Of a DNA stretch of 64,000 bases, positions 1 through 64,000 are shown piece after piece; within the stretch, counting starts at the first letter, position 1, and every line of letters starts with the position of its first letter. Made by a program: the position numbers and the translations under genes. The notes below the pieces were generated by a model. It was not told where the DNA came from. It ran no database searches and was given only the letters and a program-made list of their open reading frames with translations. The DNA lies in assembly GCA_008632985.1 (NCBI GenBank), contig QPGO01000033.1:496001-560000 (forward strand), in the 5' to 3' direction. Source of the stretch: Psammoneis japonica. Lineage: Eukaryota.

Positions 1-919
1 TCAATGTGGAATTCATTTTTTCTTCACACGCCTCCCGACGGGCAAGGGAATCACCAGCCATTGTCACTTTGTTCTTTGTGTTGCCGATTTGGTCCGGAGT
101 GAGGCATTCCTTGACATTGTCTGCCTGAGAGCCCGGGTCGTTAGAATCGCACGGCACAAGAAAGCTGTTGACGAACAGGCACCACTCCTTTTGCGATTGG
201 ACATGGCAAAAAATCTGCATGAACCAGCAGTCGAAGTCATTTTGTTTGCACTGAACGTGACGCGTCACGATTTCGGTGACAAAAAATGCACCATGAAGGT
301 CTTGTGCACGGTCGTCGATCAGTTTTTTGAGATTGTCTTCCTTTAGAAACTGGAAACAAGGCTTGCCGGAAACGGGATCATTTGGGTCATCACCGGCGAC
401 AATCGTGTGGACAAATTCTGCCATGGCTTTGATGTTGCGGTGAAGATTCATGCGGTGCTCTTCTTGTTGAACTGTCTCTCCGGGTGTTTTGGAGAAACAG
501 AGAGCTTCATCCAAATTTTGATGACGAAGGCAGTGTTGACCTTTCAGCGAGTGGGATTTCTTCAGGGACCAACCACGAGTCTTGATGCAAGACCAAACAT
601 CAGGGCATCCAAGAGTTTTCCTGACAATGTTGTTGGCGCGGATGACTTCCGCGACATGTGGAATTCGACGTAACTTTGGCTTGTGGCAAAGGAAGGGAAG
701 AGCAAGAAATTGCAGAGAGGGAGTCCATTTCGTCGACTCCAAAAACTGCTTTTTGGATGCACGTGTTGAAGTCATGCTTTTGAGCTTGGGACCAAACAAT
801 TCCATTCCAAAACCATTGGCAAAATGTTCCATGTCATCAAAATCACATTCATCAGGAAATTGGAAGGAAGGATCAGGGTCGACCTCGTCGTGAGACGGGG
901 TGAAGTCGTTGACCGCCAT
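1..919 (-). pseudogene. Long open frame (306 codons, open past the window edge), unknown protein, apparently hypermutated Tyr->His/Cys
   Basis: Manual translation from ATG at 919: MAVNDFTPSHDEVDPDPSFQFPDECDF...RIPHVAEVIRANNIVRKTLGCPDVWSCIKTRGW...DFDCWFMQIFCHVQSQKEWCLFVNSF...EEKMNSTL, with no stop and no Tyr. It is missing from the ORF track because no stop lies in the window. Confidence 0.7.
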
Positions 920-1684
920 GGCAAGAGGTCAGTTGTGATTCGCGTAGAAAGCACGTGCATGACAACAGCACATGCTCAGGTGGAAAGCAGTTTGGGGAGA
1001 GGATGCACTGTTGTAAATTGCGCAGATGATTGCGCATGTAGAATGAGCACCCGATGCAGGGCAGAGACCCATGCACAGAAATTCCGGGAGGCACTGGAAA
1101 AATGACACTGGAAATGTGCATGGGGGAGACTGGAGCATGCCGAACAGCAGAGGACATGCCAGTCAACACGGTGGGGTGTGTGTGATGTGGAGATGTTAAA
1201 AACCAAAATCAAAGATGTCGGTTCAATGCAAATGCAATGTTGAGATCAAATGGAAATTTACAAAATCCAACAAAAGTGAAAATCGAATTAAATTGTTGAG
1301 AATGATCAAACACAAACAGATGACAAATGTTGGCATAAAACGGACTTAATGAGTTGAGTGTGTTGTTTCAATTTAAACGCGAAAACAACAATCAAAGGTG
1401 CAATGAAGTTGACTGCAATTGGCAACATTCGCACATGGAAAATTGAAAACCACTGCATTGCCGCCTCTGATGTGGATGACTTCTTAGATTTTACAACAGA
1501 AGCCAAGGGAACAAATGTGTCCTCTGACCCAAGCTGTCAAAGGCAATGACAAAAATGGAAGTGACCCTTCAGTTGCGCGCACGACCACAATGAAGAAGCT
1601 CAGCAAAACGACTTTTGATGATGACGATGACGACAACACCCACCATGAAAATGCAACACTTGGTTGCTCTTCCATGTGCAGCAC

Positions 1685-1840
1685 AACAAACAAATGATGC
1701 CAGCAATGAAATTCAATGGACAAAGCCAAATCAACGAAGCACAAACGATGCAGCAAATGGCGCACGATCAAAAACCACAACACTGCACAAAACGACTTCA
1801 CACAACAATGACAAAACCTGCCACAACAACATCAGAGGCA
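1685..1840 (+). repeat. Dispersed repeat, copy 1 (copy 2 at ~4091-4260)
   Basis: Shared blocks caacaaacaaatga..ccagc..tgaaa and gatcaaaaaccacaacactgcaca. Confidence 0.8.
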
Positions 1841-2365
1841 AATTTTCATGAATTGTCTTGAGGTCTGATTGTCACCCAAGTCATGAAGACCTCCCCCGCT
1901 TGCTTTCTGTGGCTGCCCGAAATCATTCTACACAAATCTTCCCATCAACCAAGTTGCTCACTCGCGATGTTGCGTTTGATCTCCATGACCGGCTCCTTGA
2001 AAAACTTGTTGGCTCTTGGCAACCATCCCCTCCCTTGTTGCTCTTCCTTGGTGCCCTGCATCATCTCCTTCTGTGCCCTCCTTTGCCGGGTGCAAGTTGC
2101 TTGGCACAAAGCACTTGAGTCATCTTGTGCACTTTCTCTTCGTTGCGACAGCCTCCTTTTGCATGAGCCCCTTGTTGGCGATGCTCTCAAGCTCGTTCGC
2201 AACACCCATCAGAGCTGAGAGTCACTCTCTTGTCTTGTCCCGCCCCTGTGTCATTGGAAATGGCCACGCTGCTGGTGTGAGTTTTGAATCTTGCACGCCA
2301 TCAATTCTCCAATGAAACTCATGGTGAAGCTTGTCTTTGTGCAGCTTGCCTGTTTTGTCTGGTCA

Positions 2366-2632
2366 TTTTGTGCAAAGCGTGAGTGCGGCGCTCAGAAAAG
2401 CTTCTTCTTTGACATGAGATCTCTTGCCTTGATGATGTCTCCACCAGACTTTTGATCATCGACCATCTGCAACATCAATCCCCCAGCAAAACTTGCAGCA
2501 AAACTTGTTCTTGTGCTGCACACCTGTTTCGTTGCACAAAGCGTGAGTGCGATGCTCAGAAAAGCCTCTTCTTTGACATGATCTCTTGCCTTGATGATGT
2601 CTCTGCCAGCCTTTTGATCATCAGCCATCCAC
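2366..2632 (+). repeat. Diverged direct repeat, ~105-bp unit, ~164-bp spacing
   Basis: caaagcgtgagtgc..ctcagaaaagc.tcttctttgacatga..tctcttgccttgatgatgtctc occurs at ~2373 and ~2537. Confidence 0.9.
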
Positions 2633-3483
2633 TTGCTCAGACTGGTCTGTCTCTGAGGCACAGCTGCAATGATTCTTTGTTCTTTTTTGTGTCGTGTGTT
2701 TGCCTGCACTTGCCGTGGCTGCACTGCTTTGCACGCCATTGCAAGCCGGCCCTCCCTTTTTTGTGTTGTCTCTTGAGTCTTGTGGAGCGATGGTTGTCTT
2801 TTTCCCCTTTTTGTGTTTTTTTGCTTGCCTGAAAAGGGTGCCCACTGTGTTTTTTTTTGCCACAGCACATCTGCACTTGAATTCAAACACACCCTCCATC
2901 CAAAAATGATGGCCATTTCTGCGTGGCTCATGTGCGAGGAAAATGTGCTTTCACCAACCTCTCGAGTCGTCAACCACAATGACCATGATGTGGCATGTTC
3001 GGGTTGATTTCCAAGTCTCATGGAGTGAAAATCACCAACAACGTGTCATGTGACATGACCACAACAATGAACACATGTCATCAGATGCAGCGCATCCCAT
3101 GCTGAAGGCATGTTTTGCTGCCAATTCATTGATCAGCCATCTCAAAATCACTCATGAACTTGCTGCTTGTGTCAAAAGGAAGGAGCCTGTTCTTTTTTTT
3201 GTTGTGTTGGTTGTTGTTTTGTGGTGACCATGTGTGCTTCACAAAAGGCAGAATGAGCATCAACGCCATCACACTTCATTGTCATGGTGGGGTTGAGTTG
3301 TTTGGCAGCTCTTGATGATGCACGCAGTGCAGTCTCACGCAGAGAATCCACGGACTCCTCGTTGCACTGCTTTTGCGGTTCTGCGCTGCTTCACAAAAAA
3401 CATGGGGGATTGGATCTGCAGATCACAGGTGGAAGGGACAAATGCCCCACACACGATTGGTTGGACAAATGCTGCAAACAGAA

Positions 3484-3800
3484 CATTGTGAGTCGACGGC
3501 GAGGATGGGTTTTTTTGTTGAGGGGGAAACAAAAAAAAAATGAAAATTTCACTGAATGATTGACACTTGTCGTGAAGATGGAAATGCAGCACTTTCGATG
3601 GCAGCGCCACATGCAATGTGAAAATGAGCATGTTTCAGTTGGAACGAAACTCAATCATTCAGCGATGCCATTGTGAGTCGACGGTGAGGATGGTTTTTTT
3701 GGGGGAAATGAGACAGAAATGCAGTGCCATCAGCGGAAATGCATGCACAATGTGAAAACAAACATGTTTCAGTTGGAACAAAGTGCAATCATTCAGAGAC
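3484..3800 (+). repeat. Diverged tandem duplication
   Basis: cattgtgagtcgacgg.gaggatgg at 3484 and 3669; caatgtgaaaa..catgtttcagttggaac at ~3614 and ~3748. Confidence 0.85.
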
Positions 3801-4090
3801 AAAGGAGCAATGCTGCCATGTCACTTGGCATGTTGACATTCAAGTCAACAAGTGCACATTGAATGAGGTGCACCTGGGAGCAATGAGTGCAAAACACACA
3901 AATCAGGACAGTGAAAACAAATGAAAATGCTGCACTCCCAATGAGTGAATTTCGACTTCAATCTGGAGGGGGGTCGACCAATGTTTGCACGTGTGTGCAT
4001 GCAATGAGATGGTGGGGTTTGACGACCTGTGACTCATGGCCTTTTCTGCGGGTCTCTGATGAACAAAACACTTGGCTGCTCTTCTCAATG

Positions 4091-4260
4091 CAACAAACAA
4101 ATGACACCAGCTGTGAAAGCCAATGGATGAAGCCAAGCCAACAAAGCACCAGCACAAACAACACGGCCAATGGCATTTGATCAAAAACCACAACACTGCA
4201 CACACAAAACAACTTTGTGCGATGATGACAATGCTTGCCACAGCATCAAAACATTCAGGC
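4091..4260 (+). repeat. Dispersed repeat, copy 2 of 1685-1840
   Basis: Aligned by eye to 1685-1840. Confidence 0.8.
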
Positions 4261-6838
4261 ATGCTCTTCTTGACACAACAAACAAACATGACAGCCAACT
4301 TGCCAAGCCAAATCAATGAAGCAACATCAAAATGGCCAGCAACTGACGCAAAAATTGAGTCCAATGCACTCAAAATTGCCTGCGGGTCCCGGTGGCACAC
4401 AAGAGTTCCCAGCAAGGTGCCCACACACCACATCTCTCATGTTGTTGTTGCTTGCATTGCCACTTCCATGACATGGCCTTCTTTTGCTGGCAAACTGCAG
4501 ATGCAAGGGTGGAGCTGCACACCTTTGCAGTGGTTCCTCTGGGGATCTCGCTTGCATTTTGGGAGACGATGCCATGGGCAATTCCTCTGTCATCACTGTG
4601 ACAGGCAGTGGAAGGAGTGAGAGGTCAAACAAAAGCACCAGTGGTGGTGGGATCCTTTTGACAGCAATGGAGATGCACGTCTTTGAGCAGGGTGTGATGG
4701 GTCGAGCCTCAATGGGAGCTGAAGAGGAAAAACAATGGGTTGGTGCCGATGGTTCCTGAGCCCGTGAAAAGTGCACGACAAACAGCACAACTTGCCAAAC
4801 ACAAATCTCTCAGAGTCTCCATTGTTGAGAGCACAAGTGGTGTCTGGGAGAGCAAGCATCTTGCAAAACAGTGGCAACATCAAAAGAGGTTGTTGTCAGC
4901 AGCCATGGTTCTGTTGTGGCAAAAAATTCTTGCTCTGGAGGTGTCACAGCAACTCAGCATCCAGGTTCCATCTGTGATGATGACTGCAGCATGTTGTGCA
5001 AGGCGGTGTCACAGTTTTTGGCATTGGAGTGTCTGGTAACTCCACTTGGCAGTGGTGTCAGAGAGTGTTGGTGCAATTGGCACTGCAGCTGCTGGCACGG
5101 CAATGGCTGGCGCAGCATCAGGCAGCATCAGGCTTGGACTGATGGGTGGCTGTGTGTCATTTTTCATTGTGGTCTTTGGCACACAATGGAGCATCCAAAA
5201 ATTTAGTCAGCAATGTTGCTTGGAGCAGGCAGCCAACAGCACTGGCACTCACTTGAACTGACACAATTGGCCATGGGTGCAAAAGAGGGGCGCAAAACAT
5301 CTGGCAGCTCCAGCGCATTTAATTTCCTGTGCTTCAATGCCCAGCCTTGACTCTTTGTCCTTTGCCAATGTTTTCATCTTTTTGGAAAACTTGGCGCCAA
5401 TGTTGTGGAGCTTTGTTTTCATCAGCAGCCAGGAACAACAAGTGTGTGCTTGCCTGCCAAGTCAGTCTCTCAAGCAACAAAGCTGTGCTTTCTCTGACCC
5501 TGTCTGTTGGAGATTGGATCAGCATTTGTTTTGTTTCTTTCCATGGCCATTGGTGCTCCATGAGCACCTCAACTTCTTGAAGCACCACCTGCACTTCTTT
5601 CTGGTGAGTTGTGCTGTGCAACATTGTGCTCGCACCATTGTTTTTGTTGCAACGTGCATTGCACAGCATTGAGACCAGGATGGCAGTTCTTCTCAAAGCC
5701 CTCTTTGTCTGCACACTCTTGTTCATGGGCACAAGCACCAGTCTTGCCATGAGATCTGCAGCCACAGGCATTGCACTGCTCTGGCTTTTCACTTGGATCA
5801 TTGTTGTTGGCAGCACTCTTGGGGCAACAGTTCTGGAAGGTTGGCAGAAAGGTTGTGCACTTGAATGAGCCAAAACCCATCACCCATCTGACGTTGTCTT
5901 TTTGTTTGTGCCATTTGCTCTCAGCTGGGAGGGGTGCATGTCAGAAGAACCTTGTCGCCCCCGCACCCACCTCAACAAGAAGAAAAGCAATTTTGTCACA
6001 AAGTGTGGCATCTGCAGAAAAGCCCACACAGGTTGATCTTTGTGAAGCAGGCTCTGCTGGCAGCGGCCAGTTCTCAATGCATGCACTTGAGTGCTTTCTC
6101 AACCCACCTGACAAACCAATGCTTCTGCCGCCATTTGTGTCGCCCCTGAAAAACACATTGGACATGCAAAACACATCATAAGGTCACTCCACTTCTCTCA
6201 ATGAAGTTGACAACAAGCGCGCACACACATTTTTTAACAACTCTTTTTGGTGCGGTTGACCCGCCAACATGGCCAAGAACACAACACTGGCAGAGGAGAG
6301 TGGAAGCAGCAACAATGCCACAACTTCCTTCATGGGAGCCATGTGCCATCCTGATGATCTACCATGGAGCAAATGTCAAATGGTCTGGGAAGGTGCAGTG
6401 TCCCACCCTCCGTCTGCACCCACCAACCTCCACCCACCAATGGGAACCACAAGCCCAACAAAAGACTTGGCTTGGAACCGATGACAACAGACAATCGGAC
6501 AAAGATTTGAGGAGTGCGTGGCAAGACACCTAAAATGGACGCTCTATCAACTGTTTTCTGCTCCTAGTTTCTACTCTCAGGAGACTACATTGGCTCTATC
6601 AGGAATCCATGGTGCTGGTTGTTTTTTTAGTGCCATGACAAACAAAACTCTAATAAACATCAAAATTCGACTCTAGAGGCACAACCATCACGAAACATGC
6701 ACATCAAACACCGCACCGGCACAAATGAAATGATGCAACTGTCGGTTGCCATGCAGAAGGAACAACCGCATCTAGCTAGAGTCAGCCAAGGTCATCATTC
6801 TAAAATCAGCACACTATCGGAAACACCTAAATGGGCTG

Positions 6839-8087
6839 TTACTTCCTATACGCATTCCAGTACACTGTCTCGTGCTGTAAAAAACAAAAACAAGAGCAGT
6901 CCATGATGAAATGAGCTGTACAGTGAGCAAACAAGAAATAAATGCAATCTACTCTACTTCTTACCCTGAAGGCAGTTCCACAATTATGAAAACCAATTGG
7001 TTCTCCGTTCTGGGTTACAACGACGAGACAGTCTTGTTAGAGGGAGGTGTCAGAATTACTGCAACAGCATATTACTCTTTCTTACCTTTGGGTGATGGTG
7101 CTGAGTTACACAGTATGGAATGTCATCATCCGGCCCCATTTCGGCTGGTTCAATGGTAAACTCGACTTCCTTTGAGATTGGCTTCCATTGCTGATCCATT
7201 CGCCTTCGATCACAGTCTTCAATTGTAATGATTTTCTTGTTGTAGCGAGTCATACACAAATCGTGATCCGCAAGTTTCAGTTGAATAAAGTCTCCCACAT
7301 ACCTGACAACAAAGTCTTCGCCTCGTCCACCACCACAGTCCCAGATCCATAACTGTCGCATGTGTTTGCACGACGCTCTTTTGCATGGGGGAGGGAACTG
7401 GTCAAAGTTAAGTTTGGTGCATTGCATGCACTCCAAGCAGTACCTCTGTTCCTTTTTCGATTCCTGCCAGAAATAACTTTTTTGCCAGTGTAACTTGATT
7501 CGAAACTCGTAATCTGGATCAAAGGGACCATATGACGGGGCGCTGGATATGGAGGGTGATTCGGATGGGGACGTGGTTGGGTATTGAGTCGGTTCAAACG
7601 ACGGTGATAAACTCGGTAGATCCGACGGTGCAATTGAGACAGAGGGCGCAAGAGAAGGAGAAGTGCTTGGAAAATCTGAAGGAGCTAGAGAAGGTGAGAG
7701 GGAGGGCTCCAAGCTGGGTTCTGACGAAATGGTAGGTTCAAACGAAGGATGTCCTGATGGTTTCAAAGTCGGCGTGGCGGTTGGTGATGCCGAAGGCTCC
7801 AAAGAAGGAGCTGGAGACGTTGATGGACTTGAACTGGGTTCAGGGCTGATGGTTGGGGAAACGCTCATCGAGGGAGCAGGCGTAATCGGTCCCGGTTGCG
7901 CCCCCGTCCCGGATGCCGAAGAGACCCTACTATTGGTTTGCGGGCCGCTTTTCACGACGACAGCAGTGATGGCAATGATGGCAGCCACTGCAACAACTAC
8001 GGAGGCAATCAGTGGCTTCTTGTTTACCATTCTGAACGGGGACCCGCCCTTTTTAATAGTAGGAACGCTCTCTGAAGGCGGATCCAT
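6839..8087 (-). CDS. Type II membrane protein: N-terminal TM, Ser/Pro/Thr-rich stalk, C-terminal Cys-containing ricin-B-like domain; 3 exons
   Basis: TM IASVVVAVAAIIAITAVVV; PSxxPS repeats; LCM..IEDCD..QQW motif. Two GT-AG introns join ..QHHHPK|NGEPIGFHNCGTAFR|HETVYWNAYRK*. Confidence 0.8.
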
Positions 8088-9570
8088 GACTGCGTGTAAT
8101 AAATGAACGGCGATGAATTTTATGATCCAGAAGTGAATCGTATCGATGGGAGTGTTCGCCGTTTTTCGCTTCTTCACCGCAATGCAGATTTTTTGATTTT
8201 TTAAATTCGTTTTAGCATCAGATAATCACATTTGTCGCTGACGCACCCTTTTGATACAGATAGTAACGCCTTTCTTCTTCCTGGCCGTTGAACGAGCTAT
8301 GTTTGCTGCTGAAATTTCAAATTTTTGATATTGAACGGTAATTTTAAGAGAATATTTCATAGTGAAAATTGTTCTGCAGCAAGTTCTTTACACGACAGAC
8401 TTTTTGGTATACGATAGTGTTTTTTTATCAAAACATTCAAGAACAAGAAGTGTATCACATCTCAATAATTTTGATACTCCGGTGAACAAGGCTCTTCTTC
8501 ATTTTCAATTTTTTAGCGCAATTTTTTCGATTTTGGCATTATTTGCGGTTGGCACTGGCACTGCCTGAAATGGAAATGCATCAACGACGTGAGCTTCATG
8601 ACAACTGTGGCCACTTGAAACAGAACGCGGCTGCACTGCTGCAACTTGAAATCATGATCTAGAAATGCTTAGCATTGAATAAGATGCAGTACAGTGTATG
8701 AACTGGACTGTAAGGTACGAAACTAACGAGCAACAAAACAACATGCAACATGCGCTTCTGGTTGCTACTTATTAATGCGGCGCAGCATGGGAGAGTGATG
8801 ACGATGCTCTAAAACACAATGATAGGTCACCAGTATATTGGTGAGAAACTTTCAATACAGCAATTGACTCCTGTTGTGCTCAGAATTGCACCGTGTGGTC
8901 CAGCACATTCAACATGAAGCTGTTGAATTTTCAGTTCTAACTCTCACTTTTTGTTTTAGTCATCTGTGATACCAGCCGGAGGTGTGGTAGCTGCGATCCC
9001 AAGCTGATTTAATTTCATATTTCGCGTTTATCAAACTTCAGATTTCCAGGCCGGCTTCTCGACATCTTCGATTTTGGTCGTCCTGAGCTTGCTTGATTTG
9101 AGCTCTTCAAACTTGAAAGCTCTGGAGTGAGCATGAGTTTGCTCGAACGAAAATTGCTCCGATCGAGTTTCTGTTTGATTTTGTACTGTTCAGATTGACA
9201 GCTCTGTTCACTCTTACGTCGCCGAATGTCGGGTGGTATCATCGGTTGTTACTCTTTACCATGCTGTGGCACAACTTATGCTCTCACTTCTACTGTACCA
9301 ATCGCATCTGCCACATGTCTTGCTGCCGTCCTACGGTATTGTCAAAAGGCTAGGGTGTCATCGAGCAAGGCGTGGATTGATCAGTCACGAGTCCTTGCAT
9401 CCGAGCCAGGCACAAAATGAATGTCCTGCTAGCTGCAAAAACGAAGCATGGAAATGCTGGTCACATGCTGTTGGTCGATTAACAAGCTATGCTGAATCAT
9501 TCTGTTTCTTTTGATATTGAGCATGGGGTTCCTACGTATTTAACCTACTACACTGATGACATCTTCGTCT

Positions 9571-10068
9571 TCAATCCGTACTCCAGTTGTCTTGACCGTC
9601 GGACTTGCTACATTTCTGTAGAACGATGTAATCACCAACGGTTCCAGTTTGACCTTCAAACACAACGCAAAACTCGGTGTCCTGGAGCCTGATGACGACC
9701 CCATCGCTGTAGTCAAACTTCTGAAGAGGATTCGAGGAGTCACACCTGTGAAGACGAAGTTTCTTCCCTTCCTCGGGAGGTCCTTCGTAACCAGCTTGCG
9801 CGCAGTAGTCGCTGTCTAGCTCGCTCTGAAGCAACCCGCTGCTACGAATCCGAAATCCCGTACATCCCGTGCCTAATGCGAGCTTGGGATTACAGTTGCA
9901 GATGGAAGCTTCCACACCAAGGCAAAGGCCGTCGGCATCGTCACTGTTGAAGTTGGTGTATTCACCTAGGTTCCGATCATGCTGGTCGGGATCTCCAAGT
10001 CTTTTCCATCCGGCGTGGACACCTTGAAAGTACAACGCAGCAACCGCAAAGAATGCAGAGAGTTTCAT
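9571..10068 (-). CDS. Secreted ricin-B (beta-trefoil) lectin-like protein, 165 aa
   Basis: Signal peptide MKLSAFFAVAALYFQGVHA; repeated C-x-x..L..C..(Q)xF/W units. Confidence 0.75.
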   Translation of the reverse strand: MKLSAFFAVAALYFQGVHAGWKRLGDPDQHDRNLGEYTNFNSDDADGLCLGVEASICNCNPKLALGTGCTGFRIRSSGLLQSELDSDYCAQAGYEGPPEEGKKLRLHRCDSSNPLQKFDYSDGVVIRLQDTEFCVVFEGQTGTVGDYIVLQKCSKSDGQDNWSTD

Positions 10069-11068
10069 GTTTGAATTGTGGTTTTTGTTGGGAGACGTCT
10101 GCGATTTTATGAGAGAATGAATAGCGGTCGGAATGCCATCACGAGTTGTCGAGGGCGGGAAGATTTGGTCGCGATCCGCTCATCGCCAATACCCGGGACT
10201 CGCACTTGGCGTGTATAGCAAATATACGTGTATGAAGGTTTGTTCCGGGCATTTGAATCCCGGGTTATCGCCATGCAGTCACGAATGCGCTTTTTTTCTT
10301 CTCGAGTCCGCGGATGTGGACTTTTTTCGAAAAGGTGCTTTCTGAAATAGAAATCAACTCACACACGCGATTTCAATCGAATTCAAAAGCGTACCGTCGC
10401 TAGAGATCCGCGGTTTCCCTTGGAAAGAGCAACTTGTTCGTGTCTTGCTTCGGCGCATTCTGAGTCGGAGTTTTTGAGCGGTGCAGTCACGCACGCCTTT
10501 GAAGATCAATTTCTGGGAACAAACGGAGACGTTCACTCGGGGATACATTTTGGAAAGTAGGAACATATTCGTCGACTGTCGACCAACTCGTTGACTTTCA
10601 AACCACCAAACCGATCACGAGGCAAGCCTGAGTTGAGACGAAGATGACGGAGGAGGGACATCCGACGTTGAAGCAACGATGAGACTCTCATCATATAATT
10701 GTATTGCATCAAATGCTTCGCTCGGTACTGCTGCTTCTTCACGAGCCGAGGGAGCTCTTGCTGCTTGCTGTCTCTCATCATTGTCATTCAGCATCTCTCG
10801 CTGTGAGCATGGTGAATTGCGCGCGAAATCGCGAAAACGATGGCGCACAAATGATACATCGTAGAAAACATACTGATCTGTACGTGAAAGATCTAATGGT
10901 AGCACTTCCGCGTCACCGCGACACGTACGTACCTCGCGACAACCCTCCATGCCATGCATTCGACATCATCAATCATCACTTTGTTGGTGTGCATAAGCAT
11001 TCTATCTACGACGTAGCCCCTTAGAATTGTGACTTGTGATCTTGAAAGGAGCAGCAACAGCAATAAAT

Positions 11069-11629
11069 ATGGTCTGTTCGGTCTATAAAGCGGCTGCTGT
11101 CGCCGTGTGTTGCTGTTTGGGCAGTACGTTTGCTTTCACAGCGCCATCATCTCCTGCTACTCGATCGATGAGAACGGTCTTATTTGCCGACGAGGAACCA
11201 GCGTCCGAGACACCGGCAGAGAAGCTAAAGAGGAAGTCAGAAGCTTATGTTGAGCCACGTATGAATCCTGACCGCCCAGAGTTGCCGGAACTGAAGGGAG
11301 ACTTTGACTGGGATGCTAAATTTGGAGGCGATGATGATTGGATTACCGAGGATGTGCCCGGCAAGATCGTACTCAACGAGATTGAGTTAGCCAAACAGAT
11401 TGCTGAAATGGATAAGTTAGAAGAGAAATGGAGGAAGCAGCGTCTTCAGGAGGAGTATGACGAAGCAAGGATTTTGGGCTTCACCGAAAAGGCAGAATCA
11501 TTCAATGGACGCGCAGCCATGTTCTTTCTCGTGGTGGGGCTTTTGACCGAGTACTGGACGGGCATTACTCTACCCGGACAGGTTGAAGAGATGCTTCGCG
11601 TCGGTGGTATTATTGGAGTGGACACCTAA
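11069..11629 (+). CDS. Plastid-targeted LHC-like one-helix protein (OHP2/HLIP-like)
   Basis: Signal peptide plus TFA-FTAP cleavage motif; chlorophyll-binding helix GFTEKAESFNGRAAM..LLTEYWTG. Confidence 0.85.
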   Translation: MVCSVYKAAAVAVCCCLGSTFAFTAPSSPATRSMRTVLFADEEPASETPAEKLKRKSEAYVEPRMNPDRPELPELKGDFDWDAKFGGDDDWITEDVPGKIVLNEIELAKQIAEMDKLEEKWRKQRLQEEYDEARILGFTEKAESFNGRAAMFFLVVGLLTEYWTGITLPGQVEEMLRVGGIIGVDT

Positions 11630-11830
11630 GTAGGAACACAGCCCTTCTGCAATCCATGCCAGCCAACCTCAAACACAGTCACTGTTGCTGTGGGCTGGTG
11701 CGTGGTTTGCTTTCGCTACAGCTAGAGGGATTGGCATAGGGCCTAGTGGACTACTTTTAAATACTTCTTTACGATACAGTGTTGTTGCTATCCAGTGTTG
11801 TTGCTATCTCGGGCTACTCGTTTTCTCTGT

Positions 11831-13454
11831 CTACAAGAGATCGTCTTCATCTTCATCCTCGGAACCAATTTGGAAGTTACCGACGGTGTCGATTAGGACA
11901 GCGTCAGACTCTACATCTGTTGTTGCTCCTGGAGGCGTCTTGTCTTCTGGACTGTTGGGCGTCAATAAATCCGTTGGCGGTACTGGAACAGGGGCAGCAG
12001 TTGAGGCTGTATCGGCAGTCTGTGTTGGCGGCTGCTCAAAGTCCACCACTTCAGTTTCATCCGCAGGTTTGGATTCACTTCCGTCCCGTTTAACCGGAGA
12101 CTTCATTTTGTTCCAGACGTTACCAGCATTTCCAAGCATGTTTCCTGCAAATCCTCCCAAGGCGGCTGTGGTTTTGCCTGGCGGAGTATCGGCAACCTGA
12201 GCCTTCATGGCCGCACGCCGTTCCCTGCGTTCCAAATTCGTTTGGTACTTTACTCGGAGACGGCCTGCAATGGATCTCAATTCTTCCACAGTCTTGGGAC
12301 CTGCTCCCAACAAGTCATCTCTTACTCGGGTTTCAGTTCGTTCTAATATCTCGGGAAAGTCAAACACAGTAACCTAAAGATAATGAATATGAGGAAGAGA
12401 CATGAGTACTATTTCGCGAAACACATGCATCATGCACGCTCAACGGCTCAACTCACATTTCCTTTGTCTTCTCCGTGCAAACTAGTTGATTTGCACGGTT
12501 CATAGCCTGGAATCTTCCGTTCTCTTCCCATTTCAACCACAACGTCGGCAATCATCATCATACATATCTCTTGCAATGCCAAAATCGCGTAGGGGTCGCC
12601 AAACATGCGCCAGAAGGGTTTCTGTGAAAGCAACGCGTCCATCTTGTCGACTGATTTTGAAAACATGAGGAATTTTGCCATCATATCAACCACGTTGATA
12701 CCCGTAATGCCAAAGGGTAAAATGGCGGCATCGCCATTGCCGTAAAACCGCGCCACCACGGTAGGGCAGCTCTCCACAAGATACACAAGCAAGGCTAAAC
12801 TAAGCACACCGCCACTCCGAAAATCCGTTACGGGATCTTTCTGTTGAAACCCGAGTCGATCCACCCAGTACTCGTGAGGGACAGGTGGTAGTCCCTTGTC
12901 ATCCAAAAGCGTTGGAATGGAGTGGTCTGGCGTAGCCATCAAATCTTGAGGATTTCTTTGATGCGGCATGATCGCTCCATTGATCCAGAGGCGCGTAATC
13001 AAATTATCGTAACTAATCACCATTTTTCCCGTGTCTTCAATTCCCTGTTCCCACCACTGATTACAAAATGATGACAATAATAACTGAGAAAAGGAAAAGG
13101 CACATAAAAACATAGCCACAAAGATGTTTCTTACCGGCATGTGTAGGACTGCTTTTGCGCAGCAGTTCCTCCATAAGGCCTCGACAATCGCAAGCCCGGT
13201 TTGCATTTTGTGTGTAAGAGTTGCCGATACATGAGAACCTGAGATGCCACGGTTTTATCCGGTAAAGTGTACTTTGGTTGAGTCAAGTGTTGAAGTGTGG
13301 CTTTGGGTAGGAGATTTCCAATCGCTCGACCGGTATCGGCTGTGAATCGAAGTGCCGCTTGCGTTGCTTTCTGAACATTTTCAGAACCAGGAGAAGAGGC
13401 TGACGCTGCCGACGATGATTCAGTGTTGTTGTCTCCGCTGGTAGAATTCGCCAT
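11831..13454 (-). CDS. ELMO/CED-12 domain protein (ELMOD-like); 3 exons; start uncertain (frame open to 13916); apparent 1-nt deletion at ~13154
   Basis: WVDRLGFQQKDPVTDFRSGGVLSL and PFGITGINV ELMO motifs; GT-AG introns at ~13134 and ~12457. Confidence 0.85.
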
Positions 13455-14419
13455 GGCTGCCGTCAAATTGGTTCTTCGATACAATGTCGATGACAAAAAA
13501 TGTTGCGTTGAATGACTTGTAGCGGCTGTTGTTGCTGTGTCTTGAACTTTGTCTGGCAGAGCTCCCAAGCGAGATGCGTCAATGTCGGTCCTCCCGGCGT
13601 CGTCGTCCAATGGCGGCGTCAAGCACGAGGAGAATGGAGCCGTCGATTGACAAATAGATGTCGTCTCGATACCGCCACCACAGCTGAAAAAGTCTTGATA
13701 ATGTGAGAGAACTCCCGCAAAGTCAAACGAATCGTAATCGTCGTCAATCTGGGTTTCTGCACGATTGTTGCTCGGAACCGGGACAGTGTGCCTTACAATC
13801 CTTTGCGGTTTCTTTCGGTTGTTCCTTGCTTGCTTGATGCTGCTGTTGAAGACTACTTTCACCCAAATTGACCGCAATTGTTTTGGAAGAAGGGGCTGAA
13901 GGATCAATTTCGCCAATCTTGACTCTGCCGGTGTTTTACCCAGCGATTTCGGTATTCGTTATTATCTGTCTGAACTCAGCAAATGAAACACGCTCGTCCT
14001 CCTTCTTATGCTTTCCTTTTATCGGTATGATCCATTTACAGTGTCAGAACGGGTTGAGTAACAATGGCAGGGAGAAAGAATAAGACTCTCTCTATCGTGT
14101 ACAGTGTGCCATGGAGCGAGATGCTGAGAAAAATGACTGATTTTGGGCCGATTTCTGAAATCTCTAGCGTTTGGTTTCACCAAATTTCGCGTTAAAAATC
14201 ATCAAATATCGAGAATAACATTGATGAGGAGTTTCTCGATCTTTGCTAGAGTCTACGGTAATTTGATTCAGATACATTTGCTATCACCAACTCATTGTCT
14301 GCTACGTCTGATTGTACGTAAATGAGACTCATAAATAGTTCTCCAGCTCTCTAAGGAGTACGATAGACAGTAATCTAATATCCTCGTTCTGCCAAACCTA
14401 CCGGTGCTTCATTCCGTTT

Positions 14420-15679
14420 TTACATCCAACAGTCCGAGTCGCTTTTCAACAGCTTGCAATTGTACCCTTCTCTTGTAGGATTCTGTGCGAGATCGCTTTG
14501 GTTTCGGTTTTGAGATTGGCTTTTGAGCCACAACGACGGGTGGTACTTGAACTTTTTGCTTTTGGTGCCACGGTTTCCTTGTCGCTGCTGGGCGGACTCT
14601 GCAACTTTGCGTTTCAACTCTCGGCTTCCAATCACCTCGTGGTTTGACGGGTTCAGTCGATGACCCATATCCGCCAAAGGAAAGCCACCATCGTCCAAAA
14701 TGATCCCCCGACTCAAGTATTCTAATCGTTGTCGTTCAATATCTGCCATGACTTGATAAAACTTTGGACTGTGGTTTTGTATCTCAATGTGCGCTAGCTC
14801 GTGCGCCATTGTCGCAACAAGCTCTTGGTAGGGGTAAAAGAAGGAGCCGTTTGTACAAGAAGGCCGAAGACGAATATGAATTCCAGCAGCGGTTCTACCG
14901 TTCCCATTCGAGACACAATATCCCAACGTGTTGTGCCTCTGTGTTCGCGACGTTTGCCGCGCAAGAGTCTCATCCCCGTCACCGCAACAGCACATTTCCG
15001 TCAGAGCCAATACCGTCCAAGCTCTTGCTTTCAATACTGGTTCAAATTCGTTTGCAAGCTGTTGTAGAATCCGCTGTGCTTCATCGGCCATTGGCAAGTG
15101 CGGAATGCTGGCAATGTTGTGTATTGTGCCGCCGGAAGAAAACGAGGGAGTGATAGCATCATCACTTGTTTGAACTAGTTGATGGCCTCCGCATTCCTGA
15201 CAACCGCTTGTCTTATGCCCATATATATTAAATCCTCCGAATTGTGAGTCTCGGTCTTCGTCCCATTTTACTCGATCTTCCAACGTGCCTTTTCGAATTT
15301 GTTCTTTCGAAGAAGCATCAGGAGTGTCAGTCGTGGGTGTATGTTCTTTAGATGAATCATGCTGATGAGGTACTTCTTTGACGTTGTCAGAGGCACTATC
15401 ATGGATCACCTTCATATCAGTTTCGTTTGCTTTGGTCGATGCTTGCCGCGTCGCTACTGCGGTTTTTGGACGACTTCGTTGTTGACGCGACTGAGCAGCC
15501 AACGCGGCACGTCGTTGTACATCTCGTTCTTGCTCGAGTGACGGTTTAGAAGCTGATGAAATCAAAGAGTTCACATGGATCCACAGATAGCGTGCAGTAA
15601 GGAAGGCAATCGTAGCTAAAGCTATAGCGAGAAACAAAGGCATCGTCTCTCCTTCATCAAGCGTCATGGTGTCGGACAT
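14420..15679 (-). CDS. WLM-domain (Wss1-like) zinc metalloprotease with N-terminal TM
   Basis: WTVLALTEM..LGYC..IHIRLR..TMAHELAHIEIQNHSPKFY. Confidence 0.85.
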   Translation of the reverse strand: MSDTMTLDEGETMPLFLAIALATIAFLTARYLWIHVNSLISSASKPSLEQERDVQRRAALAAQSRQQRSRPKTAVATRQASTKANETDMKVIHDSASDNVKEVPHQHDSSKEHTPTTDTPDASSKEQIRKGTLEDRVKWDEDRDSQFGGFNIYGHKTSGCQECGGHQLVQTSDDAITPSFSSGGTIHNIASIPHLPMADEAQRILQQLANEFEPVLKARAWTVLALTEMCCCGDGDETLARQTSRTQRHNTLGYCVSNGNGRTAAGIHIRLRPSCTNGSFFYPYQELVATMAHELAHIEIQNHSPKFYQVMADIERQRLEYLSRGIILDDGGFPLADMGHRLNPSNHEVIGSRELKRKVAESAQQRQGNRGTKSKKFKYHPSLWLKSQSQNRNQSDLAQNPTREGYNCKLLKSDSDCWM

Positions 15680-15977
15680 TTTTTTTGTTTCACTGCGCAC
15701 TCTCGAAAATGTGAAGTCAGGTATGGGCTTGTGTGCTCTACGACTGCTGACGTGGCGCGACGTCGGAGGGAGAAAATTGAAAATTGAAATTTTGTTCTGC
15801 GTTTTTGCCGCTCAACGCATCCAACGCAAGAATCAAGGTAACGCTCACGACTTGTTCTCCGCGCATTGCTGCGATCGGCGGTCGTGCTTTGTTGAAGGAT
15901 TTGGACTGGTCTCTACCATAAATTTTCAAACATACACAAGCATATTATAACAGTCAGTTCCTTTCTTACAAATTACC

Positions 15978-17067
15978 ATGGGTTGCTCTTGCTGCTTTAT
16001 GCTTATAGCAATCGTTTTCGTCGCAGTTGGCGCTCTTGTTGCCGGCCTTTACTTTGGCGTAATTGATAAAGACGATGTGACCTCGTTTGTTGACACGAGT
16101 GAGTGTATTCTCGTATTTTCATGCCGTTTGCTGTTTTCGGAACTCTGTCTCTCATACCAACATCATTTTTGTTACGGTGAAATAGCACAAGACTTCTTTG
16201 ATGATATTTTAAACACAGACCCTTTCTCTGGTGGGTATGGATACAACGGAACTCTTTACTTGTGGAGTGGGACTGACGGGAAGGGTGGTTTGGAACTGGA
16301 ATTGTTGAATGCACTAACGGACGATTGGCAACCATTCTTTGACCAGGCTGTACAGGATTGGAATGGTGGCACACCCGATGCCTTGACCTTGACCACATCT
16401 CGCATTCCTGCCGAAAAGGAGTGTTCGCACGAGGACGACAAAATGAAGGTTTGTAATGGTGATTATGGAAAGACTGGATGGCGAGGGATTAATAAATTCG
16501 TCACGCAAAACAATCAGATTGTTTCCAGTGTGGCAAAGATGAACGAATATTATTTATTGCAAGAAGGTAATTTATACAAGCAGTACACAATGTGCCACGG
16601 TGAGTTTTGTTGTTTGTGATATTGAGAATCGCATTGTCGATTTCTCACACCTATTCCTATACGTACGCTTTCCCTCGAAAGAAATCGGGCACGGCTTTGG
16701 GCTTCCCCACACGGATGAAAACTTTAATAACCCTCCTTTAGGGGATTGTCTGGACTATACCGAAATCCAAATAGCGTTCAATGTCGAACCTGGGCAAGTC
16801 AACTACGACAAACTAGCCAACGCATATGGAGTTGTGGGTAGCCAAAGAGTCCGTCGCCGGGCGGCTAATCGCAATAGCAAAACAAAGATACCAGCTTGGG
16901 TACAGGAGGTGCTCGCGGAAAAGACGGATTATCTGGAATCTGATTTAGAGAATGCGCATGAAGTGGGGTGGGTCAAGTCACATGGAAGCCACCTTGGAGA
17001 GCACCACACTATTGACTTGGGTGACGGCTTTAGCGTCCACGCGGGCGTACTTCTGGCTCCAAACTAG
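15978..17067 (+). CDS. Membrane-anchored metzincin (matrixin-like) metalloprotease; 3 exons
   Basis: Splicing at 16599/16682 gives MCHEIGHGFGLPH (HExxHxxGxxH), followed by CLDYT; N-terminal TM. Confidence 0.85.
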
Positions 17068-17746
17068 CGCATGGGATCTGATCCATCACTTTGTCGTTGA
17101 CGTCCTTGGTGCTAGTAGCAGCGAGCTACTCGGCAATGCAGTAGCCTCGAATTGGTTAAACTTTGGCACGTGTAACGATGACATGTGGTGGACTTGAGAG
17201 AAACAATCTTGGAGCATTATCACTTCGCTTCAGGAAATGGTTCATGACGGCGTTGCCTCTTTCAACAATGTAATAATTTAATGTATTTCCAAGAGGCACA
17301 AATATTAATGATGCCATACAATACAGTTACTTAGCAGCGGGATCTTTCAGGTGTCTGCACACTGCCATTCTCGTTCTCGAAACTTGCGTGCGAGGCGGGA
17401 GGTCAACCAAAGTTGCAACTAGCATTTTGACCGCATGGTGCCGTGCTACTTGTCGATTCCACTATCTAGAGCGACAATTGCTAAGAAACTATTGCTTGCT
17501 ACCGTTGCTTATGAACTATTTAAAATATAGGAGTACTCTCTACTAGCTAGAGTCTGGCTAAAGTATTAGACTAGAGAGTAGTATGTGGCAGCTGTTGACA
17601 GCTGTTGGACCGTGTCGTTCTGAACACAACACACGACTGACCCCCGCATTGGTGCCAGTCAAGTGGCGTCTTGTTGCGTGTGATGAGTGCTGATTCCGGC
17701 GATTCTGACAACATGGGGGTGATGCGGCGCGCAAAAAAGCCACCAT

Positions 17747-17898
17747 TGACGTCAGATTCACCGACTAAATAAATAGCGACTTCCTTTGTTTGAATTGCCA
17801 CGTGGATGACGTGGCCGTATCTCTACTGCGGACATACCAGCACACAAAAAGCGCCTATTTTGCCGACACCTTTCCCGCCAACACGGTGACAACGTGGC
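17747..17898 (+). promoter_or_regulatory. Cluster of ACGT-core (bZIP-type) elements upstream of the Psb34-like gene
   Basis: TGACGTCA 17747, GCCACGTGG 17797, TGACGTGGC 17807, AACGTGGC 17891. Confidence 0.4.
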
Positions 17899-17996
17899 TG
17901 AGAAGAGGTTGCGAACGCCTTGAGTGACCACCCACAACTTCTCACAATTTTCAATTCCTCGATCTTCCGAACTTACCACCAAAACACAACAAAATC

Positions 17997-18429
17997 ATGT
18001 CTCGCCTTAGCCTCGTCGCCGCCCTTGTTGCTGTTAGCTCTGTCAATGCTTCACAGGTACGTCGTTGTTCAGGGAATCGGTTTCCCCATGTCCTTCCCTG
18101 TTACAGCCCGGTAATTGCTCACCCTTTATTGTTTCGACTATACTTCCGCTACAGCCCCATCCACAAGCCAAATGCCTGCCTTCTCTCGCGGAGCTGCTTT
18201 GCCCATGACTGATGAAACTAATTCGAATATCCCCCAAGTTGAGCGCGGTGTGTCAATTGACCAAGACGGAAAGTCAAATGTGTGGGCTATTGAACCCCGT
18301 GAAGAACTATCAACAAAGAGCACAGAGGAGAAGACGCAGTCTGCCTTGATTGCCGCTGGTGGAGTGGTCGGTTTTGCTGCCGTTGCTGCTGGTGTCTTGG
18401 CGAACCTCCCCGATGTCAACCAATTTTAA
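17997..18429 (+). CDS. Small plastid-targeted single-TM protein, Psb34/Ssl1498-like; 2 exons; apparent 1-nt deletion at ~18050
   Basis: Restoring one T gives signal peptide VNA-FTAP. DQDGKSNVWAIEP plus a C-terminal TM resembles the cyanobacterial D..G..N..AIEP family. Confidence 0.65.
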
Positions 18430-18744
18430 GTTACAAAGTAATACATGTCTATAGATTCTGAAAGCTACAAATACTTTTGAGTTCTTCCTGCTGTGTGTGT
18501 GTTTGTGCTTAGTGCTTGTCTGTGATTTGATGTTCTGTACTGGAGAGGATATAAATGGTTTCTGGGCGTTGCTTCCTATTCGAAATGAAGTTGAGCCAAA
18601 ATTGCTCAGCGGTCTCTTTCGGAGTTGAACGTCAACCGTGTAGTATGGGTCTGCGAGGAAACGATGCCGAACACATAGCAATATTTCAGAGGTTACTTAA
18701 AAGTTTAAACTGTGGGTTAAATAATCATCGAGTGCACATATCTT

Positions 18745-20179
18745 TTAAGCCTCTTGCTTGGACGCTTCCTGTGTCGGAGCCTTAGCGAACCTGTTTAGTA
18801 GCGAGGATATGGGAATGCGAACTTGTGAGGAGAGTCGATTCAATCGTCGCAGCATCTATAACAACACACGAGCAGATATACTTACATCGTAGTGTATGGA
18901 TCGTATTCTTGCCCTTCAATTGCAATCTTGTTGTAGTGCTCCTGGAGCGTCATGGTACCAAACTTCTCGTCAGGGTCGGTTGTTAGCATATCTTCTACAG
19001 CATAGTATTTCCCAATGCGACCAAGTTCTGCAGCGTTTTCCAGACCCTCGTTATTAAATGTGTCTGCCATCCATTGGAGAGAGTTAATGATTGCGTCAAA
19101 GAGCCATAGTGGAGCATAAAAGAAGTTTGGTTCCTTGCCGACGGCAGCGTACAACATCTGTATGAAGCCATGGGAACGTCGTTACAAATGAGGAATGCAA
19201 ATATTCTGCAATGAATGAAAACAAGACGAACCTACCTCTCCTTGTTTCTTCATTGTCAGCGGTTCGTCGGGTCCTCCAAGATTGATAATTTTGTTCTCTC
19301 GCGACTTGTCTACAATGGAATCAATGAGGTACGTCGCCAAATCCGCTTCTGAAATTGGATTGCATCTCGTCACCTCGCCATCCCCAAACATGACAAAGGG
19401 AGCGCCAGCCTGCACGACCTCGAGCTGTCCTGATACAGACTTGAAAAATGCGGTAGGTCGTACAATTGTATAGGTCATGTCCTTTTGCTCCTCAAGTGCG
19501 GCTTCAAATTTGAGCTTAGCCTGTTGGAATTGCAACCACGGGTTCTTGACGCAAAAGGCACTCAACAACACAAAGTGCCGTGCACCGACTTCCCGACCAG
19601 ACTCTAAGCAGTTCAAGGTAGCCTGATAATCAATGGCATACGCATCCTTTTTGATTCCTGATCGGGAGGCCAAGCACGAAATGACAGATTCAATCTTCCC
19701 GTCTTTTTCTGTGATTTCCTCGAAAGTCTATCGGTTAAAAGGCAAACAAAGATTACAATCAACGAATCAGCAAAAGCCTGTACAATTCGACGAAAATGCG
19801 CAAAAATATACCTTTTACCCACCTTTGTCAATTGAGCTGGATCAGTCACGTCGCACTGCACGACGTCTGCGCCTTCGAACGAGGTCCCGTAAAGCATTTT
19901 GCCCTCTGACGAGTTAACCTTATCTAAATCACGCACAAGAGCAATTGTTTTGTAGCCTTGACGAACCGATTCTCTAACGACAGCCTTTCCAATGTATCCC
20001 GTCGCACCCGCAATAACATTGGTTTTGCCCTTTCCCACCGAGGTGGTTTCAATCGATGACATTTTCAGAGCAGTTCTGCTGCCACCCGAGTGTAGAACTC
20101 CAAAGGATGACACCGACGAAGGTCCCAAGGCCATCAGAGACCATACAAGGGTAACGGCCGAACAACAAAGCGATCTCAT
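18745..20179 (-). CDS. DVR: NADPH-dependent divinyl (proto)chlorophyllide 8-vinyl reductase, copy 1; 4 exons
   Basis: [53 protein letters not shown]; final exon [15 protein letters not shown]. Confidence 0.92.
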
Positions 20180-20565
20180 GGCTTTCCTTTCGCGAAATGA
20201 GTGGCGCATTCGGTCGGAGGGAGGATTTCCAGATTGAGCGCAAGTTGAAGTTGCACACGGATCATAATTCAGTCGAATGATTCAGCTGATCCAATTTTTG
20301 GTCCTGCACTATTCCTCGTGGGCGAGTCAGTCGGAGGTGTGGACAGTCTAAACTACATTACTTCCTTTCTTGTCTATCGTACGATTTATCTTTGCGTGTA
20401 AGTAGATACTCTCGAAGAATCTCTACTCCTCTCTACGGAACAATAACAATACCAAGGAAACGACAAATGAATGGCAGTAGTTCTAAGTTTCGCGCCATGA
20501 CGGTACCAAAGCCGTCTGTCACTTTGGTATATATCATACTTTCTATCGGCACAAATCACTTAATA

Positions 20566-21963
20566 CTATACAACTTCTTGAGAAACGGCCATCAATCCCA
20601 GTCTATGAATTGAACGTGAGGCACGGATGGAGTTAGGCAAGCCAAAACAAAACCAAAACCGCGTCATACGTAAAAACTTACACTGAAGTGTACGGGTCAT
20701 ATTCTTGCCCTTCTTTGGCAATCTTGTTAAAGTGCTCTTGTAGTGTTATTGTTCCAAACTTTTCTCGCGAGTCGGTCGTCACCATGTCCTCAACCGCGTA
20801 GAACTTGCCAATTCGTGCGAGCTCGGCAGCATTTTCTAGGCTCTCGTTCTTTAGTACGTCCGCCCACCACTGCAAAGAGTTTATAATGACATCAAAAAGC
20901 CAAATCGGTGCACAAAAATACTTTGGTGTCATGCCGATAGCCTTGTACAGCATCTGTTGAGTAGGAGATTGAAACATCGGATGATAAGTGCAGTTCGAGA
21001 CGTAAACGGGAAAGCAACAACGAACACTAGGCAACATCAAAAACTCACCTCTCCTTGCTTCTTCTTTGTTAGAGGCTCGTCTGGCCCACCCAAGTTGATG
21101 ATTTGATTTTCCCTCGTCTTGTCCCTTATGGAATCAATCAGGTAAGTTGCCAAATCAAACTCAGAAATGGGATTGCATTTCGTCACTTCCCCATTTCCAA
21201 ACATGATAAAGGGTGACCCAGACTGGATCATTTCTAGTTGTCCTGAAACGGATTTGAAAAATGCAGTCGGTCGCACAATGGTCCAAGACAAGTCGTTTTG
21301 AGCCTGTAGCGCAGCCTCGAACTTGAGCTTTGCTCGTTGGAATTGTAGCATCGGGGTCCTGACACAAAATGCACTCAGTAACACAAAATGGCGGGCACCA
21401 GCAGTACGAGCAGACTCCAAGCAGTTTAGTGTTGCTTGATAGTCTACATTATAAGCATCCTTTTTGATTCCGGATCGAGATGCCAAGCACGAAACTATCG
21501 ATTCGATTTCGCCCTCCTTTTGTGCAATCTCTTGAAGAGTCTGCGGCAAGAAATGTGAATGGTTAGGGCGCACTGTACGGATGATCAAAGACTTAAAACG
21601 CACCATGAGGTTTTGTGGAGAACGTACCTTTGTCAGCTGATCTGGATCGGTAACATCACAAGCAACAACATTCGCCCCTTCAAAGAACGAGCCGTACTGC
21701 GCCTTTGCCTCCGACGAAGTTACCTTGCTCACGTCCCTTACGAGAGCAAAAGTTTTATAACCCTGTCGAACAGACTCCTTCACAACAGCCTTTCCAATGT
21801 ATCCCGTAGCACCGGCAATGACGGTTGTCTTTCCGTTTCCAGCACTGAATGCTGACATTTTTAGCGCAGCATTTTTCCGAAACGGAGGAGGAACACTCCC
21901 AAACGCCGACACAACGGATAGAGTCCCTAGAAAAACAAAAATGGGAGAGAAAATAGATCTCAT
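20566..21963 (-). CDS. DVR: NADPH-dependent 8-vinyl reductase, tandem copy 2; 4 exons
   Basis: Same motifs and intron positions as copy 1; VSA-FG plastid presequence; final exon [12 protein letters not shown]. Confidence 0.92.
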
Positions 21964-22851
21964 GGCTCGTCTTTTTGGAAAAGGAAACTATTTCTTTTCA
22001 AGTGCAGAGGCTTTTTGGATAGATATAATAACGTCGATACCGTACTTTGTTGAGAATAAAAGAAGAATGAGTCGGATTTCTCAATCTTCGAACTTGAAGT
22101 CCGACTGCGTATCATTCGTGACGCGTGTTCGTGCGTAGCGAGTCGAATGAGTCAAAGATTCCCCATTCCCTACAACGCCAGTCCTTCAACCGTCCATTCA
22201 TTCACGAACGCTAAGGTAGGCCCAATCCTCCTCTCCTCTCCGCTCCGCCTCTATGGATACTACTAGAGTCTAGCTACTTCTAGCTATCCACAACTTACGG
22301 CTTCACTGCGCTTCTTTGCTGTCATGGTCGAACATTACAAGAAATCTTTTGCTTCACACAGAACCACAAAGAGCCAGAGCACAAAAGAGAACACCCAAGA
22401 AAGAAGAAAGTGGGAGCAAGAAGAAAAAATGTTGTAGAGTGCGCATTTGACAGGGCACTACGACCACAAGCAAAACTAATCCTTTTGCCTTTATGTTGAG
22501 GCAAGCTCTTGACATCAATCGTGCATGATTTGAAGTCTTGGATAGAGACAAGTCGCGCTGGTGATTGGTCGCGGGTCATGGCCACCAAACTGGAAACAAT
22601 CCAACCAACACAGTATCCGATGTACGTGATTTGTACATATGACAGTTCTGGTATCGCGCGTAGGTACGAACGTTCTTTCAAAAACTATTAGAATATGAAA
22701 GATTGTATAAATTCATTATCGGGCATGTGCGATTAGAAGCCGAGAAGATTTACAGGATTTCTGGTACAGTTTCTACGTGTGTTGGCATTTTGGTAGACGC
22801 CAGCGACCAACACGCACACAAAAACCGAGCGCACCTCGACGAAGCAGCACC

Positions 22852-24219
22852 ATGAAGCAGGGCAACGTTGTCGATCCCTGCGTCGCAGTGAACGCTCTTG
22901 GTCTAGAATACCAGGAGTTCTCCTGCCTTTATCCTACGTTGGGGCAAACATATTTCGAGTGAGTACAGCGCCTGATGAAGCTGCGAAGTTTCCGCATTGC
23001 TGTTCGTGTTTCGTTGCGAAATTATCAAGTTTGTTTTCATGTATTCGTGTATGTATTTGTGCATTCAACTCAACGGAAAATTCTACGTACAATTCTACGT
23101 GACCGTCTGCCAGCGGTGTGTTTGCGCTCACGCAATGATGCTTTTTTATTTGCTTTCACAGGGCAGAGAAGGAATATAACCCTCTCCCTGTTCTAAACTG
23201 GATGCGTTCCCATCCTGTGTTTCCGCTTGTGACAGTGGCTCTCTATGCTGCCTTGATCTTTTCGGGACAGAAGCTTATGAAAAAGCAGGATGCCTGGAAG
23301 TGGCGCAAAGCATTGGTATGTTTCGGCTTTTTCTGGATGATCTGTTGTTTGAATCTCGGTGTAGCTCATGTATGAATTCTTTGCTTCACGTGCCAGGCGG
23401 TTTGGAACCTAATGCTTTCTCTATTTTCGACTATTGGGATGTTCCGCACTCTTCCGCAACTTGTGCACAACCTATCAACCATGTCTCTCAGGGATAACCT
23501 ATGCGAGGACCCTCGCAGATCCTACGGCTCTGGTTCCACTGGTCTTTGGGTGCAGCTCTTCATCCTTAGCAAATTTCCGTACGTATGATGTGACCGATCT
23601 ACCTATGAAGTGCTGGATTTTGTTGAGGATTTGTAAAACTCACACTTTTTTGCATGTTGCTTTCCTACCGAAGTGAGCTGTTTGATACTTTCTTCATCGT
23701 GATTCACAAGAAGCCCCTTATTTTCCTTCACTGGTATCATCACATTACGGTTTTGCTCTACTGCTGGCATTCTTATGTGACTCTGTCACCTCCTGGTATT
23801 TTCTTTGTGGTGATGAACTACTCGGTACACGCCAGCATGTACGGGTACTACTTTTTGATGGCCATGAGGTGGCGCCCAAAGTGGTTTAATCCCATCATTA
23901 TCACTGCCTTTCAGATTTCACAAATGATTGTTGGTGTTGTCGTTACGTTGGTCGGATTTTATTATTACCAAAAAGACGAGACGTGCAACATCGAAAGAGA
24001 AAACAACACTGCCGCCTTTCTCATGTACGTTAGAACTGGTGTAGTTCAGTGACACGACTTTAACGCTACTCAATTGTCCTCACATTCTGTTTTTCTTTCC
24101 TATTATAAAGGTATGGGTCCTACTTGTTTTTATTCTTGCAGTTCTTTATTGGGCGTTACTACCAGGGACAGGTCAAAGTTACGCCCCGTTCGCCTTCGAG
24201 GAAAAAGAAAATCGTTTAA
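22852..24219 (+). CDS. ELO/GNS1 fatty-acid elongase (ELOVL6/delta-0 type); multi-exon
   Basis: GSTGLWVQLFILSK, ELFDTFFIVIHKKPLIFLHWYHH, MNYSVHASMYGYY, QISQM; C-terminal KKKIV ER-retrieval signal. Confidence 0.92.
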
Positions 24220-24568
24220 AAAGCCGGTGTACGTTCAGCAAGCGCGTCTTGGGTCTGCAACGTTCACTTATCTTTCATCGTGACCTATGAATCATCGGCA
24301 CGTACTGTAATCGCCAACTGTTAAATAAAAGTGTACCATACCTTAAACGCCCTTGTATATTTTTTGCGAGTTGTATTCAACACCGGCAACCACGCGGAGA
24401 GCGAAGAATTATGAGGTAACAGGAGAAATATTCCTAAAACTCAATCGAAAACTTGGGCGAACATTACAGTGGGGCACATCGCCACTCCCCAGAAAAGTAA
24501 AACGGCTGGATTGTTACCAGCAATACCTACCGGTATTATTTGTCTGTTAACCTTTATGCAGAAGTAGT

Positions 24569-25572
24569 CTACTGTTCCTTCGTTTTACCGTTGCTACTGT
24601 CACGTTTCGGCGCCTTAACAAAGTAGCGCTTGACAAAAAAGCTCAAAAACAAGAGAAGGTATGAAAAATACATGGCAAACGCCGCTGTCGTGTTTTCCAT
24701 CTTGGCCCAACAACCGTCGGTTCCTACAAGTCTAAAACTCATGACCGTGACAGCCACTCCGACCACCATTTGACTAATCTGAGCCACAGTGATGAGCATG
24801 GCATTCATCCACTTTGGCTTTTTCTTGACCGCCATGAGATAATAGTAGAAATACATGATGGAATGGACGGCATAATTCATCACGACAAAGAATAAACCAG
24901 AGGGTGCGCTTGTCACGTAGGAATGCCAGCAGTAAAGTAGAACCGTCACGTGATGATACCAATGAAGGAAAATTAACTTCTTCTTGTGAATCACGATGAA
25001 AAACGTATCAATGAGTTCGCTGAAATAAAAAATAGCAAAGAGAAAAATAGAAACAACGCTATGAGTGACGGTTTTGTTTGTTGAAATTCATATGTTCTCA
25101 AGCCTTGCAGTACTACTTACGGGATCTTACTGAGACAAAACAACTGTACCCAGAGTCCTGTCGGTCCAGATCCATAATGAGCTTCGGGATCAAAGCACAG
25201 ATTGTCCGTCAAGGAATAGCTAAACAAGTTATGCGCGAGTTGCGGAAAAGTACGCATAAATCCAATTCCAGAAAAGACAGCGAGACCGAGATTCCAATAC
25301 GCCATGGCTGTCCTCATGTTCAAGGGCTTGCGACTGCTAAAGTAGGCCCGACCCAACACAATCCATAATCCATACAGAGTCACTGCCAAGACGGGAATCC
25401 AGGGGTTCTCTCGCATGTAATCTCTGCTTGTTACCGGATCGAACTTCTTCTCAAAGCTCGTGTATGTTGTCCCCAAGGTGGGATACAAGCATGTAATGTC
25501 TTCGAACGAAACACCCGCAGCATTGGCATGAAGACATTCCAGCTCTGGATGGGAAGGATAAAACGAAGACAT
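24569..25572 (-). CDS. Second ELO/GNS1 elongase, convergent with the first; 2 exons
   Basis: GPTGLWVQLFCLSKIP|ELIDTFF..FLHWYHH, MNYAVHSIMYFYY; C-terminal KTKEQ. Confidence 0.92.
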
Positions 25573-26059
25573 GGCGCTGTAGCTAGCTAGCTAGAGTAAT
25601 GCCTTATTCAATCAGAAATGCGACTGCCGAAAGAGAACGCAAATGAACCGCGACGTTGAACGTGTTCGTGGGGCAAAGAAAATGGCATTGGCTGTCGTCG
25701 CGTCGTCGTCGTTTCCCGCTCTTTTTTCGGCAGGCCACGTACTTGTTATAATATATATTCAGTTTTTAATTATTTTATATATGTTATGTAAGTCTTGAGC
25801 CCTATTTATTTACCTAATTAGTTTTCAGTATAAAACATTATTAAGTCATTCTAAAATACATACAATTTTGATATTTCAATATACTCCTCAAGGCTGATTA
25901 TTCAACTGAAATACGTGTTTCTGTTGTAGGATCGTGCCAAAAATGCCGACACGAATGAGGGCACCGCCGGCAAGAAAATCTTCTGGAGGCTCAACAACAG
26001 CCACAACTTGTCGATTTAAGATCGGTTTAGTGATCTCTCTGTTGAGGAAATCGTCCTGT

Positions 26060-27861
26060 ATGTCTACAATGAGGAGTCTATTGGCACTGTTAGTTCTTGG
26101 CACTTTGCTCAACAACCAGGTAAAGGCGCAAACGGACGGAGGAGAGAGGTGCTACACGAACTTTACAGAGATTGGCTTGATTGAAGATTTTGCAGATGTT
26201 CAACAAGTGCGGGAGTATATCATCTGTCCCAATACAGAGATGGACATTTCTTTTACAGACAACCAAGGCAGCTTCTGGGAAACATGACGCCGCTCGCAGT
26301 CCGTGCCAACATGCATATCAAGTGCGGTAGGGACGGAAGGTCCACCAACAATTGCACGCTCAACGGAGGGAGCTTTGGTATTGTCGCGTTTCAGGAACTC
26401 TTTGGCTTTGAATTCTTATTCAATGTCTACTTTTCGGGATTGCGCTTTCGGAACTTTTTGGTGCACGGGTCTATATTGGTCCTGCCTGGAAATTTCACCT
26501 ATAACGATTGTATCTTTGAGGTGAGTAGCGTGTATGTGGTGGTGGTGGATATGGAAAAAGATATAGAAGTGTTCTTACAGTCTTGCCCTTTTGCTCTATG
26601 ATTTCGTTAGTACATGTCAAACATTGCCCCGAGTATCGCATCTTGGTTTCCTTCTCGGTTCTTTCCAGAGAGCAGAACAGCCACAAAGAGTCTCCCAGGA
26701 ATTGAAGCGCAAACAACAACAACAACAATGCCGCCTCTGAATGTACCCTGGAGAAGAGGCAGGTCGTTGCAACAGTTTAGTCCTGTCTATCGTGAACCCA
26801 GGCCGGACGATATTCTCGAAATTACCTACGAGAATTGCCTATTCCAGGTACGGAGTGCTGCATGTGGCGTGTATTACAATATCTACAGTGTTTACTTTAT
26901 GCTTTCTTTTGCTTACTGAGTTGCTTGTTTCTTTCTCTCTTTTTCTTTTCCAGCACAATTCCGTTGTAGATCTTGTCCGATTTGGCGGGACACCGACTGT
27001 CGTTGCAACCTATGGCGAAACAGTAACTATTATGAACAAATGCAGATTCTTCAACAACACCTATTCAGAGTCACTGACAGGAGCATATGTACGTAAGAAT
27101 CGCTTCGCCTTTCTCCGCGATATGCTCTACTGTGACCCTCAACTCCCCCTCACATCGTTTTCTTACCGTGTCCTTCTATCTTATTTTCTACACTAATATA
27201 AACAGGAAGCTTCAACACTTGTTACTCAGGAAAGCGGAAATATCACAATTCGTGACACTTGCTTTCGCGATAATGGTATCGCCTCGGCTGCGCCCGTTTT
27301 GGTACTTTTTGGTACTGGGGTTTCATCCGATACTCAAGTCACACCCGTTACTCGAATTGCAGTCTCATGGCCACATATTTGAACTTGGGACAGGATGACT
27401 CGCTAGCGGATGCTCCGTTTGATTCGTGTATCGAAACCGACAGTGATGAGACGTGCATGTTTATCGAAGGGGGTGGATTTCCCACAGCGTCACCCGTGCC
27501 AACCATGATGCCATCCGTGTCGTCGGCACCGAGCACGTCGTTGGCACCCACTGTGTTTGTGGCACCAACCACGTCTCCAAGTACGGAACCGTCCGATTCA
27601 CCTCCCTCGTCCGCGCCATCCATGATACCATCCGTGTCGGTTGCACCGAGTGTGTCGTTGGAACCAACCGTGATGGTCGTGACAACCGCGTCTCCGACTT
27701 TGGAACCGCCGCCGCCGTCCATGGCTCCTTCCGAAGCGCCTTCCGCAATGCCTATTGCTTCGGGCGAAGATCCTCCGAGCGCAGCGTGGCGTGCACCCGT
27801 GTTGATTCATTCCTTATCGGCGGTCTTTGTGGCAATCGTCGGCATGTTGTGTTTCGTCTGA
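26060..27861 (+). CDS. Secreted, probably GPI-anchored cell-surface protein with Ser/Pro/Thr stalk; multi-exon; apparent frameshift at ~26280
   Basis: Signal peptide; YIICPNT..PLAVRANMHIKCG.DG.S.NNC; PSxxPS repeats; hydrophobic C-terminus after PSAA. Confidence 0.75.
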
Positions 27862-27866
27862 TGTTA

Positions 27867-28790
27867 TTGAGCTGCATGTAGCGCAGTAAAGGGGCGGGGT
27901 TGATAATGGGGTGAACGACAACTACAGAAAAAAAGAAAGAGCAATGGGATACGAGAGGGCAAAAGAGAAGAAGTGTGAGAATACCTTTCTCACTGTACTG
28001 TACGACGTAAGACTAACGCACGGAAAACGAGCATAAAAAGTTTGGGAGTGCACATGCGGAAGTTTTAACATATGCGCCAGTCAAGTGTGAAAACGAATGA
28101 GAAGCAGAGCATTGGTTGATTTACGGGGAAAAAGATGGGCTTTGTGAAAGATTGCACAGGTGCTTGAAGGAATAGGTGATAAAGAAAATAAATGTTGATA
28201 TGCTTGCGAGTTCTGTCTCTCCACATAAAAGATAGCAAATTCTGTGATACTGTAGATAGTCGAATCCTTTCTTCTAGAACTTCTCTATCAGTTGCGGAGT
28301 AGTGCCTGCTCAAGCATTAATCTCTACTGTATAGCTGCTTTTCACAAAGACGTCAGTGTTGAGCTGCATGTAGGCGGGGTTGATAATGACAACTATAGAA
28401 AAAGGGAATTGACAAGAGGTACTAGAATGCCTTTCTCACTGTACGACGTAGGACTAACGCACGGAAAACGAGCATAAAAGTTGGGGAACGCACATTGGAA
28501 GTTTTACCAGATGCGCCAGTCAAGTACGAAAACGCATGAGTAGTAGAGCAGTGGTTGATTTATGGAAAAAGATGGGATTGCACAGGTGCTTGAAAGAATA
28601 GGTTGAAAAGGGAATAAATGTTTGTATGCTTGCGAGTTCCATCTCTCCACATATCGCACGCTTAGTCATTTACAAGTTTCAGATAGAAGATAGCAAGCTT
28701 GTGATACTGTAAATAATCGAATCTTCTCTTCGACAACTAATATATCGGTTGGGGAGCAATATCCCGTTCGAGCAACTCTCTACAGTATAC
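27867..28790 (+). repeat. Diverged non-coding tandem duplication, ~490-bp period
   Basis: ttgagctgcatgta..ggcggggttgataatg, gactaacgcacggaaaacgagcataaaa and atgcgccagtcaagt all recur about 490 or 430 bp apart. Confidence 0.92.
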
Positions 28791-28932
28791 CAGTAGGGCT
28801 CTAGCTAATTCTAGTAGCCACTGTCTGTGAAGAGAAAATTGAAGAGTAACTAGAGTCTAGAGATAAGGTATTCCAAGCTCTAGTAGAGAGAGAGCTAGAG
28901 CGGTAGTGAAACGACAGATACTTGCACGGAAT

Positions 28933-29458
28933 TTACAGTGGCGGGAGAAAGTGCTTGATCAATGCTGTTTCGAAAATGTCCTTTTCCTGCATTCGCATGC
29001 TTTTGAGCCTGTCATTGTGTAGTCTTTCTTGCTCCAGTCGCTTCCTTTTGGCTCTGGCTGACTGTGATTGCTTGGTCGCATGGCCCGTTTCATTCTGCAA
29101 TACACAATCTGTTCCCAGAAACGCGCGTATCTGAAGAAGGAGTAGCATCGTCTTCGAGTGCATAATGTTCGCGTTCTTCGTCGGTGATGCTCGTTTGGTT
29201 GTTTCCGGCAATGCCGTTGCCATCGGTTAAGTCTTTCTCGTCTACGACTTTGCACTTTTTAGAATCACCTCTGGTTTTCTCCACGGTCTTGTCGTTCCCG
29301 TCTGCCGGCTCGCACACGGTGCCAGCACACACCCCATCCACACCGAAAATCTCGTCGTTGCCACCGGTTAAGTCTCGTACATCGTACTCGCTTCCTTTGA
29401 TGCTCCCGGTAATCTCCTTGTTACAGGTCTTGTCGTGATCGTTCACCGCCTTCGCCAT
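28933..29458 (-). CDS. Hypothetical acidic protein, possibly two frames joined by a frameshift
   Basis: MAKAVNDHDK.. D/E-rich frame overlapping a ..RAKRKRLEQERL..FLPPL* frame; no homology recognised. Confidence 0.35.
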
Positions 29459-30329
29459 TGTAGGAGTTGTTTTTACAGGGTCACAGTGCTGCAAATGGAA
29501 AGGTGTATGGAAAGTGCATCATCACTCGCCACGTGAGAGAGCAGCTGGATGTGGCCCGCGGTGGGCCCATTATTTCGCGAAAAAAGCCTCTGAACACAAA
29601 GTTCCATCCGTCGTCGGACCCCATTGTTTGTCTACAGCACGCACCGCATGCCGTGCCAATGGCTTTATTCTTTTTTTCCTCGCAGGTAATAACTTGCCTT
29701 CACGCAAAAGGCCGCTCCTGATGAAGCAATGAGTTCCAACGATCCCAAGCACAAAGCCGAGGAGCGTGGCGACGAGGTGAAGCCCTCTGATGCGGCAGGC
29801 CTGGGATGACGAAGCAAATCTCTACAACATCTGCTTCTAGACAGAGAGAAAATTGACGTGTAGCTACAGTATATAGGGTTTAAAGAGTGCAGTCCAACCG
29901 CTAGAGAGTTAACTGGTGTGGTAATAGACTCTAACAGTAGAGATAGATATAGCGCTCGTCCAAGAATTGATGTCGATGTCAACCTTGACACACGACTCAA
30001 ACCCACACGGGAAACATCACGTAGAAATCTACAGCAGTTCAATACGAGCGATTTAATCAAATGTCAGAACAGAACATCGCTACGTAGGATAGTACCAGGT
30101 GTCACGTAACGGTTGCGGGACTCGCGAGACCAGAATTCTGCCACCTGCCAGAACACCCATGTGATTGCGGCCATCACCATTCTTGCGCAGTCATTGCGAT
30201 AGCTTGTTGAAGCCATCATCATCACATCAGCATCTGTGTTTGTTCTGGTCACTCTCTTCTTTGCACAGTGCAATGCAGGCAACAGCATCGAATCGAATCA
30301 AGTGCAGTCAAGGGCTGATTGTGACGACC

Positions 30330-31973
30330 ATGGCGACGACAACACGACGAGTTGTTCTTTCTCAGTCCTGTCGAGCTTTCTCAGAACGTCCGTTGCTTCT
30401 TGAGAAGAAGCCAGCGACTCGGAAATGGAAAGCACTTCCTCAGAAGCGAATAGCACTGTTGCAGCAACAGCCAAAGCCAGTAGCTCTTTTGCCATCTGAA
30501 TTGACTTATACGGGCGGCTCTGTGACGCCAATCACATCGAAACTTGAGATTTTTTACAAAGAGGTTCCTGACGGGACTTGGCCTGTGTTTAGACTCATGG
30601 TAAGTCTTTTATCTATTGCACTATGTTATAATTATGACTGAACGGAAGTATAAGTCGACTTATCATTGCCTATTGTTTTGATTGAACCATGCTAAACAGG
30701 ACGAGAGCGGCCATTTCCGAGATCCCGCTACGGACGGCTACACATCAAAGCCTACAAATGCTACTACAGATTCTGATTTTGTTCCACCAGGTATTGTAGA
30801 AACCGCAACTACAGACAACGATAACAACAGTCGTCACGATATAGACGCCTTACGCAAGAAACTCCAAGATCAATGTTCTCATTTCGGACACGAGTTGCAG
30901 GAGAACGCCTTGCTCTCGGAATGGCCCAAAGTTTTTGCAGACACGCAATCAAACAACCCCCTCTTGCGTGCTCACAAACACATGGTTCGACTTCGGCAAA
31001 TGGATACCATCTTTCAAAACGCTCAGCGCCAAGGCGTATTTCCTTTTACATGACTTGTCGTGGAGAAGAAGCCATTCACATGGGAGCCGCGTCGGCCTTG
31101 CAAGATCAAGATACGATTTTTGCGCAGTACCGTGAAGCGGGACTACTCATGTGGAGGGGATTTACTCTGGAGCAGTTTGCCAATCAGTGCTTTTCCAATG
31201 AAGGAGATTTGGGTCGAGGACGACAAATGCCGGTTCACTACGGATGTCGGGCTCTCAATTACCATACCGTCTCATCTCCGCTCGGGACTCAATTACCACA
31301 AGCGGTCGGTGCGGCCTATCGTCTCAAGCTATCCAATCCCGACGCTGTCGCGGTTTGCTTCTTTGGAGATGGGTGTGCCTCCACGACGGACTTTCATTCG
31401 GCTCTCAACTTTGCAGCCACCCTCAAGGTGCCTTGTGTCTTTGTTTGCCGCAACAACGGCTATGCCATTTCCACTTCCATCGAGGATCAATACGCCGGTG
31501 ATGGTATTGTGTCCCGTGCCTATGGGTACGGCATGGCGGGATTACGAGTTGATGGCAATGACTTGTTTGCCATGAGTGCCGCCATTCGAGAGGCACGGGC
31601 TTATTCTCTAGAGAACCAAGCTCCAATCTTGGTGGAGGCCATGACGTACCGACAAGGGCACCACAGTACCTCGGACGACTCGACTCGCTACAGGAGTGCC
31701 AAGGAAGTCAAGGACGTGGCCACCAAGGAAGATCCCGTGACTCGAATCCAACGATTTTTGGATTTGCATGGATGGATGACCAAGGAAGAAGCTGCTCAAG
31801 TGCGCGATGAAGAGAAAATGGCCGTCTTGCGCGCCATGGAACAAGCGGAGAAAAAGCCAAAGCCGGATAACAAGTATTTGTTTCAGGATGTCTATGATGA
31901 CTTGCCGCCACACTTGATACAACAACAGGAACAACTTCGTCAGCACGTTTCGAAATATCCCAATCGATACTAG
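30330..31973 (+). CDS. BCKDHA: Branched-chain 2-oxoacid dehydrogenase E1 alpha, mitochondrial; 1 intron; apparent 1-nt deletion at ~31034
   Basis: AQRQG(R)ISFYMT, GRQMPVHYG, SSPLGTQLPQAVG, TPP motif GDG..NN, YRQGHHSTSDDSTRYR. Confidence 0.95.
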
Positions 31974-32556
31974 TACTGTAGTAGGTTTGTGCGATGCATG
32001 CATGAGTGGACAGTGTTGCTCTCTCTAGCGGTTTGGATTTTGCTAGAAACAACATGTAGATGATACACTAGAACATAGTTTGTACAGAAGTGTTCTTACT
32101 AGAGAGAGTGCTTAGTCGAAACTGGTAGCTCACTACTAGTAGAGCTAGGTAGAACAGAGGCTACTCTAGCTAGTCTCTAGTAGAGAAAGGCAAATGGCAC
32201 GATACAGTACCGTTACTGTAGATAGGAGTACATGGGAGGGTCAGAAGCTTTCGAAATTTTCATTGAATATGCATATTCGAATATTGAATATAAATTGAAA
32301 TGCGAGTTTCTCCCTCCAACGTCCGTCTGACGTCCGCCGTTCACGCGCTTTTTCAAACAAAACTCACGAAACTGGAAAACGGCTCGCTCTCGGCAGATGA
32401 TACCGCCATGATGCAACCAAAAGGCGACGTTTACCGTTGTCTCACCTCTTTGCAAACCACTTGTCAACTCCCACCGTCAAACTTATCTAATCCTTTTGTC
32501 GTCATACAGAACTTAAAAGTGCGTCAGAGGAAGATAATTGAATACTAAAACTGAAC

Positions 32557-33429
32557 ATGAACAAGCACCACGACACTTCGAATAATCTCCGCATTTTGTG
32601 TTTGCACGGCAACCAGAGCAACAATGACATTACGAGATTCCAAACCATGGGGCTTGGGCTATCAAACTGTGACTATCTAAACGCACCCCATGAGAGCGCA
32701 GGCATTGCAGAGGGATTGAGTCACTTTTCAAGCGGCCCATTTTATACCTGGAGAGGTCCGAACCGGACAATCGAGGAATGGGAACGCAGCTTGGAGCATG
32801 TCGTTCGATATGTTGAGAAAAATGGCCCCTTTCATGGTGCGTATGGATTTTCTCAAGGTGCAACACTCATTACAGCCCTGTGTCGAGAAGAAACTTGGCG
32901 AGATGAATTTCAATTGAAGACATGCCCTTTTGAGTTTGCTATTTTAGCATGTGCCGGGGGAGAAATTCCGACACGAGGCGACGATAAAAAGTCCAGCATA
33001 AATGTACCATCGATTCATATATTGGGCCAAGACGACGACTGTCTTGAAGAAAGTATAGCTATAGAACAAGAATGGAACGAATCCTGTCGCAAGAGGTTTA
33101 TGAAAAAGGGAGGACACGAAATTCCCATGAGACTCCTCTACGACGAACCAGAGCTGCGGGAAATATTAAGGTCCTTTTTGAAGGATCAACAAGGGAGGAT
33201 ACAGAGTGGGACGGTGAATGGTAGCAATGGGGATCCGGCAGTTTCAGCGGCGGCAAAAAGTAGAAATGAAAAGTTTTCAGAGGACGATAAGGTGTCGTCG
33301 ACAAAAAGGGAAGCAGTAAACGGTAATAAGGATCCAAAAGTTTCGAGCAAGGAAAAAAGCAAAAATGGAACGTCTCCGCAGGACGAGAAGGTGCCTTGGG
33401 AGTGTGGCTCTAATTGTCTGATCATGTAG
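32557..33429 (+). CDS. FSH1/OVCA2-family serine hydrolase with C-terminal CaaX
   Basis: ILCLHG, GFSQGA nucleophile, SIHILGQDD, GGHEIP; ends CLIM*. Confidence 0.88.
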   Translation: MNKHHDTSNNLRILCLHGNQSNNDITRFQTMGLGLSNCDYLNAPHESAGIAEGLSHFSSGPFYTWRGPNRTIEEWERSLEHVVRYVEKNGPFHGAYGFSQGATLITALCREETWRDEFQLKTCPFEFAILACAGGEIPTRGDDKKSSINVPSIHILGQDDDCLEESIAIEQEWNESCRKRFMKKGGHEIPMRLLYDEPELREILRSFLKDQQGRIQSGTVNGSNGDPAVSAAAKSRNEKFSEDDKVSSTKREAVNGNKDPKVSSKEKSKNGTSPQDEKVPWECGSNCLIM

Positions 33430-33782
33430 CATGACGAAAAAAAGCTATAGATTCTAACTTTTTGAGAAAGAGAAACTAGATCAAGCCTTAATCTCTAGCT
33501 ATTACAGCACAATATTGCGTGATTCCATCCTTTGTTGTGCAGATCTAAATCAGACACCCACTCCTCTACGGTATTGCGAATCATTTTCGCGGTTCTTTCA
33601 TTTCGATTGCAGTCCCATCAACATCGCGACGCGATACGATTGCAATCCCATCACGGTCTGTCTGCAAGTCGGCATCGCGAAATCGAAAGTCGAAGCACCG
33701 AAAAAAGACGCGACAGACATTTCAGAGACGAAGTGTGTCTGCTCATGACAGCTTGTTACATGGCTAATAGAAGACAATAATC

Positions 33783-34808
33783 ATGATTACGAGGCTGCTA
33801 TTACTCCAGGGATACATCTTATGCTTGTTGGTGCGAAATTTCGCTCATGCATTTCCTTCACTGCTCGTAGAATCTGCATCTGGCTGCATGACTGAGTTTG
33901 CGCCCGATGAAGTGATCATGAACAATGGCGTTCTCGCTTACAAGGATTCGCCTCATCCCGATGTCAAGATTGTTGTACAGCAAAACGATGAGTGGAAGTC
34001 GGGTCCTATTATTGTTGATTCAGAGGACTTACCACTTGCCGTGACGATAAAACTGGAAGTCCCGTCCTCGCTCAAGGACGTTCAATATGCTGTGGAGAGC
34101 AACAATAAGGGCGGATTCTTCCCCAAACAGGGAGGATGCGAAGGCAAGAAACGAGCTGCATCCACTGTTCGCAATGATCCAGGCATTGAGCTGGTGGTAG
34201 AGTCCTTACCTGTACAATTGGTTGCGGCATGGGCGACCGGACACGAGGCTGTCAAGTTGACAGATACGATTGACTTTACCAGTCGTGCAGAGGTAAAGGC
34301 AAAAGACGACGAACCAGCATTGAGTGAGCACGATGTCGCATTGAAGATAGCAGAGCATCAACGAGTAGAGGCTGTGGAAGCAGCCAAGGTGAGTGCATTA
34401 GACAAGAAAGGAGAAGACAAGGTCGAGCCCAAAGTGATAATGACTGCTGATGGAGAGGAAGATCATCACCACTTTGATCTACCGCAGCATCACGATATAC
34501 CAGTTGTAGACGACAAACATATGCTCAATATCCCTAAGGGCGACCTACACATTCCGCCACCACGTAATCACCGTCCCAAAAAGGTGCTCAAGAGACCGCA
34601 TGACCAAACGTCGAGCGAAGCACGATTTGGCGACAAGAAGAAAAAGCACGTACTGCACGGATACCATTTGGATGAATACGCACCAAATGTCGACTTTATG
34701 CGATATGCCTATGGAGGAATATTTCTTGTGGGAGCCATGTTGGCATTGTTGTTGGGACTCGAATCTCTGAGTGGAAGCAAAAAGTCAAAGGGGCGGCGGG
34801 ATCTGTGA
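33783..34808 (+). CDS. Hypothetical type I membrane protein (signal peptide, Cys-containing lumenal domain, His-rich linker, C-terminal TM)
   Basis: 341-aa ORF with hydrophobic N-terminus and TM YAYGGIFLVGAMLALLLGL. Confidence 0.75.
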   Translation: MITRLLLLQGYILCLLVRNFAHAFPSLLVESASGCMTEFAPDEVIMNNGVLAYKDSPHPDVKIVVQQNDEWKSGPIIVDSEDLPLAVTIKLEVPSSLKDVQYAVESNNKGGFFPKQGGCEGKKRAASTVRNDPGIELVVESLPVQLVAAWATGHEAVKLTDTIDFTSRAEVKAKDDEPALSEHDVALKIAEHQRVEAVEAAKVSALDKKGEDKVEPKVIMTADGEEDHHHFDLPQHHDIPVVDDKHMLNIPKGDLHIPPPRNHRPKKVLKRPHDQTSSEARFGDKKKKHVLHGYHLDEYAPNVDFMRYAYGGIFLVGAMLALLLGLESLSGSKKSKGRRDL

Positions 34809-35075
34809 AAGAGTCGTATTGCATTGTAACAGAAGATCAGCGGTAATCATAGACACAATCGGGCGAAGCCTTGTTTGAATAGAGTAGGGGACACGGTGTG
34901 TATAATAAGGCTAGACCCGTAAGAAGCACCACGGTCAATCGTCATGATGAGTTGACACTTTGAAAAATGAAACTGGTCTCCATGACAGCGAGGAGTGTCT
35001 GTTGCATCATAACTCGATTCTCGAGTAAGAGAATCAGTTATTTGGGACCCACTTATTCATTTGTGTGTGAAACAT

Positions 35076-35595
35076 CATGGTGAATAGAGGGCCACTGATA
35101 ATCATGCATTTGAAAAATTACCCTGTCCTGTGGGTCGGGATGAATTCTTGAATCAACAAGTTTCGCTCTTGCTGCTTGGTGTCAATCCGACAGTTTGCCC
35201 CCCTTGCCTGAGGCCAATGCCTGCATTCACAAGAATTTGATCTGTGAGAGTGTTGAGTTTTTCTGTTCCTCCCTCCAATTGAGGAAAGCTCAGGTGGGAG
35301 GGGATGTCATGTGGGCAGGCAGATGACAGAATGATTTCTTTGTGCTGCAGCTCTTCTGCTTGATCTTTTTAATTTGTGGGCAAATTCACAGAGCGAGCTC
35401 AAGAAAGAGGGGAGTTCTCTTTGAGTGGGCTTCTTCTTGCCAAATGATCAAAGCTCTTGCAGAGAAGAGATTTTGACTCTAGAGCACTTTCCTTCAGGTT
35501 GACAAAAGTGGCACAGTTTGAGGCAGCACCACACCAGTTGTCTCCTAGATTGCATCTCTTTTCATGACCCACTCTCACTTGGCACAGTCATCTCA
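35076..35595 (-). pseudogene. Decayed coding segment paralogous to 38271-38745
   Basis: Translations align: LNTLTDQILVNAGIGLRQG vs INTVTGQILVNVGVGLKQG; both contain GPLFTM. Confidence 0.6.
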
Positions 35596-36299
35596 TGTAA
35601 ATTTGAGGTTTTGCATTTTAAAGCCACTCAAGCACCACACCAACTGTTGAGATTGGAGCATCTCTGCCGGCCAGTTGGATTGTTCAAGATGGAAGCAACA
35701 CAAAAGGTCATGGCCCACCTGAAGAGCCAATGCAGTTGGGGTTAGATTGACTTGTGCCACCACCACACCGTTGCTTTGTTGCATTTTGGTTTGTTTTCCT
35801 GCCACAGCACAATGCCAAACATGTCAGGTTTGGCAAGCCAGAAGCAACAAAAAAGTTCCCACACTGTCTTTGCATTTTTGCCTTCTTGCTTTTGCATGTG
35901 GCTTTGCCTTCCCAATTTTGACAGGCTGTGTTGGGCAATTGATTGAGTTGTCAGTGCAACCTGCATGGGCATGTGGGGTGCACAGCCCCAACAAAAATGC
36001 TTGGCTGGACAAGTTGACATTCTTGGCTTGGCTCCTGTTCCCAGACAAATGCACTGCTTGAGAAACTCAAATTTTTTGAGCAACCTGACTCTGTGTGCTT
36101 GTGTGTGTCATGAGTCAATTGAAAGTCCCCAGCAGCAGCAGTCTGGGTGCACTTGAACTTCTTGTTTGACCAATGCCTCTGGGCCTGGCTCTGTGCAAAA
36201 ATCCTGCAATCTCTTCACAGCCTCATTTTGTTTGTTTGTTCTCAGACAAGTTGAGGACATCCTGCAATGGCTGACATACAACAATTTTGTCAAGTGCCT

Positions 36300-37680
36300 T
36301 TGTGTGAGCAGATGTCAGGGGCATTTTGGCTGTGCTGTTTTGCTTAAAAAAAAAAAGAGCTCTTGCCAATTTTTCTCCACACTCTGCTCTCAACCCTGCA
36401 CGCAGCAACCACATTTGAAAAATGTCCTGAGAGTCTCATTGAGCTGGTTGGTGCTTGAGTTTGTTGGTGAAAAACTTTGGGCCACAATGTGATGAGAAAG
36501 TGTTGAGCCAGGATTGGCTCACACTGAGGTGCACATGGTCAAAACATCACATTCATTTTTTTCATGCTGTGGCCATCAAATTTGCCACCAGCACCATTGA
36601 CACAACATTGCCAAACTGTGAGCAAACAAGCCCAGGCTGTTCATTCACAGTGCACCTGTTTTGTGTTGCCTGAAGATCAAATCACAATCTCACAAGTGGG
36701 CACTGAAGCATGAGCAAGTTGGCACAAGCAGAGCTGAAATGGCAAGATTCAGAGAGAACAGCTTGTTGTCACAAAAACACAAAAGTTGCTCTTTTCACAT
36801 GAGTGGAGAACAGCCAAGGATTGCAAAAACAACTTTGTTGTGGCTGCTGAGCAACAAACAAAACAATGAACAAAGCTCTGAACAAGCTTCACATGTTTCA
36901 CAAAACACATTGGAGCATTGATTGGCCAGGTGTTGTTGGCTGTTGTTAGTTTGCAACTGGAGAAACCAGGGAATGGAACTCATTGGCTGCATTTTTCTGC
37001 TTCTGCTGGCAACCACTTCAAAGTTGCTTTGTCACCTGTCTTTGGCAAAAATTGGTCTGTTTGTCTTGCCTGGAACTTGTCAAATGCCATTGCAGGCAGG
37101 TCAAGGTCATTTTGTCAGTTGTGCTGTTTGGCTTGAAGAAAACAAAAAGAGATTTCACCAACTTTTGTTCACACTTTGCTCTTGGCCCCACAGTTTGGGC
37201 AAGCAGAACTTTGGGCCACAACCATTGTTCTTGCTGAACTGCAAGCACAGAGGCCCAGGCTGTTGATTCAAAGTGCATTTCTTTCATGTGCCCAGAGGTC
37301 CAACAACAATCTCATGAGTGAAGTGTGAACAAGTTGGCTCACACATGCAGAGAGCTAAAACTGGCAGATTCAGAAAACATCTTGCTGTCACCAAAAACAC
37401 AAAGCTTGCCCTTTTCACACAAGCAGGTGGGCTGCCAAGGATTGCAAAGACAACTTTCTTGCAGCTGTCCAGCAACAAACAACAATGAACAAAGCTCTGA
37501 ACAAGCCTCACTTCACAAAACACACGCTGGAGCATTGACCAGGTGTTGTTGACAAACCAAAAAATGAAACACATTGGCTGCACATTCCTGCTTTTGCTGG
37601 CAACAACTCATGAGTTTGTGGTTTTTGTTTTTGGCAAGAACAAGAATCAACTTGTTTCTGTTGCCTGGAATCTGGGCACA
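36300..37680 (+). repeat. Diverged tandem duplication (units ~36300-37080 and ~37080-37680)
   Basis: gccaaggattgcaaa.acaacttt, aacaatgaacaaagctctgaacaagc (~36862 and ~37481) and aactttgggccacaa are each present twice. Confidence 0.88.
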
Positions 37681-38270
37681 TGAGAGTGAACTTCATTGGC
37701 CATGTTTTCCACTTTGGGACAGAAAGAAAGCACCAGTGAAAAACAAAAATCAAATCATCTGCACATGCTTCATTTGCTGTCACTTGGGTTGGTCTTGTTT
37801 GTGGCACCATTTGCTGTGCTGTTGTTTTGAGGGAAAAGTGCAGCAACACACATGGTCTCCTCTTTTTTCTCTTGAATTTGTGTCACTTTTTCTCCACAAG
37901 TTCTTCTAGAACATCTTGCATGCTGGGAAGGGGGTCAGCGACATCTTGTCCCATCAAGCACTTGCATTTCATTGCCAAACATTCCAGTGAAGGTGAGCAC
38001 TTCTTTGCCATCTCTTTTGTGTGACTGCTTTGTGCTCTTCTTTTCTCACAAGCAAGAGTGCCATGTTGACAATGGGCTCCCCCATGCCTCACAAGAAACC
38101 TCCAATGCTGGGAGTGCCACCCCCCATGCCTTGTCTCAATGAGTTTCACACTTGACATCATCAGGCAGTTGTTGAATGCATGCAAAGACTCTCCTCTTGT
38201 TGATGTGTCTGCAAGAGTGACACCACCATCTCAAAAACATTTTCAGCAGCCATCCTTTCCACTCTGGGTT

Positions 38271-38745
38271 CATGGTGAAGAGAGGGCCACCAATCATTGT
38301 TGATTTGAAACATCCCAAGATCCTGTTGGTCCAGATGAATTCTTTTTCACTCAACAAGTTGCACTTTCTGCTTGGGTCCTCAATGTGACAGTTTGCCCCC
38401 TTGCTTGAGACCAACACCCACATTCACAAGAATTTGACCTGTGACAGTGTTGATTTGCATTGCTCCTCCACAATCAGAAAGAGCCAATGTGGGAGGAGAG
38501 TTCATGTGGGCAAGCAGATTGCAGAGTTGCTTTGTGCCAGCAACACCTTTTTTGCTCATTCTTTGCAATTTGCGTGAAAGAAAGAGACAATGGGAGTTCT
38601 CTTTAAGTGCACTTCTTCCTGGAAGATCAAAGCTTTGTCAGCTGTTGAGACTCCAGAATGCCCCATGCCAGCACCATGCCAGTTGTCCTTCAGAACAATG
38701 CCTCTCTGTGCATGACCTGTTCTCACTTGGCACTGTCTCATCTCT
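38271..38745 (-). pseudogene. Decayed coding segment paralogous to 35076-35595
   Basis: Shared catggtgaa.agagggccac, gacagtttgccccc, cattcacaagaatttga and tctcacttggcac blocks. Confidence 0.6.
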
Positions 38746-41700
38746 CTTGCTGCAAGCTTGAGGCTTTCTTCCACTGAAGCTGCTCAAGCATTGCCAACCA
38801 TTGAGATTGTGGCTCATCTGCTGACCATGCAATTGGGTCATTCAAGACAGACATGGGTGGAAAGCTCATGTGTGCCCACAGAGCCAGCACAATGAGTGTC
38901 AAACTTGCGTGCAATCTGGTGCTGTCGCTTTGAAGCATTGTTGATCAAACAAGCTGTGTGGCTGTTGGATGCACACAAAATGCACTTGTTGCGTCTTTGC
39001 ACTTGTGGACACAAAAAATGAGGGCTTTGTTGTCAGGTCATTTTTTCCATTGGAGCGCAACATTTCTTCCTTGGTGCTGTTGATGGTGTGTTGTGTGTCC
39101 AAATGCTGCTCTGGCACTGTCAGAAGAGGAGGACTTGCCCTGAGCTGAAACTGGCTTCTTCCAATGGCATCAGCACATGATGAGCAAACTTGTCCCAAAT
39201 GGGATGCATCACATGAAGTGTTTCACTCTCTCCAACAGACATTGGCACACTTGATTGTGGGTTCTTCTGACACCTCCACAATGGAATCTCAATGTGCGTG
39301 CAGACAAGATTGCACTGCTGGCTGGTGTCAAATGTTGCGTGCAGGGGACACTTTGTCAGTGCCTCGCACGTGCCACACTGCCTGGCAAATTTGTTGATCC
39401 AAGGCTGCTCAACAACACTCAACAGCTGCACATCAAAGTGCAAGTCTGTCTTGCAAAGCTTCAGATCCAGCCCTTTAAAAGCACATGCAGGAGAAGTGTG
39501 GGTGGTTTGATGAGGTGTGTTTGAAAAAATTGATTTGCAAGTGGGCCTGTGCTCCAGGTTGATGTCTCACAACATGCACTGCAAAGCCAGCTGGCACAGT
39601 CAAGCTGCAGCAAAGGAATTGCTGCCCACTGATGAGATTGTCCATTGATGTAATCTCAGTCACCCTGATTGATGCGTTTGTCATTGACGTCCTGTGTGGC
39701 AAACCACAATTGCATCCTCTGGTGTTCTCACAACAAAGCATGGAGACAACCACTCCTCCAAAGTTTGCACAAGGAGTGCAACACCAGTCACATTTTCCAT
39801 CCTCTTCATGACTTGCCCCCATCTGCTCTTGACTCTTGGCTTTAAGAGGGAAGATCTTGCGCCCCCAGAAAACACACAATGCAGTGCACAAGCAGCAGCA
39901 GCTTCTCAGGATGATGATGCCACATTGCAGCACCATGTCTTCAATGGTCATTTTTCCATCTTGTGGAACAAGGCTCAGCTCTCATGGCTGCACGCTGCTG
40001 GAAAATGGGCTGTTTTGCCAGTGCCAAGGTTCAGGAGAAACTTGGCACTGGGCTGGGCTGCTGTGATTGGAGACATTGTTTGGCACCAGCAGCAGGACAT
40101 GTGGGACCCTCACATGATGATGCCATCCATGGTGAGCACAATGCAGAAGAAACCAGAAAGAAGTCAGCACAGCATCATGAGGGCCCATGATGTGCAAAAG
40201 CTGAAGTGGGGGCAATTCGCTTGAGGGCTGGTGCCTGTCATGAGACAGGGTGCACTCACTCCTTGATTTGCCAGGCAACAACCTCGCCACTCCTCACTCA
40301 ACACATTGGCAGAGAAATTGGTGGCCACAGTCAAACAAATGTCCAAGTCAAGCACTCAGGAGGCTCAAAAGTTTGCCACCAGAGGCACACACCGATGCTG
40401 TCACTTGTTTTGGCACCAATCTTTTAGCTGGCTGTTGTTGTTGTGCACTCCTGCTGCCACACCACAAGTGCCACTGGGGGAGTCAGTGATTTTGGCTCAT
40501 TGCTGGCTGGGGTTGCTGGGCACCAGAAGTGTGGCAACAATCAAAACACTGATTTTGGTTTGTTCATGCCTTTCTGGCACTTGCACTTGCTGAATCCTTT
40601 TCCATTGGGTGTCAAAGGCAAAGACCATTCCTGGCTGTTGACAGCACTGCACACATGCGCACAGTTTTCCGCAGCTTGTGTTGTGCCCTGTGGCAGCATT
40701 TTGTTTGTCACAAAAGGTGCTTGGCTCACTTTCAGTTTTTGGCGGTTGTGTTCTGCATGGCATCTTTGCTGGTGCACGGTGCACATGCTCTGACGAAAGT
40801 TGGGGGTCAACTTGGTTTTGACTGAAATGAGCTGGTGAGAGCTGTTCTCCTGGTTTGCTGGGTGCTGTGCTCTGTTTCCAACAACACTGGAGGAGTTGTC
40901 ATCATGAGGAGCCAAAACTCTGTGCTGTGCACAACAATGCACACACTGCCACCATGAATTGGCTGAGATGAGCCACTGGACAGATCTCATGTTGTGTCAT
41001 GACAACAAGGTGCAAATCCTGCAAACCAAAATAAAAGAAAAAATGGTCACCAAAATTTGAGTTGAGTTTTCTAGCATGTTGGTTCCTCCTTTGGCAGGAA
41101 CTCTGGACATGAAGTGAGGAGGCGTGGAGCCCAGGTTGGATCATGTCATCATGATGCACATGAGCATTGAATTTTAGAGCTTGCCCCTCAACTGGTCACC
41201 TGCCATTTTCAAAAGTGTTGTGCTGTCAAATTAAAATGTCAAACACACTCAATGGGGCATCAAAACAAAATGTGCTCAGTTTTGAACATGTTGCAATCAT
41301 GTCCAAGCCAGTGGCTGCTGTTGACACACAAATTGTTTGTTGCACATGGCCTGGTGCTCTCCTCAGCAAAGTGGCAGCTGCTTGATTTCTTCTGTGGATG
41401 TTCCACTCTGCTGTTGCAGTGCACAATTCCGTGGGAGAGGGATCTGGAGTTGCTGTCTCCTTTGCAGTCAAATGGGCTGGAGTCCACTGTGGCAAAGCAC
41501 CCCTTGACATTGCACAGCACATCAAGCAGGAACAGTGCAGGGCAACTGTGCCAACGTGCTCTTCTTGTCACAGTCAAGCCACTTGCAGGCCTTCTTGATG
41601 TCTGGAACATCTGGTCCAATGTTGTGAGTGAGACAAAACAAAACAGCCCTGGTGGCTTGTTTTGGGCAGAAAAGTTTGCTTCTGCTTGGCCCCTTTCCTC

Positions 41701-43166
41701 AGGGCTTGTTCTTCTTTGGCTAAGCACAAAACAAAAGATGTTGATTGAGCAACATCCTGGCTGCATGAAAATGGAGATGATGAGTGCACCTTCACACAAG
41801 AATCTGAAAGGGCCACAACAATGACCCCACCCAGCTTCAAACATGTTGCCAAGATTGGAGAGCACCTTCTAACTTTGACATTGGCAAGAACAGCCTTGTC
41901 AGTTATGAAGAAAAATTGCCATGGCACTGTGCCAGTTTGCCAGTGGCTGGCAAAGCAGCTCATGTTTTTGACGGAGAAAACACTGAGATCATGCCTGATG
42001 CACCCCAGCTTTGCAAGGCTGTGGCAGTGCATGGGGGCATGTGTGTTGCCCAAACTTGATGCAAGCAGCTGCAAGAGCACAGCCTCTTGCTTTTGTGCAC
42101 TGACAACATGTCACTTGTGAATGTTGGTGCTGACAATGACCTCCTCTTCAAATTCTGTGGTTCTCCTCCTTTGATGGAAATGGCTCGGCTGATTTGCTCC
42201 AGCTTTGGGCAGGACCTTGCAGCACTGGACTGTGACAGAATGATTTTTGATCATCATGTGCTGCACAAAAGTCATGTGCATTTTTGCACATGCACTCTTT
42301 TGCAAAATTGTTGCACTCATCCTGTTTTGTGAAGCTGGCAGAATTTCACTTTGGCCACTCTTTTGAGAACAAGATTGGACTGGTCCCTTTTTTAGTGTCA
42401 GAAGAACAAAGCTGCTCTGAGCACCACCAGAAATGATGCACTTCAGGCATGTGGGTGCTTGAAGTTGATCATGGAATTGCCTCTTTTTCTGTTGGCAATC
42501 ATCAGCTTGCTCACACTGCCTGGTGATTTCTTTGACTTCTTGTCACAGAGCTCACCACATGCACAGAGCTCTCTTGGCAATGTCACATGGCAGCACCTCA
42601 CCCAGGCAGGCACATGTTGGCTCTGAAGGTTTGCTGTGCTCTTCAAGAGAGACTTCCCACCATGCAAACAACTGCATTTTGCATTTTTGTCAGTGTGCAC
42701 TGCCAGCACCCACAGCCCACAACTGCTTGTGGAAACTGCAACTGAGCCACAAGAAGCCACCAGATTGGCAGCGTTTCTGTGATTTGGAAGGAAGGGGTGC
42801 CTTTGACTTCTCTGCTTTTTTTTTGCCAGCACCTGAAGGGTCACCCACTGTAGCATGCAGCTGCATGATGTAAGTGCTGTGGCCCTCACTTGCTTGCCCC
42901 CTGCTTGGTGTCGATGGTGCTTGACGCTTCTGATTTCTGCCGCAAATTTTTGGCGCGAGGCGGCGGGCGAGAAATCCTCAGACAGCAGATGCGAGTGCGA
43001 GATGAGCGTCTGCAGTGTCGTTGAAAGCAGCTCACTGTTGATGCCAGAGCCTGAGCTCTTAAACTACGGCATATGACTTGAGTGCTGCATATAGAAGGGA
43101 TTGCTTCAGTACAAAATCTCTACCAGCTGAAATCGTTATAGAAATATAGTCTCACCGGTGGTTCTC

Positions 43167-44543
43167 ATGCAAACGTGTGACAGGAGGTATCTACACGGTC
43201 GGTTTCTGAAACTGCTTCTGATGGCTTTTTTCCAAACTGTGCGAGGCTTCATCGTTGTGCGACATGGAATTCAACGACGGGCCATGTCCTCCAGTAGTGC
43301 CGTGCTTGCCAGTACAGTAGAGAATGAACTTCTGGATCCTCAAGAACTGTGCAACGGGACGATTCCGTATCCGAAATCCCTCTCTCCGTCAGCTATCATG
43401 GAGTTTAAGAACTGGTAAGTAAGATGCCGTATACTGTATCACTGAAATTGATTGTGTATGGCTGAAAAAGATATTGCTCGGGTTTGGAGCATTATCTGAC
43501 TTTCTTTAAATCCTTACTTGCGTTTCAGTCCTCAGAGCTTCTTGTTTCAGTACTTGTACGGCTTGAGGCAGCCCACCAATCTCGCCTTGGCAAAGGGCAG
43601 CATGTGTCACGAAGCTCTCGAGAAGCTGTTTGATTTGGATCCACCAGATCGTACGTTGGAACATTTACAAAACTTGTTTCGCTCGAGTTGGGCACAACAT
43701 CGAAATACTGAGAAATACCGACACTTGTTTGAATCAGACGATAACACGTGGGACATTGAAAAGGAACGAGAGTGGGGCAAAGACGGGCTGCAGTTGTTGG
43801 AGAACTATTATCGCGTCGAAGATCCAAAGAAGATCTTGAGACCGAACCCAATGCAAAGAGAAGTGTGGGTGTCCAAGAAACTATCACTTGATCCAACACG
43901 CGGTGTAACCTACCCAGCACGAGAGGAAAACGGGGAGGACGACGGCTCGTCCTTTTTGGTGAGAGGGATCGTTGATCGTCTCGACATGATCAAGTTGGGG
44001 AAATCAAAAGTGGCTTTGCGCATAGTTGATTACAAGGTGAGTGCGTTTGGGTCTCCTATTCGTTCTCTGTCCCGTCTATCTACGATTGGGCTGACCTTTT
44101 CTACTGTTCTCTGCGTTACTGTATGGAACTCTAACAAGACGGGGAAAGCACCTGACTTCAAATATTCTCCCGACTTCAATGAAAAAATTGCGGATGAAGC
44201 CTTTTATCAGTTGAAAATTTATGCCTTGCTACTCCGTGAGAGAGGCGGAAGTGTCGAATCTAACTCGATAGATTTACGAATGTTACGCCTCTTCTTTTTA
44301 ACATCGGTTTCAGGTCGAGGGATGTATCTCGATATGGATTTGGGTGAAACGCAAGAAGAACGAGACGCAGTCTTGCAAGATATCCACCGCGACTTGTCAA
44401 AGGTATGGACATCAATTCATGAACTGGTCGACACTCAGGATCCAAAAGCCTTCAAGCACTGTGATCGGTCCTTTTGCTATTGCCATAAGTGCCGCTTGAA
44501 TTTTTTGCCGGGAACCTTATGGGAGAAGGAGTCAGAAATCTAG
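43167..44543 (+). CDS. PD-(D/E)xK RecB/AddB-family nuclease with Cys cluster, probably organelle-targeted; 3 exons; start uncertain
   Basis: LSPSAIMEFKNC|PQ, GSMCHEALE, RGIVDRLD, IVDYK|TGK, QLKIYALL, CDRSFCYCHKC. Confidence 0.85.
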
Positions 44544-44756
44544 GTTACAAAGTTTTGTTCATTACAATAGAGCCAAATATCTACCATTCCAATCATTCTT
44601 TTTTCGCCGTGTACAATACTTAGGTGTCACCTCCTGAGCGACAAGAGACCAAAGAGCCGTTCCAAGCAATGAAGAGTCAATCACTGATTCTTTCAGCCCA
44701 GCTTAAGTAAGCTACAACGAGAGATCCAGTAACAATGACCCATGTGGTTCTCCCCT

Positions 44757-45590
44757 CTAACGAAATGCCGTCGTGACGTTCAAGATTCGTTCGCGCCTAA
44801 CGATTCTCGGCCTCGATTCACCATGAATGGTTCCCAAGCAAGGCCGAGTAGGTATGTCGCATTGCTTTACCGGTAGCAAATCATCACCAAGATCTTCAGT
44901 AGACGGCAGCGAATCATTTGATTGCATACGTCGATGACTTGAATTTGAATTTTTCTTACTTCCGCTAGTAGTACGTTTGAAGCTGGGAGACGATTCGTTA
45001 GGATGGACAATATTGGTTCGGTTTCCGAATACCTTACGCCCAATTCCCGATCTCAATTTGACTGGATTGGAACCTTTCTGTAGGCTGGTGTTTGTGGAAA
45101 TCGCGATACAAGAAGGGATGCTGTTCTCCTTGTTGTCACAGAACGGGGTGAATGACGATGGCGCCGGAGAAAGTGGAGGGATCATATTGTTATTCTCTTT
45201 TCTGGAAAGAGGTGGTAGTGGAGATGAGGAATAGCTTTCCTTTATTCTTTGGCGAGAAGAATGATCTGTGGCGTTGCTTTTCGTAGAGCCCGGAGAAGAT
45301 ATGGCATTCTTGTGAACGTCGTACCGATGCCGCTGAGGGCGTGGAAACGACGGCGTCAGAGGTAAGTCGAGTGCCTTGATTTCGGGTGAAGACGCCGCTT
45401 TGATTGCCTCCTCTGCCCCTAATCTTCTTCTCAATGGGCGTGGTGTCGATTCTGGAGGCGGAGGTACGGACTTTTGTTCATCTAGCCAAAGATACTCATT
45501 GTCCACTACCGATTCAGAATCTTCCAGACCGAAGTCGAGGAAGCTATCCAAGCTGGACAAACTACAGCTCCTTCGATGTGAAACTGTCAT
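44757..45590 (-). CDS. Hypothetical Ser/Pro-rich low-complexity protein
   Basis: 277-aa ORF with no recognisable domain. Confidence 0.6.
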   Translation of the reverse strand: MTVSHRRSCSLSSLDSFLDFGLEDSESVVDNEYLWLDEQKSVPPPPESTPRPLRRRLGAEEAIKAASSPEIKALDLPLTPSFPRPQRHRYDVHKNAISSPGSTKSNATDHSSRQRIKESYSSSPLPPLSRKENNNMIPPLSPAPSSFTPFCDNKENSIPSCIAISTNTSLQKGSNPVKLRSGIGRKVFGNRTNIVHPNESSPSFKRTTSGSKKNSNSSHRRMQSNDSLPSTEDLGDDLLPVKQCDIPTRPCLGTIHGESRPRIVRRERILNVTTAFR

Positions 45591-46281
45591 ATCCGCCTAG
45601 GCTGTTCACAGATCTTGATTGCAGAGTTGATCGCACTTGCGCCGCAACAACATGGGTAAATGGAAGAGTGTTGCTTTTTTGCCGAAAACGAAAACGCCGT
45701 TGTAATTTGTGAGGAAAACAACCGTTCTAAAGATATACGTTGCTATAAAAACATATATTTATTTTGCTCCATAGTTCCACCTCATCCGTTGATTTTTCTA
45801 TTTAACGACCTTCCTTCCGTGCGAACTGCTACCAACCGCTTCGAATTTTTTTGAAATCGACTGACGACAGGAAGAATGAAGAATCATCGCATCCATCAAT
45901 CACCCCCCCGTCCAAATGGTATAGTAGAGCTAGCAATATGTGACGTCGGCTTGTGGGATGAAAGATTTCGATAGGAAGAGCATGGAGGTGGGGCAATTCT
46001 GAAAGTAGAACTTGTCGATAGTGCCTGCAACTACCGTATTTCTAAAAAGGTGTTCATCTCTAGAGCTACAGAGGTAGTAGAGAGAATTGATTCAGAAAGT
46101 ACGCATTTCAGGCTGCACGGAACAGCAGGGATGCAATTCCTTTTGGAATCTACAATTTAATAAGCTGTTGTCTTGTCACTCGACAAGGCTAAACTACAGT
46201 ACACGGTACACCACACTACGACGCATCACAAGTTGGAAGTCCATAACATGAAACAAAAATTCATCTCGCCTAGCCCAGGTT

Positions 46282-47025
46282 CTAATGCAACCTAGCCCCG
46301 AGTTTGGCTTCTCTGTCTTTTGTCATGACGGGTTTAAGGGAGGGGATACATCCATGAAAGCGCGCATCCACCTCTTTTCGGGTCCCCATTCGAAGCACAT
46401 AGTTCGGTTCGCTTTGACCATGGGCTTCTTCAATCGTTGCAGAGCAATACTTAATATCCTTTTCTTTGTTATTGTTGCTTTCACCGAACAAATGATTCCA
46501 CGTGTTGGTCCATAGGACAAATTCATTATCCCCTCTGCGTTCAAAACTTGATAATTCTAAGTTTTTCTCCTCGTGCCCCGGCTTCTTTACTGACCAAGTC
46601 TGTTCTCCCGCATACGTCCCTGGAAAGACGACGACTTCTTTGATGATAATGATGGTCTCGATATCTAGTAGACAGGATCACGGATACAAGAGAACGGTGC
46701 ATGCGTAAGAAAGCGATAAAGTAGCTTCGTAACTTCCGGGAGAAGCTGCACCTCTTACCGGAACGTCTCCCGAATAGCGGCCTTCGAATAGTATCGTACA
46801 TGAAGTCTTCACAAGGATTGGGACGGTCTTCATCACGGAACAGAATGTGAGCTCTGTCCCGTTTTCATATTCTGCAACGTAAACGCTGTCAAGGTTGTTT
46901 CGGCGCTTCAAGTCTTCCGCTGGAACTGCTAAGCACGGCAAATGGCCCTTGCTTCTGATTCGCTCGATATCCTCTTGAGAAGCTACCTCAAGATCTTCTG
47001 CTGGTGCGCTGCATGCGGCACCCAT
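46282..47025 (-). CDS. Hypothetical protein with N-myristoylation/palmitoylation-like N-terminus; 1 intron; apparent frameshift at ~46845
   Basis: MGAAC start; frames join as ..ELTF..DEDRPNPCEDFMYDTIRRPLFGR|..DIETIII..WTNTWNHLFGE..GARLH*. Confidence 0.6.
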
Positions 47026-47360
47026 TCTTGTTGATCTGCTTGATGAATCGATGGGATGATACCACAATAATGAGATGAGATGGTTCTCTGCTTCGTGTAC
47101 TGTATGTTTTAGAATTCTGACATAAAAAGATCGAAGATCGCATGCAATTTTCTGGGTTCCTTCTCTTGTCCTCATCCCAAGGATTGATTCACCCGATTCA
47201 ACAAGCACCACCTTCAACTTGAGGCGCAGTTCTGATAGAGCGAATTCCGTTAAAAGGTAGCTAATCTGCGAATATGATTAATATTTAGTACTGAATATTG
47301 ATAATATATTGATAATATAATTTTACATTCTTATCATTGGCGAGGATAACGGTTTTCATT

Positions 47361-47373
47361 TTTTGGCGGGAAA
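47361..47373 (+). promoter_or_regulatory. E2F-like site TTTTGGCGGGAAA in a divergent promoter
   Basis: Matches the TTTSSCGS consensus on both strands, about 200 bp upstream of the ATG at 47566; motif match only. Confidence 0.3.
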
Positions 47374-47565
47374 GTATCGCTCTTGGGGGTGGGCGAGAAA
47401 AACAAACACACTGTACGCACCGCATAAGCTCATCTCTGTTGCAAATTCGCTTTTAGACAAGTCGAAGATAGAGTCTATTCACTTTACAATACCTCAGTTG
47501 CAACGAAAGAGTCACAAAAAGCTGGACTGGTGTCGGCGTTCTCCGCAAAGTACCGCGAAAGAACA

Positions 47566-50500
47566 ATGGGAAGGTACTCTGGCACGCTTCACAACTTGGT
47601 TGACTCTGTGTCTTCCAAACACGGAAATTTGAATCAGGTGTTGAATTATTTGGAGGGCCACGCGGTTGGAGACAGCAATGCAACAAACCCAGAGTTTAAT
47701 TCTCCCATTCCTCCGTACACGTCTCCTTCTGAAGACTTGGAGCGAGAGCTTCTCGATTTACAGGGACCTCGCCGCGAAGACTCACCGCTGCGTATTGCTA
47801 TCCGCTCTGCACCATCAACCGTCATTGCGGCTCTTTGTCATTTGGGTCCAGAGGCTGCTCGTATTGCGGATTCAAAAGGGCGTTTGCCTCTTCATTGGGC
47901 CTGTCGGAGGCCACCTGGCAAGGAAGTTGATCGGATTTTTCATATTCTGGTATCGGCATACCCTCAGGTTTATTGCATCGCGATGTTGGTGGTCGGACTC
48001 CCCTGCATTGGCTCTTTTGGTTCCATGCGGAAGCGAGATCTGTTGAGACTGTCGAATTCTTTTGTCAGCCTCTTCCGATGAAGGCATTTGTCGGTCTTAA
48101 GCAACTCCCACAGCCCGACTGTCCTGAATTCCCACTTCCTGAAATACCTTCTCCAGACGTTCCTCAACAAACTCCACCCTGTGCCGTGATTGTACATGAT
48201 GCAAAACATGGAGCACTCCCATTGCACTACGCAGCCGCTTGTGGAGCATCCAAGGAAGTGGTCAAGTCGCTTTTGCAACTTTACCCGAGGTCAAAAGTGA
48301 TGCTGGATCGAATGGGCCGATCGGCTCTAGCTTGGTACCTCGGTGCCGGAGTACATGGATCAGAACCTGTTCATGTTTGTGGTGAAGCGCCCGATCCAAA
48401 TGCCAAGCCCATATACGAACAACGATTAAGTTCGAGCATTGTCCAGCTATTACTTACTTCCAAGGTTTCAAGGACCAGAGACTACACGGGACGATATCCC
48501 CTTCACTGGGCATGTCACTTACTGGCATGCTCATACTACAGCGAGAATACGGAGGAACATTGTCTCTCCCTCAAGGCCATCAAGATTCTACTCGACACTC
48601 ATATCGAGGCGCTTGTTTCGCAAGATGCGCTTGGCAAGACGCCGCTACATGTTGTCTTTGATGCGGTAGTTCAACAACAACAAAAGGATTGGGTGCGCAT
48701 TTCAAAGAATTCCAGTGTCCGCGACAATGTGGATTTTGTTCGTGGCGGTGGGAAGGGAGTTTTTCACCCGCCCGTTCAGTTCATTGAATTACTACTGCAG
48801 TCACCTGATACCGACGAAGACAAGCCTCATGCGGAAAAGACACCGTGTGCTGCCCACGTGGAGGATGACGAAGGATGGCTACCTGTACACAGTGCTCTAT
48901 TGGCTGCTACGTCGGGAGAAGTGATTCAGATGCTTGTTCAGACGCATCCTACAAGTCTCGTTCATACTACTGAGGATCAACTCACTCCTCTTCATGTGGC
49001 GCTGTCCAACGAGTATACGACACCTTTACAGCCTATTGCTACAATCATGCTTCTTGTTCAAGCCTATGTCACGTCGAGGCACGGAACTTATGTGAATGGT
49101 AGGCTGGCGTTAAAAATGGAAGACCCCAACGGTGATTATCCACTCCATTATGCCTGTCGGAACCAGGCCTGTTTGGAGGTCTTGCGTTTGCTCCTGGAAA
49201 AGTATCCTCGCGTGTCAATTCTCAAGAACGAGAATGGAGATTTGCCCCTTCATCTTCTGATGGCTTCTGATCTATTTGGCGAGGAAAAGAAAACTCGATC
49301 GCTTGATATCGGCGCAACGTTGGTTCCTCCACAATCGTGGACCAGTGCTTCGGAAGAAAGGCTTCGTGAGGAGCAACAGCATGTACTGAAGCAGAGAATG
49401 AGCCTGATGCTTGAACCCATACTGAGAGACGGTCCCAATTCTCTTCAAATACCAAGCTCTTCTCACGGCATGCTACCGCTGCATGTGGCTGTAGCTTTTG
49501 ACGCTGTGCCCTACTCGACCTTGTACAAACTGCTCAAGGCTCACCCGGAGGCTTCCACGCATGCCTCGACTCATGGCAACAAGATGCTTTCACCCATTGA
49601 TTTGCACGACTTGACGAGAGAGCATACAAAAGATGAGGCTAAATGGCACATGGTACGGGAGTTGCTGTTTAGCTTTTCTCCCATTATGGTGATTATTGTC
49701 GAAACGAGGATCTACTTGAGCGCTGCTGTCGAATTATTCGCGATGAAGCAGAGACAGGAACAAGCACGCACTTTGCCGCTCTGAAGGCAATGGACGAAGA
49801 AGAGCAATCTGAATGGAAGCTTGATTTAGACATGACAAGCTTTTCTACCGATACTGCTGAAAAAGCGAAACTCTCCAGCACGCGTCCTCAACGTGCCAAT
49901 CGACGAACGCCACAAAGCAAACGAAAGCTGACAAGTCCGAGAAAGCAGGACCAGCAAGTAACTCCAACACCAAGCTTGAAGAAGAAATCTATCTACGACG
50001 ACGACGATGATGGTTTGGGAGGCTACGAGATCAGTAGCCCCGAAGCTTCGTTTGACGACGACGATTCCGACTATTTCTCGCAAGCTCACGGTGAGGAGGA
50101 TTACCTTTCCGAAGATTCCCGCTACGATGATGACTCACAGTTCGATGATGAAGTTAGTAGTAAGGCTGAGGGAGAGGGTGTAGAAATTAAATATGGTTCG
50201 GATAACAAAACCAAGAATCATCCGATGACGAAGAAAGACGGCTCTGAAATTAAATCGAAACATTCTTCCCCTACGGGTCCCGCGTTGTTGGATATCGAGA
50301 ATCAACAAGCGAAGGAGCGATTCAAGCTGAGTGAGATTGCAATGCGCCTTTGGACATTCTTTAATTTGTATGATGACGAACCACAACACAGTTTTGCCGA
50401 ACAAACCAAGTGGGTACTTGACGCAATGAACTTTGATTCTGTAGAGAAATTGGTGAATCTCCCTCTCGAAGTGTATGCCGCATCGTACCTCAATGTCAAT

Positions 50501-53181
50501 GACGTTACTGGGATGACGATTCGAGATGCTGCACTAGCGCCTTGCAAGGCACAGATTGATCAGTGCTACTACTTTGTCGGTAGATATGATTTCCAAGCAA
50601 CGTCCGACCGGGGGATCTTGGTGCACAGAAGCACAGATGACGAAACAATAATTTTGCGGGCAACCGAATATAGTGTGGCAGAAGATGAAGAAAAAGAAGA
50701 TCCTGACGCCGCGGAAGAGGAGATCTGGGCAAGTGGTGCAGTTTCAAAACCGCAATTGACATTTAGAGTCATTGCACAGCCTGTGTGCTTCAAGTTTATG
50801 AAGAACCAAGATGCATACGAACGCGAAATGCAATGTCGCGTACACATGGGCGTTCCCACTGATGACTCGGACGGTAACGTCGGATCCATAATGCCTCTGA
50901 AGAACCATTTCAATATGAATAACAAAGAGGAAAGAAAACTAGATCGACGATACAACCAGGACATCCACGACGAGCGCTTCAAGATTATTTATTTTGATTG
51001 CGAAAATACTGACGAAGGAAGCTATATTAATCTTCCGGAATATCCGTTTGCAGTGGTATTGCATTGCAGTGAACGCGGTGACTTGTACGACTACTTTTCA
51101 CATCGAGGATTTATGGACTTACGCGACGTTCGTAATGTAGGAGTGCAGGTGGGCAGGTCATTGCAAGCCATGCACGAAAAAGGTGAGTGTATTTTGCCAA
51201 TCGTTTCCTTCATTTGCTTATTTGACGGCATCTATCTTACCCAAGTGCGTTGCTTTTAGAAATTGTGCACACCAACATAAGTATGAGGAACGTTTTGTTC
51301 CTTCCTGACTCAGAAGACGGGAACGCAAAAGGACACTGGGCTTTGTCTGACTTTTCGTGCGCATGTCGTGGGTGGTCGGAAACATGTTATGTGGCGGAAA
51401 TCTCAGCAGACGGGTCCGCTCGTTTTTCGACTGGCTCCTTCCCTCCAGAAATGTTCGTTAGGCTCACACCGAACGAGTTGGCTGTCTACAATCGATACTG
51501 GACAAACGTACAGGAGTCTTACAAAATTACCGTTGACCAGGAGATTGTTGAACCACGTGTAGATCCTTCAACAGGAGACTCTTTCGTCCTGAGGTGTCAC
51601 TTCCAGCAACAGGAGACCGTGTTGGGAGTAACATTACCTTACAAGCTTGTAACAGCGCGTGAGGCGATGGATATTTGGTCGTATGGCGTTCTTTTGTTCA
51701 CTCTATGCAGCGGGGGGAACCAACTTTTCCCAACGAATTTGCGCACCGGCAATCTGTCGTCCTTGGAAAAGATTGCCACATGGGACAAGGAGACAGCGGA
51801 GATCACAGTGTACCAGCGTGTGCAGGATCCCATTGCCCAGGATCTACTGCTTCATATGCTTGTACCATACGAGGAGCGATCCAAGCTGCACATGGAGACA
51901 ATTCTTACCCATCCCTTCTTTCTCATGTTGGAAGATACAAAGCACATGACGACTGCGCTATCACGTATGAAGGAAAAAAGGACTCACGAGCGAATATCGC
52001 GAAGGCGAAAACACGAGAAAAAGATGGCAGAGCTCGTTAAGGACCGGTGGCTGAATGAAAGGACCACGAATCTTCATTTTTGGGACCTGAATGTCCAAAT
52101 GAGAACTCACTGTGCTCCATCCAATCTCATCAGGCAGCTGTTTGGAGGCGACAACGATACTCCATACGCATTCGTTGTACTGCCGTACCGCCTCACCCGG
52201 AGTAAAAAGGATAAGTTTACTCCCGGTACAAAAAAGGATGTGGAACGCGCCGAACGTATGGGAAAGCAGTTGCTAAATCTAAGCAAAGCTTGCCACTTTG
52301 CATGCTGCCTGGAAGAGAAGTTACTCCAGATGAAAGGGGAGTCAGAGGGTTCTGTGCACAAATGGTCCGCGCATGAAATAGCTGAAGCAATCGCAATGCC
52401 GTCGGATGATTTCAAAGACCTAGAGTCTGATATGGTGGCTATTGCTGCAAAGGAAGTTGAGCTATTTCGCGACAACCCCATATTTGCCGCCAATATACTG
52501 ATCAAGAAAGGAATTGAGGGAGTTCAAACTTGCTTTGCGGAGTCTAAGAAGGCGTTCCTCTACCTGGTAGACGAATACAATGTCCTCCCGACCGTTGCAG
52601 CAGGCGACACTTTCTATCCCCACGAAGTAACTGAAAAAGTGTCGGAGGTAGTGAAGCGGTCTCTGCCTTTTATGGTCATGAGCACACTCTACGCGAGGGG
52701 AGTGGCTGGTGGCGTTTCAGGGCTAGTGAAGTTGATATTCGAGGGAGCGTACCCTCATATTCCTCCGTCTTGGGAATCTGTAGCAAAGGGACTAGCGCAT
52801 GGACTTGACCAAGAAGCAATGCTTCGAGAAGTTAGGGTGCTGCTCGATGCAATGAACAATGAACGCAGCAGTAACGATCTACGATTTATCCTAGGCTACT
52901 TTCAGGGGTTTGATAGCAAGATGACTTTTTCTGGCTTGTGCCGAGTCAGTGATGGGGAGTCATCTTTGTGGACAACCACCACAGGTGTGGAGGAGCTGAA
53001 AGCTCTGTCGAGGGAACGTAGCTTTAGAAGAGCGTATCTGGAACAGAAAGAGTCACAGAGTCGCGTACAAAGTCAACAAAAAGAAATTGATGAGCTCAAG
53101 AAGCGGCTAGAGGAGCTAGAGTTCAGGCAGAAGGTTGGCCTTACAGCGGTACCGGACGAGAATGGAATCCCAAATTTATAA
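47566..53181 (+). CDS. Large ankyrin-repeat / kinase-like-domain protein; intron ~51183-51259; apparent frameshifts at ~47968 and ~49690
   Basis: Many GxLPLHxA/GxTPLH repeats; VCFKFM, GDLYDYF, IVHTNISMRNV, LSDFS, PPEM, DIWSYGVLLF, ILTHPFF; C-terminal coiled coil. Confidence 0.85.
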
Positions 53182-53197
53182 ATGCAAAGAATACATT

Positions 53198-53570
53198 AAT
53201 CTCTCGACTACTCTAGAGGAAACTATTTTGAATGGTGCGTCTGCTACACAACGTTTCCTCATCAAGGCGGCAGCTGCTTTCATCTTAAACTTGCCAAGAG
53301 TATCCTTGACTCCAGAAGCAAGCTCTCAAGAAGCGGATAGAGGAGCTACTAGCTAGAGTTTAGGCAGTAGCTTGGCCTTCTAGCTGTGCTGAACGAGAAT
53401 CGAATCCCAAATAATTCATAATTGCAAAGAAAAAGGATACGTATTGAAATCTCTCGACTACGAAGCTACTTCTGAATGGTTCGCCTGCTACACTACGTTG
53501 CCCCATTAAGGCGGCAGATTTCATCTTACTTGCCAAGAGCATCCTTGACTCCAGTAGCCAGCTTCTCGCA
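53198..53570. repeat. Local duplication (~125 bp) of the NNT C-terminal codons and 3' flank
   Basis: aatctctcgacta..tgaatggt..ctgctacac..aaggcggcag..tttcatctta..cttgccaagag.atccttgactccag at ~53198-53325 and ~53448-53565. Confidence 0.85.
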
Positions 53571-56500
53571 TGTTTCTTTGGCATCACCAAGAAGCATGTC
53601 GGTATTGTCTTTCAGAAAAACCGGGTTGTCGACACCTGCGTATCCAGCGGCGAGACTCCTTTTCATTACAATTACCTGCTTGGAATTCCAAACACGTAAC
53701 ACCGGCATTCCTGCAATTTCAGAGTTGGGGTCGTCTTCCGCAGCACTGGTGGCGGTACAAGAAAAAAGACATGTTAAATTTAAGAAGACAAAAAGATAGT
53801 TTAGGCCTTCGACAATCGCTGGGAGGAGGCGTCTTACCTATTCACCGTGTCGTTGGCTGGAATGATATTTCAGAGGCACAAGCAAAGTGAGTCGTGAGTG
53901 GTCTGTCAAGTAGGTCAAATGAGCACGAGGTTGATGACATGAAACGCACCTCCAATTACGAGAGTAACATCAGTTTCGTCGAAGTCGTCGTTGATTTCCT
54001 CCATCTCCTCAACAATGTCGTAAGGAACGCCGGCCTCGGCGAGAAGCACCTACCGTCCACAATCAATAAGGGAAAAATGATGAGAAACAAGAAAGACCAG
54101 ACCAAAATCAATGCCGTCAAACCTACGTTTAGCTGCCCCGGCATTCTCCCGGCAACAGGGTGGATTCCGAATCTGACTTTCTTTCCGCTTGCCACGAGAG
54201 AGTCCACCATGTCTTTAAGAGGGTACTGACCCTTTGCTACTGCTAAGCCGTAACCGGGCACGATGATGACAGATTCACTCTCAGCCAAAAGCTTGACCGT
54301 GTCTTCGACTGTTGTCATCGTTGCTTCGCCTTCAAATTTCATCGCCTCGCCCTTTCCAGTAGCCTTGGTACCATAACCACCAAGAAGAACGCTGACAATG
54401 TCGCGGTTCATGCCGTCGCACATAATCTTGGTGAGGGCAGCACCAGAGCAACCAATCAAAGCGCCCACCGTCGTGAGAACTGGCATGTCAAGCATGAATC
54501 CTGACAACAGAACCAAGTGAAAACATTAGCGATGACTCGATCGCGATTGTGGCTTTGGGTATATATGTAATCCTCAAACCTTGTAGTGACTTACCTTCTG
54601 CACACAGCGCCCAGCCAGAGTACGAGTTCAAAACCGTAATCACAACTGGCATATCAGCGCCACCAATAGAGCTCGTCATGTGCCAACCCAAGATGCCACT
54701 CGTCGTTAGAGCCCCGCCAAGAGCGGCAACTCCAGTTCCAAGCTCTGGAGCTCCCATAATGATAGCACCTGCGCCAAAAGTAGCAGCACCAAGTCCCTGT
54801 AGTATTGTTGGTTGAAGCGGAATGATATGTGAGTTTCATGCTGAAAACCGTGATTGTACGACAGTCATACTTAGGATCATCGTCTCTTTGTACTTGCCAT
54901 GTTAATTTGATCTCTAGCTGGATGTTGCATTGGAGCGGAGTCCAAGCGGCCATCGAGTTTGCCAAACGCCACGAGCGAACCGGTAAAGGTTACGCTACCG
55001 ATTACACTGGCCAAATACACACTTGCAAGGTGGACCGAATCCAGGCTGGTTGTATCCGACGCATTGATGTAATCGCCAACGGCGGCGGCACTCGCCGCAA
55101 GACCAACAAGCGAATGGAAAGCAGCAACCGTTTGAGGAAGAGAGGTTGGCTCGACTCGATGCCCAATATAGTGACCTGCTGCCCCACCGGCTCCCATGAG
55201 TCCAACGATAGATGCGGTAGCACCGAAACTTGGGCTCAAGTGACCAAACGTCGAGGCAACGCCAAGCGCAACACCGGCCTGACCCGAAACCGCACCTAAG
55301 CGCGCCGTCGACTGAGACGAAAGCCCGCCGATACCACCAATGCAGAGCAAACCTGCCAAGGTAGCGGCCGCGGCGTCTAGTTCAGGGAAGTTTCCGGACA
55401 ACGATCCTGCTCCGTAAGCTAAAATTGTTCCACCAGCCGGCACGCCATATAGGTGATAGTATTCGGGCGGATCGTCGGGTCGTTTAAACATGTCCAGCAT
55501 CTTGGTCGTGACGATGAAACCGCCAACAATGTTGACAGTCGAAAGAGTGGTTGCCGCAGCTCCCAAGAGTGTAACTGCCGGGGACGTACTGTGAGCCATC
55601 AAGTGCATTCCACCCAATGCGGTAGTACCACTGATGGCATTCGTGACGGCCATGAGAGGACTGTGCAAAGCATGAGTCACACCCAAGACAACCTGAACAC
55701 CAATTACGTTGGACAGACAGAAGGTGGTGAACATGCTGCTAAATGCGGGGTTTGGTGAAACAGCACCCATTGCGAGAATCGATGCAGCGGCATAACTGGC
55801 CGTCTTGGCACCTTGTACATATGGTGCGCGATAGTCAATGGGTGCCACCTCGATTTTCGTCTCTTCCTTCTTTTCAGACGGTGGTGGTGGAGGAGGAAGT
55901 GGTGCCGGGTACATCAATTTGCCTTTTTCGACTGCAAGCATACCCCGTACTGCCTCATCTTCATGATCAATGAAGTAGTACCCATGCTCGTGTGACGTTT
56001 GGGGTCCAGCGCTAAGTAAGAACTTGGAGATGTTGTTTGAGTAGAGCGCAGAACTGGTCGTTGGAAGACGACTCGGTAAATCCGTGTATCCCAAGCAAGT
56101 AACACCGTTGGGGGTAACAATGCGTTGATCCTTTACCGTAGTTTCAACGTTACCACCTGCTTCTGCTGCAAGATCAACAGTAACACTACCCGACTTCATC
56201 TTGTCTACCATTGCTTTGGTAATCATGACGGGTGCTTTCCTACCGGGAATGAGTGCTGTTGTAATCACAATATCACATTCTTCACACTGCTTTGACAGCA
56301 TCTCGGCAGCAGCGGCATGCCATTCCTTACTCATCTCCTTGGCGTATCCTCCAGCACCACTCCCATCTTCTTGGAAATCGACTTCAAGAAAATGACCACC
56401 CATGGCTTCGACTTGTTCCTTGGTAACGGGTCGCACGTCAAACGCACGCACAATGGCGCCCATATTCTTGGCGGTTTGGATCGCCGCAAGACCTGCCACG

Positions 56501-57239
56501 CCGGTACCAACGACAAGAACCTTTGCGGGAGGGACCTTTCCGGCCGCGGTCATTTGACCGGCAAAGAACCGACCAAACTCGTTGGAGGCTTCCAAGACGG
56601 CACGATACCCAGAGATGTTGGCCTGACTTGATAGCGCATCGTAGGTTTGACCCCTGCTAAGTGTGCGTGGAATACAATCCATGCAAACGCGGTAGCACCT
56701 GGTCCTGAAGCTGCTTGACGAGATCTTTGTTTTGGGCTGGGTAGAGAAAACTAATCAAAGTTCGATCTTCCAGAGAGGTGACTTCTTCCGTGGTAGGAGG
56801 ACGGACCTGCAGGAAGAAAATAGCGGGATTGTATGAAATGAGATAAAGTTCATGAAGCGAATCAAAAGAGAAACATTGTAGTGAAAACCGCATCATATTT
56901 TACCTTGAGAACGATATCACTCTGTTTCCAGACATCCTCCTTGGAAACAACCTTTGCCCCAGCACCCTCATAATCAGCTGCAGAAAAGTGAGACTGATCA
57001 CCAGCTCCACTTTCCACCAAGACACTAAAGCCCGGCTTGATTAGACGAGCAACTGATTCAGGTGTAGCAGCAACACGTTTTTCGAGCGGGTAGTTCTCCT
57101 TTGGGATTCCAACCGTAAGTTTTTCGTAAGGAATGCCCTTTGGCTTGGCGTCTTCAGATGAAAAGTGACGGGCCACGCGCATCGACACGGTGCCTCCCTG
57201 CCATCGGCTCAGGCCGCGCCTCCCTGCGAGACGTAACAT
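53526..57239 (-). CDS. NNT: Mitochondrial proton-translocating NAD(P) transhydrogenase (dI-dII-dIII single chain); multi-exon
   Basis: Transit peptide; [91 protein letters not shown]. Confidence 0.97.
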
Positions 57240-57805
57240 GACTAATGGCGCATCATTATAGAGGAAAGAGCGTGAGAAATAACATGCATGGGATTCAAGG
57301 ACGAAAATGACTTTTCACAGTAGAAACCGCACTCCAAAGCCGAGATCATCTTCTCTCGCTCGATGTCGAATACGGCGCATCCCATGTCCACAACATGCAA
57401 CGCTCTTGAAGACTTACCAAGGTCTTAGCAACGCCAAACAACCGTGCAAGGGCCGATTGAGCTTGCTATGGATAAAGGCAACGACCTCCACGTCAACGTC
57501 AATGGCCAGAAGCGATCGGCAGTTCGAAGATCCAACGAACGCGATCTTTCGCTCGAACCGGATTAGATCGGCGTTTTAATTCAACACCATCAGTGAATAT
57601 CAAATATTTCACAACTTCAACTCGTTATTTGATTGGCGATTGGTGACGTCATTCACAAATAAATAACAAGTGATCAACGTAGGAACAATACTGACTTCTA
57701 CGAAAGCGCGTTTCTCCCGCCAACAAACCACGGACTCATCATCATCATCTATCTCACGACCTAACTTCCAAACTCGCCTGCCTCAATAAGCTCACTCTCA
57801 AGCTC

Positions 57806-60800
57806 ATGCTATCATCGATGGCTAACAATTCTGTTTGTAGAACCGACGCTTGACCTAGTCAGCTTTTTGCTGGACCATGTTCCTCGTTCCAGCCTTATTT
57901 GCCGGTGCTTGCGACTCTATAATTGTATATCTCAGTAATCATTATGAAACAAAAGAGAATGAGCACGGTGAGTCTCTCTAGATTCGTTGTTGTTATCGCA
58001 CGTGCTTTTCTTGCTTGCTCACGAATAACTCTTCTCGTACTACTGAAACACATACCGTAGGATACGTATCCAATGTGTCCTATTTGGCTCCACTGGCAGT
58101 GCTACGCTTGATCCTACTGTTGATCCCACTCCCATACCACACGTACAAAGGAACAGCAGTCAACTACCCTGCGTTATACCGCGTGTTGCACTGGGGCACC
58201 TTGCTTGCTATTTTGTTTCACATGCTGTCCATCATAATGATAGACCCAGACTCACTTGGAATCTTTTTTCCAGCTGTCATTGATCGAGCGCTGAAACAAA
58301 CAGATCCGCACGTGATACAAATGCGACGTGTCTGGCTTATGCTGACTCTGAGTCTGATTTCTACAATTCAGCACATTATACTCTTGTGGCACGTACGTTC
58401 CACAGCGCAACACAACTCTCTGGATTCTTGGAAACGAAGAAAACGAGTGTTGTATTACTATGCACAGCAACAAAACATTGCAAATGCTGATGGTGATAAT
58501 GGTGACGTTCATGGTACTTCATTGCAAATACGAAGCAATCGCGGTGAAAACAACGGCTCCCTCGTAGATTTGTCGTCGCATGCCTTTCAGCCATATAATG
58601 ACCAAGATCAAATAATATCACACCACAAACAAGACGAATCTTTTCCAAGGACGAATTCTTTCAGCAAGTAAAGTGTATATCGAGTGGAGGGAATGATTCA
58701 TGTCGGAATTGCAAATACGATTGGAGACTGCGAGAAGGGAATGGGGACAACGGTTAGAGGATGTCTCTAATCGATTGGCAGCCAATCGTTCTTCGCACTC
58801 TCGGGAGATGCTACCGACCTCGCCCTTTTTGCAACTCACGCCTTTTCGAGTCTTGCTACAATTATTCGCTTACGAGGAAGTCTTGGCCAATTCTCGTCTC
58901 AGTCAAGTATTTGACGAAGACGACGGAGTATCACTGACGTTTTATGTTCCTCAGCTCCTATCCTTCTTACTGCATGGGGCCTATCAATCATCGCCGCAGC
59001 TGGAAGAATGGATCTTGACCAAGTGCAGAGCCAATGTGCATTTCGCACATCGATGTTATTGGTTTCTGCGGGCTTGGTGTTTGGAGGGTCCTGGTCTCCA
59101 GAAATCGGCATCGGTGTCGGCAAGAGATTTGGAGTGGGGCATTGGGATGATGGGATTTGTCGACATCCTTTAGGGAGCAATCACAATAGCAGCACAAGTC
59201 TACATTCTCTTGGGGTGGAACATGCTCAGTCTCAACCACATTTGCAAAGCTACTCTGGGTTCGCAGCCAAAAGGGTGCCATCCTTTGGATCGCTGCCTTC
59301 GGATTCCTCAACGCTAGACCGACCTCCAAAACTGTTGCCGGAAGATGAAACCTTGATAGAGGGGCTCATGTTTCGTGTAATGGAATCCGGAGAAGAATCC
59401 GCCTCCAATCTACACAACTGCGAGGGATACGCGAGGGACGACACGGAAACGGAGCTAGAGGTGCAGGATCATGAAAGTAGTAACGTCGTGATGGGTGGCG
59501 TTATATCAGCTGGTGATTTTGTTGCCGTTGATGCCAATAGTGGATTTCCTACGGTACGGCATATTGACAGCGTGACAGCGAAACAAAGAGTCGGTTTCAT
59601 GCCGCTGAATGCTCGGCGAGAAAGTTGGAACGTTCACAGCGTTGGAAGCTTCTTTGAAACAACGCCTAGTTTCTTGGATAGGTTGACTTCTATCGCTGAG
59701 GAGCTGTATCTCATTCCACGAGAATTGCGAACAGGGGAGTTACGAAGACAGTTACAGTCAATCGAGGCAGAGTTTTTGCCATGCAATTCAATATACGTGC
59801 CTATTGGAGACGTTCGTCATCGTGTCTGGCGAATCGTTGCAGATGAAAGCATTGCTATAAGTACAAAGGAAAGAGTGCCGTGTATCATTTGTTTGGAGGT
59901 TATTGACTATGAGAAGGAGACGAAAAGTACCCTCAAAAAGGGATTCTTGGGAAATGCTTTGTTGGGCAAGACTTCCAATGAACCAACACAACAAAAGCAA
60001 GAGAGTGTGTCGTCAGCAGCGTCAAATGGTTCGGTTTCTCGTGGTATTCCCGGAGGAGCAAAGTTGCAAGCTTTGCTTCCTGGGCACACACCCGATCTAA
60101 CCGAACGTGAAATAATTCGCTTGTGGCAAAAGTCACCTCGTCACCCACATCGACACGATTCTTTATTGGACAAGGTGACAACCTTTACGCAAACGAGAAT
60201 ACGTAAACTTGTAGAAAATGGACCTGAAGATGCCGCGCTCTGGAGCGACGGTGGGAGTTGGCATGATGTGGCCAAGAATCAATATCAAAATGATATCAAT
60301 CACTCGGAGTTTGCCAGCTTGACAGGTACTACTGATCCCGAGTCTCGATACGATGGGTCATCGTCCAAGCCGCCCTTGTCTCCAATACCGAGGCCAAATA
60401 ATACCCTACAGTCCACACCGTCTTCGTCTCCAATCACAAAGGACTCCACACAACCATCGTCGCCGAATTCAGCCATGGGTCAGTGGAGCTCACCGACTCC
60501 ACACAGTTCGCCCGCAAAGCAGAAGCAAACAGTTTCACTCGATGCAGCGCTTTTCCAATATCCGACCCTCCTGAACAAAGCACTGTGGAGGCAGAATCCA
60601 CCTCTGCTCATGTCGATGCAATCCAAGGTTCTGAAAGCGTCGTTTTGGCGTATGGAGCCATGCGAGGCGAATCAACGGACAACGCTGATGATGGAGAAAG
60701 CGTCCGCGATTCAATCATAATTTCGGAAACGACGAGAAAACAAAGGAGACCTCCCGCCGTAGTTTTCAAGGAATCGTGGGTGTCCAAACAGGAACGAATC

Positions 60801-61634
60801 AGAAAGAAGTCTGCTCTTGGTAGCCACCCTGGATGGCGACTATTGCCAATATTGATCAAGCCCAATGACGATCTAAGACAAGAACAGTTGGCGTCTCAGC
60901 TAATTTACCGGATGGCTTCTATTCTGGCTCGAGAAAAAGTGCCAGTGTGGCTTTGCCCGTACGAAATTGTAGCCTTGACAAATTCGAGTGGTATTATCGA
61001 AGCCATACCTGACACCATTTCCCTTGATTCTTTGAAACGCAACGATCCAAACTTTTCTTCGCTGCGGAATTTCTTCATAAACCATTTTGGCGAAGGGACG
61101 GATGAACTTGCTGACGCAACTGCGAATTTCGTCGAAAGCTTGGCAGCCTACTCGATTGTTTGCTACTTGTTGCAGATCAAGGACCGCCACAACGGCAATA
61201 TTTTGCTAACAAATCGAGGCCACTTGATTCACATTGACTTTGGATTCTTCTTTCTAGCTTCACCTGGAAAGAATGTTGGATTTGAGAGCGCCCCGTTCAA
61301 GCTCAGTCGAGATTTTGTCGATGTGATGGGTAGCCCCGACAGCAACACCTTTCGAACGTTCCGTGAGCTTTGCTGTCGAACGTTCATCTCTCTCCGGCAT
61401 CACTGCTATGAAATTACCTTGTTGGTAGAGATGCTCATGGTTGGAAATGAGGATCTACCTTGCTTCCGCGGACGTCCTGAAGACGCTGTAAGTGGTCTTC
61501 GTGAGAGGTTTCGACTTGATCTGAATGACCGTGCGTGTATGGAATATGTCAACGAGCTTGTGGATGGCAGCCTGTTTAGTTGGCGCACGACGTGGTATGA
61601 TCGCTATCAAAGGTTTTGTGTCGGAGTCTTGTAA
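57806..61634 (+). CDS. Phosphatidylinositol 4-kinase III-beta-like protein with a hydrophobic N-terminal region; start uncertain; several apparent 1-nt deletions
   Basis: FYVPQLLSFL..HFAHRCYWFL, STKERVPC, KPNDDLRQEQLA, LQIKDRHNGNILL, IHIDFGF, FESAPFKL. Confidence 0.9.
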
Positions 61635-62513
61635 TTTGCACTATGGTAGCATCTCAAGTAATTCATTTGAACCAGAGAACAGCTATGGAGTAACAACTGA
61701 CTCTACCTTATCATTAGCTAGTGTTAATAGAGAGTAGGGCCCAATTCATCTCGTCATAATAATCTCGATTTCAGTTTTCAATTTTGTGAGGCTGGGGCTT
61801 TTAACTTATTCATGTATTAATACATTTTATATTTATTTATTGTTTCTGAATCCAGACGTTAAATTACTTAGGAAAATCAATTGATGAAAATTTGTTATTG
61901 ATACCCTTCATGTCTGTTGAATATTCCAATTATGTGTTTCACATACATCGCCAGTATTGAGCCACGTGCAAAGCGCGTTGACAAGATAGTTCGTATGTGG
62001 TACTACGCTGCGTAGAATCTACGCGTCAGATTACGACAAATTTGGTGTCCCGTTGAGGTGAAGTTTCGCGCATCGTCGATGGCGGCGATAGTTGTGACGC
62101 GAACTTCATCGAAGCGCCTTGCTCCATGACTTCATACCGTTTCGGTGATTGCAAGAGAAGATCAGCAACGCGAATATAAAAGCACAACACTCTCCTGACG
62201 TCTCGTACTATCTGGTTCTGGCGTTGAACCTGCGATTCGGCTTTACAGACCTCGTGTGTTCAAAACGGTATTTTTGCGACTTTTTTCGAAACCAGACGTG
62301 TTGCAAGTTTCTCCGTACCGAAGTTCTACGCTAGGAGGCTTCTTCACACCAAACGAAAACGCAACAAAGACTTACGTTGCACTCTTTCGTAGCACTTTCG
62401 AGCTAAGCCGCCGCCAGAGTCGATTATCGATAGCACAGCTCACTGCACGCATCACATTGCTGGTTGAATCGTCCCTCTACTAGTTGGAGAGTAGAACGAA
62501 TCTCGCAGCAAGC

Positions 62514-64000
62514 ATGGCGGACGACCAGATACCACTGCAGCGATGGCTAGAGGAGGATGAGGTTGTGGAGGATGACAGTTCTGATCGGGGTGCTCTGGGG
62601 ACTTTTGCTGTAGTAATGTCAAACATACTGCTCTTTCTGCTAATTTTCGGCTTGAGTGCCACGGTCGATATCGTGAACCTCAAAAAGCAAATGAAGAACA
62701 AGTTTGCATTGGGAACTGGAGTGGCGATGCAGTTTATAATCATGCCGGTGTTAGGTTTCATAGCCGTCATGGTACTTAAGGAAGCGGGTCTAAGTCACGC
62801 GATGGGGCTAACGCTTCTCGTGGTCACGTCGAGTCCAGGAGGCTCCTATTCCAATTGGTGGTGTTCCACGTTTAACGCCGATCTGGCACTTTCTGTTGCC
62901 ATGACGGCGCTCTCTACAATACTGAGCGTCGGGCTACTACCAGCAAACTTGTTCCTCTATACACATTTAGTGTATGGATTGAGCGATAACGAAGAGGGGG
63001 AGGAAGACGTGATTGGAGCGCTCGACTTTGGTGCGCTATTCATGTCTTTGGGCGTTGTGATTGCAGCCATTTTGACCGGGTTGTTTGCTTCGTACAAGGT
63101 TAACAATGTTACATTTAACCTGTGGGCCAACAAGGGTGGGACAGTCGCGGGGATATTGCTAATTATCTTTTCTGCTGTGATTGGCAGCGGAGCTGGGGAC
63201 GAAGATAGTGGAGGCCTTTTCAGTCATCATTGGACCTTTTATGTTGGTGTGGCCTTTCCTTGCCTGGTGGGGCTCGCGCTAGCCAATCTTATTTCAAGAT
63301 GCTTTCGTCTGGCAAAGGCTGAAGTTGTGACTATATCGGTACGTGTTTCTGCTCGAGGTTTCTTTCTTGATACTTTGCTCGTAACTCACGAATGGCGTTT
63401 CGTTTTCTTTTACCTGTAGGTTGAATGCTGTTACCAAAATGTTGGTATCGCGACATCCGTGGCGATCAGCATGTTTGACGATCCTACAGAACGAGCCGAA
63501 GCGGTTGCTGTTCCGTTGTTTTACGGGATTGTGGAAGCAGTCGTTTTGGGGATTTACTGTGTGGTTGCTTGGAAAATTGGTTGGACCAAGGCACCAGCCG
63601 ATGAAAAGTTTTGTGTTGTCGTATCCAAGACTTACGAAGTTTCAGACGACGATGATGGGGAAGAAGAAGAAGAGGAAGGGTGTGACGAAGACGAGGATAT
63701 TGATGCGTCTGACGGAGAGGAGGATACTCCTCCAGAACCTGCTCTTGCAGACGAAGAGGAAGAGCCAACACATAATGGCTGGTTCCACTGGCTCTTTTCG
63801 CCCTTTCGTCGACGAAGAAAAGAACCTTCCGATGTGGAACATGATGAATATGAATTGGCAAAGGCCAAGGCAGAACCGACGAAGGACGTCGATCGCAAAC
63901 GTCTGGTCAGTGAAGACTACACAGCCAAAACATCTGATACAGAAATAAGTACCAGCAGCAGTGCTGCTGGTAGCCTTCATGCCGCCAACAGTGGAGCCGA
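62514..64000 (+). CDS. Bile acid:sodium symporter (SLC10/BASS) family transporter; intron 63339-63419; runs off the right edge
   Basis: GVAMQFIIMP, SSPGGSYSNWWCSTFNADLALSVAMT, ISVECCYQNVGIA. Confidence 0.9.

Follow-up and report, generated by a model that had tools for sequence, protein, structure and literature searches.

A tyrosine-free reading frame in a high-copy repeat and the probable conversion of TpA to CpA or TpG in its DNA

A long minus-strand reading frame without a single tyrosine codon lies at the start of the window, the whole 64,000-nt stretch of DNA that was analysed here. Is this frame a gene, and was its tyrosine lost through the protein or through the DNA? The original prediction, made from the letters alone, took it for a recently hit gene in which transitions at TpA had turned tyrosine codons (TAY) into histidine (CAY) and cysteine (TGY) codons. 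The features on which the answer depends are collected in Table 1.

Table 1. Features of the window, with coordinates counted from its first nucleotide (o/e, observed over expected)
Feature	Position	Strand	Description
Tyr-free ORF, N-terminal part	2..919	-	open frame, 306 codons; member of an uncharacterised protein family
Codon 298, TGT (Cys)	26..28	-	conserved Tyr column, Tyr in 24/26 homologs
Codon 171, CAC (His)	407..409	-	conserved Tyr column, Tyr in 37/41 homologs
Codon 134, CAA (Gln)	518-520	-	column in which 90% or more of the 24 rows in alignment A1 have Arg
Codon 133, CAT (His)	521..523	-	conserved Tyr column, Tyr in 36/44 homologs
Codon 111, TGC (Cys)	587..589	-	conserved Tyr column, Tyr in 35/45 homologs
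High-copy repeat unit with the ORF and ~520 nt upstream	1..1440		right end approximate; left end beyond the window
TA-less domain A	1..6180		19 TA (o/e 0.04); CG o/e 0.45, falling inward; CA 1.73; TG 1.77
TA-less and CG-less domain B	35120..43060		26 TA (o/e 0.05); 48 CG (o/e 0.11); CA 1.89; TG 1.81

The reading frame and its protein family

The frame proved to be uninterrupted and Tyr-free over its 306 codons, as had been claimed. Its ATG occupies positions 917-919 with an in-frame stop just upstream (stop to stop, 2..928), and it continues past the window start, leaving the C-terminus outside. The 919 nt contained no TAY codon and only three TA dinucleotides (o/e 0.05), of which two fall at codon positions 2-3, one lies across codons and none falls at positions 1-2. 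CG was found to be plentiful, again as claimed, and nearly intact (46 instances, o/e 0.89). The reported excess of His and Cys was clear for Cys (14 residues, 4.6%, against about 2% in the family) but only modest for His (13 residues, 4.2%, against about 3%). Six Pfam-supported or long ORFs from the same window had 30-42 TA per kb (o/e 0.49-0.67) and 1.9-4.7% Tyr. At these rates the ORF should have about 30 TA and encode about 10 Tyr, and its deficit of both is far outside the local norm.

The open frame by itself is weak evidence for a gene, since DNA without TA has neither TAA nor TAG and the change of TA into CA or TG cannot make stops. In dinucleotide-preserving shuffles, frames of at least 306 codons arose in 5 of 300 cases for domain A and in 16 of 300 for domain B, as opposed to none of 300 for ordinary DNA. 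Frames of 150-217 codons were also plentiful on both strands of the two domains. The ORF might on these counts be a chance frame in stop-poor DNA and no gene, but its relatives leave this reading with practically no probability. When 1.84 billion representatives were scanned in full with phmmer, 49 homologs were recovered at E<=1e-3, including 23 at E<=1e-10, the best of them at E 1.9e-33 with 33% identity. A family profile built from the 49 homologs with the query left out gave the ORF 195 bits (i-E 5.9e-61). It is because of these homologs and this score, and not of the open frame, that we regard the ORF as truly coding and as a copy of a real gene, to judge by sequence comparison. The same profile detected no second family member in the whole window. 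A tblastn match of the homolog P0274 at 41761-42012 (E 0.001) was considered as a second copy and rejected, as it was without support from the profile.

The family could not be named. Clusters were looked up for 20 homologs and all were unnamed or "hypothetical"; P0277 alone came from an NCBI record, the other 19 having metagenome-type origins (JGI/IMG, ENA, Logan). Pfam returned no family for the ORF, nor, in the 14 homologs submitted to it, for the part homologous to the ORF, PHROGs had no match to 24 family members, and PDB sequences had none to the family. AlphaFold2 gave a confident model of the ORF with the family alignment (pLDDT 82, pTM 0.78), for which Foldseek found nothing at E<=1e-3 in PDB and BFVD (best VIA-align Z 3.8). 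With no Pfam, PHROG, PDB-sequence or fold match in the databases searched, an origin of the family in a virus or transposon has no support from them. A word-indexed protein search with the ORF produced no match, tblastn against a phage collection gave no hit, and the Protein Atlas yielded nothing usable. A viral contig collection contained no relative of the family members P0241, P0242, P0250 and P0246. A metagenome locus search found no locus for the ORF and one for P0246.

All 49 homologs contain Tyr. The original prediction would have been refuted by Tyr-free homologs with His and Cys at the same positions, and it came through this check. Homolog tyrosines aligned with His or Cys of the ORF in 215 of 391 cells (0.55), or in 125 of 217 if only the first 23 homologs are counted. 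This share was the highest among 50 sequences, whose median was 0.089. Four conserved Tyr columns read Cys, His, His and Cys in the ORF (codons 111, 133, 171 and 298, Table 1), in keeping with the proposal that TpA transitions had recoded TAY to CAY and TGY. Since both outcomes are present, both strands were mutated. Tyr was also the commonest residue in the columns of C231 and of C105, tied with Phe in the latter, and it made up 28-33% of those of H88 and H129.

The Tyr-like positions that had been picked out from the translation were a mixed group. Tyr was indeed commonest at C105, C111, H133 and C231, and H129 occupies a Phe/Tyr column. C238, however, stands in an Arg column, and C130, H239 and C247 stand in variable ones. 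Some His, Gln and Cys of the ORF derive instead from Arg, because codons 123, 134 and 243 and C238 map to CGC copies or to Arg columns; codon 243 is CAA where the family consensus has Arg.

Transitions at TpA had been expected to create stops only rarely. The change of TA into CA or TG turns TAA and TAG into CAA, CAG, TGG or TGA and makes no stop elsewhere, so that in frame it never creates one. CpG decay can do so (CGA to TGA), and frames deeper in the domains have probably been broken by it.

Two domains depleted of TA

The ORF is situated at the edge of domain A, of about 6.2 kb, at the CG-rich end of a gradient. Counted per kb from the window start, CG o/e was 0.86, 0.62, 0.43, 0.48, 0.24 and 0.18. 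The inner stretch of domain A from 1930 to 5036 (3107 nt) has no TA at all. The right edge of domain B is abrupt, with normal TA density reached within a few bases of 43060. The TA ratio of the ORF resembled those of the two domains, the remaining 49.5 kb having an o/e of 0.63. Outside the domains TA made up 4.4% and CG 5.4% of steps, and CA plus TG rose from 14.3% there to 21.8-23.1% inside. The total share of pyrimidine-purine (Y-R) steps was unchanged (0.247 in A, 0.240 in B, 0.241 in the rest), and G+C was 0.47 within and outside. This arithmetic fits transitions of TA and of CG to CA or TG on otherwise ordinary DNA. With Y-R steps collapsed to CA and TG at constant G+C, such domains are missed by GC-based screens.

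Domains A and B showed no homology to each other, either in blastn or when words were matched after collapse to purines and pyrimidines. A read-through Pfam scan of both domains in six frames, with X at stops, yielded no credible family; its sole row was NRDE-2 (E 0.008), which scored 15.7 bits where the cut-off is 34.

TA is absent in all three codon phases, in non-coding flanks and across about 14 kb of DNA without a recognisable gene. As TA has gone from the domains irrespective of coding, the loss of Tyr is an effect at the level of DNA and not of protein. Editing of His and Cys codons in the mRNA (C to U and G to A) could in principle restore Tyr, and editing of His (CAY) to Tyr (UAY) is known from plant organelles. 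Such editing would, however, have no bearing on TA lost between codons and outside genes, and every Cys would in addition need G to A editing. We give this explanation almost no credence.

For comparison of copies, contigs of the single public run containing the stretch were aligned to positions 1-8000. These contigs reproduced the TA-less stretches 1473-1955, 3430-3774, 3806-4033 and 4526-6161 with no differences. The last of these is non-coding DNA of single-copy depth (64). Agreement over such long TA-less stretches excludes an artefact of the assembler and means that single-copy DNA was affected too. A fault of base calling is a separate matter. The library type of the run, the only one containing the stretch, is not on record, and systematic miscalls at modified motifs occur in some long-read chemistries; modified TA steps might then have been misread as CA or TG. 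This is nevertheless very improbable, given that independently built unitigs of the public run match the TA-less stretches without a difference and that unrelated metagenome assemblies show the same Tyr to Cys/His pattern in the same family. The accompanying loss of CG would call for a second artefact. Comparable changes in the alga Bigelowiella natans are moreover heritable, having been called as mutations from Illumina reads (Mettrop et al., bioRxiv 10.64898/2026.01.13.699255).

The TA dinucleotides that survive in the domains are not a random sample. In 35 of 44 cases they stood in TTA or TAA contexts, and TTAA accounted for 27% of them against 4% in ordinary DNA. None occurred in ATAT, ATAG or GTAC, and all three TA of the ORF belong to the surviving class. 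This suggests either a mutator with a preference for the 3′ neighbour or a later regeneration of TA. The suggested order of susceptibility is TAT>TAC>TAG>TAA.

TA loss had been predicted to precede CpG decay, and this order is borne out by the ORF, whose CG is near the expected number when set against an o/e of 0.11-0.45 in the domain interiors. In a scan by 1-kb steps, CG o/e was 0.18-0.48 in 2001-6000 and 0.02-0.20 in 35001-43000. The pattern expected of methylation-driven CpG decay, a CG deficit with an excess of TG and CA, was present in these two intervals and absent from the ORF. The two losses are separable in time, and we infer that the ORF unit is the youngest part of domain A. CpG decay has nonetheless begun in this copy, as indicated by the conserved Arg columns 134 and 243, which read CAA, and by positions 552 and 875, where CG is retained in most of the other copies. 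Position 552 lies in codon 123, which is CAC here and CGC in most copies. Decay of CpG by deamination of 5-methylcytosine, with methylation as the presumed cause, would account for the CG-poor interiors (o/e 0.11-0.45), for their excess of TG and CA and for the differences between CG and TG/CA seen among copies in 15 of the 40 variant rows listed (of 182). It gives no account of the loss of TA, however, and is nearly absent from the ORF.

Copies of the repeat unit

Summed contig depth over 1-1335 was 1716-4099, compared with 60-69 for single-copy contigs, and 6-13 distinct contigs overlapped at single places. At the right end of the unit, loose contig ends were found at 1438 and 1440 and a unique contig begins at 1473. 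These depths place the ORF in a repeat of which there are dozens of near-identical copies, and make it a member of a repeat family rather than an ordinary host gene.

The alignment revealed 182 variant places on 1-8000, consisting of 139 transitions and 43 transversions. Among the 40 of these that were listed, seven had CA or TG in the window and TA in other copies. A further ten had CA or TG in the window and CG elsewhere, and five had CG in the window and TG or CA elsewhere. In the moderately repeated stretch 1870-4800, some copies have TA where others have CA or TG. Double differences of CA against TG were seen in 25 of 235 aligned Y-R columns of diverged repeats within the domains, as opposed to 1 of 173 in four repeat pairs outside them. 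The direction of mutation was deduced throughout from end states; no mutation was seen occurring.

Within the ORF, the rows listed contained three common variants (552, 800 and 875), two of which are synonymous and none of which restores TA; rows of far lower depth were listed outside the ORF. Independent hits on each copy should have left roughly half of the 30 or so former TA sites as CA in some copies and TG in others, and such differences were not among the rows listed. From these 40 of 182 rows, it appears that TA was lost before the ORF unit was amplified, or else that the copies were homogenised. This copy may never itself have been hit, its TA-free sequence having been inherited. The description of the ORF as a recently hit gene thus holds in that TA loss recoded a real gene, but the copies share their CA and TG outcomes and the gene is a member of a repeat family.

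A repeat that has spread without TA might have done so for a reason. An element that has no TA left would be immune to the mutator by exhaustion of its targets and could have kept amplifying, with a Tyr-free protein made and at work. The unit stands at 25-70 times single-copy depth, and the common ORF variants, mostly synonymous and none returning a TA among the rows listed, imply that copies spread after TA loss. CG has been kept, and the frame stays unbroken through all 306 codons. The ORF also retains the invariant family residues R115 and G116 and most of the nearly invariant ones, including N96, L103, G104, W117, L131, M166, K200 and W232, and its predicted structure is confident with the family alignment. 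On the other hand, four nearly invariant Tyr and two conserved Arg have been replaced, which is usually disabling, and an intact frame requires no selection where TA to CA/TG change is unable to break it. Amplification could have been passive, by segmental or tandem duplication or by mobilisation in trans, or could have been mimicked by gene conversion, and copies with TA may exist, as 40 of the 182 variant rows were listed. We hold it unlikely that such an escape has taken place with a working protein. To judge from the replaced residues, recoding has probably cost the protein its function.

A candidate mutator and its known counterparts

We consider it probable that the ORF is a copy of a multi-copy element whose DNA has passed through a process converting TpA to CpA or TpG. 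The mutator would act by A to G change on either strand, so that TAY (Tyr) becomes CAY (His) or TGY (Cys) and TA is lost from NTA codons and across codons as well. The protein would be recoded in this way while its frame stays open, as the change makes no stops and removes TAA and TAG. A second, slower process, CpG to TpG or CpA, would have emptied CG from the older domain interiors and only begun in the ORF, most simply by deamination of 5-methylcytosine in silenced DNA. The mutator itself would be of the deaminase type, turning A into I (read as G) where TpA occurs in DNA that is silenced, repeated or foreign; both the enzyme and the way in which DNA is chosen as its target are deduced.

Repeat-induced point mutation (RIP) of fungi is similar in kind, as a hypermutation by transitions at one dinucleotide that strikes repeated or foreign DNA and leaves aberrant, sharp-edged domains. 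RIP changes C to T at CpA, which leaves repeats with an excess of TpA and a deficit of CpA and TpG, and it enriches them in A+T and creates many stops. In the window it is TpA that has been destroyed, with G+C constant at 0.47 and no stops made. With TA o/e of 0.04-0.05 and CA and TG o/e of 1.7-1.9 the signal has the opposite sign, and RIP was rejected.

Hyper-editing by ADAR and mutation by APOBEC likewise produce deaminase-type clusters of transitions directed against selfish nucleic acids. Their substrates are RNA or single-stranded cDNA, and the changes are heritable only through reverse transcription. The case here differs in that single-copy non-coding DNA, the stretch 4526-6161, has been affected. 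ADAR favours a 5′ U before the edited A (bioRxiv 10.64898/2026.01.13.699255, Discussion).

A dinucleotide-specific A to G mutator of nuclear DNA is already known from one alga, B. natans, in a single 2026 preprint (Mettrop et al., bioRxiv 10.64898/2026.01.13.699255). In mutation-accumulation lines, two viral inserts acquired 231 de novo mutations, of which 230 were A to G or T to C, all of those at TpA. The two integrated viral regions mutated at about 6e-7 per site per generation, a rate some 1000-fold above background. The preprint reports 324 TpA-depleted CDS and 124 clusters low in TpA and high in CpA+TpG, mostly unannotated, and proposes an ADAT2-like adenine deaminase acting on DNA. Its main text mentions neither CpG loss nor tyrosine (bioRxiv 10.64898/2026.01.13.699255). 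Beyond this main text, to whose supplements CpG or flanking-base data may be confined, the literature search returned no description of hypermutation of nuclear DNA from TpA to CpA or TpG.

By analogy, the process seen in the window matches that of B. natans as its main text describes it. Target and products are the same (TA to CA or TG, on both strands), the domains are of kilobase scale, and both genomes have unannotated TpA-depleted "CDS" and clusters of TpA-low, CpA+TpG-high segments. Change of A to G or T to C at TpA on either strand is visible here in the Tyr to His and Tyr to Cys columns, in the CA-versus-TG double differences (25/235 against 1/173) and in 7 of the 40 variant rows listed, the direction being deduced. 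The rule by which clusters were recognised in B. natans also picks out 1001-6000 (TA o/e 0-0.15, CA 1.45-2.22, TG 1.62-2.22) and 36001-43000 (TA 0.01-0.10, CA 1.74-2.15, TG 1.74-1.94). The ORF's own segment, 1-1000 (TA 0.06, CA 1.57, TG 1.28), probably falls short of the preprint's CpA+TpG cut-off of 1.52.

There are also differences from the published account. Depletion is near total here (TA o/e 0.04-0.05), whereas an active NCLDV insert of B. natans has a Rho of 0.45. CpG has been lost as well from the domain interiors, on which the preprint's main text is silent. The B. natans target is a recognisable virus. Here it is a high-copy repeat of uncharacterised nature, with 19 of the 20 homologs looked up from metagenome-type sources and no viral or transposon domain or relative found. 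For B. natans a rate was measured and the window offers only end states, but it is here that recoding of Tyr to His and Cys is demonstrated at the protein level. New in relation to that main text are this protein-level proof, the coupling with CpG loss and a TA-free repeat that has spread. Every Tyr of a real gene has been turned into His or Cys with the frame left open, and annotators will name such scars odd Cys/His-rich genes.

Traces of the same change were found in other members of the family. Homologs in which His or Cys stands in one or more of the conserved Tyr columns included P0246 (C, Y, C, Y), P0252 (H, C, Y), P0260 (H, H, Y, Y) and P0274 (Y, H, H), and their shares of Tyr replaced by His or Cys (0.26-0.43) came just below that of the ORF. 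An independent metagenome contig, L001, carries an 88%-identical variant of P0246 with 16 substitutions. These include Y81C, Y121C and Y125C, C104H (in a conserved Tyr column, the CA/TG alternative), R83C and R127H. The gene part of L001, the only family locus whose DNA was examined, had a TA o/e of 0.18. From these sequences, the process seems to have struck the ORF family in at least one other genome.

The window probably adds a second lineage beyond Bigelowiella. These hints, of a process active in other genomes and of a TA-free repeat that kept spreading, allow a wider reading. Hypermutation at TpA would not be peculiar to Bigelowiella but a widespread defence among marine protists, from which the TA-free unit escaped by target exhaustion, possibly with a working Tyr-free protein. 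We offer this only tentatively and think it rather less probable than its opposite. If the host is not Bigelowiella, the spread of the defence can be tested by dinucleotide scans and by checks of Tyr columns.

Two conserved genes of the window, for a transhydrogenase and an E1 dehydrogenase, had no self or near-self match in a protein collection that includes transcriptomes and a proteome of B. natans, and ten window ORFs looked up by exact sequence were absent from it. On these grounds the window probably derives from another, poorly sampled lineage. Its composition and gene structure would also suit B. natans, whose genome has 45% G+C and in which exons average 159 bp and introns 184 bp (PMC12730881, Table 1). 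The window has a G+C content of 47%, and its transhydrogenase gene consists of about seven exons with gaps of 58-194 nt. The best named relative of the transhydrogenase ORF was a pedinellid, with 64% identity over 57% of the ORF. An E1 dehydrogenase ORF in the window had a best match of 74% identity, its named matches being diatoms at 67-71%.

Composition, edges and content of domain B

The second TA-less domain of the window (domain B) was also almost without CG (48 CG, o/e 0.11). At its right edge TA returned abruptly at 43060 and CG at approximately 42912. An ORF of the PD-(D/E)XK nuclease family directly adjoins this edge and has a normal TA content. Two internal repeats were found within the domain, a diverged direct repeat and a tandem duplication of about 620 bp, and the former could be the terminal repeats of an element of about 3.7 kb. 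Protein domains were not recognisable in any frame of domain B.

Features of the window (forward-strand coordinates)
Feature	Position	Strand	Remarks
Coding-looking segment, two tandem diverged copies	18880-20035, 20676-21840		70-74% identical
Inverted repeat	23672-23862, 24831-25021
Tandem duplication, ~440 bp	27949-28757		74-98% identical by segment; TA content normal
Domain B	35120-43060
Direct repeat in domain B	35075-35455, 38270-38634		72% identical
Tandem duplication in domain B, ~620 bp	36287-37017, 37077-37608
PD-(D/E)XK nuclease-family ORF	43500-44543	+	PF12705, E 4e-17
NAD(P) transhydrogenase gene	53541-57137	-	~7 exons; gaps between exons 58-194 nt

Contexts of surviving TA

The 44 TA dinucleotides that survive in domain B and in domain A (window 1-6180) were strongly biased towards TTA/TAA contexts, including TTAA (12 instances), CTAA (12), GTAA (8) and ATAA (3). 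None of the 44 was in an ATAT, ATAG or GTAC context; in the 49.5 kb of the window outside both domains, these three jointly account for 27% of TA. The bias may represent a neighbour preference of the mutator, the process proposed to turn TpA into CpA/TpG in the two domains.

A metagenomic variant and a single-base discrepancy

Positions 616-1056 of the metagenome contig L001 code for a variant, 88% identical, of the family member P0246, which is a homolog of the Tyr-free ORF (window 2..919, minus strand). Among the differences from P0246 are three Tyr to Cys and two Arg to Cys/His replacements, and at one conserved Tyr column the two proteins have Cys and His as alternatives. TA o/e in L001 was 0.18 within the gene part, compared with 0.40 upstream of it. 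At window position 958, the C of the window was absent from the eight covering contigs of the public sequencing run, all of which had G (depth 1897/1897).

Other repeats and genes

The tandem copies of the coding-looking segment served only as substitution-pattern controls. One exon of the NAD(P) transhydrogenase gene was 1.8 kb long. Two tblastn segments of this gene, one ending at 56699 and the other starting at 56682, lie in different frames; the switch takes place over some 17 nt and could represent either a frameshift or a very short intron.

Follow-up and report, generated by a model that had tools for sequence, protein, structure and literature searches.

The window, the whole stretch of 64,000 nucleotides analysed here, comes from a chromosome of the diatom Psammoneis japonica (contig QPGO01000033.1, positions 496,001 to 560,000). 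Outside two unusual islands, its genes are ordinary eukaryotic ones and contain few introns. Among them were genes coding for NAD(P) transhydrogenase, a PI3/PI4-kinase, ankyrin repeats, a protein of the bile-acid/sodium symporter family, a WLM protease, ELMO, an FSH1 hydrolase and NmrA-like reductases. The frame at 30873–31970, encoding 2-oxoisovalerate dehydrogenase, showed 68–71% identity to proteins of the diatoms Mayamaea, Attheya, Epithemia and Seminavis and at most 74% identity to unnamed proteins.

The two islands were characterized by an almost complete lack of the dinucleotide TA. Their extents and dinucleotide counts, and those of the remaining DNA used as the background, were as follows:

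1..6500, no strand: island 1, 21 TA, 164 CG, 713 TG and 704 CA in 6500 bp
35150..43050 (approximate), no strand: island 2, 26 TA, 47 CG, 946 TG and 879 CA in 7901 bp
Background, 48,502 bp of the window: 2139 TA, 2657 CG, 3554 TG and 3343 CA

Taken together, the islands held 47 TA against about 635 expected. The density of TA was 3.2 per kb in island 1 and 3.3 per kb in island 2 compared with 44.1 per kb in the 48,502 bp of background, and the corresponding densities of CG were 25.2, 5.9 and 54.8 per kb. The ratio of observed to expected TA was as low as 0.03 (range 0.03–0.05) and that of CG went down to 0.08. TpA was about 13-fold depleted and CA + TG 1.6–1.9-fold enriched, TG and CA being raised about equally in both islands (713/704 and 946/879), with a GC content of 0.46–0.49, similar to that found elsewhere.

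Island 1 extends past the left end of the window. Its right edge was abrupt, with dense TA resuming at 6531. The left edge of island 2 lay at about 35120–35200, with dense TA up to 35119, and its right edge at about 42900 when judged by CG and at 43055 when judged by TA, dense TA being present from 43060. The edges at 6531, 35120 and 43055 were sharp to about 100–200 bp and TA was normal in the flanking frames, which for island 2 are the ordinary frames 33783–34808 and 43518–44543. The change at TpA was confined to discrete regions and the neighbouring genes were untouched. At the right edge of island 2, a CpG-rich patch was noticed (42912–43019, 11 CG in about 110 bp), in which CG was normal or higher while TA was absent until 43060, so that the TA-free zone was about 150 bp longer than the CG-poor zone. 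Within island 1, 11 TA were kept between 945 and 1492, nearly all of them in TAA or TAG and with TA-free flanks on both sides of this 930–1500 segment. Many loose contig ends of the sequencing runs described below fell in the same segment (1047, 1234, 1438, 1440 and 1473), and it is possibly a junction of different repeat units.

The content of CG in island 1 followed a gradient, from normal values at 1–1000 to 5–7 per 500 bp at 4001–6000. In the first two bins (1–500 and 501–1000), there were 28 and 21 CG, which is normal, and only 2 and 2 TA. TA loss is distinct from CG loss, and its completeness where CG is intact indicates that it was the faster or the earlier event. Per kb, island 1 lacked 40.9 TA and 29.6 CG (70.5 in total) and had 75.8 extra TG + CA; island 2 lacked 40.8 TA and 48.9 CG (89.7 in total) and had 88.8 extra TG + CA. 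For the island cores, the missing TA + CG and the extra TG + CA amounted to 85.7 and 88.4 per 1000. On the assumption that the islands once had the composition of the background, the lost TA and CG steps returned almost one for one as TG/CA, TA contributing about 58% in island 1 and about 45% in island 2 and CG about 42% and 55%, respectively. Both this balance and the context tests given below take the mostly coding background as the starting composition, the ancestral sequence of the islands not being in hand. Individual contexts were imbalanced, as the rise of GTGC/GCAC far exceeded the loss of GTAC + GCGC and the rise of ACAG/ATGG fell short.

One long open frame was found in the part of island 1 where CG is normal:

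2..928, minus strand: open frame of 309 aa, no tyrosine, 4.5% Cys and 4.2% His, lying under the highest summed read depth

The absence of tyrosine (0 of 309 residues, compared with 2.8% in the 4047 aa of eight host frames, P = 1.5e-4) and the raised Cys and His are as expected from TAY codons changed to CAY or TGY. According to the genetic code, the change of TA to TG or CA removes TAA and TAG or turns TAA into TGA; it makes no new stop codon, which is why the frame stays open. We read it as a probable hypermutated, repeat-borne gene, on the basis of its composition. A word-indexed homologue search with this frame returned nothing at E ≤ 0.001, and a protein atlas gave no usable hit. None of the 107 stop-to-stop frames of at least 75 aa in the islands reached the Pfam threshold, so neither reverse transcriptase nor any other domain was found in them; the only hit was a match to NRDE-2 at 4698–5036 (22.1 bits, below the cut-off of 34). 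Rfam gave no matches across the 64-kb window, and Tandem Repeats Finder detected nothing in either island.

Three coded sequencing runs of one sample supplied contigs, which were aligned to positions 1–20000 of the window. A total of 1008 contigs matched, 258 of them at a likeness of at least 99%, 278 at 95–99% and 472 at 90–95%. The summed depth, which is not a copy number and was taken only as a sign of many related sequences, was 2227–2789 over 1–1334, 370–812 over 1335–4669 and 55–67 over 8005–20000. This depth and the 1008 matching contigs suggest that 1–4669 belongs to a repeat family. The differences between the contigs and the window were mainly transitions (191 places versus 96). In run X2, loose contig ends were found at 1766 and 1798; read by eye, they continued in register with the window, with 20 of 30 letters identical at 1736–1765, and around 1740–1765 and 1799–1828 they carried TA or CG at places occupied by CA or TG in the window. 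Less mutated relatives of the repeat were therefore present in the same sample. X2 contigs gave next to no cover on the island, and no RNA data set was listed for 1–8000; neither result was counted as evidence on expression.

These contigs also bear on the question of whether the islands could be an artefact of assembly or base calling, in which base modifications on heterochromatic TA and CG would have been misread as TG and CA. Systematic miscalls from modified bases are known in some long-read data, and the platform used for sequencing is not on record. On the other hand, contigs of run X1 (word depth of about 55–64) matched 4526–6161 and 6132–6999 (1636 and 868 bp) without a single difference, although X1 may be the assembly's own data and its support is then not independent. 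Many diverged copies with transition differences aligned as well. An artefact of this kind was considered highly improbable.

The self-BLAST of the window returned 15 repeat pairs, nine of which lay within the two islands. The copies discussed here were the following:

2368..2470, plus strand: repeat copy A, CA/TG swaps relative to copy B at 2371, 2442 and 2468
2532..2632, plus strand: repeat copy B, 88% identical to copy A, with CATG where copy A has CGCG
1655..1831, plus strand: repeat copy, paired with 4067–4248 at 72% identity, 7 swaps and 7 columns of CG facing TG or CA
4067..4248, plus strand: repeat copy, partner of 1655–1831
3484..3665, plus strand: repeat copy, paired with 3669–3799 in two blocks of 94% and 85% identity
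3669..3799, plus strand: repeat copy, partner of 3484–3665
36314..37051, plus strand: tandem-like repeat copy, paired with 37100–37640 at about 74% identity, 8 swaps
37100..37640, plus strand: tandem-like repeat copy, partner of 36314–37051
35075..35589, plus strand: left copy of a direct, LTR-like repeat on the edge of island 2, a few TA and CG kept
38270..38737, plus strand: right copy of the same repeat, about 3195 bp from the left copy, 7 swaps in the pair

The initial annotation had reported that repeat copies differ by swaps between the dinucleotides CA and TG. All 12 strings quoted for it were found in place: TTGTGCAAAGC at 2368 and TTGCACAAAGC at 2532, GTCTCCACCAG at 2437 and GTCTCTGCCAG at 2599, CCATCTGC at 2463 and CCATCCAC at 2625, and the strings at 1696/4103, 1719/4126 and 3608/3742. 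The difference quoted at 1705/4112 turned out to be AA versus TG, hence no swap between CA and TG. In the pair 3484–3665/3669–3799, the aligned part contained one swap, and the difference quoted from there was a double swap (3610–3613 versus 3744–3747).

In seven local alignments of island pairs, with 1246 ungapped dinucleotide columns, 25 of the 81 adjacent double differences (31%) were swaps between CA and TG, compared with 6 of 114 (5%) in the 1768 columns of four alignments between repeats from the rest of the window (Fisher p = 1.9e-6). Swaps were far commoner than other double differences, contrary to one of the two outcomes that the initial annotation had named as fatal to its proposal. 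They also exceeded the chance level found when the letters of the second copy were permuted among columns with the same letter in the first copy, a procedure that keeps the substitution matrix. In 2000 such rounds, the island pairs gave 4.06 ± 1.87 swaps and no round reached the observed 25, whereas the control pairs gave 4.23 ± 2.0 and 489 rounds reached the observed 6. The swaps are real and specific to the islands (25 versus 4.1 by shuffling), with no excess among the repeats elsewhere in the window. The observation made in the initial annotation was borne out; what had escaped it is the larger feature behind the swaps, two entire islands free of TA.

The control repeats in TA-normal DNA comprised tandem duplications at 27494–27708, 27949–28800 and 53114–53563, with units of 98, about 280–390 and about 212 bp and 76–80% identity, none with an excess of CA/TG swaps. 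An inverted repeat of about 555 bp with 64% identity (23396–23947/24746–25303) was also located in TA-normal DNA.

The directions of the swaps were mixed along each alignment, including all three 7-swap pairs, in agreement with the proposed process being strand-symmetric over the length of an alignment, and the tandem copies A and B, only 164 bp apart, still differed by swaps. For the pair 35075/38270, the 7 swaps compare with about 18 expected by arithmetic if every conversion postdated the duplication, and many conversions may therefore predate the duplications.

The composition of the islands could in principle result from selection or avoidance with no mutational drive, the islands being descended, for example, from a virus or element in which TA and CG are avoided. 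UpA and CpG are under-represented in many viruses. Such an origin was judged highly improbable. An observed-to-expected ratio of 0.03–0.05 is too extreme for it, no recognisable gene was found in the islands, a tyrosine-free frame is implausible as a functional design and the swaps between copies represent independent changes at the same columns.

Another source of such marks would be editing of RNA or cDNA (ADAR-like or APOBEC-like) during retrotransposition, with the copies inserted already hyperedited. A section of island 1 is a member of a multi-copy family, island 2 contains the LTR-like direct repeat and ADAR prefers a U before the edited A (bioRxiv 10.64898/2026.01.13.699255), all of which would suit this explanation. 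It predicts, however, the marking of one strand, whereas TG and CA were equally raised in both islands, both swap directions occurred within one alignment and swaps separated even the closely spaced copies A and B. TA loss was also uniform over segments that varied in depth and CG decay and stopped abruptly at the island edges, and the 107 frames examined contained no reverse transcriptase or other domain. We regard this explanation as very unlikely. The strand symmetry, the domain bounds and the uniformity over segments of different depth and CG decay fit instead a process acting on double-stranded chromosomal DNA.

The initial annotation had traced the swaps to palindromic dinucleotides (TA or CG) that existed before the duplication and were later changed on different strands in the two copies. 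This origin gained support and both kinds of ancestor were encountered. In the island pairs, CG faced TG or CA in 13 columns and was kept by both copies in four; TA opposed TG or CA in three columns and was present in both copies in none. An example with CG is CGCG at 2387–2390 in copy A, matched by CATG at 2551–2554 in copy B. The deficit of CpG was paired with an excess of TpG and CpA and with CG/TG/CA differences between copies, and the changes at TpA likewise gave TpG or CpA.

Comparison with the X2 contigs, made by eye, was informative at a few positions. At 1740–1743, the X2 relative has TATA and both window copies have CACA, and at 1758 it has CG where both window copies have TG. Column 1751–1752 reads CA in the first window copy, CG in the second (4164–4165) and TG in the X2 contig; it is the only swap-type column resolved by a third sequence and it favours CG. 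Searches for extra copies with degenerate patterns, two over metagenome contigs and one over viral contigs, found no loci, and since no third copy was obtained, the ancestors of the swaps at 2371, 2442 and 2468 were not read directly. The flanks of the 25 swaps, counted by hand (R..Y 8; R..R or Y..Y 13; Y..R 3–4), favoured TA over CG origin by only about 3:1. An estimate of the CG-derived share by b^2/8a, with a = 4 intact and b = 13 half-converted columns, gave about 5 of 25; it was unstable because a = 0 in the pair richest in CG intermediates, and it was not relied on. TA and CG were both ancestral to the swapped columns in roughly equal shares, the share of TA being inferred and not read off.

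The context of the surviving TA pointed to a rule. Of the 47 TA left in the islands, 29 were in YTAR, compared with 344 of 2139 (16%) in the background (p = 2e-12), and one was in RTAY, compared with 652 of 2139 (30%). Scaled to the background by arithmetic, survival was 28% for YTAR, 5% for RTAR + YTAY and 0.5% for RTAY. A model with independent hits on the two strands, in which an A before a pyrimidine is the favoured target and any other A unfavoured, predicted a survival of 3.8% for the mixed class (RTAR + YTAY) against the 5% seen. A preference for A in TAY is the same statement as one for the paired T in RTA on the opposite strand.

The products followed the same direction. In the Y..Y context, the islands had 427 extra TG and 191 extra CA and had lost 322 TA and 319 CG. 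If TA changed to TG on the favoured strand and CG changed evenly, 482 TG and 160 CA would be predicted, compared with 321 and 321 for an even split. The ratio of YTGY to YCAY differed between islands and background (p = 4e-4). In 1–930 alone, where only TA is lost, this product bias was absent (YTGY 41 versus YCAY 43), although the numbers are small. A YCGR bias among the surviving CG of the islands was looked for and none was seen, which indicates that CG loss obeys other rules.

Decay of methylated CpG could be proposed as the source of all the swaps, the lack of TA being then the native composition of inserted DNA. It agrees with the 13 CG intermediates set against three for TA, with the column in which CA, TG and CG meet and with the known CpG methylation of diatom transposable elements (PMC9998398). 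It does not account for positions 1–1000, which have normal CG yet almost no TA, and CG alone cannot explain such a region; the possibility that all swaps come from CG, which the initial annotation had named as fatal to its proposal, fails on this point. The absence of tyrosine from the frame at 2–928 and the presence of TA-bearing relatives of the repeat in the same sample also speak against it. Moreover, the extra TG + CA equalled the lost TA plus the lost CG, not the lost CG alone, and the survival of YTAR with its matching product bias are traces of a mutational process. CpG decay as the only source was accordingly considered unlikely.

We consider it likely that two repeated, apparently non-coding blocks of a diatom chromosome underwent two processes of transition at self-complementary pyrimidine–purine steps, each acting on either strand. 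The first would be a fast, near-saturating change of TpA to TpG or CpA (A:T to G:C), preferring a target A with a 3' pyrimidine (TAY, or RTA on the other strand) and largely sparing YTAR. The second would be a slower change of CpG to TpG or CpA, taken here as deamination of methylated cytosine in silenced repeats, so that methylation would be its driver. As each site in each copy may be hit on either strand, duplicated copies would end as TG in one and CA in the other. For the first process, the pattern suggests adenine deamination in DNA or modification of the paired thymine as the chemistry; deamination of A in TpA and modification or misrepair of the T paired with it cannot be separated from sequence alone. 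The case is best filed as a diatom instance of TpA-targeted hypermutation overlaid by ordinary CpG decay, and the first process would represent an active, domain-targeted genome defence of the type seen in Bigelowiella natans.

Of the 302 new single-nucleotide mutations seen in mutation-accumulation lines of this chlorarachniophyte, 231 lay within an integrated NCLDV and a virophage, and 230 of these 231 were A to G or T to C, all stated to be on TpA (Mettrop et al., 2026; bioRxiv 10.64898/2026.01.13.699255). The same authors described 124 TpA-poor clusters rich in CpA + TpG in the B. natans genome and proposed an ADAT2-like deaminase as the enzyme (bioRxiv 10.64898/2026.01.13.699255). Common to B. 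natans and the diatom islands is the change of TpA to TpG or CpA on either strand, in discrete regions beside normal genes. The long-term footprint in B. natans is likewise TpA-poor and rich in CpA + TpG, its clusters being mostly unannotated, with transposon domains enriched among the annotated ones.

The two cases also differ in several respects. The host here is a diatom, a stramenopile, and B. natans is a rhizarian. The target here is at least partly a multi-copy repeat in which no viral or other domain was found, compared with integrated NCLDV and virophage DNA. The depletion is near saturation here (Rho of about 0.03–0.05), whereas Rho is 0.45 in the NCLDV region of B. natans. The preference for a 3' pyrimidine and the sparing of YTAR were seen here, while the terms trinucleotide, context, flanking and diatom are absent from the main text of the B. 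natans preprint; CpG was also lost here, and the preprint makes no mention of CpG. Mutation was measured directly in B. natans, and the diatom islands are known from their footprint in the sequence alone.

With fungal RIP, the islands share repeated or foreign DNA full of transitions in a dinucleotide context and arranged in sharply bounded, skewed islands. RIP, however, changes C to T mostly at CpA, by which TpA goes up, GC goes down and stop codons are made. In the diatom islands, TpA vanishes, TG and CA go up, GC is kept and the change at TpA cannot give rise to stop codons; the enriched TpA and lowered GC by which RIP is recognised were not found in them. The decay of CpG, as in vertebrate Alu elements, resembles the present case in the change of CG to TG or CA on either strand, in the occurrence of TG, CA and CG at the same column and in a depletion that grows with age, but it cannot explain the loss of TA or region 1–930. 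CpG methylation of transposable elements in diatoms has been documented (PMC9998398), which would suit this component. Hyperediting by ADAR or APOBEC is similar in its clustered transitions, its neighbour preference and its role as a defence against viruses and retroelements. The substrate of these enzymes is a single strand, either RNA or single-stranded DNA, and their footprint is strand-asymmetric, in contrast to the diatom islands, which are strand-symmetric and follow a chromosomal domain.

What is new here is the diatom host, with the conversion of TA as the distinctive and unusual part; the signature itself is already known from B. natans. Such targeted DNA hypermutation has so far been reported only in this one unrelated alga, and a literature search, with most subscription journals outside its reach, found no report of TpA hypermutation in diatoms. 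A wider reading, whose chances we see as evenly balanced, is that diatoms carry an active mutator of double-stranded DNA, targeted to chromatin domains and changing A:T to G:C specifically at TpA, with TAY preferred and YTAR spared. It would be an old and widespread defence of the SAR lineage and the mirror image of fungal RIP. The occurrence of the same signature in a rhizarian alga is the ground for supposing such an age. Repeats and foreign DNA would then be erased fast, long before CpG decay, with no stop codons created, and the enzyme responsible would be one that naturally edits adenine in DNA or modifies thymine.

Diatoms are major primary producers and model algae, and the ways in which they disable repeats beyond methylation are poorly known. 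If the reading is true, this TpA-specific A:T to G:C process would mean that a defence first described in 2026 occurs a second time, independently, making its distribution and its enzyme testable by comparative genomics, and it would be a lead to a naturally occurring enzyme for the editing of A:T pairs in DNA. There are also consequences for annotation. As TAA and TAG are lacking in TA-free islands, long false reading frames are to be expected in all six frames, and since hypermutation inflates the divergence between copies, dating by the divergence of LTRs or copies would overestimate age. The context rule, with TAY favoured and YTAR spared, provides a fingerprint for other genomes and for the B. 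natans mutation table.

Several minor observations were made in the genes around the islands. In the region of the ELMO-domain gene, X2 contigs skip 83 nt with GT..AG ends (12372–12454, minus strand); this segment is a probable intron, and its skipping suggests that run X2 is transcript-derived, although the run is not recorded as RNA. The NmrA-like/NAD(P)-binding reductases form tandem paralogues (18880–20035 and 20676–21840) whose DNA is 68% identical across about 1.17 kb. The upstream copy is divided between two frames, and the downstream one (21037–21963, minus strand) has a signal-peptide-like start ending in ...VVSAFGS, which we take to resemble the diatom plastid-targeting motif. Long adjacent or overlapping frames were found at 49790–51259 and 51250–53181 and at 59008–60720 and 60483–61634, the last of which bears the PI3/PI4-kinase domain; their arrangement suggests genes broken by a short intron or a frame change.
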